64,000 nucleotides of DNA, taken from NCBI RefSeq assembly GCF_006345805.1, contig NW_021832223.1:62001-126000 (forward strand), given 5' to 3'. A program made the translations under genes and the position numbers. Source of the stretch: Octopus sinensis. Taxonomy: Eukaryota. Position 1 is the stretch's first letter. The number at the start of each line of letters is the position of its first letter. Below are positions 1 through 64,000 of this stretch, in pieces. Below the pieces are notes generated by a model that saw nothing but the letters and a program-made list of their open reading frames with translations, was not told the origin of the DNA and searched no databases.

Positions 1-237
1 ACAACGGTACGCTTCGTACCTATCGCTGTGGAGACTTCTGGAATAACCGGCCCTCTTACGACTTCTTTCATCAGAGAAGTCGGAGAAAATGTGTGCTAGG
101 CGACGTGGGGAGCCTCGAGAAGTGTCATGGTTATTCCAACAAATTGGAATAGCTGTCGTTCGCGGCAATGCACACTCCATCATGCGTGCAACCGCAAGTG
201 CCTTTTAATCATTGTCTAACTTATTTCAAATCTTCAC

Positions 238-277
<40 letters not shown>
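1..277 (+). mobile_element. 3' end of CRE-like non-LTR retrotransposon (restriction-like endonuclease C-terminus plus poly(A) tail)
   Basis: Translates FVPIAVETSGITGP...(frameshift)...RRGEPREVSWLFQQIGIAVVRGNAHSI, matching the C-terminus of the full element at 44.8-48.0 kb; poly(A) at 242-277. Confidence 0.85.
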
Positions 278-280
<3 letters not shown>

Positions 281-497
281 CAACTAATATAAAGACAAAC
301 GATGCGAACTAATGATTGAACTTTAAATTTTTGAGAAAATGATGTTTTATATTTGAACCATGCTTGCTTTAAAATAGTAAAATTATTTTACAACATTAGC
401 AAATTATAATGTGAATTATTTTTATTTTTGATAATATAAATTGCAACATTAGCAAATTATAATTTACATCAAATTTTTTGCAAAGTTTGTAACAACT

Positions 498-720
498 TTA
501 ACTCTAACCTTAACCCAAACCCTAACGTTGGCAAATGAAAACATAAACATATTCAAAATCTGAATCCTAACCTTAACCCAAACCCTAACGTTGGCAAATG
601 ACAACATAAATATATTCAAAATCTGAACCCTAACCTTAACCCTAACGTTGGCAAGTGACAACATAAATTTATTCAAAATCTGAACCCTAACCTTAACCCA
701 AACCCTAACGTAACCCTAAC
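498..720. repeat. ~57-63-bp tandem repeat (about 3.5 units) built on telomere-like CCCTAA/CCTTAA/CCCAAA motifs
   Basis: Recurring unit cctaaccttaacccaaaccctaacgttggcaaatgacaacataaatatattcaaaatctga. Confidence 0.85.
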
Positions 721-1620
721 TCGAAATTAAATGATGTTTCTGCTGACGATTCTTCAGACATTTTTGACAAAAATTGGAAGCTTTTTTGGCCAACCGGTGT
801 TTGCTTCGAGCATTCATATCCTCCGGGAATATACCGATTAACGTTTCCTTAATTTGATTGTATTCGTTAATATTTCTGACGTAACCCTTAAACCCAGACA
901 TCACAAAGTGTGAGAGACCACGCTGTTAAAATTAATATACTTTTGGGTAAGCCATTTTTAAAAGATAATTCAAATGTAATTTTTAATTAGAATAATTGAT
1001 TAATCTACACTCTTCCATATATAAATTGCTATATTCAATATTTAATACCTTTTCTGCGGTTTCCATAGAAACACGTAAAAGGACTGGCTGCCCATAGCGA
1101 CATAGTCGCCCATGTGACATAATTTTAACAGCGTGGTCTCTCACACTTTGTGATGTCTGGGTTTAAGGGTTACGTCAGAAATATTAACGAATACAATCAA
1201 ATTAAGGAAACGTTAATCGGTATATTCCCGGAGGATATGAATGCTCGAAGCAAACACCGGTTGGCCAAAAAAGCTTCCAATTTTTGTCAAAAAGTCTGAA
1301 GAATCGTCAGCAGAAACATCATTTAATTCGAGTTAGGGTTACGTTAGGGTTTGGGTTAAGGTTAGGGTTCAGATTTTGAATGTCCAAGGCCAGGTTGCCC
1401 ATAGGGGTCTGATCACCCATGTGACAAATTAATATACTTTTGGGTAAGCCATTTTTAAAAGATAATTCAAATGTAATTTTTAATTAGAATAATTGATTAA
1501 TCTACACTCTTCCATATATAAATTGCTATATTCAATATTTAATACCTTTTCTGCGGTTTCCATAGAAACACGTAAAAGGACTGGCTGCCCATAGCGACAT
1601 AGTCGCCCATGTGACATAAT
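671..1620. repeat. Long inverted repeat (671-933 / 1121-1381) with its spacer directly duplicated (about 930-1123 / 1427-1620)
   Basis: Direct comparison: 1121-1381 is the near-perfect reverse complement of 671-933, and the spacer recurs nearly identically after a 45-bp linker. Confidence 0.9.
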
Positions 1621-1636
1621 ATCCTCTTTTTGCTCA

Positions 1637-2140
1637 CTACACATCACTATGATCAGTCTCTTCTACATACACTTGCCCACTCCTCGAAACCTCCGAATGT
1701 TCATCTGAACTCCACTGGTATGATCCAAATGACGCCTTCTTCGCGAAACATTTCTCTCCAATCAAACCCTTCCTCTTGGACGAGTTGAGATGGATAGGCT
1801 GACTGACGAACAGACATTTTTCAGCCAACAGATCAGCCTCCTCGCAGACCGGAATGACCACTTCCATTCTCCGACGTAGAAAACTCCATTCACTTTTACT
1901 AAGTGACTCTCCTCCCACTTCACTCGTTGTGATCTCCTTGGCGTAGTCCACTCGGTCAGTTTGGGAGGCACAGTCTCTGGTGTGCGAGGAATTTCCAAAA
2001 GCGTCGACAATGTTTTGTACAGATGCAGTCATTGCTTTAATAGAGTCACTCAGTGCAGAGGGAATTAGCACATTCAAATGTTTCATTCGAGTCAATTTAC
2101 TAATGAGACTGTTTATTGCCTCACTACCATCATGCATCAC
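1637..2140 (-). CDS. Orphan 167-aa ORF, possibly a gag/ORF1-like retroelement remnant
   Basis: Locally GC-elevated open frame with a helical N-terminus, ASQTD motif and basic KRK patch; no recognisable domain. Confidence 0.3.
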   Translation of the reverse strand: MMHDGSEAINSLISKLTRMKHLNVLIPSALSDSIKAMTASVQNIVDAFGNSSHTRDCASQTDRVDYAKEITTSEVGGESLSKSEWSFLRRRMEVVIPVCEEADLLAEKCLFVSQPIHLNSSKRKGLIGEKCFAKKASFGSYQWSSDEHSEVSRSGQVYVEETDHSDV

Positions 2141-2899
2141 TATTTCGTAATAAACTAAATTTTTTTTTCAGCTATGAAATTAAATTAATTTCGTAATATA
2201 TTTATTCAAAAAAATCATGATTTAATTCTAAGTCTTTTTTGACTATTCCTATTATAGGTGTCAGTTTCATAAATATTTCAAATTTAATGCAGTCTCATAA
2301 GTTTGCATAGTTGTCGTAATAATGAATTGTTATTCCGAGTGTTTGCTTATATAGTCATTGTTATACGCGAAATGGTTATGATATCAAAGTAAACTGATAA
2401 TTTATGCAATCAAATAACTATCGGAATGATCTTTTTTAGACTGTCACTGTACAAAGATTCAGCCGGTGACTATAAAAAGATATTAGAAAGTTGGATTGTC
2501 TTCTTTAGAAACAAAATTGAGCCAAAGATGGGTGAAGACTCGATAAGCAGCAATGTAAGATTAATAAAAGTGAACATTATAGTTGCACATGGTTCTCAAA
2601 ATCTCAAAATAATCTTAACATCTTAACATTGAAAATAATGATACCGATACTCCGCGCAAATTATATCTCTTAATCTGATAATAAACATCAAAATAATTTG
2701 CGAAATACAAAAGTACAACATATTATGCTCAATTGCAACTGCTCTAAATACAAGAATTTCACGCAAAATGAATGGGTCATTTATACTCGAGTTCAGATCT
2801 AATGCGGAGGCCAATAACTTACAAATGGAGCTTGATGATCTAAAAACTTTGGCTCTGAGTGTCATCAAATACGGCAAGCAGAGTTAAGTTCATTGGAGA

Positions 2900-4210
2900 T
2901 CTTCCTAAGAAATATTCCATATTGGGCAAGTAATGAAAATCTGGAGAAGTACCTCTTAACGATAATCTCACCGCGGTTTAAAATGGAACGTTTCATTAAG
3001 TCTGAAAAACTTACCAGTAGGAAAGCTGACTATCCCCTCGAGAGGTGAGGCAAATTGATTAATCCGACTAGGACTAAACATTGGCTTCAGAAAATGGATC
3101 ATCAGAACACTGGGTAACATATTGATTTTACTCTACTGAAAGAAAGAATAAGAGCCATTGCAAAACACTTTGTCAGACAACTCAAACTGAAAAAGAACGT
3201 GATTGGTTACGCCAATCAAAAATGCTTGTTCAAAACACCCCAAATTTTGGACAGTAAAATAACTGGAACTCAAACAAAGGCCTAAGTTTTGGCTTGCAAC
3301 TTCCGGGAGGATGCCTGTCGAGCCAAGAGGAGACTATCGAACTCCTCCGCAATCAGCTCGCAGGGGTTTTGGAAACAGATTGAAACGTTACACAATTAAT
3401 GAGTCTGAGACTCGAGAAGCAATAAAGGCAGCCAAAAATGCGGCTCCAGGATATGATGACAAGATTCAAACGGCCTGTTTCAAGCATGCATCAAATTACT
3501 TTGTGTCTCTGCTCACAAACTTTTTCAATTCCAGTCTCTAGGGAGGATATGTTCGAAAATCATGGAAAAAATGAAGTTCAAATGGTTCGAAAACCTAAAA
3601 AAAAAAGCTAAAGAAGCCTCGAGCAATAAACCTATAACCCTAATTATCTCTACATTAAAGATAGTGGAGAAAATCGTTTATAGAAGGCTAGTACTGGATA
3701 TAGAAAAGAATTACTGGCTCTCTCACAATCAGTGGGATTTTCGTCCGGGCCGGTCCTGTGCTCACTGAATCTATCGACTCAATTTGATAGTATCTAAGGC
3801 ACGAGAATCTGGCTTATAGACCAGTATTGTCTGTTTGGATTTGTCGATGACTTTCGAAGGGGTCTGTCTTGCTAGAAAATCTTGAAAATTGTAACATTGA
3901 TGCAGGAACCCTTTGATGGCTAGCAAGTTTTTTTGAATGGGAGGATCTCTTTTGTTAAGTATCTTGACCCATTCTCCAAAAAAGGAAAGTACTTCAGTCT
4001 TCAGCCTAATAATGTTTAACGTGTATATGGCAGACTTTCCAAAACCTGTGTGCATCTCAACGAATTTGCTCATTTATGCCGATTACGCTATTATCACGAA
4101 TGAGGCAGCCCTGCATACGACGTCGGATATGAAAACTATAAATCTACTTAGAGCAAATAAAACGAACGGACATTATATGAAATTATTCACAAATAATAGT
4201 TCTTAAAATT
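2900..4210 (+). pseudogene. Degraded LINE reverse transcriptase (APE-type clade)
   Basis: Fragments NAAPGYD..., PITLIISTLKIVEKIVYRRL...QWDFRPGRSC, SLIMFNVYMADFP and IYADYAI in shifting frames. Confidence 0.75.
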
Positions 4211-4244
4211 TTGGAATATTGCGATATAATATTGCGATTACTCA

Positions 4245-6720
4245 ATCAATCGGGCGTCATGTGGTTCACCGTTTCTGGTGGCGTCAGATACAATCTTAAA
4301 TTGTATCCAAAAGAACCATTAGTCAAAATCCATCCAGCGGACCTCCCCCTGGACAGCACTCCCTCTAAGTTAGCGCACTTTCCTGGTGGCGGCTCATCAT
4401 TTCCGGAGATGTTGAGCAAAATCCTGGACCTAGAAAGAACCTCAATATACTGAGCTTGAATATCAACGGAGTTAGAGGCAAGGCCAAAGAACTAAAACTT
4501 TATCTGGAGAGGAAAGATATTGACGTCTGCCTCTTGCAAGAAACGAAGCTTTCGAAAACTGGCAAAACTCCCAATTTCTCTGGCTTCAATGTGCTAAGAG
4601 TAGATCGTCCATCGAGGCACGGCGGAGGCTTATTGACCCTTGTCAGAAAGGAAATCATCTTCTACAAAAACCACTCCACATTCAGGAAACTGGATAAAGA
4701 CTGTAATACAGAATTTCTCGCCATCTCCATTCTAACTTCTCTTGGACAAATTATTATTGGAAACATCTATATTCCACCTCCCGGCTCCTGTGCCAAAGAA
4801 TTTACAGTGGATCTGTCTGAACTTGACAAGGTGGAAAACTTGCTGGTCTCTGGCGATTTTAATGCCAATTTAACAAAGTTATTCTAAAGGGGAGAGATCT
4901 ATTTGTAAAGAAAGGAGTCCTGAAACTCACGAAAAGAAAATACGACGCTAAAACAGTCAAACTAATAAAAGAAAGAAATCGCCTCAAACACAGTACACAT
5001 CTGACGAAACTTACAACGAGAAGGATTCGGGTATTGAACATGGAGATCGCAGAAAGTGCGAGACGAGTGCAAAAAAGACAATTGGACACGATTTCCCGAG
5101 GGATGAACAAAAAGTGCTCACTCTCGAAAATGTGGAAGATGCTGCGTAACATTAAAAACGCCGACAGTACAAACGAGGATGACAACAATCACCAACTAGA
5201 CCTAAACACTTTTATGAAACATTGCGTGAAGATAAGTCACAAGGCTTATAAAAAATCGGAATCCTCTTCAATTATTAAGGGCAAACCGAAAAGGGAGCCT
5301 CCATCATCGTACTTCCTACCTCGAGATGTCGCTTTAGAAATTTCCCGACTAAAGAATACACGCTCCTGCGGACCAGACGGAATCCCAGCGATCATGCTCA
5401 AAAAATTGGGCGATGCAGCTATCTCTGCACTTACGAGTATTTACAACTACTCGTGCAACTTCAATTTCATTCCAACATTATGGAAACTGTCGTGCATTCA
5501 CCCAATCCTGAAGCCTGGAAAACCGAAGGAGCAACCTGGATCATACAGGCCACTGTCCCTTTTATGCGTCCAGGCACGAATTCTAGAGAGAATGGTGATG
5601 ACTTTGATTCGCCCCCTCCTCCCAGAAGTCAGTTTCCAACATGGATTCAAAGAGGGGCGATCAACTGTCACACACCTAAATGCTTTAATGAAGTTTATAT
5701 CAGACGGTCTAAACAAGAAACCTAAACAGGAAAAATCCATTGTCTGCTCGATCGACATAAAGAAGGCTTTCGATTCGGTGCCAAGGAAAATACTCACACA
5801 AAAGATCTATTCCTCAAATATTGATACGAATCTAAAACTATGGCTTGGGAATTTCCTGAGCGGCCGTCGGGGAAGGGCTTGCTGTGGAAACAGATCTTCC
5901 ATATCGAGACTATTACCAAATGGGGTCCCTCAGGGTTCTCCACTATCTCCACTTTTATTCAATCTCATGATGAACGACATACCACAGCCAGAAGGGGACA
6001 ACGATCTGTTATTACTATATGCAGATGATATTATCGTCGCATCAAGGGATGTGAGCATAATAAAAGCAACGGATAGAATACAGGATAACCTCAACAATCT
6101 GAGTTCATGGCTATATAAAAACGAACTGGAGGCAAGTCCGGAAAAATCTATTTTGACTCTGTTTACGAAAAACAGAAGGCTTGGGAAAGTCTCAATTGAA
6201 GCGAAGTTAGACGGGGAAATTATACCGCAGAGCAAAACCCAGAAGATTCTTGGTGTTACATTCGACACCTTTCTAACCTTTTCAACCCACGTCGAAAATG
6301 TAGTTATGGCGGGTGCAAGAAAGATTAACTTCCTGAATGCCTTCCTGAAGAACGCAGGAGAATGCAAAGGCCTATATGGCCTAAACAACATATATAATCA
6401 ATACATGGAACCTACGATCGGCTATGCGTGCGGAATCTGGGGAACAAACTTAAGCGCAATCAATCAAAAATCGACAAAATTCGGTTGAAAGCGGCAAACC
6501 TGCTAAACATTTTCTCCGATAAAGAGATTATCCCAAAAACCTGGAACAACAGAGAGGTTCGTCCTGAAAATCCCCGTCCGTACCGAAAATGCGTCGGGAC
6601 AACGGCGGAACATCGGGAGAGGCTGCGCGAACTGCTGAGGGAGGCTGGGATCACCTGAATTTTTCTTTCTTTTGGCTATGACGGTGGTTTTCTGGTTCAA
6701 TAAATAAATAAAAATAAATC
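4245..6720 (+). mobile_element. Single-ORF LINE: leader peptide - 2A-like motif - APE endonuclease - RT, with A/TAA-rich tail
   Basis: GDVEQNPGP (4405-4431) in frame with the APE ORF (LNINGV...LLQETK...GDFNA); RT 5034-6488 (YRPLSLL, QHGF, DIKKAFD, GVPQGS, YADD); ends LLREAGIT* then aataaataaata. Confidence 0.9.
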
Positions 6721-7399
6721 GGGTATATTATAAAATAGAAGGACTACATTTTTATGATAACAAAGCAAGCAATAAAAATTATATGAATAAAAAAATGAAA
6801 GAAAATTTAGGTTATTCCGACGACCCAAGAAAAGTCCTCAGCTTAGAATTTGTTAATGATGGACTAAATATATCATTAATTAAGTTCTTGATAATTGTGT
6901 CGCTTTATTTTGCGAAAAGAAATAAAAAAACTTGAAGGATCAGAGTCAGAGCTATAAATCCGGAAAGAAAATGACTTTTTTTTGCATAAAGTTTATAAAA
7001 ATGATGCGACGATTTGTCTTCTATAGTTTGTATTGACAGCGATAGATAATTATTCTGGAAGTTTTAGTAAATTTTTTTGTCGAATTTGAGTGGATTTGTT
7101 GTAGAAGTTTGCGTTGAATTAAAAATTGTGCTGTTGGCCAAATGTGTAGTTGTGCTGGTTTACAAGATACCAGCAATTTAGTTTTACCAGTAGCAGATGA
7201 CGAAACAAAATGAGTTGTTTTTAAACACTAAGATGGTGCTAAATATAAAGTACGCCGATTCATTAAAAATAAGCCAGTTCAAAATTATGCTTATTTCAAA
7301 AAAATCACAAGTGAATACCAAATTCATAATATATGGAATTCTAACTTTCACGTTTTCTTTTTGTGTTACTTTCCATTATACCTAAAGAAACTGCCTCGT

Positions 7400-8130
7400 C
7401 CAAAGATCTAACAACGACATCCAATTGAAGTTGAGAGTCTTCCAGTCCATTTATTAGATCCCCTTTATTATCCTCATCGCGTCCTACATTATACTCACAT
7501 GTTTCATTTTTCATGTTAAGAGATTTGACCGGTATTTGTAATAATTAGAGAAAATCTCACAGCAATAAAGTTTTCGCTATAGACAGACCTGCAGTGACTG
7601 CTTCTTAACAATTCACTCCATAGCCTCAAGAGCAATGGAGTTAAAAAAACTCTATCTCTCATATTTCTAGACATTTCAAAGGCTTTCGACCCCCTGGCTT
7701 TGGTGCTTCCTCTTAAACCTCTACTCATTTATATTTAAATCTGGTTTTTTCTCAAGAAACATCACGTTTCGAAGGAGGGTTCCTAATCTAATCCAGGACT
7801 CTTGTAAGGACACAAAACTTTCGGAAAAACGGCCTTAAGTTATATTGAAGTGGTGCATCGGTAAGCGGCTCTTGCACGCCATGAACAAATTTGCCTACCT
7901 CCAAATCAACGCAAGAAAGTCACCAGATCAGAGACCCAGGCCCCTAATGGAACTTGCTCGCCCTGACTGTTTACGCTACTTGGGATAGGCAATTGACGCT
8001 AAATCGGGCTACTACCTCCATATCAAGCAGAAAGGGAGGAAAGCCATTGCCGCTTTCCGCCTTTTAAGAAATAAAAATCCTGATGAAATGCAAAAAAAAT
8101 ACGCCAATACGTACCAAAGCTAGCCTATAG
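7400..8130 (+). pseudogene. Heavily deleted LINE RT fragment
   Basis: LSLIFLDISKAFD (about 7655-7690) and LRYLGIAID-like motif (about 7970-8000). Confidence 0.6.
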
Positions 8131-8137
8131 GCTAGAT

Positions 8138-8760
8138 CAGGGGTCAGCTAAACACAGAAAGTATAAAATAATTAATGCGACAATTGTCCCTGTATCTCAT
8201 TTGACAGTGTTATTATCTCGGGAATATAGTTAGTCATTTTTAATTTTACACAAGAATTAAAACTTTCGTCAGTTAGTTGACTCCTTAATTTTGATTTTAT
8301 TAAATTCATTTCTGAGAATGACCTTCCGCAAATATACGTTGATCCAAACATTGTTATAATTCCATATGCGAATTTTTTTAATAAATAAAATGACTCAGGA
8401 AGGCTATTCCATACATCAAATATTAACAAATCTTGTCTTTCTATTTCGTGTTTCTGCACGATTATTTTTATTTAATTCTTACTTCAATTAACAGCTTCTG
8501 CTATGTCTTCACCACAAGTATAGCCTTTGAGAGGTAAGAATGACAGAAATGATTCTCTGAGAAAACAACAAGAGACATAGCGGGCAGAATAAATAGGTAA
8601 AAATTAAAAACTTCTCTATATCTTTGATATGGCACGAGGCATCTACTCCTAATAAAATTGATTCCGAGGTTTTGAATTTGTTGTTTTGTTATATTTGAAC
8701 ACATTCCGTCAGCAACTGTTTTCGCAGACAGGGGTATATTATTAAACAATTGAAGATGTT
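8138..8760 (-). mobile_element. hAT (SPIN/GTF2IRD2-like) transposon 3' remnant
   Basis: Dimerisation-domain motif MFGSTYICGRSFSEMNLIKSKLRSQLTDE (8172-8459); terminal caggggtcagctaaac at 8138. Confidence 0.75.
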
Positions 8761-9742
8761 TCTCATTAAAAAATTTCTCATTAAATTGGGGAATCTGGCA
8801 AGCAGAAAATAATGCCTTTCTATATTCTTTGGAGTATAACTCTATACAACTTTGATATGCCGGATAAGGGTTTTACTAAGTTCAATGAATTCATTTTTTG
8901 CTGTACTTTTTGGATAAGTCATATTCGGAATTCACTTATTTTATTGATTGTTAGATTGAAAGATAAGTTCCTTACCGGAATTTTAAAACACTTTAAAAAA
9001 CCGTTATTTCATTGAATTCTACTAATGAATTCAATTGCTATTTTTCTTGACTTGGTATGTAAATGTTCCAAATATTATTTTTTATCTGAAAGTTCATTCT
9101 ATAAATAAAGGTCGAGGACGTCTAAGATTCCTAATTTTGTCCATACTAGAAATACCACAATGATTTTGGTATAACAGTCGAAACAAAATGTTCTCACTTG
9201 AAGATTCTAATATAGAAAATAAATCGCCCTGTTTTTTCCATCAGATTTTTAATCTTGCAAAAATCTGAGAATGGATTAATAGCGTTCCACATGGTTTTGT
9301 CAACTAAAAACTATTATCACTTTATTCTACTACCATCTTAGCATTCGGGTTTGGAATTCGCTCATTTTCAAGATTTCTCTTCAAAATTAATAAAATTGGA
9401 AACTATTGGCTTGAGTGAGCGGATAAACTAAAATAATCTTAGTATTTATTCTTTTAAAATTATTATTGGAAATGTTATTGTCTTTAACTTTCACTCGGAA
9501 TTTTGTAAAGCAGATAATTGTCTGTCTTGATATATCCTACTATCCTCCGACAACCACTTTTCTTGAGATCTCTACAACCTATTTTTTTAAACAAACAAAA
9601 GTAGAATAAATAAAATTTATCTTTCGACGTGAATGTGCCAAACAATTTTCTACCACATTTTATTTTTATTCAATAGTGATTCAGAAACGCAAAATATTTT
9701 AAATTCATAAATTTCGATTCTTGATATCCACGTAGATATCCC

Positions 9743-10389
9743 GGTACTTTTGCATTTCATCCTGCACGAAAATAGCAATACTGACAAAATTAAATCTGAG
9801 CTATTAACGACCACCTGTCTAAAAATACACAGTTGTTGGTTAATAAAGATGCTTATCATCATTCCCTCAGTGAAAAATCTTTATTACAACAAAAAAGGTC
9901 AGCTGGTAGTACGAAGCGTGATATTCGGCGGACAAAATTTGACGATGGCATCTATTAGCTCATCGAAGGAGTTGTCTAAATGGCTTACTTGCCTTCTCCA
10001 TAAAAATTCTATAAATGTATTAGGAGTATTTAATACCTGCAAAATATGCACCCATGAAGTGACGCGCGGTCCCTCTTTGTCTCTTATTGCGTCATTTTGC
10101 GCACTCCCACATTCTATATTTTCATAATTATTATCTGAACCTCTCAATATTCTGTGTATGTGCACCTGTGCTCGGATCTACAAAATTTCTTCTGCAAATT
10201 TATAAACGAATTATGGCCAACTTGTGATTAACTGTAAGGTGCACATAAGCAAGAGCATTGAGATCTGGCGTTGAATAATTTACAAAATCGGCATAGTTCA
10301 ATTTTTTAAATTTTCGATCTAATATTCATAAAAATTTTCATTAATTCATTTAGTGGCTATTTTCGTACAGGATGAAATGCAAAAGTACC
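9743..10389 (-). mobile_element. Internally deleted Merlin (IS1016/ISXO2-like) DNA transposon
   Basis: ~34-bp TIRs GGTACTTTTGCATTTCATCCTG(C/T)ACGAAAATAGC; 8-bp TSD gatatccc/gatatcca; motifs VNH...NFVDPSTGAHTQNIE and FIEFLWRR...FDELIDAIVKFCPP. Confidence 0.85.
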
Positions 10390-10871
10390 GATATCCAGTT
10401 TGAATCCTATAAGGTCGACGCTGTGTGTATTTTACTGAATCTCTTATTTAAAAAAAACTGGTAGGCCATGCGTTCTGATAATTGCAATAAGCTTCATTAG
10501 CAGATCAGGAAAAATACTAAATAGACAACTTTGAAATTTTAACACAAAATATGGGAATGAATTCTTAATTTATAAAATTTGTGTAAATTTCTGAAGGAAT
10601 CTGAATAATATCTCTATGATTTAACCAAGCCAAGTAAAACTTGTAATCATTGAAGTCATCCGAAACGATTATTTTTTAATTGTTCAGGAATGACGGATTC
10701 CTCTAGAAGACTTGGCTTCCATTAGGTCACGTTTTAGTTGACTAGCAGTATAGACAATATAGAATTATTCTGTTAAGTGGTAGGTCAGTAAAATGAATTC
10801 CAAATTAATTTTATTAAATAATATTTTAAGCAAATATTTTAAATTAAATCCATTTTAAATCGTATAACTAT

Positions 10872-11820
10872 ATGGTTGATGTTTCTTTGTTCTACAAATC
10901 AACAGTAAAGGCCCTAAAAATACAAACCAATATTAACCAAAAAAGACAAGAGTATAATCCAGACGCTCATGAACAAATTAATGAAAATATTTCAACTCTT
11001 GTAAAAGCATATAAACTAGTTTAGAACAGCTGTCTCCAATCTATTAGAGATCTCTTGCTCGAATATAATCAAGAATCACTCAAATGTCATGAAATTATGG
11101 ACTTTTCGACTAAACTGCAAGAATATGACGAAAAACTGACTAAATATTTAACTAAATACAAAAAATTGAGCGACACAATTTCTAAATCAAATGGAGAAAC
11201 CGCATGTTTGGTATTTTTATTTGCAGAAAACTACGTAAAAGGCACTTTAACCAATTTATTTTAGAATGTCTTAAATTATACGAACATTACAGAAACTCAG
11301 TACTCAATGAATTATACAGATTTGATAAAATGTATTTTTAATGTTATATTTCTAAGAACAAGATTTGATTCGGTTTTCCACAAAACAAATAAAAACAAAT
11401 TTTCTTTCAGTGCTAAAAACGTGGATAAAATGGAGGATTTATGTCCTCAGGAGTTAGAACAGGTGATTAGTGAATTCTGACAAAAAAGTTACAAGAAGAG
11501 AACGAGTTGCTGTTTCAAGGACTGAAAACGGTGGATGATGAGATAACTATGGCTGAACGGGCCATTTGTAAAATTGGAAGTTTGATGGATTTGATGGCGT
11601 GTTGGACCGATCAGCAGAAAAGTCAAATGGAAAGGATTTTGGAGAATTCTGAGGCCACCGAAGAGGATTTGAGGTGTGGGAATAGGGATATGGAAAAGGT
11701 TGGCTGTTTTTTGTGTTTGAGTAGGCTTCCGTCAGTCAAACCACTCGTCGAATCAACTTTTTGATGGTAATTATAATGATGACTTTTTCCGTCATTTTTT
11801 TACATTGGTATAATCCTTGA
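10872..11820 (+). CDS. STX18: Syntaxin-18 (ER Qa-SNARE), multi-exon with 23-26-nt introns
   Basis: MVDVSLFYKSTVKAL N-terminus, RDLLLEY, SNARE motif VDDEITMAERAICKIGSLMDL...ATEEDLRCGNRDMEK, C-terminal TM FLMVIIMMTFSVIFLHWYNP*; introns 11001-11024, 11242-11264 (GC-AG), 11699-11724; middle exon boundaries not fully resolved. Confidence 0.8.
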
Positions 11821-12195
11821 TTTGCGTTGTTACTACTGTGCGTCTAGTTATCAAGGTGACCAAACTAATGTGTTATACTTATATAAGTAAAATTTTAGTG
11901 ATTAGAATCTAATTAGATGATAGTCACTGTGTTCTAATTATGATATCCAGTTCATTCCGCACTGTTGTGTTTATAAGTTCTTTTAAAGTATTCAGAATAT
12001 GATGTCGAGATTAATTTGATCAATCATCAAAAACCTCCAAGAGAAAAGTCCTTTTTTAGTTATTTAGGTCAGATTGGCAATATTTGTTTCTTATGATTTT
12101 CAATTTTCGTTGCAAAACTGTGCTAAAATTTTAGATAATTTTTGATTAATTTTTATTTTTTAATAATTCACTTACAGGTTTGAGTTTTTTAATTA

Positions 12196-13667
12196 CAGTA
12201 AAACCTCTGGTGCTCGCCACCTCTGTTACTCGCCACCTCTATTGCTCGCCACATATTTTTCAAAAAATTAAAAATTTCTAGTAAATTTTGATAAATATTC
12301 TATTGCTCGCCATTTTCTAAATCTCGCCATTAATTTTTAATAATATTTTTTTTGGTTAAACTATTTTTTATATAAAAGTTGATCAGAAACAAGAAATTGA
12401 TGCATTTACTTCTTTGATCTCTGCAAAGATTCAACAATATAATGCTGAAAACATTTATAACGCTGATGAAACTGGGATTTTTTACAAATCGATCCCTTCA
12501 AAAAGTGTTTGTCAGAAGGTTCGATATGGACATAAAATCCTTAAAGAACGGTTTAATTTTTATTTATTTTTTAGATTTTCTTTGTTGCTATGCTCAAATA
12601 TGACTGGGACAGACAAAAAAAAATTCCACTTATGATTGGAAAGTTCCAGAAACCTCGCTGCTTTAAAAATTTTAAAGTCGGAAATTATGTCAATTACTGT
12701 CATTCACCAAAAGCATGGATGACAAGTAAAATTTTTAACGAATGGCTTTTAACATGGGATAGGCATCTAAAAAACGAAAAATTCTTTTAGTTGTGGATCG
12801 ATGCCCATCCCATAAACTTTACGCTGATTTAGAGTCAATTGAAGTTCTTTACCTACCTTCGAAGACTACAACAATTCTACAACCAATGGATCAAGAAATC
12901 ATTAGATCCTTCAAAGGACATTTTAATAAACTTAAATTTGAGTTTATGTTAGAAAAAAATTGAAAATGGAGAAAATCCACTGGAAACTCATAGAAAATTA
13001 ACCTTAAAAGACGGTCTTCTTTTTACATATTTTGCCTGGAAAAAAGTAACGACCAAAACAATTACAAATTGTTTCGGACATTCGAAATGGATCGAATGTG
13101 AAAATCAACTCGAAAGACCAACGTTGAAATTGATAATTATGATCAAATGGTAAATATCTTGAAAATATTGGACCCAGTGGATAAAGATGATTTTATTAAT
13201 TATGAATTTACCAAAATAGATGAAATTGAAGATTACCTTAATATTGCTGGAGATTCTTTCCCACAAAAATATGACGATGAAGATACTCATAATGACGAAT
13301 CTCATGTGAATTCAGAAGAGGCTTTGAAAATGTTGAAAAGAATAAAGTCATTCTTTTATCAAAATGAAAATTTTGATATAAATTCGTTGGAACTAATCTA
13401 CACCGTTATTAGAAATATGGCTGAATTAAAAAAACTATTAAAGATTTTTTAGTTAATTTTTTCCTTTTAATTTCTTTCGATTCTCTTTGTTTCTTTGCTC
13501 AAATATGACTTGGGAGGCTCACTTATGATCGGAAAGTATCGAAAACCGAGATGTTTTCAAATTTTCAAAGTCAAAAAATTTATTGATTATTTCCATTGCT
13601 CGCCAAATTCTATTGCTCGCCATTTTTTCTTTGGTCCCGAAAATGGCGAGCACCAGAGGTTTTACTG
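12196..13667 (+). mobile_element. Tigger/pogo-like DNA transposon (DDE_1 transposase remnant)
   Basis: TIRs CAGTAAAACCTCTGGTGCTCGCCA, TA on both sides; IYNADETGIFY, PLMIGKFQKPRCF, AWMTSKIF, LQPMDQ motifs. Confidence 0.9.
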
Positions 13668-14092
13668 TATTCAAATACTATTTTTTCAAAAGATTCGATA
13701 AACCTGCAAAATTTTTGTTTAATTTTCTGATAATTAAATGTATGATATTTAATAGAAAGTAAAAAAATTAGATATAAAAATAAGTTTAAAAATATTCTTT
13801 ACAGTTCAAATCCGTCACACAATAATTATTTTCTCCTATCTGAAAGTGTATTCAGTAGAAAACCTAAAGTCACTCTACCTACCGCATCAAACAAAGATTT
13901 AGCAGGAATAAACAAAAAATTACAAAGTGGGGAAGATCTCGATGCATTACCAACTCTAGAAAACAACAGGGTGGCATGGAAGCATACTAACCGTGGCACA
14001 AAGAAAACTTAATTAGCTTTTCCGTGAGTGCAGAATAATAAATCCAACTCACAGATGTCATAATGATTATATTCTATATAAAGTATAATGAT

Positions 14093-15659
14093 TTATATTA
14101 AATTCTTATTTATTGTCCGGGAAACAAATAATGTAAGGTAAATAAAATCTCCGAGAAGAATGAAAGAGAATGATATATACACCAACTTGGGAAAATCATC
14201 AATATTTTGAATAATAATCACAGTGATTGCCATAAGCAATGTAAAAAATTTATTCAAACTTGTCTGCACACTTCCTACACGTCCGCGATTTACCTCTTTG
14301 ACTGTTTCTAAAAAGCATTGAGTTATCGACAAATCCGTTATCCAAAGACCTTTATTTTAATTTCAAAAAATAACCAAATCTTGCAAAAATAACTCCGGCC
14401 ATAAAAATACTGATTTTTATTAATTTTTCTATGATTTTAAACATTAGAATACGATTAGAGTTTCCATTCGAAAGATTTACGGCAATAACTGTCAATGATA
14501 AAAATGAAACGTGAAAGAAAAGTCCAAATAATCCTGTTTTTATTAACTTTATTTTTCTCGATATCCAAGGAAATATAAAAGTCCCTGAAAAACCAATCAA
14601 AGCTCCTGCTCCTTGCAACAGTCCTAATGTCGTAGCCAAAAGACCTTGACTATAAGCATAGGCTAAAACTCATCCTAGTCTACAAACCAATAGTGACACT
14701 GTCGAACCCCAAAACGGTCATGTATAAGCATGAAAGGGCTATTCCCGCCAAAACAAATTCTTGTCGAAAGTAGAGAATCCAAGCATAAACAAGAGACCTA
14801 AGAATCCCTGGATTACTCTCGGTCATCATATCTTTTGATTGATTTTGGTTTGGAATTAATTCGTCAATTTCGGATTCTATTTTTAAGTACAAGTAAGAAC
14901 CGGAAAAGTCAATTTTTATGGCAAGCCGAGGGGTTGAATTATAAATATTGACCAAAATGAAATATTCTACACAAACCGAGACCAAATTCCAGGCTAAGAT
15001 GCACAAAATTGAGTTCCGAATTCCACAAAAATGGATTATTTGTCCAGTTGCTATCGGAGCAATAATCTTTGTCAGCAAATCAAGCCTTCTGATTACGGAA
15101 TTGGTTTCTAAAAAGTTTTAAAAAATTTATTCCTGAAAGGGAAGAATGATTTGTTTTCACTAAAATAACAAGCCAATCACGCTCTACAGAAACAGTTTCG
15201 GAGTCACTTCCCAACTCAGCCAAAACTGCGAAAAAAATGGTAAAAAACTATATTTAAAATTAAATAATTAACTGACTTGACATGTCGTGCTAATGGAAAA
15301 ATCATTTCTCCATTTTTCAATGGAAAATATCAACAGGAGATGAACTGCGGACAAGACGACACCCAAATTTTGAAATAAGAGAGCTGTTTTAATTACTAGG
15401 CAATCACAATTTAAGTCTGACCCTTTAATCTATGAGTTCTGTCAATCCAACACCCAATAGAACTCGCAAATAGAACTGACGACAAGTTCAAGCTTAAGAC
15501 TACAATCGATACTCCTAAAAGTGAATTGGGATATAGGTCTGTCATGTATAAAGCCAAAGCAAAATTCCACATGCGGTCTCCCTGAGATTCATTATTGTGT
15601 TCATGTACCCATGCAGCCAGCAAACGGGTGGCGTAGATTTTTACATTCCAAGACATCAT
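14093..15659 (-). CDS. SLC40A1: Ferroportin (SLC40A1 family iron exporter), multi-exon
   Basis: AW|GDRMWNFA, SIGCWIDRTHRLK, LTKIIAPIATG, ALSCLYMTVLGFD, ARFG|LWITDLSITQ, RGRVGSVQTSLN, joined across tiny GT-AG introns. Confidence 0.9.
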
Positions 15660-15920
15660 TCTTGAATTAAATTTAGAACTGATTAGAATAATGATTGGAA
15701 TTTGTTAGATAAAAAATTTATTGATGATAATTATTAAATACAAAAAAACTAAATTATCTAATTAAACTAAGAAAAAACTCAGCATTCGGCATTTGTTAAC
15801 ATATTAAGGTTGATAGGGGTGAATCCACATAATAATTTAAATCAAAAAACTTTGCTTATTTCCTATTCAGAAAATTTTTATTTAGAAAAAATATCACAAC
15901 AATTGAAAATATAAATAATA

Positions 15921-16448
15921 TTAGTTAAAATGAATATTATGCAATCTTTTGTTCTGCCTGGTTAACCTTAAGTAATAAAACATCAAACACCTTCTGTGCA
16001 AGTGAGCCAGCACAAAATGCAACAAAAGTAGAAATGTAAACATAAAATATGCAAAAAAATAATTGTTCGTAACTTTCGGCTTAAAATGCTGATCCCTACC
16101 AACGTATGGCCACTGCTTGTGGGTATAATTCGGCTGATGTTTGGAATTATATTCGTGAGGTTTTATGTCGTTCAAAAGAAAATTATAAGCATCGTTTATT
16201 TGAATAAAATCTTTGGTTTTAGTGGGATCAACATCTGGGTGATACTATTTGCATGTAATTAGTGAAAAACACCTTTTTACACTTTTCTATATACGCTTTT
16301 CTTATTTCTGCTTTTGTTGGATTGTTTGTGAGGTTGAGGATTTCGTAGGGATTTTTGTTAGAATATGAACGTATATTTCTGCAGGTTTAAATTTATATTA
16401 ATACTTCAAAGTAATAAAGAAATGTCTCACATGACATAACATAGACAT
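15921..16448 (-). CDS. DnaJ-domain protein with presequence-like N-terminus and C-terminal TM segment (DNAJC4-like)
   Basis: Spliced reading MSMLCHVRHFFITLK|NIRSYSNKNPYEILNL...IRKAYIEKCKK|YHPDVDPTKTKDFIQINDAYNFL...YFFAYFMFTFLLLLHF; HPD motif; introns of 26, 29 and 24 nt. Confidence 0.8.
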
Positions 16449-16563
16449 CTATTAAAAAATTATTATTTTTTAAATATAAAACAATATTCCTCTTTCAAAT
16501 AACAAACTATATATTTTTATTCATGACAAGACGAGTGACCCCAACCTCAATACAAATGATAAC

Positions 16564-18685
16564 TAGGGCAACCAAAAGTCATATAAGTCATATTATTTTT
16601 TATTGGTCATATTGATGTTATTTCTATAATTAATAAACTATTATTATATTTTTTAATAGTTTTATTAATTTTTTTAGGTCTTATAGGTCATATTTTATGC
16701 CGTTAGGTCATATTATTTTTTTAGGTCATATTTTTTTTGTTAGGTCATATTTATATTTATTAAATCATATATTTTTATTAATCCCGGCATAAAAAGGAAC
16801 AGACAAAATTTCAAACGCAACTCAACACTCTTCCGAAACTTGAAGCAAAGAAAAATTTCGGAATTTGCTTAGTCGAAATGATGACGAAGGCGAATATACC
16901 TCTTTACAAAATAAGAAATGAACACTTTATTAATTTTTTTAATAATCTCGGATTTACTGTTCCCAGCGAAAGTTGGTGCAGAAATATACAGTCCCGTCCA
17001 AATGTTAGAGGCACCCTATTTTTTCCCTAAAAAGGCACTTGTTTATTATTTTTCGAAAGATTTTAAAGAATAAATTAAGTTTTTAAAGGAAATTAAACAT
17101 TTCCAAAGTTTTTATAAATATTCGACCGATAGTATTCTCAAACTTGAAAACAAAAAATAATTGGTCGCTCATATGTTAGAGGCACTTATGTAAAAAGCAA
17201 TAATTCTATAATTTATTATTATTAATTCTAATAAAAAATTCAAATGCCTCGTGTATCAGCTTATAACAGGTTTCTCGTCATCGAAAAATTAAAATGTGGC
17301 GAATCTCAGGTGAAAATATCCAAAGATTTGGGAATCTCTCGTTGTGCCATTCAAAAAATTAAAAAGCGATTTATTCAATAGTTTATTTTTTATTCAATAG
17401 TTTGTTATTAACAAAAAACTTTTTTCAAAAAATGACAAATAAGTGCCTTTTTTAGGGAAAAAATAGGGTGCCTCTAACATTTGGACGGGACTGTAGTTCC
17501 AGATTTGCAATATCAATTGATTGAAATGCTTAAAACAATTATTTCTGGAAAAGATATATTCATACTTGTTGATGAAACGGAAATCAATAAACAGAAATTT
17601 GTTAACGTTCTTTGTGGGACTATTGAAAGTCCTGAAAAAATTTATTTATTAAATTGTTTGGAAATTGAAATTTGTGATGCATCTGCAATTTGTAGAATTG
17701 TGGATGACACAATTCGAATTTATGATATAAAAAGGGAAAATTTTTTATTATTTATTTCTGATGCTGCCCGTTATATGACTTTACCAGCGAGTACGTTGAA
17801 GGTTATGTATATTAAAATGATTCATATAACTTGTTTTGCTCATCTTCTGCACAATTGTGCATTAAAGATTAGTGCACATTATAAATATATTAACGACTTA
17901 ATCTCGTCTATCAAAATGTCGATTGTAAAAAATCCCTCCCGGAGGAGTCTTTTTACAGTTATTGGACTTCCACCTGATGTTGTTCTAACAAGATGGGGCA
18001 GCTGGTTGGACGCAGCAAAATATTATAGTCGACATCTTTCAAGAGTTCGCGAAATTGTCTTATCCTATCCAAATTGTGGAAAGATTGTGATGAATGCGAA
18101 AAATGCTGTTAGCTCTGAAAATTTGAAGAAAAATCTGGCAGAGTTAATAGCTTCATACAACCCTATTATTGATGAAATCAGAAAATGCCAAGAAAAATTT
18201 TATACAATTAAAGATGCAATTGAATTCATTGATTCCGTTAATTTTGGTGAGGATAATTGTGACATCAACAAGTATTTTTTAAAGTGGATAAGTATGTTAC
18301 CATGGACGAATATTAAAAATGCTAGAATTTCTGGTATTTCTCCAGAAACATTTATTTACTTATGGAAATGTCCTTCAACATCAATATCTGCAGAAAGAAG
18401 CTTTTCTATGCTGAATAAATTGCTCGCAAAGGATAGAAACTTCAAGCTAGAAAATATTAAATATTATATGATGCAATATTATAATAAATTCATTGATTGA
18501 AATGTTTAATTTTTTCATATTTTCAAATTCAGAATATCTAAAAATCAAAATTCGATAGGTCATATTTTGATTTTTTAGGTCATATTTTAATATTTTTAAG
18601 TTATATTTTAGAATTTTAAAGTCATAAAGTCATATTTTTTACGGTCATATTTAACTTTTTTGAGGTCATATTTCTGGTTGCCCTA
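16564..18685 (+). mobile_element. hAT transposon, transposase interrupted by a Tc1 insertion
   Basis: TIR TAGGGCAACCA; perfect 8-bp TSD ATGATAAC; subterminal AGGTCATATT repeats; ORF 17481-18500 with LVDET, ISDAARYM, HITCFAHLLH, LTRWGSW, SAERSFS. Confidence 0.9.
16989..17493 (+). mobile_element. Internally deleted Tc1/mariner element nested in the hAT
   Basis: TIRs CAGTCCCGTCCAAATGTTAGAGGCACCCTATTTTTT, TA TSD, internal HTH start MPRVSAYNRFLVIEKLKCGESQVKISKDLGISRCAIQKI. Confidence 0.9.
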
Positions 18686-19239
18686 ATGATAACAAATATG
18701 ATTTGTTAGTAAATGAATTCACTTAAAAAAAATAAAAAATTATTCCTGTTCTGGTGAATTGGGCTAAAATTGTCTTAAAATTCTTCACAGTCATCTGATG
18801 GTAATCAATATGAAGTGATATCATACATGCATACATTCTTATTAAGAAAAACGTTGAAGAACATGCAGATTGAAATGAGACATTGAATTTTTATTCCTGT
18901 TGTGGAGCAGACAGGAGATTCTTCTGGAGGAGGGCACCTGAGCAGTGGAAACTGGGCATAAAAATGGTTGTCCTGGGATCTTTTGTCCTGATGAACATTT
19001 TGTCTTGTTAGATAGCTCACAATACTAAATAGTTATTTGTATATTTTAGTTAAAATTTAACTATCTTATAAAGAATTTCACGTAATTTTTCTTCATTTTC
19101 TTCATTTCTAATCAATTATAAGATCTCTATGGGCATTCAAATTTATTAATAAGGGGAGCTCGGTTGTACTCGTGGGGCAAAATTTAACTAAAATTTATCC
19201 TGAAAAGGACTGAAAAAGGAAAAAAGAGTCGTCGAACAA

Positions 19240-19600
19240 ATAGAGTGCATATAAAACGTCTCCAAGATGGAAGAACACGACATAACGCACATTATCCCTA
19301 TGAGACTTGGACTGATGTGCTCTTCGTGGGGTTGCGGCAATGCACGCAAGCAGGGATTCTTCTGCTAGATTTGCGAGAAATTTACACACCTCGGATTTGT
19401 AAGGATATCCCAGCAAGCTCGATAGAAACGTCGGGCGTAGCGGGATTTCTTATAGAAATTGGGGCGTTGCTGGCTAAACGAAGAAGGGACAGTCGCGAGG
19501 GATATTGGCTTCGCCAACGTATTGGAATTGAAGTCCTTTATGGCAACAAGCACGCGATACTGGCCGGTGCCTGATAATCGATTACTACTTTAACTTATTT
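19240..19600 (+). mobile_element. Degraded CRE-like retroelement 3' fragment
   Basis: IETSGVAG...RRRDSREGYWLRQRIGIEVLYGN, matching the CRE endonuclease C-terminus. Confidence 0.7.
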
Positions 19601-19928
19601 ACTATAAGCAATTTCACAAATCATAAATATTCGACACATCCAGTTTAAAAATTAATAAGTAGGGTGTTTGTTCAATAAGCATGCTGTCAAGAGTCCTCTT
19701 AAAAAAGACCTGTTGTCAAAAATAAATTAAATATGATAGTAGAAAAATTTTAAAATTACGTTAGACATGCATTAAGGATATTTTATATCATAGCTTACAG
19801 TTTTCAAAAAAACTGAAAAAAATCCTGTAACAAATAAACAAAAAGTGTTTAGAAAGAATGAAGCTAATACTATTTTTACAATTTATTTACCAGGAATTAT
19901 GTTTTTAATGAAAGGGTAGATATTGGAT

Positions 19929-20002
19929 GCCCCGGTAGCTCAGTTGGTTAGAGCGTCGTGCTAATAACGCGAAGGTCTAGGGTTCGAGTCCCTGTCGGGG
20001 CA
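19929..20002 (+). tRNA. tRNA-Ile (anticodon AAT)
   Basis: Acceptor GCCCCGG/TCGGGGC, D arm TAGCTCAGTTGGTTAGAGC, anticodon arm TCGTG-CTAATAA-CGCGA, GGTTCGAGTCC T loop, T6 Pol III terminator at 20003-20008. Confidence 0.95.
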
Positions 20003-20719
20003 TTTTTTCATATTTTCGAAAATCCAGTAGAGTACGTATTTGCAGTGATTAGTTTTTGAAATTTTATCTCATTATATTAAGACCATAATACTTTCTATAT
20101 TATTTAACAAAAAGGACATCTTGTAAATTAATCGTATCAAAAGATGGTGATGTTTTTTTTGAAAAGTAGGAAAGTGTAGCAAATAAATTTTGATTCAAGT
20201 ATTCAAAACAACTTAACAAAGTCCGAGACTCTAGCTCTTAGATACATTTTTCATTTCTTCGAATATTACTCGTCGACATTATCCTCAAGCAAAGTGAAGA
20301 TCGAACCTTAACTCTATTTCCACAGACTCAAAATTATATGTCCAGTCATTCCACAATTAGAATCACAAGTCATTTTCACAAAATCACTTTAGGAAAGACA
20401 TAAATTATAAGGTTAATTTATTATTACCACGACAACGAAAAAGGCTCAATGCAATGAAAGAAAAAAGGCTCTAACCCTTATCCAAAACCTAATCCTATAT
20501 CGTCCAGGCCTTACTGGCCATTTCCCGCTTGCCTAGCTAGTAACTTGCTGCTTCTTTTATTATGTTCTTTGTGGGATACAATAAAATACCGACTGTTAGG
20601 TCCTTATGACAAGCAAAGATGTATTTTAGCAATTTTGATTGTATCTTGATAAAAGATCAGTTTTCCCGTTCGGTATGCATTTCTTGTATTCTCAATAATA
20701 TTGTTTATATTGTTGTTAT

Positions 20720-21000
20720 GTTTCTTATGTTTGATACCATTTTTCCCAGACTGAGGGTGACAATAACCATTCTGTGATTGGTACCAATTGTTGAACCTTC
20801 GTCCGCATATATGAAAATCCGCCATATGATGATGTAGTCAATTTGGTTGTATGGAAGCTCCGACCGGATTTGACGAATAACACTCTCATGGTTATTTCAT
20901 CTGAGATCGAATATACAAATATTACCCGCACTTGAAGAAAGGCAAGCGTCCGCGCAAAAAAAAACTGGCTGATTTGCACGACACAATATTCGTGGAGAAC
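20720..21000 (-). pseudogene. APE endonuclease remnant of an RTE-like LINE
   Basis: NQIDYIII...STIGTNHRMVIVTLSL, resembling the APE C-terminal IDY/SDH motifs. Confidence 0.5.
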
Positions 21001-21324
21001 CCCAAATCTAATTCTTCCGCGACTTGTTCTGTGGCCCTGTACATGTCGGTGATGGCAGAGAGTGAAGGCACGGATATGTCACGTTAATCTTATTAAAAAC
21101 TTACCCTTTAAGATATTTTGCCGACTATTCTTTTATTCCAGAAGATTTATTTGGAAACTTATTCGTAAAATATTTGAAATTAAATATTAAGAAGGACTAT
21201 CACCTATTTGAATATACTCATGCTTATGCCTGGCTTTGCCTAACTTGAACGTCTCAACAAAAGCAGACACAAATTAGCTAACTGTATACAAGCAGCAACC
21301 AGTTAAACGACTACATCGTCTCAG

Positions 21325-21919
21325 TAGTGATCCTTCTGCAGGTTCACTTACAGAAACCTTGTTACGACTTTTACTTCCTTTAAATGAGTAGGCTCGGGTG
21401 TCTACTCGCATGCTATAGTATAGCACACAATCCAACAACCTCACCAAATCATTAGTAGCGACGGACGGTGTGTACAAAGGGCAGGGACGTAATTATTGCA
21501 GGCTAATGACTTGCGATTACTAGGAATTCCTTGTGCACGAGGAATAATTACAAGCCTCGATTCCTGCCACGAAGAAATTTCAAGGCTTAGTTCGCTTTTC
21601 CAAGCAAAACCCATTCTGCTTTCTTCATTGTAGCACGCGTGCGGCCCCGAACGTCTAAGGGCAATCACAGACCTGTTATTGCTCATTTTCAAGTGTTTTA
21701 CACACTGATCCTTCTTAGTAGTCGAATAACTAGAATCGAACGACTAGTAAGTAAGTCTGATTCTCGTTCGTTATCGGAATAAACCAGACAAATCATTCCA
21801 CCAACCAACAACGGCCATGCACCACTACCCACAGTATCAAGAAAAAGCTATCAGTCTGTCAATCCTCACTGTGTTCGGCTCGGGTGAGTTTTTCTGCGTT
21901 GAGTCAAATTGAGCCGCAA

Positions 21920-21971
<52 letters not shown>

Positions 21972-22135
21972 AACCATACTCCCCCCGGAGCCCGAAGACT
22001 TTGGTTTCCCGGAAGCCACCCGCTAATGATCCAAATATTATCAGCGGAGTGCTAGTTGGCATCGTTTATAGTTAGAACTACCACGAGATCTAATTGACTT
22101 CGATATTCCAAATGTCGTTCTTGATGAACGTCCTG
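21325..22135 (-). rRNA. 18S rRNA: 3' half of 18S rDNA, divergent and probably pseudogenic, followed by ~80 bp of ITS1-like sequence
   Basis: Conserved blocks GCTGAAACTTAAAGGAATTGACGGAAGGGCACCACCAGGAGTGGAG, GGTGCATGGCCG, CAATAACAGGTCTGTG, TTGTACACACCG, AAGTCGTAACAAGG, GAACCTGCAGAAGGATCA. Confidence 0.95.
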
Positions 22136-23724
22136 GAACTGTCGGAAGGCTCAGGAGACGCAGGAAGGCCAGTCAAAAGAGGCGTGTAGTAAGTAGACAT
22201 CCTTGAGAGCGAGAACAAGTGGATTAGAACAGAGGAGTGGAAAACAAAGAGTATATTTGTGGGCGGCCTCGATCTGGTTGTAGAAGACCCCTCGGAAATA
22301 GTCGAGGGAGAACTAAATGCAATGTTCAATGGAGTTGGGGAAGTGTCTGACAGTGCAGAAGGCAAAGTCGTGACTGATGGGGTCGTTGGAGGAGTATGAC
22401 TCGGTGAGGTGGGGAACGACAGGCTGGCAGTGCCCCCTTGTTCCGTGAGTACCCGAGTCGATCATGGGGAGTCGGTAGTACAGGCATTTGAGATCGACAA
22501 ACTTGCGTGCGTCAAGTCTGTCGAGGGCAATGAGGACCAAGTCTAGTCGAACGTAGAACTGGTCGTTGAAATAGAAATCAGTAGGATGGCCGACTTGATA
22601 CTCCAATGCCTGGATGTTCATGTCCTTGTTCAGTTCCTTGATTGCTCGAGCTGCGGTAGTCGATCTAGGGCGCATCAAATCGGTGGAACGGAAGAGAAAT
22701 TGTCTGTTGAGGTTGGACCTCTCGATTCTGTCCATGTCGGTGACCCAGGTAGTGCCGGAGCCACAACTCACTCCCATCATTGCAAAGTTTTTGAGGAGTT
22801 CACAGCCAATGGCGCCCATGCCGACGATGAAAGTGTAGAGGAACATGAGTCTGTTTTGTACCTACGAAGGACATGACCACGGGCACTTTGACAGCCCTGA
22901 CTACTCCTCCTCCCTCGTACTTGCCGATAGAGGCATCAATGGAGAAGGACGAACTGCCTGAATGATGAGTGGTGGTTACTGATGAGTCGGATGGGCATCG
23001 GGGGATGCTCGTTTATTCCACTCATTTCTTTCACTTGGGAAAACGTGACCAGACTGTCGTCGTCCATGTCGAGTGGGTGGTCGTCGTGGACTAACACCAC
23101 TCCATTCTACACTCACAGAACACAGTACTTGGTCAATACACGTCACCACAGAAGGGCGAGAAACAATCCCGTTCGTGTCATACACTGTGAAAGCCTCCCC
23201 AAAGTCGCAGAATATTTGTCTGACAATCACACCACTCACCAACCCAAACACGCCCAACGAATTACACAAAATGAAGAGAATATTCGCCCAACGACACCAC
23301 TCATTTATTCGCGCGGCCTCCCCACTCATTTCGATGTTTTCCGTCACCACCACCATGCTATACTCACTCAACAATTCCATAGTCAACTCCCCCATCCACT
23401 CCACCACCACGTTCTCGTTCAGTTCTCTCAACCGTCCCACACACGCACTCGCTCTGTTCTCCCCCCGTAAAACTACTCCATCACTACTCACTCTCACTTG
23501 GCTCGACAGGTCTTGTCATCCTCGTGTCCTGCACACACACCACACCTATCCCCCCAAGGATTATATTCTTCGCTATCTCCACCCCTAATCCTCCCATTCC
23601 ACTTATCAACACACGTGCACTACTCGTCTTCCTCATTGCTTGGTGCCCCAATACAAATCTAACATATCTCACATCCCTCACACAGTTGCCGTGAATACAG
23701 TCCCTCGTCTATTTCACTCTTCAT
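22136..23724 (-). pseudogene. UBA1: Ubiquitin-activating enzyme E1 pseudogene (internal deletion, frameshifts, stops, 3'-truncated by 18S)
   Basis: MKSEIDEGLYSRQL|FVLGHQAM...GMGGLGVEIAKNIILGG; QIFCDFG; IVGMGAIGCELLKN, VTDMDRIERSNLNRQFLFR; catalytic region FCTVRHFPNSIEH. Confidence 0.9.
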
Positions 23725-24499
23725 TCGTTTCGCACGACTCATCTAATTCTGTATTAACATTTATCGCTTAGCTTTCACTACTAATTACTATAGCCACACA
23801 TCAACATTACAATTCATCACTACTTTCTCATTTTCACATTTGGGTTTACCACTCTATTACTCTGCAAATTAAATAATTTATTATTACCATTTACACAACT
23901 ACTATTAGACATGACCTGACTTTGAATAAAGTCTAAAGTCTTATCTACTTTAACTCACACGTGTGTCGTACAGCTTGAATATATTATGTTGAAATTTTTT
24001 TGCTTTTCTTGCAACGATTACGTCATGATCTACAATTCTAAAACAAATTTATATCATTGCTTCGTGTAACGATTTATTTAAACATTCGCTGTAATTGATG
24101 CTTCATAGTACACAATTGATTTAGAGACCAAATCGAAAGACTCCTGAAAATCAGAAAATTAATGTGTACACTTTTTGTCACAAGGCTGTGGGACAAATTT
24201 CCACTATAAACAATTTGTCGTAAAACTGTATTATTAATTAAAAAATCGAGAATATTCTTATACTCCTGAACATCCTTAACAATGTTGGCAAATCTCATTC
24301 CGATCATATTATCTCAAAGTGCGAAAAAATCTTTAATATTGAGTTGATAATTGTCAAGAGCTCAATTGGAGGTTAAATTCAAGGTTACAGCGTTTCACTT
24401 TAGACACGCGTTTCATTTATGGCGCTTGACAATGAATGATCTTGAACAAACATAAACTATTGCAACACCTCTGTGTTTTAATTAAAAACTGACAGGAAA

Positions 24500-25722
24500 T
24501 AAAAAACAATTTGTCTTTTGCAGATTGTCCTATGACTTTATTCAGTAGTCTGATCCGATGCCGGTTATCTTTTGTAAGATGAGAGCAGCGACCTTTCAAT
24601 GAGTTCCGTTCTTCGCTTAGAGGTAGAATCTCCGACAGAAATTTTCTTACTGGTTTTGGGTAAATTTTCCTCATTCTTAAGAATGATTTTCTTCCAATCA
24701 AAATTGTTCGGTAGAAGTGCTTGAGGGCGTTGTCGATCGAGTCGAAATCATGTACATCAAAGTTAACCAGTGCTTTGTCAATGGAATAGGCAAAATTGAC
24801 CCAATCTGCGTGCTTGTAGTCGTATTTCAGGTTGCGGAGCCCCTTTTTAATGGGCAATTTGACTTGGACTTTTATAATTAACGGATTGTGATCGCTCCGT
24901 AGATCGTAGGTAACGCCCCATTTGACCAGAGGTGCGAGGTTGGAAGAACAAAAAGTCAGATCGGGGGAGGTAGGCTTGTCCTTGGTGTTGTATGGAGTTC
25001 TTGTGTGCAGTGAGGGGTTGTCAGGATTACAAGGTTGTCCAATTGCTCGAGAATATACTTTTCTCGGGAGTCAGCGGTTTGTGACTTTAACCAATGCGGG
25101 TGTTTTGCATTCAAGTCCCCAAAATAATTAGATTATCACGATTATCAAACGGGCGTAGGTCTGTGATAAAATGTTTCGGGCACGATCCTGTTGGTGGGAT
25201 ATAATTGCAAATCACTATGTTTTCAAGTGAGGTGGGGATAGTAATTGCAGAAAATTCCAGACTCGTGTTTTTGCTTCCTTTAGGGCTGAGCGAAGGGGAG
25301 TATTCCTGGTAAGTGATTCCCTTCTTAATAAGTGTTATGAGACCCCCTCCACGGCCTGAGGGTCTGTCCAGGCGTTCCATGTGGTAGTTGGGGAAACGTG
25401 GAGACCTTGAAGAGGGATTGAGTTTTGTTTCTTGGAGTACACATATGTCGATATCATGCTTGATCAAAAAAGAGTTTAGTTCTGTTGATTTTCCAGTAAC
25501 TCCGTTGATGTTTAGTTGGAGAATTGATATATGTCTCTTTGGGCCGGGATTAGGTTCCACATCCCCACAGATAGTGAGAAGGGCAAAACGGGAGAGTGAG
25601 GTCCACAGAGAAGGCCGCCCCGGACTGACGATAGTCGCGGGGGGATGAGCGAATGATTCTTTTTTCATTAATCCAATAACTGGATTTTTGCGCCACCACA
25701 AAAGGCGAATCACACGACGCAT
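24500..25722 (-). mobile_element. 5' part of a second 2A-LINE (leader - 2A - APE - linker)
   Basis: MRRVIRLLWWR...LLTICGDVEPNPGPKRHISILQLNING...LQETK; TSPDLTFCSS; YDYKHADW linker. Confidence 0.85.
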
Positions 25723-25724
25723 GA

Positions 25725-25950
25725 AAAGTTCGTCAGAGGATTAAATGCAGAGGTCCCACTAACAAAAGTATGGGAAGAAACCTCGGGGCTACAGGCCCTA
25801 AAACACCACCACCGCGCCCTCACAGAAATTGTGCCGGGACAAGGGAGGAGCACCGGGCAAAGTTGAGGACCCTCCTCAGAGAAGCCGGGATCACCTGATT
25901 AATTAGTTTAATGTTTTGGACGGTGATCTTGGTTTTAATAATAATAATAC
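25725..25950 (+). mobile_element. 3' tip of the same 2A-LINE family
   Basis: RPHRNCAGTREEHRAKLRTLLREAGIT* (copy 1 reads RPYRKCVGTTAEHRERLRELLREAGIT*), then GACGGTGATCTT and a (TAA)n tail. Confidence 0.85.
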
Positions 25951-26559
25951 TTTCCTTTATGTTTTTAACACGGTGATCTTGCCAGGACTTATATTTGGAA
26001 AAGAGGCATGGTACTTCTCTAGAAAGAGGAGTTCCATTATCGGGAAGTTTGAGAATACTCGGAGACTGGCGTTAAAAATCGCCTACTCCCAAAGCCTGGA
26101 ATGCCCGATTCCCCCATGGCTCGAGGCTAAAACGCCTACGGTGGGGAAATTGGATATTGAAAAATTTTTTCATATGAATATGCAAAAAATGATACAATAG
26201 AATAGATAGAAAATTGCGGAAACATTGAAGATGAAAATAAAAATGATGAAAAAGAAATTAACAAAAATGACATTGCGGTGAGGTTAATGACAATTGAAAA
26301 AGAGCATGATATCGTACTTATCTCATCTACAAGACGCTACAAAGAAAATATAATGATATCTAAAAAAAACAAATGGGAATTGGATTTTACTTTAAAAAAT
26401 CAAGATTTGCCTCAACTGCCTCTACTCTGAGAAGGAGGTGGCAGTGGGTGGGATGTCCTCTACTCCTGTCTTTAAAAGTGAAGTGACGAAGGAAATGATG
26501 TAATTCTTTAAAATTTATTTAGAATTTAAGTATGTCAGAATTATACTATATAGAAACAC

Positions 26560-27000
26560 AAATAAATAAATGAAAACAAATATTATACTATTGAATTGAA
26601 GCGGATGCCAAATGAAGTGGAGTTGTCTCATCAAATATAAAACATTTGCACGATCCTTTGCATCAATTGGGGCGTCATCATTAAGCAATATCGACATACA
26701 TTGCCATTTGTTGCCGCAAAGTCGAGAGCTGTTTATAAAAATTGGTTTCTGTGTTTACGCAAATGAGCAACCCGGCTTTGATGTCTGCGCTAATCTCAAT
26801 GATAAATTTTAAAATTTACTTGTGTCCGTTTAAGGCAACCAAGTCGAAAGGCGTATTGGAGTTTTCGTTATTCCGTGGATCAACCATGTTTGCAAGGATT
26901 TTGACAACTCTGCTGTTTCCGTTTGATAAAATACTTTAAAAATCCATTTTGACCTCAGGAATACATGCCTGTTTGCTCACTGTCATTTTTGAGAGTACAG
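26560..27000 (-). pseudogene. Ankyrin-repeat gene remnant
   Basis: NTPFDLVALNGH, TALDFAATNGN, ETTPLHLASA and ILLNDDAPIDAKD in broken frames. Confidence 0.65.
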
Positions 27001-27689
27001 TTGGTTTATCAGTATTTATAGATAATCAAACACAACTTTTGACACCTCAACATCTTGATCCCATTTCTTTGTATCCGTATTTTAGCTATCTGGAGCATCA
27101 ATGAGATATGCGCTCTAACATTTACACTGTTTACAAGCTACTAGGTAGAATTGTATTTAATTAAAATAATGTTTGTTTTCAATAATAAATTATCTTAATT
27201 TTTGGTTATCCAATTATTAAAAGAAAACCTAATAAATTATGCCACGTGTAAACACGCGGTTGACATACCTTGTTGTTTTGTTACGGTATTTAGTGGATTT
27301 TGATTTTTTTATTTAATTGGATTCAGAAGGAATATTTCGCAATGTAATTTCTTTTAATGGTTAAATTATCTGAAATTTCATTATTTTGTAATATTTGTAT
27401 GTTTATTCCTTCAATCTGTATATTCCCCTTATTTTGAAATTTTTGAAAAATTATTTTCTCATTAATCTTTATTTATTGAATTTTAATATATTTTTTATGA
27501 AAATTTTTATTCTTTTTAACACAATTTTATTTATGACGGAAAGATAGAAAATTCATATGAGAAATCAATAATTTCACATTATGTGGAATATGAGCTGATG
27601 ATAACTTTCTTACAATAACAATATCATTCCTGTAGGAAAATGGCTTATATAATTTTGTTTAAAATCCTTAAATTATTTTACATCGTGAA

Positions 27690-29443
27690 TGTGACCGGTT
27701 TCTGAGCGGACCCGGTTTTTGGAAGGACCAGGTGCGTATATTAAAATAAAAAATGGATAAAATAATTTATTTTCATTAGAAAATAAAAATTGGTTTTATT
27801 TTTTATTATATTATTGTAATAATTAATTAATTAAATTCAACATAAAAAATGGGTTTCGTTGTACTTTCAAAAGCAAATCTTCAAAAAATTAAAAAAATCA
27901 AAGAGTTGAGGGATCTAGATGAAGTGATTGAAAAAAGAGAAAAGCATTGATTTAGAATTCACGGAAAAAAATTTGAATTCTCTGATTACTCAGATTTTTT
28001 TGTATAGAAGAGAAAGAACTAAAGCTAACAATGATTGAGGTTATCTATAAATCTCCTTATGTTTAGAAGGCACATAATTTTAATCATTTTGGCAGAGATA
28101 GAATGATTAGTCAGCTGTCAGAAAAAATTTACGGTGTTACTCGAAATGAGATTGAAAATGTTATTAAAAACTGTGTTTTTTGTCAGGTATAATAATTAAA
28201 ATAAGGCGATTAGTCAAAAAGATTAGGTTCTTGTTACCATTGATTCGTTTTTAAAGTGTGCAGCTGTTGAATTATCTAAAACTAAGACAGCAAAAGAAAT
28301 ATCTAGTCTCTTTAGAAATATTTTCTATATTATTGGTGCTCCAATTATTTTGCAAACCGACAATGGAAAAGAGTTTAACAATTCCCATTTGAACGAGTTA
28401 TGTGCTGAATTTGATATACATCACGTATGTGGAAGACCACGCGCACTGTGGATACAAGGCCAAGTGGAGAGGTAATTACTAATTTATGAATTTTTAGATT
28501 TAACCAATCCATTAAAAACTGAATATCTTCGACTAGTGCATCGAATGGAAATTTTGGAAGATATGTGGACATTTTTTAAAAAATTACGTATGATTATAAT
28601 AAGACGGTCCATGCAACTACAAAGCATAGACCATTCAGCATTTTTATGAATTATGGAAGTGATTTTCTGCCAAATACAAAACAACTTGAAGGTCTAATGG
28701 CTTTTGAAGCTGAAGATGAAAACGCGGAAATTTGTTATCAAGCAAACTCGGATAATATTTCATGTGAAAATTGTGAATCTGCTTTGAAAAACATCACAAA
28801 AGCAGGCGAGAAAATGAAAAAGAAAATGGAGCCACGATGAAGAAAATATAAATATCGGAGATTCTGTCATTATTAAACATGACATCGATGCTAATACCAA
28901 CAATAGAAGGCTTCCCTTATTTGATAATGTCGATACAACAAAATATAAAATTATCGAAAAAAATAATTACAACTATTCTTTAGAAGATGAAATGGAAATG
29001 TCCATAAGAATATTAATATTTCTATAATAAAAAAGTTTAACTAAATTTTAAAATTCTTTAAGTGAAGAGATACCGCGGCCGTAGGCCGCATAGGGGATTA
29101 GTTAAATTTTTATATCAAACCTTGTGGGTTAGAATAGTTTTTTATTGACAGTTATTTTAAGATTTGATTTTTAAAATATTTAGGTTTAAAATCATTAAAT
29201 AACAATATAATGTTTTTTAACATTTTACACAAAAATCAAATAAAATTACTTATTTAAAATTTAAAAAGCACTTTTGAAGGGTATGTTGGTTTTGTGAGCA
29301 ATGATAAAATCAGAAACAGCTTAAGAAATTATTTAAACATGGTCTAATTTATTGTATAACTATTTTCAGGATAAAATAAAACGATTTATACAATTTTTTG
29401 TGTGGTCCTTCCAAAAACCGGGTCCGCTCTAAAACCGGTGACA
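27690..29443 (+). mobile_element. Ginger-like DNA transposon (retroviral-type integrase, intron-containing)
   Basis: ~40-bp TIRs TGT(G/C)ACCGGTTT..GAGCGGACCCGGTTTTTGGAAGGACCA; 5-bp TSD GTGAA; NHFGRD...NCVFCQ zinc motif, ILQTDNGKEF, QGQVERFNQ. Confidence 0.85.
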
Positions 29444-29914
29444 GTGAATAAGCAAATTTGCTTGAAAACGAACTGTCAATCCTCCATGAAGAAAAAGTAA
29501 GAATTATTTTAATTGTCTTGACATGGAGTTGTCCTAAAGTTTTTTAAAAGTCACATGGATAAGTTGCCTCTATTGCATGAACTTTTTATGGATCCAATTA
29601 ACTAATTATTACGATGTTAATCTGCTCGTTATCCGCTCGAGATTATTGTCCTGCTTTTAGAGGAGGAATAACCAACACCACTATTTTATTCTCCGTCACC
29701 AAATCAGTTACAGCATCTTTATCCCCACTTTTTGTATTGTCTTCATATTTTCTTCAATTATGAGGCTACTGGCTAAATTTATCTCTTCATCAGTGATTCT
29801 GGTTCCGTGTCTATATTCAACTATCATCCTTCCAGTTTTTTCCCCAACACAATTGAAAAAATAAAAAAAACTATTTTTCACTTATTAAATTGAATTTTTG
29901 AATCAAGAGAACTG

Positions 29915-30620
29915 TCAATGGGGAATAATCTTACTATATTCTTGCAAAGAATATCCCGTGACTGGATCAGGAACTTGATAATTGTTTTTCCATGATGAAT
30001 CGGGATAATATGAGTACTGAGGAAGCTGGTAATTAAATGGATTGTCTCCAACGTATTCTCCAGCTACCATCCAATCACATTGATTAAGGAACTCTGTACT
30101 TCCCAATTGAGGAAACTGCATTCCATTAACAGAATAACTCTGAGGAACGTAGTAGTGCAAGTCGTGGTGTGACCCTCCCTCGGTGTAATACTGGTAGGGA
30201 TAATAATAGTTGTGGTTTATTTCGTTTGTATAATTTTCGTTTAAAAAATTAGTATTCAGGGTTAATTCAGAAGAATTAGTGTCCGCAAGTGATTGAGGAG
30301 TTACGGAAACTGAGGGATTTCTATTTCAATTAAAAAACTCGAGTTTTACTTTTTTTCCAAGTTTAAATTTGAAGAACCCTGTTCCTTTAATTTTTGATTG
30401 TCAATTAATTTCTTATAATTTAAATATTACGTGGAATACTTTATTTTTTCTTGGTTTTTTAGGACCATTTTTCTTCTTATAATAATATACTTTTACTAAA
30501 TTTTTGGAGTTTATGTAAATTGGATTTGTTCTGGAAACTTCAGACATTGTGCAGGTTAAGTGAACGTTATTTATAACAACAAAACGAGATGTAAGGAAGT
30601 AAATAAATTTAATTCCTTCC
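29915..30620 (-). CDS. Probable spliced host gene with basic segment and Y/P/Q-rich low-complexity C-terminus; product unknown
   Basis: Open frames 30413-30622 (KKKNGPKKPRKNK) and 29915-30160, joined through a short GT-AG intron near 30420-30440. Confidence 0.35.
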
Positions 30621-31239
30621 AACGTTTAGGTTTCCCAAAGAATAAATACTCAATAATTTTAAGTACGCAAAAATTTAAATTTATAATTAATATAAATTTA
30701 ATATTTATTCCAAATTTATATGATTAGCTTTTTTTATCAGTGAGTCCTGTTTCATGGAAAATGTCACAAAACGTGTTTAAAGAACGAATAGCCGTGTTGT
30801 CCTCTTCCAAGAAGTAGTCGTCAGTGTAGTCCATTCCGGCAGTGTTGTTCTTCACAATGACCACTCCACTTTCCGAGAGAGTCCCAGCGAACGAAATTTC
30901 TTCGCAGTAAGTGGCCGGACACCCACTGCATCCACAAAATGTGATAATAGTTCTGTTCCAGGAAAAAGTCTCGCATAGTCCTGTTCTCCAATGTACAGTC
31001 GGGAATTGGAAATAAAGTCAGGAGACACCGGTATAATCAGAATGTGTAAAACGCCATAATTCGGTTGGTCTCTTGTGGCGCATTTTTTGACTCAGAAGAG
31101 TTCAGTGTTCGCTATTTGTTTTGGAACAGTCGTTCTTGTTTCAATAAAAACAAATTAGAGTGATTTTAAATCCTCAAAGAAAAGAATAAGGCTATTTTAT
31201 AGAGATTCGAAAGAATATTTACGTAATGTCATTATTATT

Positions 31240-32050
31240 GAGATATTTATAAGTTATATCATAAAAACGATAAGATTAAATTAAGTAAATCGAAATAACA
31301 ATCAAAGAATTATGCTTTTTTATCAAAGTAATATTCCAGTCCCGTTTGTTTTCTCTTAATATTTTGATGTTTTTCTTCAAATCTTCGAATTGAAGTAATT
31401 AGACGCACATCTTCGTTTTCGACAATTTCGATTAGTGACTTCTCAATTTCTCTTAATTTTACACCAATCTCATTTCTAGTGAAATGAATTATTGTTTGTT
31501 CATTTGAAGGAAAATTTTTATCTGCAGATTGTTTTTCAGGATCTTCATTATCGAAATTACTTTCTTCGCTAATTGCAAATTTTTTTATAAGCGAATTAAA
31601 TTGCATTTTCTTCTAAATAATTTATAGAAATGAATTATTCAATTTGAATAGGATCATAAATATCTGTTTTAATTATCAATTCATCAATTAAATTTTTATC
31701 TGTAGATTGTTCATCAAAATCTATTTTTTTCAGTTTTTTGAAGCAATTTTCAATAGTTTTTGAGCATACGTCTTCCCAAGCCATTTTTATAAAAAAACAG
31801 TGTCCTTAAGATTTAAATGTTTATAGGATTCATAAACCGAAACTTTGTCAGTTTCCAAAATTTTAGTGAGATAAAATAATTGGTGCCTATTAAAGTGCAC
31901 TTTAAATGTTTTGATAATTCCCAAGTCCATTGGTTGAATTATTCTTGTTGCATTTTTAGGAAAGAACATAATTTTTATATTTTCACATGAATTTCACAAG
32001 ACCAGCTGTTCTTTCTAAGTGCTCAAACAATTTTAATCTAGATTTCAGAA
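31240..32050 (-). pseudogene. Tigger/pogo transposase remnant
   Basis: FFPKNATRIIQPMDLGIIKTFK; AWEDVCSKTIENCFKK. Confidence 0.75.
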
Positions 32051-32399
32051 TAAATCGTTTTCTTCAATCATAGATCACAAAATCTTAAGAGTTACATGTT
32101 ATAAATTACCCACATTTACAGATTGATAGATTCCATCTAATTTTGGATCACTTTTAATTTTAAATCGCAGCTGAAGTTAAAATTTTTTACTAAAAGCATC
32201 CAGGATATTCTGACGTGTAACTCAAATATCCCTTTGAAGCATTACCTGCCACTTGACCTTCTGAGGACAACTCGATTCCAAAATTTCTTGTAAAAATTTT
32301 CCTGAAAAATTGATTTTTCCTAAAAAAACATTTGTCTTCCACAAATTTATAAACATTGCCTTTAATCATGCATAGCTTGACAATTTCAATATACAAATA

Positions 32400-32860
32400 C
32401 AGTAAAACCTCTCGAATCCGCCGATTTTGGGACCGACCAAAAAATCGGCGGATTCGAGAGGCAATTTAAATAATTTGATGAGATGGACATTGATCTATTA
32501 CAAGTAGAATTTTTCTTTTTTTCTTTGCAAGTTCACAATCAAAATCACTGGAAATTTGAGGTGCAGAAACGAATGGGTTGTCAGAAATACAACGTAGTAT
32601 AGAAATTTTTTCGTTGATAGAAAGTCTAACACAGCGACGCATCACACAAATACAATTTAACGTGTAATGAGAATTTTAAAATGTTAATTAATTTAACTTA
32701 CAATTAGATAAAAAAATTATTTTTCATAATACTTGAGGAGCGGATTCGAGAAACAAGCGGATTCAAGAATCATTTATAGGAAATTTCAAATTTTTGATTA
32801 AAACAAGCGGATTCGAGAAGCGGCGGATTCGAGAAGCAGCGGATTCGAGAGGTTTCACTG
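32400..32860. mobile_element. Tigger-family MITE
   Basis: TIRs CAGTAAAACCTCTCGAATCCGC / GCGGATTCGAGAGGTTTCACTG, TA on both sides, repeated GCGGATTCGAGA subterminal motifs. Confidence 0.9.
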
Positions 32861-33149
32861 TACTGCCCTATTTTCGTAATACTAAAGACTGTAAGGCTTG
32901 TTGATGGGGTTAGTAAATAACTAAAGTACTACAAAATCAGTCAAAACGTATAAATATCTCGAATAATTCCATTTACGCTGCATATGAGAGCCAGGATAAA
33001 ATAAACATCAACTGAGGGACAAAAAAGACGACGTTCTAAAAGTAGTTGAAAAATACTTTAAAAGCACTTAAAATATAAATGAATGTTGACTTACTTGTCT
33101 ATTGATCCAAAGTGTTAGTAGCAAATTCCTATTCCAAAAAGGAAAATTT

Positions 33150-34500
33150 CACTTCTCAAGGAATCTTTGTTCAGTTTAAAGTATAGCTGGTATGCAAAAA
33201 GTGCTGGAAGTGAAAATAATACCTACATGTATTTATGAACTTGGGATGGTGTGATAACTCGAAAATTTCTACAATATGAATGTTTTCTTAACATCAATGA
33301 GAGAAAGCACGCATATTTTAATCACTAACATCGATAGCATATAAAGAAAATCCTCGATAGCACTATTGTCTTTTTTAGAAACACAGTTGAGTCGTAGGAA
33401 AGGAAATTTGGATTAGGTCGGTGTATTGATCACAGTGAAGTTGAATCTTGTTTGTCTCAAATAGACGATTCTAAATTGGATGATTCTTTAGTTGGGAATA
33501 TAAAACTGGAGCCTGTTCCTTATAAAGAACCCAAAGAAATCTATCAAAACCAGTTTGATAGATGGTTTCAACATTAGTTTTATGCAAACAAGCTCAGTTA
33601 GAAGTTCTATTTTTATAATTCTATTTTTAACTATGGATTTAATCTTCCGGGGAGTATGATATCGGAGATTTGAACATCTGCTTAAACCTGAGGTGCACCA
33701 GATTAATTCATAAAATAGCTGCATCGTGATCGTCGTACTTGTGCTCAACGCGCAAAATTGATCCATCTCCTCCAAATGTGATCAAACATCCAATATCCTT
33801 TAGGTTTGCTGAGAAAAAAGGTGCCTCTCCGAGATCGCCTGCTTTATCATCCTCAACGACAACCTGAATGGTGTTTTCTTTTTGAAAAGAGATAAACTGT
33901 TCACGAATTTTTTTGATACAAAATTTTTAGTTCTAGGGAAATAAGTCATTTTTTTCATTGGACTTTGGCTTTGTCTTGAAAAAGTCTCAAAGACCTGTTT
34001 AGGAATATTGTCGAGGGAAAGTCCAACTCTTTTTAACAAATCTTCATTACTACCATGCCGCACAAATTCCTAAGGAACTCCAAAATTTTAAGTGGGGAAA
34101 TGAGTCAATTCTTCTTAGACGATAAAAGATTATAATCGATGATATGAGACCTTGAAGTGCATGTTCTTTAATTGTAACAACACCTCGAGAGTTTTGAAAG
34201 TGTCTTTTCAGGAACTCTTTATTCAAAGGTTTAGCAAAGATAGGGTCAATGACGGTACCATCAATGCCTACTAGAAGCAAAAGTTGGCATGTTTGCATAG
34301 CAATATCCACCATGTACCCAAGAGCTACTATCGTCAGATTTTTTTCTTTTTTTAAGAATCTTCTCTTGCCAAAAAAACTTGTTCGATTGGAATCTACCGT
34401 CTTAAGCTAGGATATTGGATGGCAGTTGGAAGGTTCCATTCGAAAAGACTTTCTAGAAGGACTTTTAGCATATTCCCACCTCTAAGGTGCATGATGACCA
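33150..34500 (-). pseudogene. Highly degraded Ty3/gypsy-like pol remnant
   Basis: Weak RT-like traces (RIDSFPHL, EDLLKRVG, LFKKKTPFRL) in broken frames; no LTRs seen. Confidence 0.4.
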
Positions 34501-35419
34501 TATTCGGCGCGGATTTAAATTATTTAATCACTGAGGGAGTTTTGTGGGCGGAATGGGTTAGTATATAACTGGGGGACTGTCGATAGATGTGTAAGTATGA
34601 GGGGAGTCCTCAAGTCAATGGTTAGTCGACTCCCCACTGCGGAGTATCTGGATATGAGGGGGCACAGACTGTACTTCTGCATTGACGATGTCCTCTTCTC
34701 CAAATCCGTTCTACTTTCCACATTTTTATAGACGTCTTTTGAGGGAATTGATAAGTCAGAATTGTTACCCTTGGCCTTGCCATATCTTTAGTTGGGTTTT
34801 TAGTTTGCATAATTACTTATTACATATCCCATGAATTCACTATAAAAACGTTCTACTTAATTTCTTTTGAAATAATAGGATTAGGATCAGGACTATTTCT
34901 GCCTTGTTTCTATTCAGTAGCAACCTCTTTCAGAGGCATTCACTTTTTTGGACTTGTTGACTTGATCGGACTTTATGATAGTGGTTTGCTTCACTACAAA
35001 AAATGTAAATAAACAATCAATTATCTTATTATACGTCAATGCTTGTAGCATTTCTCATCATAATTTTCTTGTTCAATAGGCTAAGGACAAAGAGAGAAGT
35101 AACTCTTTAGAGAAGGAAGGGTTAGAAAGATTTCAGTAAATTTTTTTTAAGATTTAAACACTTCTTTCAAAAGACTCCTTAAATAGTCTTCTACTTACTT
35201 TAATATAAAGAGAGGTTAAAACGTTTTCATGCACTCAAAAATGTTATTGAAAATAATTTGAGCTATTTCAAGGCTTAAAAGTGCATTTGAAAAACAAAAT
35301 GCGATTTTAATTAGATCTTGAAATATACAATGAACAGAATGAATAATAAATTAATTCTCCAGAATGCCTGTAATATAAATAGATTTTATACCAATCTTAT
35401 CAAGATTTTCAGAGAAATT

Positions 35420-36340
35420 AATTTTTCCCACATTGCTGACTCCTAGACGAATTAAATCGTTAATAGATTGTGGTTTGCACAGGGAAAATAAATTAAATAT
35501 ATTCCTCAAAAGATTGTTTTTTAGAAAGCAGACATGATTTTTGAATCAATGAAACATGGAAGCTCATTTTATGAAGGAAATTAAGACTTATCAATAAAAA
35601 TTTTCAAAATGGTAATTTTACATCCCGAAGAGTTATCAGGAATTTCAACAATTTTTTTAATGCTTATAGGACAGAGAATTATTTAGGGACCTTGCCTGAA
35701 GATCTAAGCAAATTAATTTTTCCGATCAAACAAAATACGAGTTATTTTCCTAAAATAAAAGAAATAATGTTCGATAATTTCACAATGAAAGATATCATTT
35801 GGCGAACACTATACCACGGTTAAATTTGGAGGAGGAAGTGTTCTAGTCTGGAGCTTATCTGGTTTAAAGGAGTAGGCCGGCTTGTTTTTATTGATGGGGT
35901 TTGAAGCCTGCACATCATATGCAAATCTTAGCACAAAATTTAAATCAGTCTGCTGGAGAAATGCTTTTAACTGACTTACAATTTATGCAAGATGACGACC
36001 CAAAACATACAACTCGAGTCACGACCAAATTTCTAAAAAAAGAAATTAAAGCAATCAATTGGCCCCCACAAAATCAAGATTTCAACCAATTGAGCATGCG
36101 TGGGGCTATATCGATTACGTGGAATGGGAAGACTAAATAAGGAGACGTTAAAGCACAAAATTACAAAAATTTGAAATAATCTACAATGAACTAATAAAAA
36201 TATGTTTTGAGCTTCTAAAAACAGTTCTAAAAGTCTGTGGGGCAAAAGAAAAACACATTATGTATAAAATACTTTCTGTCACTTTTTTCTGAATTAAGAT
36301 TTTTTGAAATATGTTGTTACTTTGAAAATTTAGCCGACCG
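35420..36340 (+). mobile_element. Tc1 (DD34E) transposase remnant with one terminus
   Basis: TVKFGGGSVLVW, GVGRLVFIDG, FMQDDDPKHT, WPPQNQDFN; right end ...TAGCCGACCG-TA. Confidence 0.8.
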
Positions 36341-37511
36341 TAACAAAAATAAAGATTGAATTGTGTAGATAAAAGGATTTTAAATTTGTTGTTCCTTTAA
36401 AATTTTTAAAAAGAAGCCACAAAAATTTAAATAAACATCCGTTTTCAAGTTTTTACGTATTTTTAAACAGACATTAAGTATTGGGGTGTGCAGATTTGTC
36501 AGAGCAACTCAATTTATTGGTTTTGATGATAAAAAATATTTCTTATTAAAGTGTGTATAACATCCCAGTATTCTGGGACTTTTCTGACGAAAATCTAAGA
36601 TATCTAATCAAAAAAACAGAATAGATAGTCAAAAACAAGAGACTGAAACATGGATACAAAAAATACAAAACCGATCAATAAGAAAAGATTGAGAAATACA
36701 GGAAAACAAAATGACCGATAGATAATACAAAATAGAAGAAAAGAACAAAAAACAGAATCTAAAAATTCAAATGATCAGAATAAAGGAAATCACTATATGA
36801 ACAAGATGCGCCAAAATTATCTTGAAAACTTGTATTAATTTCAGGAGTCGAAATAAAAAGTGTGGTTAGTCTGGACATTCAAGATGTATTATTTTTTGAA
36901 CTCAAAGGGATTAGCGTGAAAGCATTGATGCCAGTTTTGCTATAAGATGTCGGTGTATTTGGAATCACTGGTAAGTTGATAAAATTGTTGTCAATGAATT
37001 ATTTGTGGCTATGGTAGTATGGTTATTTGTCTTTGATGCGTTTTTAGAAACTGATGTTGAAGATAGATTAATTGTCACAAATGTGTAGGCATTTTCCAAA
37101 AAGTACAGAACAATGAAAAAAGAAGCTACCAAAAGATAATAATTATTTATTATTAGCACATCCTCGAAAAGGCTCAAACCAATGAAAGTATGTTTCCACT
37201 GTTATATCTAAAAAACAAACCATTCATTCCCGTCGACACATGGAACGTCTGTTAAAAATTCAAAGCAACTAATTAACTTCAATCACAATGTCCGAAAATG
37301 TCAATTTGTTATTTTTTAGTTGTCCCGGACTGACCTTTCATACTCGGTGTAAAGCATCTGTATTAAATCTAAGCAAGCCTGCCTTTTCTCCTCGTCATTG
37401 ATCAATAAGAAACTTTCTCTACATGTTTAGAGATCATATGTTAAATGTGGTATATTTCGAGTCGATATTTATATATTATATTTTTTAAATAATTAAATAT
37501 TTCTTGTGGTA

Positions 37512-38130
37512 ATGTCTGCTGTTGTACGTTCTAAAAGTAAATGGGATCTCGATTATGCGAATCGGTATTCCATTACAAGTCAAACCAACAGCTTAAAATC
37601 TGACGAATCTCTTGCATCTCCACCAGGCGGATATGCCTTTTCCCTCACATTAAAAGAAAGCACATCTACCTTGGACACAGCCACACTTGTAGAACAAGTA
37701 AAACATCAAAAATATCCTTAGAAATCCTGGGAATTCTCCCAAGGGCCTTTCAAGTCAGTTCCGATGAATTTATTCATAATGTGGATGATTGGTAATAGTA
37801 TTCACATGTTTTCCATCATGATGATTGTCATGCTCATCTCCCGGCACATCCAGGCACTCTTCACCCTCTCTGACGGTACAATTATCTTTTCTAGTTGTAG
37901 CGTTCAAACAGTTTGATTCTGTCAAGAACGGACTCGTCAAACAGAAATTGTGTTATGTTATAGGGAATGTTTTTATGCTGGGTTTGGTGGCTTATAAGTG
38001 CACTTCCATGGGCTTACTTCCCAACAAACCAAGTGATTGGGTCGATTTGAATCGCCCTATTTCAGTATTTCTTTGTCAGTTAGGGATTTAGTACTTGGAA
38101 CGTGTTTCTCACTCAGTAACAATTAACTAG
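37512..38130 (+). CDS. EMC4: ER membrane protein complex subunit 4
   Basis: GPFKSVPMNLFIMWMIGNSIHMFSIMM, VIGN, YKCTSMGLLPNKPSDW; introns 37698-37721, 37876-37900, 38065-38091. Confidence 0.92.
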
Positions 38131-40913
38131 TATTATTATTCGTATTTGATTTCTTTTATTTATTACTTGCTTCTGACGTGTTTAAGTGTAAAACTAAATG
38201 TGGTTATAACCTACTATTCCGAACTAAAAATGTTTTTATTGTTTGTTCATTTTTTAAGATAAATAACCTGGAGTGCCCAACAGACATATTGGATTGTCAG
38301 AATAATGTATTATTTTTAGGTTTGGGATTCATCTTAATGAGATCGCCTTGTTTATTTATTTGAGTAGAACAAAAGTCAACTTAATTTTTATCAGATATTA
38401 AATGGAGTAATACACGGAATAGACCAAAATTCACCAAAAAATGTGTTTAAAATTCAGAAAATAATTAATTGGCAAAATAAGTTTAGGAATCATTGCGATT
38501 TAAATAGCGAGAAAAGTCCTCAATTTCAAAATCGAATTTTGACTCATAGACATTAATAATTTGGTTTCCCACTGTAGTAGAGTAATCGACCAGGTTTTTA
38601 GAAGAGTTCTTCCACTCCATTAAAGTAGAAATACATTCATCGGCTTCTTTTTGTGCTATAAATATCATCATTCATAGATATATGGATACTTTTAAAGTCA
38701 TCGTGTTGGTCAGTGTATTTTGTTAGTTGTTCTGTGATTATCTACAGAGATAATTATTTAAAATGTTAACTTCATTGTATTTATTAAGGATAGGAATTTG
38801 ATCTTTGATTTTGTTCTTTGTTAATATTTTCCACAGTTTATTTGTAAGATATGAAGCAATTTCTGATTCTTCAGACATGTCACCACAAACACAAATTGAA
38901 ACGAGCCAATTTAATATAATTTATTGATCTGCAAATTTAAAACAATAAACATGTAATGTTTAGTGTAAATATTATATTACGTTATTTAAAAAATAGGTGC
39001 AGATATAAGTCGAAGATGGTTAAATTTTTTTTAATTTTTTAGGATTTTGCAAGCTTTAACGTCGAAAGCGTCGAAGCGTCGAAATCAAAACAACATTTTT
39101 TGTTCTATTCATTAACTGTAATTTTTTTATTCTGTAAGGGAAAAATATTTCAGCAGTTCTTATAGAAAATGATTTCGTAATTGTTTATTACCACAAAACA
39201 GATTTCTTTCTGCTTTTTATTTTGAGCACCGTCCAATAGAAGGCACTGACTGTTATCTTCGATTTCAATTTGTAAACATTGATAATTATCTGCATTTTTT
39301 TCTTACTGTAGTATCAATATTTTGTCTCCTGGAATTTTCGACCAACCCAAGAATGTATTGCTTGTGTAAATCATTCAATTTGTAAGAATAATCTCCCTCA
39401 CAAAGTTTGTTCTAGATATCTCCGGGTTTTCTCCTTTGACAAAGTATTCTGCTTATAAAGGATAGAGGGATATTTAAATAGTCACTTATTTCTTTGTTAG
39501 ATTTCCAATTAATTGATTGTTTAACGATTAGTTTTTTTGGTTGAAAGGAATATACACCCCCGACATAAATATTGGTGAATCTTCAACTTACTTAATTTAT
39601 ACAAAGAATGATTTAATTTTTTCTTCCGATATATTTTAAAATCTAATAAAATTGCAAATAATTAATTTAATTATTTAAATTTTGAAATTTTGTCTAAGAA
39701 ATTTGGAAAAAACAACGACTTTCATTGACATAAAATTTGGTTATTGTCAAATTAATATTAGAATAACCTCCTTTTGCCGAATAGATCTCCCAAAACCTTT
39801 TTTTCATTGACCCAACTAATGTTTCAAATGTTTTTGTTGGTGTTTTAAATTTGTTGCAATATTAAAATTTAAATTTATTTTTGTTATAAATACAAAATAA
39901 ATATTATTTTAGAAGATCTAAAGAATCCTAAAGTTAGAATTTATTCGTTTTTAAATGAATAGAAGCAGGAAAGATTGAATAACCAAATTTTTTGTCGAGG
40001 GGTGTAGTTTTTCTTTTTTGTTTAGGTCTTAATCTAATACAGAATCTCCCGAAAAACGTTAATGCTTCCTCTACCAGCCGTATATGCAGTATACATGCTA
40101 AGCTTTGAGTTTTGATATCAGGGTTGTTAAAAATAAAAAGAATAAGATTTTTTTGCTTTAAATCTGATTTTTATGAAATAAATGATTTTTATTCAAAAAC
40201 AACATAAATAAAAATGAAAACAATAGAAATCGTATTTAAAAGCTTGTAAATAAAGACAACTTTGGCGGTTTTTTCAATTCCAAGCATATTTCGTAAATTT
40301 GAATGTAGGAATCCAAAAGTCGAAAATATTCGTTTTATTCCACCTGTTGAAGCGACTGCTCCAAGAATTTTTTTTGAAGACTAAAATTGTTTCAGAAGGT
40401 AGTAAGAGTTTGACTCACACCAAGCTATAGGTGATACTTTACTCAATAAGTTTGAAGCGAACATTTATTACTTAAATGGTTCTGCTCTTGCTCTGAAATT
40501 AATCAGAGTCGGGAAAGCATATTCATAATGTTCAACACAATACTTCAAAGCGATGTCATTCTCTACAGTTGGAAAAGATTTCCCACAACATGCTAAGTCC
40601 ATTAGATTTGCAAGTAAGTGGAAAGGTCTTAATGATTGTTTAGCTCGAGTTTTTACTTTTTCTAAAATAGCTGTACATTCATATAACTCTGTTCAAGTTT
40701 CTTCCAAATGTCTACAGCAGGCATTTTCAACTTTTTTTGTTCATCACCCCCTTAGATATTTTATCGCCCCCTTTGAAATTTTATCGCCCCCTTGTGCACA
40801 TACAATTTAAAATTTTGGCCATTGTCCCTTAATTGGTTGTTTTTTGTATATAACTCAAAAATCAAAATATAAAATAATAAATCAAATGTAAAAAATTGAA
40901 TTTTTATTAAAAA

Positions 40914-43900
40914 CTAGCTCGGCAGCTCGCTTCGCTCACCGCGACCTAGCTCCTGCGGAGGGCCTGTTTCATCAAACAACTATAAGTTTATGTAGATGTA
41001 TAAACTACCTGGGTTAATGTAACCCTATTCTATCGCCTGTTGAAAAAACGATGTTTGTCGTCCGTCCTTCCTTGGCATATATGAATAAATTTTCTCTTCT
41101 GCTACCCTCGAGCATCCCACATACAGCTGCCATGTGAAAAACACTCACTCTCTAAAAATACCCAACTACCTTTAATGACTGTCCCTGGGCCTTGTTTATT
41201 GTCATTGCAAAACTCATCCTCAAAGGAAATTTCAGCCTTTTAAATCTAAATGGTAATTCATCAGAAATTATCGGGATTCGTGGAATATAAACATCCTCAC
41301 CTCTATACTTACCTTTAATATCGTCGCCTCTATTACGTTAGCCATCAATTTTTGATAACTAACCTCGTTCCGTTGCCATAATTTAGGTGGCGCAAGATTT
41401 CGTAATAAAACCACTGGAACGCCTATCTTTAATTTTAAAAGATGATTCGGCATTCCAGAGGGATCTAAGAGTTTAAAAATTCAAGCGGCAGGCGAAGATG
41501 CGGCAGGCAGAGATGCGGCAGGCAAAAAGCGACACACAAAATAGATTTAATTAATTACCTTATTAAGCTGACCGTTTTTTCTTCAACTTCGTTTTTCCTC
41601 CTTTGGTTATCTATTTAAAAAATTATTTTTGAATAATAAAAAATATTAGGAAAAAAGAGGCATACAGAAATAAATCTATCTTTACGAAAAACTTCTTTTC
41701 TTAAGGTCGTCTTCCCTCCTTCGGTTATCTATTGAAAAAATTATTTTTGAATAATAAAAAGTTTAGAAAAAGAGGCATACCGAAATAAAATTCTAGATTT
41801 ACGAAAAACTTAACTAAATAGTTAATATTTTTACGCAAATTTTTCTGATGCGCTGTCAATTGGTGGTAAATTGTGTTAATGATTGTGCTAATGTGGTTTC
41901 AACTATCAAAGTGTTTTTCAAAATCTGTTAATTGCACACTCTATTCAAGGTCGTGCGTCAATTGGTGGTAAATTGTGTTAATGATTGTGCTAATGTGGTT
42001 TCAACTATCAAAGTGGTTTTTTCAAAATCTGTTAATTGCACACTCTATTCAAAGTCGTGCAATCTGTAATTGCACATTATGTTAAGTCAAATATGATAAT
42101 AGCTTTAATTTTGATTCATGTCGATAATGGTATATGCATTTAATTTTAAAGAGAAAAACATAGGATGAATTGAATTTCTTTCTTGCGAATAATTAGGAGT
42201 TCATCAGTGTTAATATTCTCGCTGTCGTTTTCATCAAGGATATTCTTGATACGTGAGATATTTGCCTCGAAGGTTTTAATGGACCTCATCATGAATGTCG
42301 AGGACATTAACGTTATTCATTTTAATCAAATGCAGAAAATAATTTTTTGATTTTTTGGCGGTAAGGTTTCAAGGACCTCATCATGTAAGTCGAGGACATC
42401 GTAGTTGTTCATTTTAAAAAACCAAAGCAAAATTTTTTTTAATTTTTTTTTGGGTGAAGGTTTTAAGGACCCCATCATGTAAGTCGAGGACTTCGTAGTT
42501 GTTCATTTTAACCAAAATGCAGAAAGTTTTTTTTAATTTTTTTGGGGGGGAAGGTTTTAAGGACCTCATCATGTAGTCGAGGACATCGTAGTTGTTCATT
42601 TTAACCAAAATGCAGAAAATAATTTTTTGATTTTTGGCGGGAAGGTTTTAAGGACCTCATCATGTAAGTCGAGGACATCGTAGTTGTTCATTTTAACCAA
42701 AATGCAAAAAATAATTTTTTGATTTTTTGGCGGGAAGGTTTTAAGACCTCATCATGTAGTCGAGGACATCGTAGTTGTTCATTTTAACCAAAATGCAGAA
42801 AATTTTTTTTAATTTTTTTTGGGGGGGAAGGTTTTAAGGACCTCATCATGTAAGTCGAGGACATCGTGTTGTTCATTTTAACCAAAATGCAGAAAATAAT
42901 TTTTTGATTTTTGGCGGGAGGTTTTTAAGGACCTCATCATGTAAGTCGAGGACATCGTAGTTGTCATTTTATTTAACCAAAATGCAGAAAATAATTTTTT
43001 GATTTTTGGCGGGAAGGTTTTAAGGACCTCATCATGTAAGTCGAGGACATCGTAGTTGTTCATTTTAACCAAAATGCAGAAAATAATTTTTGATTTTTTT
43101 TGGGGGGAAGGTTTTAAGGACCTCATCATGTAAGTCGAGGACATCGTGGTTGTTCATTTAACCAAAATGCAGAAAATTTTTTTTAATTTTTTTTGGGGGG
43201 AAGGTTTTAAGGACCCATCATGTAAGTCGAGGACATCGTGGTTGTTCATTTTAACCAAAATGCAGAAAATAATTTTTTTTTTTTGGCGGGAAGGTTTTAA
43301 GGACCTCATCATGTAAGTCGAGGACATCGTATTGTTCATTTTAACCAAAATGCAGAATAATTTTTGATTTTTTGGCGGGAAGGTTTTAAGGACCTCATCA
43401 TGTAAGTCGAGGACATCGTAGTTGTTCATTTTAACCAAAATGCAGAAAATAATTTTTTGATTTTTGGCGGGAAGGTTTTAAGGACCTCATCATGTAAGTC
43501 GAGGACATCGTAGTTGTTCATTTTAACCAAAATGCAGAAAATTTTTTTTAATTTTTTTTGGGGGGAAGGTTTTAAGGACCTCATCATGTAAGTCGAGGAC
43601 ATCGTGGTTGTTCATTTAACCAAAATGCAGAAAATAATTTTTGATTTTTTGGCGGGAAGGTTTAAGGACCTCATCATGTAAGTCGAGGACATCGTAGTTG
43701 TTCATTTTAACCAAAATGCAGAAAATAATTTTTGATTTTTTGGCGGAAGGTTTTAAGGACCTCATCATGTAAGTCGAGGACATCGTAGTTGTTCATTTTA
43801 ACCAAATTGCAGAAATTTTTTTTAATTTTTTTGGGGGGGAAGGTTTTAAGGACCTCATCATGTAAGTCGAGGACATCGTAGTTGTTCATTTTAACCAAAA

Positions 43901-44508
43901 TGCAGAAAATTTTTTTTAATTTTTTTGGGGGGGAAGGTTTTAAGGACCTCATCATGTAAGTCGAGGACATCGTAGTTGTTCATTTTAACCAAAATGCAGA
44001 AAATAATTTTTTGATTTTTTGGCGGGAAGGTTTTAAGGACCTCATCATGTAAGTCGAGGACATCGTAGTTGTTCATTTTAACCAAAATGCAGAAAATAAT
44101 TTTTTGATTTTTTGGCGGGAAGGTTTTAAGGACCTCATCATGTAAGTCGAGGACATCGTAGTTGTTCATTTTAACCAAAATGCAGAAAATAATTTTTTGA
44201 TTTTTTGGCGGGAAGGTTTTAAGGACCTCATCATGTAAGTCGAGGACATCGTGGTTGTTCATTTTAAACAAAATGCAAAAAATTTTTTTTAATTTTTTTG
44301 GGGGAAGGTTTTAAGGATCTCATCATGTAAGTCGAGGACATCGTAGGGTGGAAGATTCTTGGAGGAGTTCATGATTTTAAGCTTGTTCCCCATTATTGGC
44401 TAATTATAAGGGGGAAAGATTTTGACAATTTATCTGTACTTTGCCAATTTGAAATTGGTGTGCACACACAGACAGACAGACACACACCATACCATTTTAT
44501 TATTAAGA
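40914..44508 (-). mobile_element. Non-autonomous Helitron with helicase C-terminus and internal satellite array
   Basis: 5' TCTTAATAATAAAATGG, 3' hairpin plus CTAG, A^T target; PIF1 C-terminal MPNHLLKLKIGVPVVLLRNL; GTCT microsatellite near the 5' end. Confidence 0.9.
42280..44345. repeat. ~93-bp satellite array (about 22 units) inside the Helitron
   Basis: Unit gtaagtcgaggacatcgtagttgttcattttaaccaaaatgcagaaa...gaaggttttaaggacctcatcat. Confidence 0.95.
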
Positions 44509-44697
44509 TTATTAGTGAGACCCTTGATATTGATGTTTACTCGCTAAGTATTCTATGTCGGGTTTAAATCCCATTAAAACAGCTTTACTATCTACAATGA
44601 CGCTTTCATCAATTTGTAATGAAAACTTACTTCGCTTCAGTCTTTCAATAAGGATTTCCTTTACATTGTCACCCATTTCACCAATTCTTCGACGAAT

Positions 44698-44760
44698 CAC
44701 CTGAACGTGTTAGTTAATGGTTAAGACGGTGATTTTGTTTGGCTTAAATAATAATAATAA
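44698..44760 (+). mobile_element. ~65-bp 5'-truncated tip of the 2A-LINE family
   Basis: ATCACCTGA...GACGGTGATTTT...(TAA)n matches the 3' ends at 6650-6720 and 25890-25950; interrupts the Charlie ORF. Confidence 0.65.
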
Positions 44761-44769
44761 TCGAATCAT

Positions 44770-47700
44770 CCAATAACGTTGTTGCACGTTGCACGTTGTT
44801 GTTGTGGTGCACTTTTTCAGTATATTTGTCAACCTATCTTATCTTTTTCTTTCATTTTATCTCTCCATCTATCATTTCTTTTTCTTTCATTTTATTTGTC
44901 TTTCTATCTCTTCCATTTCTTTATTTCATTTCTTTCTGTCCTTCTTTCTTCTTTCTTTTCTATTTCTTTTTTATACATTTCAATCTTTCTTTTCTATTTC
45001 TTTCCTACGATGGCTATTTGCTCTTCGTGCAAAACTAGCAACGAACGGAAGAAAGGTAGATACTGTTCTGGCTGCAACAGTTTCTTCCACCTCTCGTGTG
45101 TTCGACTTTCCAGGCGCGTTTCAGCTTCTCTCATAACCTGGAACTGCCCTGTTTGTCGTTCTTGCAGGCCGTTCCCGGCCAACAGTCCGCCGGAAATCCC
45201 TGCTGAAAGTCCATCTCCGTCAGCCGAAGATGCTTTAAGATTCATCTATTCTTCTCGCTGTAACCGCAAAATTCCGGCACGGATACCGAAGGCAGCGAGG
45301 ATTCAAGCTGCTCTCTCTTTGTCCACAGCTATAAACCGCGCTTTGTCATCTAATGACCAGTCTGACTGGTTACTCCTTTTTGGTTTCGCTGTTTTCGGTA
45401 TTGGGATCCAACCCTCCCGGCCCGACAGCGAGTCTAAAAAACTTTCTCCCGCATCGATTATTAAACAGCAACTCGCCCTATTCGATCATTGTACTTCTCT
45501 GTTTCCCTCCCAGTTCGATTCCCTCCACTCTGACTCTCACAAATGTGTCGCCCCTTCTGTGGTTAACACTAAAACTTCCTCCGATTGCATTTACCTCCGT
45601 CGTAAGATGAACAGCAAGCTGTGGACGGCGACGTCCGCGGAGCTGTCAGACTTGTTGCCTCCTCTAACCGGCTTTTGTCCCCATCTCCCTCCGCATTGTC
45701 TAATTTGAGATCCAAGCACCCCAGTCCTCCAGTAACTCCCGCACCCAACCCGCTGTCGATACGACCGCCCTTCCGCAACTGCTGGTTACCGCTTCACAGG
45801 TTGAGAAGGCACTGAAAAGTTTTCCCCAAGCAGCAGTGGGGGTATAGATGGGCTGAAGCCCGGACACATTAAAGACTTGACTTCACCTCTTACTGCTGAG
45901 GCAGGGCGTCTCCTCTTGGAATCTATCACCAATCTCTGTAACCGTCTTATCGTGGGAATTTACCGGATTTTGCCCGGGCGATTTTCTTCTCGGCTAATCT
46001 CACTGCTTTGGGCAAAAAAGATAACGGGGTCAGGCCGATCGCCGTGGGTAATGTTTTCCGCAGATTGGCCGGAAAGCTCGTTTGCCACGTTGTGATCCCC
46101 GAGTTGGTCCCGAAATTTTTGCCAGTCCAATTGGGCGTCGGCGTCAGTGGAGGGTGTGAATCGGTTGCCCATGCCGTAAGAGAACTTATGGATTCTTCAT
46201 TGGAATATCTTTTAGTTAAACTGGACATATCAAATGCGTTTAACACAGTGAGACGGGATCATTTGCTCGAGACCTGCCTTTCTCTCGCCCCCTCCGCTTA
46301 TCCTCTAGTCCACCTTTCGTACTCACAACCCAGCCTCCTCCTGTTCGGCAATTCCTTTATCGTCTCATCGACCGGAGTGCAACAGGGAGATCCCCTGGGG
46401 CCTTTCCTATTTGCTATGTGTGTCAACTCCGTCGCTCATTCTGTCCGCTCTCCGGTAAATATCTGGTACTTGGACGACGCGACGATTTGTGGACCTCCCC
46501 GCTCTGTCTTAGACGACCTGCGGAGCATTATCCGGCCCTTTCATCCATCGGTCTGGAGATAAACTCAAGCAAGTCCGAAGTCCTAAATCTGAATATTCCT
46601 TCCGATTTTTTTGCCGAAACTCTGGACGCCCTGGAACCTATTCTAAAAGGCGCGCGGGTATCAGAAACAAAGGACCTTGTAATCCTTGGTTCGCCAATTG
46701 GTTACGAGGCCCTCTCACAAACGCTCAACGCCAAGGCAAGCAATCTGTCAAACATGATCGAACGGCTTTCCCTCATTGATGCCCACGTCGGGTTCTTTCT
46801 TCTGCGTAACTATTTCTCAACTCCGAGGCTTTTGTACACCCTAAGGAGTTCTCCTTGTTTTCGCATGCCTAATCTGTTATCCGATATCGATTCTATCTTG
46901 AAGTCTGGAGCCGAGTATCTGTGCAACATCCATTTCGACGCTCTGGGGTGGCTTCAATCTTCCCTGCCTGTTAATCTCGGGGGGATTGGCCTTCGTTCGC
47001 CCGTTTATCTGGCTCTTCCTGCCTTCCTCTCGTCCCTGGCATCATCCCGTGCCCTCACTGACATCGTTCTCAGAAACTTTCCCGAACGAAAAATGTCAGT
47101 TGATCACGTGGCCGCTCTGGACCTTTGGGATTCATTGTACAACAAAAGACCCAGTGACCCGTGTATCCAAGCTCAATGGGATGCCATTTCTTGTGAAGCT
47201 CTTGACGTACATCTACGCAAAAATTTCGATCAGCACAGACTTGCATGTCTCCGCGCAGGCTGCTGCACAGGGAGTGGGGCCTGGCTGGATGCTCTCCCTG
47301 TCCCTTCCACCGGTAACCTACTAGACAAAGATTGCCTACGAATTGGTTTATCATTGCGTCTTGGATTGGAAATCTGCGAAATACACAAATGTCGTTGTGG
47401 TGCTGTCATTGACCGTTTTGGTCTACATCCCCTTTCCTGTCGTCGCAGTGCAGGGCGCGCACCACGCCATGCAGCACTTAACGACGTTATTCAGAGGGGG
47501 CTCACGGCCGCTGGGATCCCATCAATCCTCGAACCCGTCGGGCTTGCGAGGGGAGACGGAAAAAGACCCGACGGCCTATCGACTTTCCCGTTTGAGTTCG
47601 GCAAGTCTCTGTTATGGGATGCGACGTGTTCAGACACTTTTTCGGAGCTCAACCTTCCTTCTTCAGCTGTCGAGCCTGGCTCAGTCTCTCGCAAAACCGA

Positions 47701-48000
47701 GAAGATGAAGATTGGAAAGTACAAGGAGCTCTCTGAACGGTATCTGTTCACTCCCATCGCCGTCGAGACTTCCGGCGTCATCGGCGAAAAGTCTCTTTCC
47801 TTTTAAAAAAGCTTGGCCGCATGATCTCCCATAAACGGGGAGACCCACGCGAGTCCAAGTGGCTTTTCGAAAGGATTTCCTTGGCCATAGTACGTGGAAA
47901 CTGTGTTTCCATTTACGATGCCGGGAATTTAGTTAGTTAATAACTATTTGTTAATTACATATAATATGTGAATAAAAAAAAAAAACTGAAAAAAAAAAAA
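44770..48000 (+). mobile_element. Full-length CRE-like non-LTR retrotransposon: PHD finger - RT - CCHC - restriction-like endonuclease
   Basis: 11-bp TSD AATCGAATCAT (44759-44769 / 48001-48011); poly(A) tail; ATG 45010; RPIAVG, GVQQGDPLGP, YLDD, CRCG...HPLSC, RPDG...WDATC, AVETSG; stop 47938-47940; several frameshifts. Confidence 0.92.
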
Positions 48001-49789
48001 AATCGAATCATTGCTAAGAGGTGGACTTTTAATAATTTTAGAAGCATCTTGATGCATTACATCCGATATTATTACTTCCAGTGATGGAATTATTGCATTT
48101 TCTGCGATAGTATGAGAACTGGAAGTTTTCGCAATAATTTCAGCAATTTTATAAGAAGCGATGTGCGCACGCACCCACAACTACATTTAAATAAATGTTA
48201 AATAACCATCATGTACTGGCTTTGTGAATAACGATTTGATCGTTTTCTTATTTTCAAAATTGTATTTTAAATTTTGAAAATATTCAATCGGCTTTGACAT
48301 TTTATCCGGGTGCTTGCGTTTTAGATGATCCTGTAATCGTGATGGCTTCATCGCCTCATTTGAGAAAGAACATTGACAAATAAGACAATAAGGCTGTTTT
48401 GTTTCTTCAGTACTTTGAATAAACCCATATTTTAAATATTCGTTTTGATAATGAGGACTTTTCTTATTTGAGCGAGAAGACATCTTAGATACCAAACAAG
48501 AATGTAAAAACAGCGTGCTATTTTAAAATCGCCCCCCTGTACAAAATTTTCGCCCCTAGGGGGGCGATTCGCCCCCGGTTGAGAACACCTGGTCTACAGC
48601 ATGATTAATCTTCGTAGAATCATTTTGTATTTTGTTTAAAGCGACATCAATTGGCTTAATCAGTCGCAACTATTCTTTAACAAGATGTCTTAGGCGAATA
48701 TTTTGGACTTTGGAAGCAATATCTGTATCAATATCGAATCTGTGTTCTTCACAAATTCTCAAAATTGTAGACCAATGATAAGATTCAAAACAATCGAATA
48801 AAGTGTTCCAGCAAACATCAATCGGAAGAACAAGTTTTTTTTCCTCCAGCAAATTTGTACCATGCAGCCAAAAGATGGACATTTCAAAAGTATTTATTTT
48901 TACGATGGTTTCTTTAACGTTAGCTACTTCTACATCTTTTGCAAGAAGATTGAGATATTGTGCCGAACAACTATATGAAATGGTTTCACTGTCATCTTGC
49001 ATCATTATCTGTCTCATTTTAGCCATGTTAGCAGCATTGTCCGTCACAAGACTCTCGATTTACATCAAAACCGTTGCTTGGCAGACTCGGCAGAATCCAA
49101 TGCAACAGATTGAAGATACTCCACAGTGTGTTTGTGTTCAGAGGTATCCACCGTGTCAATTAAATAGCTTTCTCCATCCGATGTTACAACCGAAACACAA
49201 ATGACAGGTTTATTATGAATGTTACTCCACCCATCTAGCATCATAAACACTGTTTTGTTCTGGAGTCTTTGTCGACAGTCCTCATGTAGTTACTCGGGCA
49301 GCAGCAAAAGGAGTGTTAGTAGAATATACGAATCTAGCGAGTTGCATATCTATCAAATCTTTTTCCGATAACATCATCGTAGTATCGAAATTGATTAATG
49401 ATTGGTCCCTCATCCTCGGGGGCAATTCACTGATTAAACCATTTTTAATTTTAGACGCATTTTCAGGCATATCAAAATTAGTTCGGCATAATAAATAATG
49501 CTGCCTCATCCAAGATACGAGATCTTGTACCTCCTTCCCGCAATTACGACACCTACTAGACTGCCAGTCTTTCGAGGAATAATGTTTATCGAAGTGAATC
49601 CAAATGAAATCACGCTTTCTACCAGACATTTAATCAATTTAAACAATTTTGATTTTTAATGATTCAAATTATTGATTTTTTGATGGATTAAAATCGAATG
49701 ATTTAAATGAAACAGCCCTGTTTGATATTAATGCTTGAAATGTGAATATTAATGCTTGATGAATAGTTTATTTTGAAGCTGTACTGAAG

Positions 49790-50450
49790 GATTTCAGATC
49801 ATCCATCAAAGGACAATATTATGAGTTGATTTCGCGGATGATCTGGGCTTTGTATCGGATTATTCTGAATTTCTCAAATAAATAAACAAACATCTTCGTA
49901 ACATTTTCCTAAAATGGTTCTTAGGTTAAAAACTGACAAAAAACAAAATTTACATTATTCAGACATGCGGAAAGGATATCCGACGAGACGTGGAAAAGAC
50001 ATAAGAGGTCGGATCGCTCTTGGAGATGAGGAAGATGTAGCCCGATGGAAAGCCCTTGCATATGGTGCTTTCACAAGCCTATCTAAAATATGGAGTTCGG
50101 GAAGAAGACTTTGTGGAAAAATAAAGCTTATGATATACAAATACCTTGTTATGCCCATTCTAATATATAACTGTGGGGCATGGGGTTTGTCTAAACGGGC
50201 AATGGAGTCCATTGACCGTTTCGACCGCAGTATGCTTTGTAAAGCACTTAATATTTATTACAGAATGAAGATCAAAAACGAACAATTATATAAGTTGAGC
50301 AAAACAGAATCAATATCCATGGAAATCAGAAGATCTAGATTGAGGCTGCTTGGTCACATTTTGAGAATGGATTTGGATGTCTCGGCAAATTGCGTAATAG
50401 ATCAAGCATCATCTGACGAAAATCAAACTCAAAATGAGATTATATTATAA
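49790..50450 (+). pseudogene. RTE-clade LINE RT C-terminal fragment
   Basis: DFADDL; KIKLMIYKYLVMPILIYNCGAW; RRSRLRLLGHILRM. Confidence 0.8.
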
Positions 50451-51112
50451 TTTGCTTTTACCCTTGATTAAATCATTAGTCTCTGTCAATACACGTGTTT
50501 TGAGTGCTTTTCCCTTTTTGCGCTCATTACTCCTACTCCAAGTTTTTATCCTAACCACAATCCAGGACGTGAGAAAAAAATCTATGAGACATTCAGAGAA
50601 CCCCACCCTAGTCTTCCTGTCTACAAACGAGACCACTATTTGGGAAATACCCGTATTCCTCTGCAGGTTCCAGCTGCTAGATTTCACTCTCAACTGGACC
50701 TGAAGGGATTTTCCCAAACTATTTGAATCTGTTGAGATATTTCTGCTAATTTGTAACCTCCTAGAATTTGAGTTTCCTTTACTAATGAATTTTTCGAAAG
50801 AATAAAATACATTTTAAACAATGATAAAATATTTTTCATTTCAGTACTTGTGGTTACGTACAAGGACTGTTGTACTAGATAGCCATCTTTGATTATTTTT
50901 GTGGTTTAACGATTAAAAAAATGTCCAATTGATGACTGGTGAAAGAAAGTTTAATGATTAAACCTGTTTATATACGATTAGTGATTTTAGATCATTTGTA
51001 TTTATAAGCCGAAGTCAATATTTTGAAAATAATAACAAATACTCTCAAAAAATCCAAAAATTGCGCCCTAAGATATTCATAAATTTCCACTCTTTGGCAA
51101 AAATATAGCACA

Positions 51113-51365
51113 ATAAATATTTTTATGTAAATTTTTTTTTTATTTGATAATAACTACAAGTTAATTAATTAAAAGCTTCATGGGCGGGAAGCCGACGCGA
51201 TCGAGAAAGAGTTAGAGCGTACTATCGCAAGGGATATCCGCTCGAAAAACCATCTCGATTCGCGGGCGTCGCCTGTGATAGCAGACATGCGGGACCCGAT
51301 CTCCTGAAGATTAACTTGTAGTTATTATCAAATAAAAAAAAATTTACATAAAAAATAAATAATTT
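51113..51365 (-). mobile_element. CRE-like 3' fragment flanked by inverted copies of its own tail
   Basis: Minus strand 51170-51310 reads LQEIGSRMSAITGDARESRWFFERISLAIVRSN; 51113-51166 and 51310-51365 are ~55-bp inverted repeats. Confidence 0.75.
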
Positions 51366-51506
51366 TTGTATATTAAACAAATTCATTGATTTGTTTAAAT
51401 CGAATCTGCACAACCTGCAATTTTAGATAAACATAGAAAAGCCAGCCTGCAACCAGATTCGGGAATATCCTGCAGTTAGAGGATGGAATGAATTGAATAT
51501 AAAGGA

Positions 51507-53892
51507 CTAGCTCGGCAGCTCGCTTCGCTCACCGCGACCTAGCTCCTGCGGAGGGCCTGTTTCATCAAACAACTCTAAGTTTATGTAGATGTATAAAACT
51601 ACCTGGTTTAATGTAACCCTATTCTATCGCCTGTTGATAAACGATGTTTGTCGTCCGTCCTTCCTTGGCATATATGAATAAATTTTCTCTTCTGCCTACC
51701 CTCGAGCATCCCACATACAGCTGTCCATGTAAAAGCACTCACTCTCTAAAAATAACCCACTACCTTTAATGACTGTCCCTGGGCCTTGTTTATTGTCATT
51801 GCAAAACTCATCCTCAAAGGAAATTGCAGCCTTTTAAATCTAAATGGTAATTCATCAGAAATTATCGGAATTCGTGGAATATAAACATCCTCACCTCTAT
51901 ACTTACCTGTTAACATCGTCGCCTCTATTACGTTAGCCATCAAATTTTGATAACTAACCTCGTTCCGTTGCATAATTTAGGTGGCGCAAGATTTCGTAAT
52001 AAACCACTGGAACGCCTATCTTTAACTTTAAAAGATGATTCGGCATTCCAGAGGGATCTAAGGAGTTTAAAAATTCAATTCAATCGGTTTTGAATTTTTA
52101 GAAAATAACAAAAAAATAAAGAAAAACAAATAAAAATGAATAATTTAAAAACAAAAAAATAAAAAAAACAAAAAAAAAAACTTTAAAAATTGTAAAATAG
52201 TATAAACAAAAAAAATCTCTGCCGCCACGGCAACAACCAGTCTAATTTTTTTAACAGCCAATTAAGATAATGCTTAAGAGCCTTTATAGTCCGGAGATTT
52301 AGCTTAATGACCTTGATTAGACAAACCACTGGCGGAAATGGGGCAGCCGGAGATGCGGCAGGCAGAGTAGCAGCAGCCAAAAAAGCGACACACAAAAAAG
52401 AAGATAATTAATTAATTACGCTTTTGACCGTTTTTTCTTCAGCTTCGTTTTTCCTCCTTCGGTTATCTATTTAAAAAATTATTTTTGAATGATAAAAAAG
52501 TTTAGGAAAAGAGGCATACCGAAAATAAATTCTATCTTTACGAAAAACTTAACTAAATAGTTAATATTTTTACGCAAATTCTTCTGATTGCGCTGTCAAT
52601 TGGTGGTAAATTGTGTTAATGATTGTGCTAATGTGGTTTTAACTATCAAAGTGTTTTTCAAAATCTGTTAATTGCACATCTATTCAAGGTCGTGCAATCT
52701 GTAATTGCACATTCTGTCAAAGTCAAATATGATAATAGCTTTAATTTTGATTCATGGTCGATAATGATATATGCATTTAATTTTAAAGAGAAAATCATAG
52801 GATGAATTGAATTTCTTTATCGCGAATAATTGGGAGTTCATCATTGTTAATTTTCTCGCTGTCGTTTTCATCAAGGATATTCTTAATACGTGAGATTTTT
52901 GCCTCGAAGGTTTTAATGGACCTCATCATAAATGTCGAGGACATTAACGTTATTCATTTTAATCAAATGCAGAAAATAATTTTTTGATTTTTTGGCGGGA
53001 AGGTTTTAAGGACCTCATCATGTAAGTCAAGGACATCGTAGTTGTTCATTTTAACAGAAATGCAGAAAATTTTTTTTTAATTTTTTTTGGGGGGAAGGTT
53101 TTAAGGACCTCATCATGTAAGTCGAGGACATCGTAGTTGTTCATTTTAACCAAACAGAAGAAAATTTTTTTTTAATTTTTTTTTGGGGGGAGGCTTAAGG
53201 ACCTCATCATGTAAGTCGAGGACATCGTAGTTGTTCATTTTAACCAAAATGCAGAAAATTTTTTTTAATTTTTTTTTGGGGGGAAGGTTTTAAGGACTTC
53301 ATCAGTAAGTCGAGGACATTGTAGTTGTTCATTTTAACCAAAATGCAGAAAATTTTTTTTTAATTTTTTTTTGGGGGGGAGGTTTTAAGGACCTCATCAT
53401 GTAAGTCGAGGACATCGTAGTTGTTCATTTTAACCAAATGCAGAAAACTTTTTTTTTAATTTTTTTTTGGGGGGAAGGCTTTAAGGATCTCATCATGTAA
53501 GTCGAAAACATCGTAGTGTTCATTTTAACCAAAATGCAGAATTTTTTTTAATTTTTTTTTGGGGGGGAGGTTTTAAGGACTTCATCATGTAAGTCGAGGA
53601 CATTGTAGTTGTTCATTTTAACCAAAATGCAGAAAACTTTTTTTTTAATTTTTTTTGAGGGGAAGGCTTTAAGGACCTCATCATGTAAGTCGAGGACAAG
53701 TTCGTTAGTTTGTCATTTAACCAAAATGCAGAAATTTTTTTTAATTTTTTTTGAGGGGAAGGTTTTAAGGACTTCATCATATAAGTCGAGGACATCGTAT
53801 TGCCAATTTGAAGTTGGTGTGCACACACAGACAGGACAGACAGAAAGACAGACAGACAGACAAACACACACCATACCATTTTATTATTAAGA
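51507..53892 (-). mobile_element. Second non-autonomous Helitron of the same family (about 9-10 satellite units, 52915-53800)
   Basis: Same termini, helicase C-terminus and spacer as 40914-44508; A^T target. Confidence 0.9.
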
Positions 53893-54336
53893 TAGAATAA
53901 ATTGATTATCTCTTCTAGTATTAACAACCAGTCTCATCAAACTCATTGATTAAATAGAAAAGTTATGTTATTAACTGATAGATTTCTTATTTTATCTTAA
54001 TAAATTAACTTCCTTTTCCTCGTCTGATATCTAATCTAGTCCGTCGAAATTGTTATGGATAAATTTATCATGGCAAGCTTATATTTTAACTCGTGATTGA
54101 TCAACTATAACGGTACGAGGGACAATTATATCAACTCGGCAGTAAAAATCATTTATCCTATTTCTATTGCGACTGTATGTACACTGGGCTCAAAAAGACA
54201 TGGCACCACACACATGATATCTAATTAATGTTTAATGATTAGATTCATCTAATTATAATTTAAATAATATTATATACTGTCTATTTCACAATCAAATATT
54301 GTGCAATTTTCATAAATTGATTTATATCAAAACTTA

Positions 54337-54621
54337 TTAACTGATTGAACCAAAAGAGTCATCGCTGTAAAAATCTTCTAGTGACGATATTTCATCATTG
54401 TCTTCAAATTCAGTATCTTCAGAGTCAAAATCACACAAGTATTCAAAATCAGTATCTTCAGAGTCAAAATCACACAAGTATTCAAAATCAGGATCTTCAA
54501 AATTCTCAATTATAATCTTAAATTGATTTTTCCACGCGTCTTCAAAATCAATTTCGAAATTTCTGATTTCTCCATTGAGAGGTACCATAGTGTTTTCGTG
54601 AATATATGCTCTTTTAATCAA
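54337..54621 (-). CDS. Acidic orphan ORF with a 39-bp internal duplication
   Basis: DFEYLCDFDSEDT repeated twice; no recognisable domain. Confidence 0.3.
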   Translation of the reverse strand: MIKRAYIHENTMVPLNGEIRNFEIDFEDAWKNQFKIIIENFEDPDFEYLCDFDSEDTDFEYLCDFDSEDTEFEDNDEISSLEDFYSDDSFGSIS

Positions 54622-55299
54622 ATCATATTTTAGTTCTTATAATAATAAGAAATTATACTATAATTCTCAATTTCCGAAGCAGTATCCGTGTCTTCTTCAA
54701 TATCTAGATCTTGTGATGAGTCGTGTGTTTCCACAACTAGGTAGTTAAATCAGATACGGTTTGCATTACGAGAGGTGTCGGAACTGTGACTGTTTTCATT
54801 ATCAGAATCTACTGCTATTAAATTATGTAGTCCAACCGTCAACCATCGGCAGTCAATTCTTGCTTCGTTACGAAATTGTGTTTTTATATTTACAAAGAGC
54901 GCAATGCGATAATTTAATAATTTCACGACCACCTATTTTAGATACAGACGGTAATAATCATAAAATTGATTATTCCAATTGTGTTTAATTTTTAGGATTT
55001 GTCTATAATTTGTGGGAACGAGTCAGTGAAAAAGAACAAGACAGGTTTGAGTGATCCTTACATTCATAGACCGGTTCTAAACTCTTTCTCAGTAAGGACT
55101 TATACACTCCTCTCTAAAATTGCTAGTGAGGGAAGATTAAGTTGAAATTATTTTTTACCAGTTCTCTTTTAATGAAAACGTATCTATATAAGCAAGGCCT
55201 GTTGTAACTGGATAACGTGTTTCGTGAATTATCCAAAATCCGAAAAAGATTAAATCGCTAACTTTTGTTTATCGTTTAATTAAATTTCGTAATCTCAAG

Positions 55300-55760
55300 A
55301 ACTCTCAGCGCTGCTGGTTTCCCCAACGTGCTTGAACCAGCCGGATTGAACAGAAGGGACTGCAAACGCCCGGACGGGATGACCATCTTCCCATTCACGT
55401 GCGCAGACACGTGGTCCCCATCCGCTCTACTGTCATCTGCTTCTTCTTCCGGCTCGGCCGCGGCCCTGGCGGAAGCCCGCAAAGTAGAAAAGTACAAGAA
55501 TCTTGCCACTCGGCATTCCTTCGTGCCTGTGGCTTTTGAGACATCAGGCGCTTCCGGTCCGCTGACCTCATGCTTCTTAAAAGACCTCGGTATCCTCATT
55601 GCTCGGAAGAAGATGGATGCTCGCGAGTCCTCTTGGTTGAGGCAGAGGATCTCGCTCGCAATCGTGCGCGGGAACGCCCAAGCAATCCGTTCGGCTGGGC
55701 TATAACCCCTGAGTAAATCTTTAAACGTTTAGCACGTTGTTAATTTGTTATTAATAAAAA
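55300..55760 (+). mobile_element. 5'-truncated CRE-like fragment (endonuclease)
   Basis: VLEPAGL...KRPDG...VPVAFETSG...ESSWLRQRISLAIVRGNA*, then AATAAAAA. Confidence 0.85.
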
Positions 55761-55949
55761 GGCATATTAAATTTCTTTTATTTTTATTTAGAGAAATGAA
55801 AACAATCATATTGACATAGTTATGCATAATCTGTGCTCTAATGAGTATCACAATGTTAAAAATGGACTTCTTATTAACAAAATCTAGATGATAAATTTAC
55901 ACGAAATAAAAATTTAGCAATCCAGAAGCTAAATTAAGTGAATTTGTGG

Positions 55950-56450
55950 TTGTTGCGTAACCCCGTTCACACATCAAGGTATTGACCAGAAGTTAACAGA
56001 AACAACAGCGCCTTCTCGAATTCCTCTTAAGGGATCTTGATTTCAGGCACCAGGATATAATATGGATAGTTTTTTGTACTGATTGACATTCCACGATGGA
56101 GGTTGTAGATAGGCAGGAACCCCGTGATGTGATTACTTATTGCTTTTTAAAATGTTTGTAAGCCTGTTTGCTTTGATCGATATTTTCGATACATGTTTGT
56201 TGAAAGACAGAGTTGGGGCAAAGGTAAGTCGGTGACAGTGGGGTGTTTTGTTGGCTAAAGGTCGAATCAAGAAGGAATAATTTGTGATATATGTTTGATT
56301 GTCTTCTGTCAGAAGATAATAAGGTGTCCGGGAATTTGAAGAGCGAAGCCTCGAACATGTTTTCGATGAGCGAGTAGCTGGGCATTCTGCTACTCTCGTG
56401 TGAAAAGCTAGCACGACTCCATTCATGCAAGGAATATCAAAAAAAGTCGT
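55950..56450 (-). pseudogene. LINE RT C-terminal remnant
   Basis: LTFAPTLSFNKHVSKISIKANRLTNILK. Confidence 0.55.
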
Positions 56451-56759
56451 TTTACTTTCCAAATTTTACAGCAAAATTACGAAATTGCAATTTATTGTTT
56501 GTAAATCGAAATTAACAAAACTTACTGACTGTCAGCCTTTGGAAACCAACAACAGCTGAATTGTTATCTGAAGACTATCCGTTAATGAAACGTCAACATC
56601 AAATTGACAAAAAATCATATCGAAAGAAATCATATCGAACAAGTCGGGACAGATACATTGCAGATCCGATTGATTTCCGACGTTATTCAGAATTCAATGA
56701 TTTTTTAATGTTATTTTTAGTGTAGATTTTAATTATAATCGATTCTTTTTAAATTCTTG

Positions 56760-57412
56760 TTCAACTCAATGCATCGGAAGGCAACCCCTTGGACGACATT
56801 GACCTAATAAAAATGCTGGGGGCCTCAAAAATTAAGTCAGAAGAGATTAGCGTTCTTTTTAATAGTCAACCTTCCATAGACAAAAGTGGAAAAGACAAAA
56901 GTATTTTTTGCGTGGTAGACCTGCCCAAGATCGACCCAATGTACCAATAGTCGATGGAGTGGTTCGCAAAATATTTCTCAAAAATATTACCAACGCAAAA
57001 AACTCAGGTCACCTCAAAAAGCGGAAAATAAATTGTAGATGTCCTGAAGGAGAGGATAACTTTAATAAACGAGCATTTTACTTTCAATTTGTACTCCAAT
57101 GTGTTTCGGTCGCTCTTTGAACGTGACAAACTCATGTTGGCATTCCTCTTTTGTATGCGAATCAAACACAATTTTGGAGAAATAAAAGCAGTGTGTAAAA
57201 TGCAAAGAGTGCTTAGAACGAATGGAGATATCTCCTGTTGGGCTCAGTCGAGAAGACCATCCAAAAACCGAACCCTGTTCCAGACTGGCTCTCCGACAGA
57301 AATTGGAAGGAACTGGGGGGACTGGCCTCACTGGAATTGTTAAAAGAAATAATCGAGAACTTTATAGACAACTATTGCGAATATAAACATATGTTTGATA
57401 TTTCAGATCCCC
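56760..57412 (+). pseudogene. Axonemal dynein heavy chain fragment (stalk-AAA5 to AAA6 linker region)
   Basis: ASEGNPLDDIDLIKMLGASK, IDPMYQ*SMEWF, FNLYSNVFRSLFERDKLM, NPVPDWLSDRNW. Confidence 0.8.
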
Positions 57413-58629
57413 ACAAGTACATTTTATAGTTTTACTAGCTCAGCAGTTCGCTTCGCTCACTGCGAGCTAGCTCCTGCGGAGGCCCTGCTCGCTACGCTCG
57501 CAGTTTCCTTAAAAAGTATAAATTTGTAGATGTATATAAATGCGACCTGCTTTGATATAACCTTATTCTAAGGCCTGTGGATAAACGATGTTGCAGTCCG
57601 TCCATCCTTGGCAAATATAAATAAATTTTCTCTTCTACCTACCCTTGAGCACCCCACATACAGCTGGCCATGTGAAAAGCACTCGTTCTCTAAAAATAAG
57701 CCTACTACCTTTAAAGACTGTCCCTGGGCCTTGTTATTGTCATAGCAAAACTTATCTTCAGCGGAAATTGTAGTCTCTTAAATCTAAAAGGTAATTCTTC
57801 CGAAATCAGAGGTATTCGTGGGATATAAACATCCTCACCTCTGTAATTACCTGTTAATATTGTCGCTTCTATTACGTTAGCCATCAAATTCTTGATAACC
57901 AACCTTGTACCATTGCATAATTTAGGTGGCGCAAGATTGCGGAGTAACACAACCGGTACACCTATTTTTAATTTCAATAGATGATTCGGCATTCCAGATG
58001 GATCTAAGGAATTTATAAATTCTACAGGATATTCGCAGGCCCTTTCATGGTCCATAATAACGTCGACCGATTATATTTATTCTTTCTCTGCCAGGGATTT
58101 TCATTAATAAATCTAAATTTATATTAAGTACCTCATCATTAAGTGGAGCTAATATAGCTCGTTCACGCAGCCAGTCGAAATTCACGTAGTGTCAGATAGT
58201 TCGGAATAGACGGCATTCAATAATTCTTCTGCTGTTTCTACGAAAATACATAATTCTTCCGGTAGCCTAATTTTCTGGTCTTGCATTTCTGAAGTGATTG
58301 CCCCATTTCCAATATCTAGAAGGATTTGTGGGAATATGCTATTAACGCCTTGTAAATGTGCACGTACATTTACATCTAAGCTTACCTTTTTCACGTGTGT
58401 CCACAAATATGACGATTTGAGGCAGGCATTCAATTCATCCGCAGGCGTCCCTCTTTGAATAATTGGCAGCGTCTGTCTAAAATCACCTGCCAATACAACT
58501 ATTGCTCCCCCAAATAAATGGTCGCTACAATTCTTGATATCTCTATATGTTCGATCAACTGCTTCGAATGCGCCTTTATGAGCCATCGTACATTCATCCC
58601 AAACAATTAACCTAGAATCATGCATAATT

Positions 58630-58730
58630 AACCTAGGAACTGCCTCGCTATCCGCAGTGCTTCGTCGTCGGACTAACCCTCAAGTTCACGACATTAATTC
58701 TCTATTAATTATATTATTATTATAAATTCA

Positions 58731-58770
<40 letters not shown>
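58630..58770 (+). mobile_element. ~140-bp poly(A)-tailed retroposed tip inserted in the Helitron helicase
   Basis: 10-bp TSD ATGCATAATT (58620-58629 / 58771-58780), ~A30 tail; removing it restores NRIMHDSRLIVWDE. Confidence 0.85.
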
Positions 58771-60739
58771 ATGCATAATTCTATTACCCGTAGTTGAATT
58801 TTTTTTACATTACAACCGGTTCAGTAGTATATGAGAGATTCAACGGAATGTTGAATGTCGAATGTGCGGTTCGACCGCCATCTAAAAGAGTTGCAGCAAT
58901 TCCAGAAGATGCAACTGCTAAAGCTAGTTTATTTTCGCTTCTGACCTTAGCTAATAATAGATTTAGAAGATAGGTCTTACCTGTTCCACCCGGTGCATCA
59001 ATAAAAATGATAGAACCGTTTTCTTCTTGGATGACTCGATTAATTTCTCTGTATACCTCCAACTGGCCAGTGGTTAAGCTTTGTTCTCTTTCTTCCACTA
59101 TTGTTCGAAGTTCTTCTAAATTATAATGCTCATCAAATGAATTAATATTATGAATATCGCTGATTATAAAACCAAATTCACCTACACTCTTACCAACGAT
59201 AGATATTAGCAATCTATCTATCATGATTAATCCAATGTTGAAAATCTCTGCATCGAAACTCAATCTATTCTTCTCTCTTAATATATCTTCACACATGCTT
59301 TCTCGGTGACCTTCCCACAGTTGTTGTGGATTTGCTAACCCACAATGGGCTAGCATCAAAGTAAATAAATACCTTAGTCGCGATGGGGAATCTGCAAGTT
59401 CAGCTTCTGTTAAAGTCTGATTCCAGTGATTATCATCCTCTAAAAGACCTAATTTAAAACAGGCTTCTCTGTATGTTTCGCAGAGTACTCCATCTACAGT
59501 CCGTAGATCAGTGAAAGATTCTGGCCCTCGTACGGTGTGCAAAAGTAACCTAACACAATAACATTCAAAATTATTTGGATGCACTGTATATACTCTACCC
59601 AATGCATCTGCACTTACAATTCCTGAATGTCCATTTACTGGATTTCCGCTTATCCTTCTCTTAAATCTCTTCCCCGCGACATCCCATGTATAATATCTAG
59701 GAACATCAACATAATATATAGTCTTTGCAAATTGATCTGTACGACATAATTCGAAGAATGCCATCAGAGTTGAATTTCTTGCATTTGTAACTTGATTGCG
59801 TGCATTCTGCTCTGTGAAATAAATTCTTTGCCCCATTTTCCAGGTGAACCCCTAAATGCATAACCAATGATGGATATCTTTCATGAATCGGATATCCAAA
59901 ATTCTCCATGCTCCTTCATTACTGCAGATATAGCGTCCATGTGAAAAAGTTGGCTCATCACGTTGCTCTATTGAAAAGATTGCCTGATCTGACCCTTTAT
60001 TAATGTACTTACATACATATTTAATTGATCTAATTGAATTACAAAATTCCACATTGATATGTGCATCAAAAATCTTACTAATAGTGGATTATAAGGCACT
60101 ATCCATCTGTTATCAACTGTTATTTCATTTTCTTTTCCTTCGTGGAGGGTTGCAGTATATCCTCCTTCAGCTGCTCCCCTTCTCTGGTAAAATGAAAATC
60201 CATTTTCACCTGTTTGCGTGTTAATTATTAAGTTTTGGGTACCCTTTAGAACACTTACTATCTTGCTACACGGTGATGATCTGTTATATATGCCACACGG
60301 ACCATGTATCATATTTCTTTTGATGATCTCGTATAATTCTCTATCTTCATTTGGATTTGGCAATTCTGCCCGTATGCAATCGTCTATCTCTGTAGGCCTA
60401 ATTTTAGTTACTAACCATACTAATATATGTATATGTGGTAAACCTCTTTTTTGCCACTCTACTGTATACATGTGGCATCTTGTCTTCCCAAAAATCTGTC
60501 CCTTGCATAGAAGATCAATCATCTTATCGACTTTTTGTTTAAAAACACGTGCTATGATGTCTTGTCTATACTCGACCTTTTGTCCTACAAATATGTTATC
60601 ACTAATTTCTGGCCATTTCGGATTACACGTAAAAGTGTATAAACAGATCCGGAGTTCCGTAATTTCTAACGTATGTCATAGCATCTTGAGTTCGCTCATG
60701 CATATATCTGGTCTCCGGGCTCCTGTTCCCGTCTAACAG

Positions 60740-61050
60740 CAGTCCTGACCCTATTCAGCTGTTGTCTAAGTTCCCTCTGGTTTTCGGGCTCCTGCTCCCT
60801 TCTAATCCCAGTCCTGACCTTGTCCCGCTGTTGTCTAAGTTCCCTCTGGTCTTGGGGCTCCTGGTCCCGTCTAGCAGCAGTCCTGACCTTGTCCAGCTGT
60901 TGTCTAAGTTCCCTCTGGTCTTCGGGCTGCTGGTCCCGTCTAGCAGCAGTCCTGACCTTGTCCAGCTGTTGTCTAAGTTCCCTCTGGTCTTCGGGCTCCT
61001 GGTCCCGTCTAACAGCAGTCCTGACCCTGTCCAGCTGTTGTCGAACTTCC
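60740..61050 (-). repeat. 69-bp coding tandem repeat (23 aa, about 4.5 units) in the Helitron N-terminus
   Basis: QRELRQQLDKVRTAARRDQ(E/Q)PED repeated in ORF 60696-61157. Confidence 0.9.
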
Positions 61051-61744
61051 TTTTGATTCTGTGTCTCTTCAGACCTTTTCCTAGCCATTCTCAACCTATT
61101 TTTTTCTCGTCTAAATTTTGCCATTTCAGAACTCTCATTTGACCTCTTAACTGGCATTCTAATTCGCTTACTTAACTAACGCATATATCATCGTGACTAT
61201 AGTGTCTTGAATTAGCCAAATCTACATTTATTAATTTACGTTTTGCGCTATATAGATCATCTAAAACCTGTGTATTTCCAGAATATTCTATGTTCGTTAA
61301 TCTGGAATCTGTTTCGACGTACTATAAAATAATTTACAGTTCATGTATTAATACCTTTCTAACATTCGGGTTTTCATTTAGACGATTTGGAAGATTAACT
61401 TCTGTAATGCTTGATACACTGGCATTACCTCCACCTACTGACCTACCTTACCTACACTGCCTACGCCTATATTAACTACCACCATCATCTACACCTACAC
61501 AAACTACATTTACCGCCTCACCATTTAAGCACATTTCATCTTTATTACTCCCCCCAATCTCCCCTCGTTTCTCTTTTTTTTGTTATATGGTCCATTTTCT
61601 CTTGTTTGTTAACATTCTCAGATCTCTCTTGATAGGACATTCTTATGATTTTGTAAACGCGAATCAGTAATTTATATTAAATTTCTACGTAAATTTATTT
61701 AGTGAAATTTATGTAAAGTGTATTATCCAATCAAAGCCATATAC

Positions 61745-62190
61745 TATTAATTGCCTCTATGTTTAAAGGAATTGAAACTTAGCATAATCGAACTTGTCTG
61801 TTTCGGTGAAGAAAATGATAATCAGCCTCATCTTTGTGGTATTATACAGAAAAAAAAATTAAAGCCTGTTAAATCAAGGAGATTTAAATATAGGCAAATT
61901 GAAATTTACATGGCTAATTTGAATTTTATTTGCCTCTATCTTTTAAGGAATCTAAACAGTAGCATAATCGAATTTGTCAGTTTCGGCAGTTAAAAAGATA
62001 ATGAGCCTCATCTTTGTGGAAAAACATCTAAGCCCGTCAAAGTAATCTGAATAAAGGCAAATGTAATTTAGATGACTAATTTATTGAATAAAGGTAAATG
62101 TAATTTAGATGACTAATTTGAATTTTAATTGGCTCTATCTTTTAAGGCATTTAAACATTAGCATTATCGACTTTGTTAAATTGCATAAAT
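61745..62190. repeat. Degenerate ~180-200-bp tandem repeat (2-3 units) with an embedded ~36-bp duplication
   Basis: gcctctat...aaggaat...tagcataatcgaa...gagcctcatctttgtgg recurs at ~61750, 61930 and 62130; tgaataaagg..aatgtaatttagatgactaattt occurs twice. Confidence 0.65.
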
Positions 62191-62200
62191 TCATTATCTT

Positions 62201-62246
62201 TTTTTTTTTTTTTTTTTTTTTATTTTGGAATTTATATGTAATTGAC
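62201..62246 (-). mobile_element. 46-bp retroposed poly(A) tip
   Basis: 13-bp TSD AATTCATTATCTT (62188-62200 / 62247-62259); tail resembles the CRE 3' UTR (aattacatataa...aataaaaa). Confidence 0.75.
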
Positions 62247-62255
62247 AATTCATTA

Positions 62256-64000
62256 TCTTAATAATAAAATGGTATGGTGTTGTCGTCTGTCTGTCTGTGT
62301 GTTGTCTGTCTGTCTGTCTGTGCACACCCACATTCAAATTGTTACAAACCAGATCAAATTGTCAAAACCTTCCCTTTTGTAGTTATTCGATAATGAGGCA
62401 CAATAAAAGGTTGATATCCTCTAAGAACCTTCCTGTCAAAAAATTTTAATAAGAAAGAATATCCTCGATGATGAGGTACCCCAAAACCTTCAAGTCAATT
62501 TTCTGCGTTTTTGTTAAAATGAACAACAAGAAAGTCCTCGACTCACATGATGTGGTCCCCCAAAACCTTCAAGCCAAAAAATTAAAAAAAATTATTTTCT
62601 GCGTTTTTGTTAAAATGAACAACAAGAAAGTCCTCGACTCACATGATGTGGTCCCCCAAAACCTTCAAGCCAAAAAATTAAAAAAATTATTTTCTGCGTT
62701 TTTGTTAAAATGAACAACAAGAAAGTCCTCGACTCACATGATGTGGTCCCCCAAAACCTTCAAGCCAAAAAATTAAAAAAAATTATTTTCTGCGTTTTTG
62801 TTAAAATGAACAACAGAAAGTCCTCGACTCACATGATGTGGTCCCCCAAAACCTTCAAGCCAAAAAATTAAAAAAAATTATTTTCTGCGTTTTTGTTAAA
62901 ATGAACAACAAGAAAGTCCTCGACTCACATGATGTGGTCCCCCAAAACCTTCAAGCCAAAAAATTAAAAAAATTATTTTCTGCGTTTTTGTTAAAATGAA
63001 CAACAAGAAAGTCCTCGACTCACATGATGTGGTCCCCCAAAACTTCAAGCTAAAAAATTAAAAAAATTATTTTCTGCGTTTTTGTTAAAATGACCAACAA
63101 GAAAGTCCTCGACTCACATGATGTGGTCCCCCAAAACCTTCAAGCCAAAAAATTAAAAAAAATTATTTTCTGCGTTTTTGTTAAAATGAACAACAAGAAA
63201 GTCCTCGATTCACATGATGTGGTCCCCCAAAACCTTCAAGCCAAAAAATTAAAAAAAATTATTTTCTGCTGCGTTTTTGTTAAAATGAACAACAAGAAAG
63301 TCCTCGACTCACATGATGTGGTCCCCCAAAACCTCAAGCTAAAAAATTAAAAAAATATTTTCTGCGTTTTTGTTAAAATGAACAACAAGAAAGTCCTCGA
63401 CTCACATGATGTGGTCCCCCAAAACCTTCAAGGTAAAAAAAAAAAAAATTATTTTCTGCGTTTTTGTTAAAATGAACAACAAGAAAGTCCTCGACTCACA
63501 TGATGTGGTCCCCCAAAACTTTCAAGCCAAAAAATTAAAAAAATTATTTTCTGCGTTTTTGTTAAATAAACAACAAGAAAGTCCTCGACTCACATGATGT
63601 GGTCCCCCAAAACCTTCAAGCCAAAAAATTAAAAAAAATTATTTTCTGCGTTTTTGTTAAAATGAACAACAAGAAAGTCCTCGACTCACATGATGTGGTC
63701 CCTCAAAACCTTCAAGCCAAAAATTAAAAAAAATTATTTTCTGCGTTTTTGTTAAAATGAACAACAAGAAAGTCCTCGACTCACATGATGTGGTCCCTCA
63801 AAACCTTCAAGCCAAAAAATTTAAAAAAATTATTTTCTGCGTTTTTGTTAAATGAACAACAAGAAAGTCCTCGACTCACATGATGTGGTCCCCCAAAACC
63901 TTCAAGCCAAAAATTAAAAAAAAAATATTTTCTGCGTTTTTGTTAAAATGAACAACAAGAAAGTCCTCGACTCACATGATGAGGTCCTCCACAACCTTCA
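62256..64000 (+). mobile_element. 5' part of a third Helitron with a ~96-bp satellite variant (62467 to the window end)
   Basis: A^TCTTAATAATAAAATGG start, GTCT microsatellite, unit atgatgtggtcccccaaaaccttcaagcc...gaacaacaagaaagtcctcgactcac. Confidence 0.9.

What the first reader, a model, noticed from the sequence alone, without database searches (positions are those of the whole stretch)
21240..23900. Foreign-looking cassette: GC-rich UBA1 pseudogene fused to half of an 18S rDNA
Seen: UBA1 (ATG 23724) is about half GC by eye, whereas neighbouring host genes are strongly AT-rich. Its introns are just as short (22-25 nt) but G/purine-rich (e.g. GTGTGAGGGATGTGAGATATGTTAG at 23659-23683; GTGAGAGTGAGTAGTGATGGAGTAG), unlike the A/T-rich host introns. 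It has lost the segment between ...VKVPVVMSF and the second adenylation domain, and breaks at about 22135 straight into mid-18S, which runs to its 3' end and ITS1-like sequence on the same strand. An RTE-like endonuclease remnant lies next to it. Inference: DNA from a different micro-intron organism (e.g. a co-infecting relative) was integrated, rearranged and decayed, leaving a horizontal-transfer fossil with its own rRNA barcode. Alternatives are an old endogenous paralogue or an assembly chimera. Introns are retained, so this is DNA-level rather than retroposed.
Basis: partly seen in the sequence, partly recalled or inferred. Interest (0 to 1): 0.78.

Follow-up and report, generated by a model that had tools for sequence, protein, structure and literature searches.

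The report
Dead UBA1 fragment fused to half-18S
A 2.7-kb piece of junk DNA in a transposon-rich stretch of a tiny-intron animal genome (probably a dicyemid) joins the front two-thirds of a ubiquitin-activating enzyme gene to the back half of an 18S rRNA gene; it is real and oddly composed, but nothing here shows it came from another organism.

Summary
On the minus strand, 23724-22131 is a truncated UBA1 gene. It has five retained micro-introns (22-31 nt), about 155 codons missing from the middle and no C-terminal third. At 22128-22142 it runs straight into the 3' half of a eukaryotic 18S rRNA (to 21325), followed by about 110 nt of ITS1-like sequence. It is the most atypically composed stretch of the window.

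The copy looks young. When spliced, the first 244 codons are fully open, as are the next 177; only two nonsense codons follow.

The composition is not one foreign signature. There are two roughly mirror-image blocks, G-rich/C-poor down to 23091 and then increasingly C-rich. Introns follow the same pattern as the exons around them. Protein divergence is proportionate in both blocks.

Retained introns, an upstream stretch with seven ATGs and no poly(A) favour DNA-level joining of gene and rDNA fragments. The source is most simply the host lineage itself: the protein is metazoan-like and fast-evolving, with host-sized introns.

Foreign origin could not be tested, because no copy of the host's or any donor's UBA1 or rDNA could be retrieved. 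A 16-nt exact repeat may mark a target-site duplication. Interest is modest.

The parts
23725..23873 (-). Non-coding sequence upstream of the UBA1 start codon. It is C-poor (7% C) and holds 7 upstream ATGs, so it is probably promoter or intergenic DNA copied along with the gene.
23092..23724 (-). UBA1 exons 1-4 (23724-23684, 23658-23498, 23472-23244, 23219-23122) with introns 1-4 (23683-23659, 23497-23473, 23243-23220, 23121-23091). This is the G-rich, C-poor block A and encodes the N-terminal part of the first (inactive) adenylation domain.
22866..23091 (-). UBA1 exon 5 (23090-22980), the C-rich intron 5 (22979-22958) and exon 6 (22957-22866). It encodes the FCCH domain and ends ...VKVPVVMSF. 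The cumulative G-C curve peaks at 23091.
22847..22865 (-). Internal deletion junction. About 155 codons are absent (human UBA1 residues about 305-455: the rest of the first adenylation domain and the four-helix bundle).
22316..22846 (-). Second (active) adenylation domain. It is an open stretch of 177 codons, with C at 50% of third codon positions.
22131..22315 (-). Remnant of the start of the SCCH domain, with in-frame TAG (22315-22313) and TGA (22153-22151). The catalytic-cysteine region and the UFD domain are missing.
22128..22142 (-). UBA1/18S junction. Up to about 10 nt could be assigned to either partner, so microhomology is possible but cannot be verified.
21325..22127 (-). 3' half of a eukaryotic 18S rRNA (Rfam model positions about 975-1831). 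Most helices are intact, one pair in helix 45 is compensated, and the 60 nt next to the junction are the most degenerate.
21215..21324 (-). ITS1-like sequence after the 18S 3' end. Its far border is set only by composition, to within about 30 nt.
20430..21214 (.). Stretch of host-like composition with no recognisable domain or RNA. It belongs to the inserted unit only if the 16-nt repeat is a true target-site duplication.
23874..23889 (.). Copy 1 of the exact 16-nt direct repeat TAATTTATTATTACCA (plus strand). It lies where the C-poor block begins and is a candidate target-site duplication.
20414..20429 (.). Copy 2 of the same 16-nt repeat.
24417..25722 (-). RTE-like LINE remnant on the same strand. 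It comprises an endonuclease domain (25722-25111, with a 2A-like DVEPNPGP at 25563-25540) and a linker (24857-24417). No reverse-transcriptase domain follows.

Best explanation
This is a non-functional, fairly young mosaic pseudogene, most likely made at the DNA level inside the host lineage, which is most likely a dicyemid. The genomic 5' two-thirds of a functional UBA1 gene was copied with its upstream DNA and its introns. That copy lost an internal segment of about 155 codons. It was joined by illegitimate end-joining or microhomology-mediated recombination to a fragment of the rDNA unit (18S from about position 975 to its end, plus the start of ITS1). The composite lies in a transposon-rich, AT-rich region.

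Shown: the anatomy, the junctions, the open reading frames, the retained introns and the compositional contrast.

Inferred: the DNA-level mechanism, the endogenous source, and that the unusual composition was inherited from the source gene. That composition is a G-rich coding strand down to 23091, then neutral, then C-rich. It was not acquired after the copy was made.
For: All five micro-introns are retained and all are in frame. The spliced reading has 244 open codons, whereas the unspliced sequence has 13-18 stops in each frame.

The 149 nt upstream of the ATG contain 7 ATGs, which does not fit a real 5' UTR. There is no poly(A) or LINE tail at the cassette's 3' border.

Only 2 nonsense codons occur in about 480 codons, so the copy is too young for its composition to have drifted towards that of the host.

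C is retained at 12-14% in exons but at 2% in introns 1-4. Protein divergence is proportionate in the G-rich block (43-45% identity, against 53-64% between reference proteins) and the C-rich block (51-57%, against 61-74%). Both results indicate that the composition evolved under purifying selection in one source gene.

All named best hits are metazoan, and the PDB search scores UBA1 above UBA6 and UBA7.

Among animals, this intron size class is reported only for Dicyema japonicum and myxobolids (PMC13644364). The host's own genes have 26-29-nt introns. The window also carries a fragment of a DNAH1-type axonemal dynein, which points to a ciliated host.

A resident LINE at 45-47.8 kb is also about 50% GC with a C-rich coding strand, so such composition occurs in resident sequence.

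The window has no gaps or N.
Against: The host's functional UBA1 and rDNA could not be retrieved, so the endogenous origin rests on parsimony.

The cassette's 4-mer profile is the most atypical in the window. Its introns are 45-47% GC, against 14-35% in the host introns seen.

The candidate 16-nt target-site duplication would fit an endonuclease- or LINE-mediated insertion better than plain end-joining.

The roughly mirror-image strand composition, with an abrupt change at a 3' splice site (23091), remains unexplained.
Confidence: 0.55

Rival explanations
1. Horizontal-transfer fossil. DNA from another micro-intron organism, for example a co-infecting dicyemid species, integrated and rearranged, carrying its own UBA1 and 18S.
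For: The composition is strongly atypical: the UBA1 windows have the lowest 4-mer correlation in the window, and GC is 45-53% against 31-37% in the flanks. The introns are GC-richer than the host introns seen. The copy is young, so its composition reflects its source. No close relative was found in the searchable collections.
Against: There is no donor sequence and no tree. The intron size class equals the host's and is otherwise nearly unique among animals (PMC13644364). The composition is two opposite blocks rather than one genomic signature. A resident LINE shares the 50% GC and the C-rich coding strand. An 18S is always GC-richer than an AT-rich genome. If the 16-nt repeat is a target-site duplication, the inserted unit also contains 785 nt of host-like DNA, which argues that it was assembled inside the host.
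Confidence: 0.12
2. LINE-mediated chimeric retrocopy. An RTE-type reverse transcriptase copied a pre-rRNA (an 18S precursor ending in ITS1). It then switched template to an unspliced UBA1 pre-mRNA, once or twice, and ran to that RNA's 5' end. The product inserted with a target-site duplication.
For: All parts are in one orientation. The 3' end lies a short way into ITS1, where 18S precursors end (established knowledge). RTE-like elements are in the window, and one remnant lies just upstream on the same strand. There is a candidate 16-nt target-site duplication: a longest exact repeat of 16 nt or more arose in 9 of 300 simulations. The sequence on both sides of the UBA1/18S junction is more degenerate than elsewhere.
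Against: All five introns are retained. The upstream 149 nt hold 7 ATGs. There is no poly(A) or recognisable LINE 3' tail at either candidate 3' end; similarity to the RTE tails is weak. The 16-nt repeat brackets 785 nt of extra unidentified DNA.
Confidence: 0.13
3. Assembly or library artefact. Chimeric reads or mixed-species input joined UBA1, rDNA and host repeats, or a functional host UBA1 locus was mis-joined.
For: Published dicyemid material was rinsed out of octopus renal sacs, and complete removal of host cells was reported to be infeasible (PMC6736024). rDNA and repeats are typical sites of mis-joins. The long open reading frames would fit a functional gene that was cut by a mis-join.
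Against: At least three internal junctions lie within 1.7 kb, inside a gap-free 64-kb contig. The TAG and TGA are substitutions rather than the indels typical of long-read errors. The sequence flanking the UBA1/18S junction is diverged on both sides, as expected of real evolved DNA.
Confidence: 0.12
4. Gene-fragment capture by a DNA transposon (Helitron or Pack-type). The transposon picked up UBA1 and rDNA pieces at the DNA level.
For: A Helitron with RepHel ORFs and three copies of its 3' terminus are in the window. A dynein gene fragment with a retained micro-intron abuts one Helitron end. This kind of capture keeps introns and strings fragments together in one orientation (established knowledge).
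Against: No Helitron terminus, hairpin-CTAG end or terminal inverted repeat lies near either border of the cassette. No second copy exists in the window.
Confidence: 0.06

Closest known systems
Dispersed rRNA pseudogenes (rDNA 'orphons'; for example rRNA pseudogenes in filamentous ascomycetes, PMC5555474 abstract)
   Same: It is a partial rRNA gene outside the rDNA array that has escaped concerted evolution. It is truncated and carries some broken helices.
   Different: Here the fragment is fused head-to-tail to a protein-gene fragment. It is still very rRNA-like (733 bits over about 800 nt).
Unprocessed (duplicated) pseudogenes, and filler DNA captured at double-strand breaks (established knowledge)
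   Same: Introns and upstream DNA are retained, the junctions between unrelated loci are abrupt, there is an internal deletion, and there is no poly(A).
   Different: A possible 16-nt target-site duplication is not expected from simple end-joining. The source loci have not been identified.
Chimeric retrogenes made by LINE reverse-transcriptase template switching (for example the U6/L1-type chimeras of mammals; established knowledge)
   Same: Several cellular RNA-type sequences, including an rRNA, are joined in one orientation next to LINE sequence. A candidate target-site duplication is present.
   Different: The introns are not removed, there is no poly(A) or LINE 3' part at the 3' end, and promoter-like upstream DNA is present.
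Gene-fragment capture by Helitrons or Pack-MULEs (established knowledge)
   Same: It is a mosaic of intron-containing gene fragments, in a genome that carries Helitrons.
   Different: No transposon termini flank the cassette.
Horizontal transfer of RTE/BovB-type elements between animals (PMC9007160 abstract)
   Same: An RTE-like element lies alongside, in a parasite setting, and the composition is foreign-looking.
   Different: What looks foreign here is a host-type housekeeping gene plus rDNA, not the transposon. No donor has been identified.

Membership tests
Functional UBA1 (ubiquitin E1) gene | Complete first (inactive) adenylation domain, including the four-helix bundle | tested here: not met
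   Human-equivalent residues about 305-455 are absent. No remnant lies elsewhere in the window.
Functional UBA1 (ubiquitin E1) gene | Second (active) adenylation domain of the ThiF type | tested here: met
   PF00899 scores E=3.7e-41 over 177 open codons. Identity to other UBA1 proteins is 51-59%.
Functional UBA1 (ubiquitin E1) gene | Catalytic-cysteine (SCCH) domain and C-terminal UFD domain | tested here: not met
   Only about 60 codons of the SCCH domain remain, with TAG and TGA in frame, and 18S follows.
Eukaryotic 18S rRNA gene | Match to the SSU_rRNA_eukarya model in sequence and structure | tested here: met
   RF01960 scores 692-733 bits, far above the gathering score of 50.
Eukaryotic 18S rRNA gene | Full length, within an rDNA unit (18S-ITS1-5.8S) | tested here: not met
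   Only model positions about 975-1831 are present. There is no 5.8S downstream and no 5' half upstream.
Processed (retroposed) pseudogene | Introns removed | tested here: not met
   Five introns of 22-31 nt are retained.
Processed (retroposed) pseudogene | 3' poly(A) or LINE tail | tested here: not met
   None is present at 21215 or at 20430. Resemblance to the RTE tails is weak.
Processed (retroposed) pseudogene | Flanking target-site duplication | tested here: inconclusive
   An exact 16-nt repeat lies at 23874-23889 and 20414-20429. A repeat this long arose in 9 of 300 simulations. It brackets an extra 785 nt of host-like DNA.
Helitron-captured gene fragment | Helitron termini (5' TC; 3' hairpin plus CTRR) flanking the fragment | tested here: not met
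   The 3' terminus family occurs at about 57436, 40913 and 51506 only. None lies near 20.4-24 kb.
Horizontally transferred DNA | Composition unlike the recipient genome | tested here: met
   The 4-mer correlation is the lowest in the window, and GC is 45-53% against 31-37% in the flanks. A resident LINE is nearly as atypical.
Horizontally transferred DNA | Closer to a donor lineage than to the recipient's own copies (phylogenetic incongruence) | not testable with these tools
   Neither the host's nor any donor's UBA1 or rDNA is in the searchable collections. Best protein identity is 59%, two exact-sequence look-ups of window ORFs found nothing, and the only metagenome 18S matches are 72-77% identical.

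The most novel reading that the evidence does not exclude
The cassette preserves a snapshot of a gene from a genome or locus with extreme, locally reversing strand asymmetry. Introns in the first block have 2% C and 45% G; the intron in the next block has 36% C and 9% G. The source would be either another dicyemid species (a true animal-to-animal transfer that carries its own 18S/ITS1 barcode) or an unrecognised compositional compartment of the host genome.
Probability: 0.12. Interest if true: 0.6.

Novelty: new member of a known kind. Interest (0 to 1): 0.3.

Why it matters
As a composite pseudogene it is ordinary genomic debris. It mainly matters for annotation: it should not be called as a UBA1 gene, and its 18S should not be used as a barcode.

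Two things give it some value. First, it is a young, datable copy that freezes the sequence of its source gene. A simple comparison with the assembly's own UBA1 and rDNA would decide between an endogenous and a foreign origin in a parasite where several species share one host.

Second, the sharp reversal of strand composition inside one reading frame, shared by exons and introns, is unusual. If it is typical of the functional gene, it points to a strong local mutational asymmetry in this little-studied lineage that would be worth measuring genome-wide.

Tried and rejected
1. Variant genetic code (TAG=Gln, TGA=Trp, as in some ciliates). The two in-frame stops do align with Q and W. But 14 other Gln codons are CAA or CAG, the named best hits are metazoan, and CAG>TAG and TGG>TGA are simply the expected transition nonsense mutations. 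Rejected.

2. Hypermutation after inactivation (deamination, editing, or damage to resected single strands). Purine content is 62% overall in block A and G alone is 45% in its introns, which transitions cannot produce. C is kept in exons but not in introns. There are no stops in 244 codons. Protein divergence of block A is proportionate to that of block C. Rejected as the main cause.

3. Frameshifts at exon 3/4 and exon 4/5. My first reading used GTGAGT donor sites. Choosing GTTGGT (24-nt intron) and GTTCTG (31-nt intron) instead restores the frame and the conserved GVFGQIFCDFG motif. There are therefore no frameshifts in the 5' part.

4. Other copies or remnants in the window. None were found.

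5. Helitron or terminal-inverted-repeat termini at the borders. None were found.

6. RTE 3'-tail homology of the two 16-mers and the sequence upstream of them. It is weak and not significant.

7. Identifying the 785-nt stretch at 20430-21214. Pfam and Rfam found nothing.

8. Finding the source gene or the host assembly. Two protein searches gave at most 59% and 50% identity. Exact-sequence look-ups of two window ORFs found nothing. One protein search with the dynein fragment returned nothing.

9. A metagenome scan with a 34-mer from the 18S. It found two unrelated rDNAs, only 72-77% identical.

10. Myxobolid host. This is disfavoured by the DNAH1-type axonemal dynein fragment, because myxozoans are regarded as lacking cilia (own knowledge).
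Full report
**What is there**

Read on the minus strand, the region contains a UBA1-like gene that starts at ATG 23724. Pfam finds ThiF plus E1_FCCH in its first part. In its second part it finds ThiF (E=3.7e-41) plus the start of the SCCH domain. A search of PDB sequences aligns the two parts to human UBA1 residues 48-304 and 456-674. UBA1 entries score above UBA6 and UBA7.

I built an exon model of six exons and five introns.

| Feature | Coordinates (minus strand) | Intron length |
|---|---|---|
| Exon 1 | 23724-23684 | |
| Intron 1 | 23683-23659 | 25 nt |
| Exon 2 | 23658-23498 | |
| Intron 2 | 23497-23473 | 25 nt |
| Exon 3 | 23472-23244 | |
| Intron 3 | 23243-23220 | 24 nt |
| Exon 4 | 23219-23122 | |
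| Intron 4 | 23121-23091 | 31 nt |
| Exon 5 | 23090-22980 | |
| Intron 5 | 22979-22958 | 22 nt |
| Exon 6 | 22957-22866 | |

When spliced, these give 244 codons with no stop. The other two frames hold 22 and 9 stops, and every frame of the unspliced sequence holds 13-18. The introns are therefore real, and the copy was taken from a working gene not long ago.

After ...VKVPVVMSF, about 155 codons are missing. The reading then resumes in the second adenylation domain, which is open for 177 codons (22846-22316). A TAG (22315-22313) and a TGA (22153-22151) follow, in about 60 codons of SCCH remnant. No other UBA1 remnants exist in the window.

At 22128-22142 the sequence passes into 18S rRNA. Rfam RF01960 scores 692-733 bits for model positions about 975-1831, ending at 21325. 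About 110 nt of moderately GC-rich, ITS1-like sequence follow. There is no 5.8S downstream and no 18S 5' half upstream.

Most helices of the 18S piece are intact, and one pair in helix 45 is compensated (C:G to U:A). It was therefore copied from a functional, divergent rRNA gene. The 60 nt next to the junction are the most degenerate.

**Surroundings and host**

The window is AT-rich (35.1% GC, no gaps) and full of mobile elements:
- two RTE-like LINEs;
- a 50%-GC LINE at 44.8-47.8 kb;
- a Helitron at 57.6-61.2 kb, with three copies of its 3' terminus in the window;
- hAT-like ORFs;
- satellites.

A ferroportin-like host gene (15659-14093, minus strand) has AT-rich introns of 26-29 nt.

Among animals, introns this short are reported only from Dicyema japonicum and myxobolid myxozoans (PMC13644364). 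A gene fragment at 56753-57426 matches DNAH1-type axonemal dynein best (E=1e-36), which points to a ciliated host, that is a dicyemid. D. japonicum has 36.7% GC and 49% repeats (PMC6736024). This identification is an inference. The assembly itself is not in the searchable collections.

**Composition**

| Stretch | GC |
|---|---|
| UBA1 block A (23900-23092) | 45% |
| UBA1 block B (23091-22866) | 54% |
| UBA1 block C (22865-22136) | 51% |
| Upstream flank (24400-23901) | 31% |
| Downstream flank (21214-20430) | 37% |

The UBA1 windows have the lowest tetranucleotide correlation with the rest of the window (r = -0.08 to 0.06, against a median of 0.86). The 45-47.6 kb LINE is next lowest.

The cassette is not uniform, however. 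From about 23900 to 23091 the coding strand is G-rich and C-poor (G 280, C 82 of 809 bases). After 23091, G is about equal to C. From about 22700 onwards, C exceeds G. The cumulative G-C curve peaks exactly at 23091, which is the 3' splice site of intron 4.

Sites under little selection show this most clearly:
- Introns 1-4: C = 2%, G = 45%, T = 32%.
- Intron 5: C = 36%, G = 9%.
- Third codon positions: 44% G in block A, and 47-50% C in blocks B and C.

The two regimes are roughly reverse complements of each other.

C survives at 12-14% in the exons of block A, against 2% in its introns. Block A is no more diverged at the protein level than block C, relative to how conserved each region normally is. 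Block A is 43-45% identical to reference proteins that are 53-64% identical to each other. Block C is 51-57% identical to references that are 61-74% identical to each other.

I conclude that the composition evolved under purifying selection in a single, fast-evolving source gene. It was inherited by the copy rather than produced by hypermutation afterwards. Why the strand bias reverses within the gene remains unexplained.

**Borders**

The 5' border is where C drops, at about 23900-23874. The 3' border is set by composition at about 21215.

An exact 16-nt direct repeat (TAATTTATTATTACCA) lies at 23874-23889 and at 20414-20429. The sequences flanking the two copies are not homologous. A longest exact repeat of 16 nt or more arose in 9 of 300 composition-matched simulations of the 7.5-kb region. 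One copy sits right at the 5' border.

If it is a target-site duplication, the inserted unit is 20430-23873. That unit would include 785 nt of host-like, unidentifiable DNA, which would argue that the mosaic was assembled inside the host.

No terminal inverted repeats or Helitron termini flank the cassette. No poly(A) or convincing LINE tail ends it.

The RTE-like remnant upstream is on the same strand. It comprises the endonuclease (25722-25111) and a linker (24857-24417) but lacks its reverse-transcriptase domain. About 500 nt of AT-rich DNA separate it from the cassette.

**Mechanism**

The evidence favours DNA-level copying and illegitimate joining of a UBA1 gene fragment and an rDNA fragment. 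All introns are retained, the 149 nt upstream hold 7 ATGs, there is no 3' tail, and the junctions are not at RNA ends.

A LINE template-switch chimera is the main mechanistic rival. It fits the single orientation, the end in ITS1, the neighbouring RTE and the candidate target-site duplication. It requires a completely unspliced pre-mRNA.

**Origin**

I could not retrieve any close relative:
- The best protein identities were 59% for the adenylation domain and 42-50% for the N-terminal part.
- All named top hits are metazoan.
- A metagenome scan with an 18S 34-mer found only two unrelated rDNAs, 72-77% identical.

Parsimony favours the host lineage. The intron size class is the same and is very rare, the UBA1 is a fast-evolving metazoan type, and a resident LINE has a similar GC content and a C-rich coding strand. 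A co-infecting relative as donor is not excluded; I give it about 0.12. An assembly artefact gets about the same.

**Verdict**

The reading as a pseudogene fused to half an 18S, and the DNA-level inference, are supported. The reading as a horizontal-transfer fossil is unproven and less likely than an endogenous mosaic pseudogene.

This is a new instance of a known kind of genomic debris. It carries one curious, unexplained feature, the reversing strand composition.

Noticed in passing
window 4408-4431 (+) and 25540-25563 (-): Both RTE-like LINE copies carry a 2A-like 'ribosome-skipping' motif (DVEQNPGP and DVEPNPGP) just upstream of their endonuclease domains.
   Followed up: partly
window 56753-57426 (+): An isolated fragment of a DNAH1-type axonemal dynein heavy-chain gene (E=1e-36 to DNAH1 structures) retains a 26-nt intron. 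It ends about 6 nt from a Helitron 3' terminus. It is a second intron-bearing gene fragment in this transposon-rich window, and it is evidence for a ciliated host.
   Followed up: partly
window 57571-61157 (-); termini at about 57434-57487, 40913-40966, 51506-51559: A Helitron carries Rep/helicase ORFs. Its 3' end (a GC-rich hairpin followed by CTAG, then T) recurs twice more in the window at 91% identity.
   Followed up: partly
window 44779-47806 (+): A LINE has a PHD-finger ORF and a reverse-transcriptase region. It is about 50% GC with a C-rich coding strand, and it is the second most atypical composition in the window. Foreign-looking composition is therefore not unique to the cassette.
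   Followed up: partly
window 23092-23900 versus 22136-23091 (-): The strand composition reverses inside one reading frame, exactly at a 3' splice site (23091), and the introns follow the exons around them. No mechanism has been established.
   Followed up: yes
window 500-711: A tandem repeat of about 57-63 nt has units that contain telomere-like CCCTAA/AACCCT runs, forming an interstitial telomere-like array.
   Followed up: no
window 42269-44346, 52906-53799, 62498-64000: Three large arrays of a 93-96-nt satellite are present. The first two share one unit. The third (62498-64000) has a unit of similar length but a different printed consensus, and I did not test whether it is related. The arrays create spurious long repetitive ORFs.
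   Followed up: no
window 19929-20002 (+): A tRNA-Ile(AAT) gene lies about 400 nt beyond the second copy of the 16-nt repeat.
   Followed up: no
window 14093-15659 (-) and 15924-16244 (-): A ferroportin-like host gene has AT-rich introns of 26-29 nt, and a DnaJ-domain exon lies next to it. I used them as the baseline for host composition.
   Followed up: partly
window 17481-18500 (+) and 48190-49629 (-): hAT/ZBED-like transposase ORFs are present. One has a weak DUF659 match. The other starts with a BED-finger-like MSGRKRDFIWIHF... sequence.
   Followed up: no
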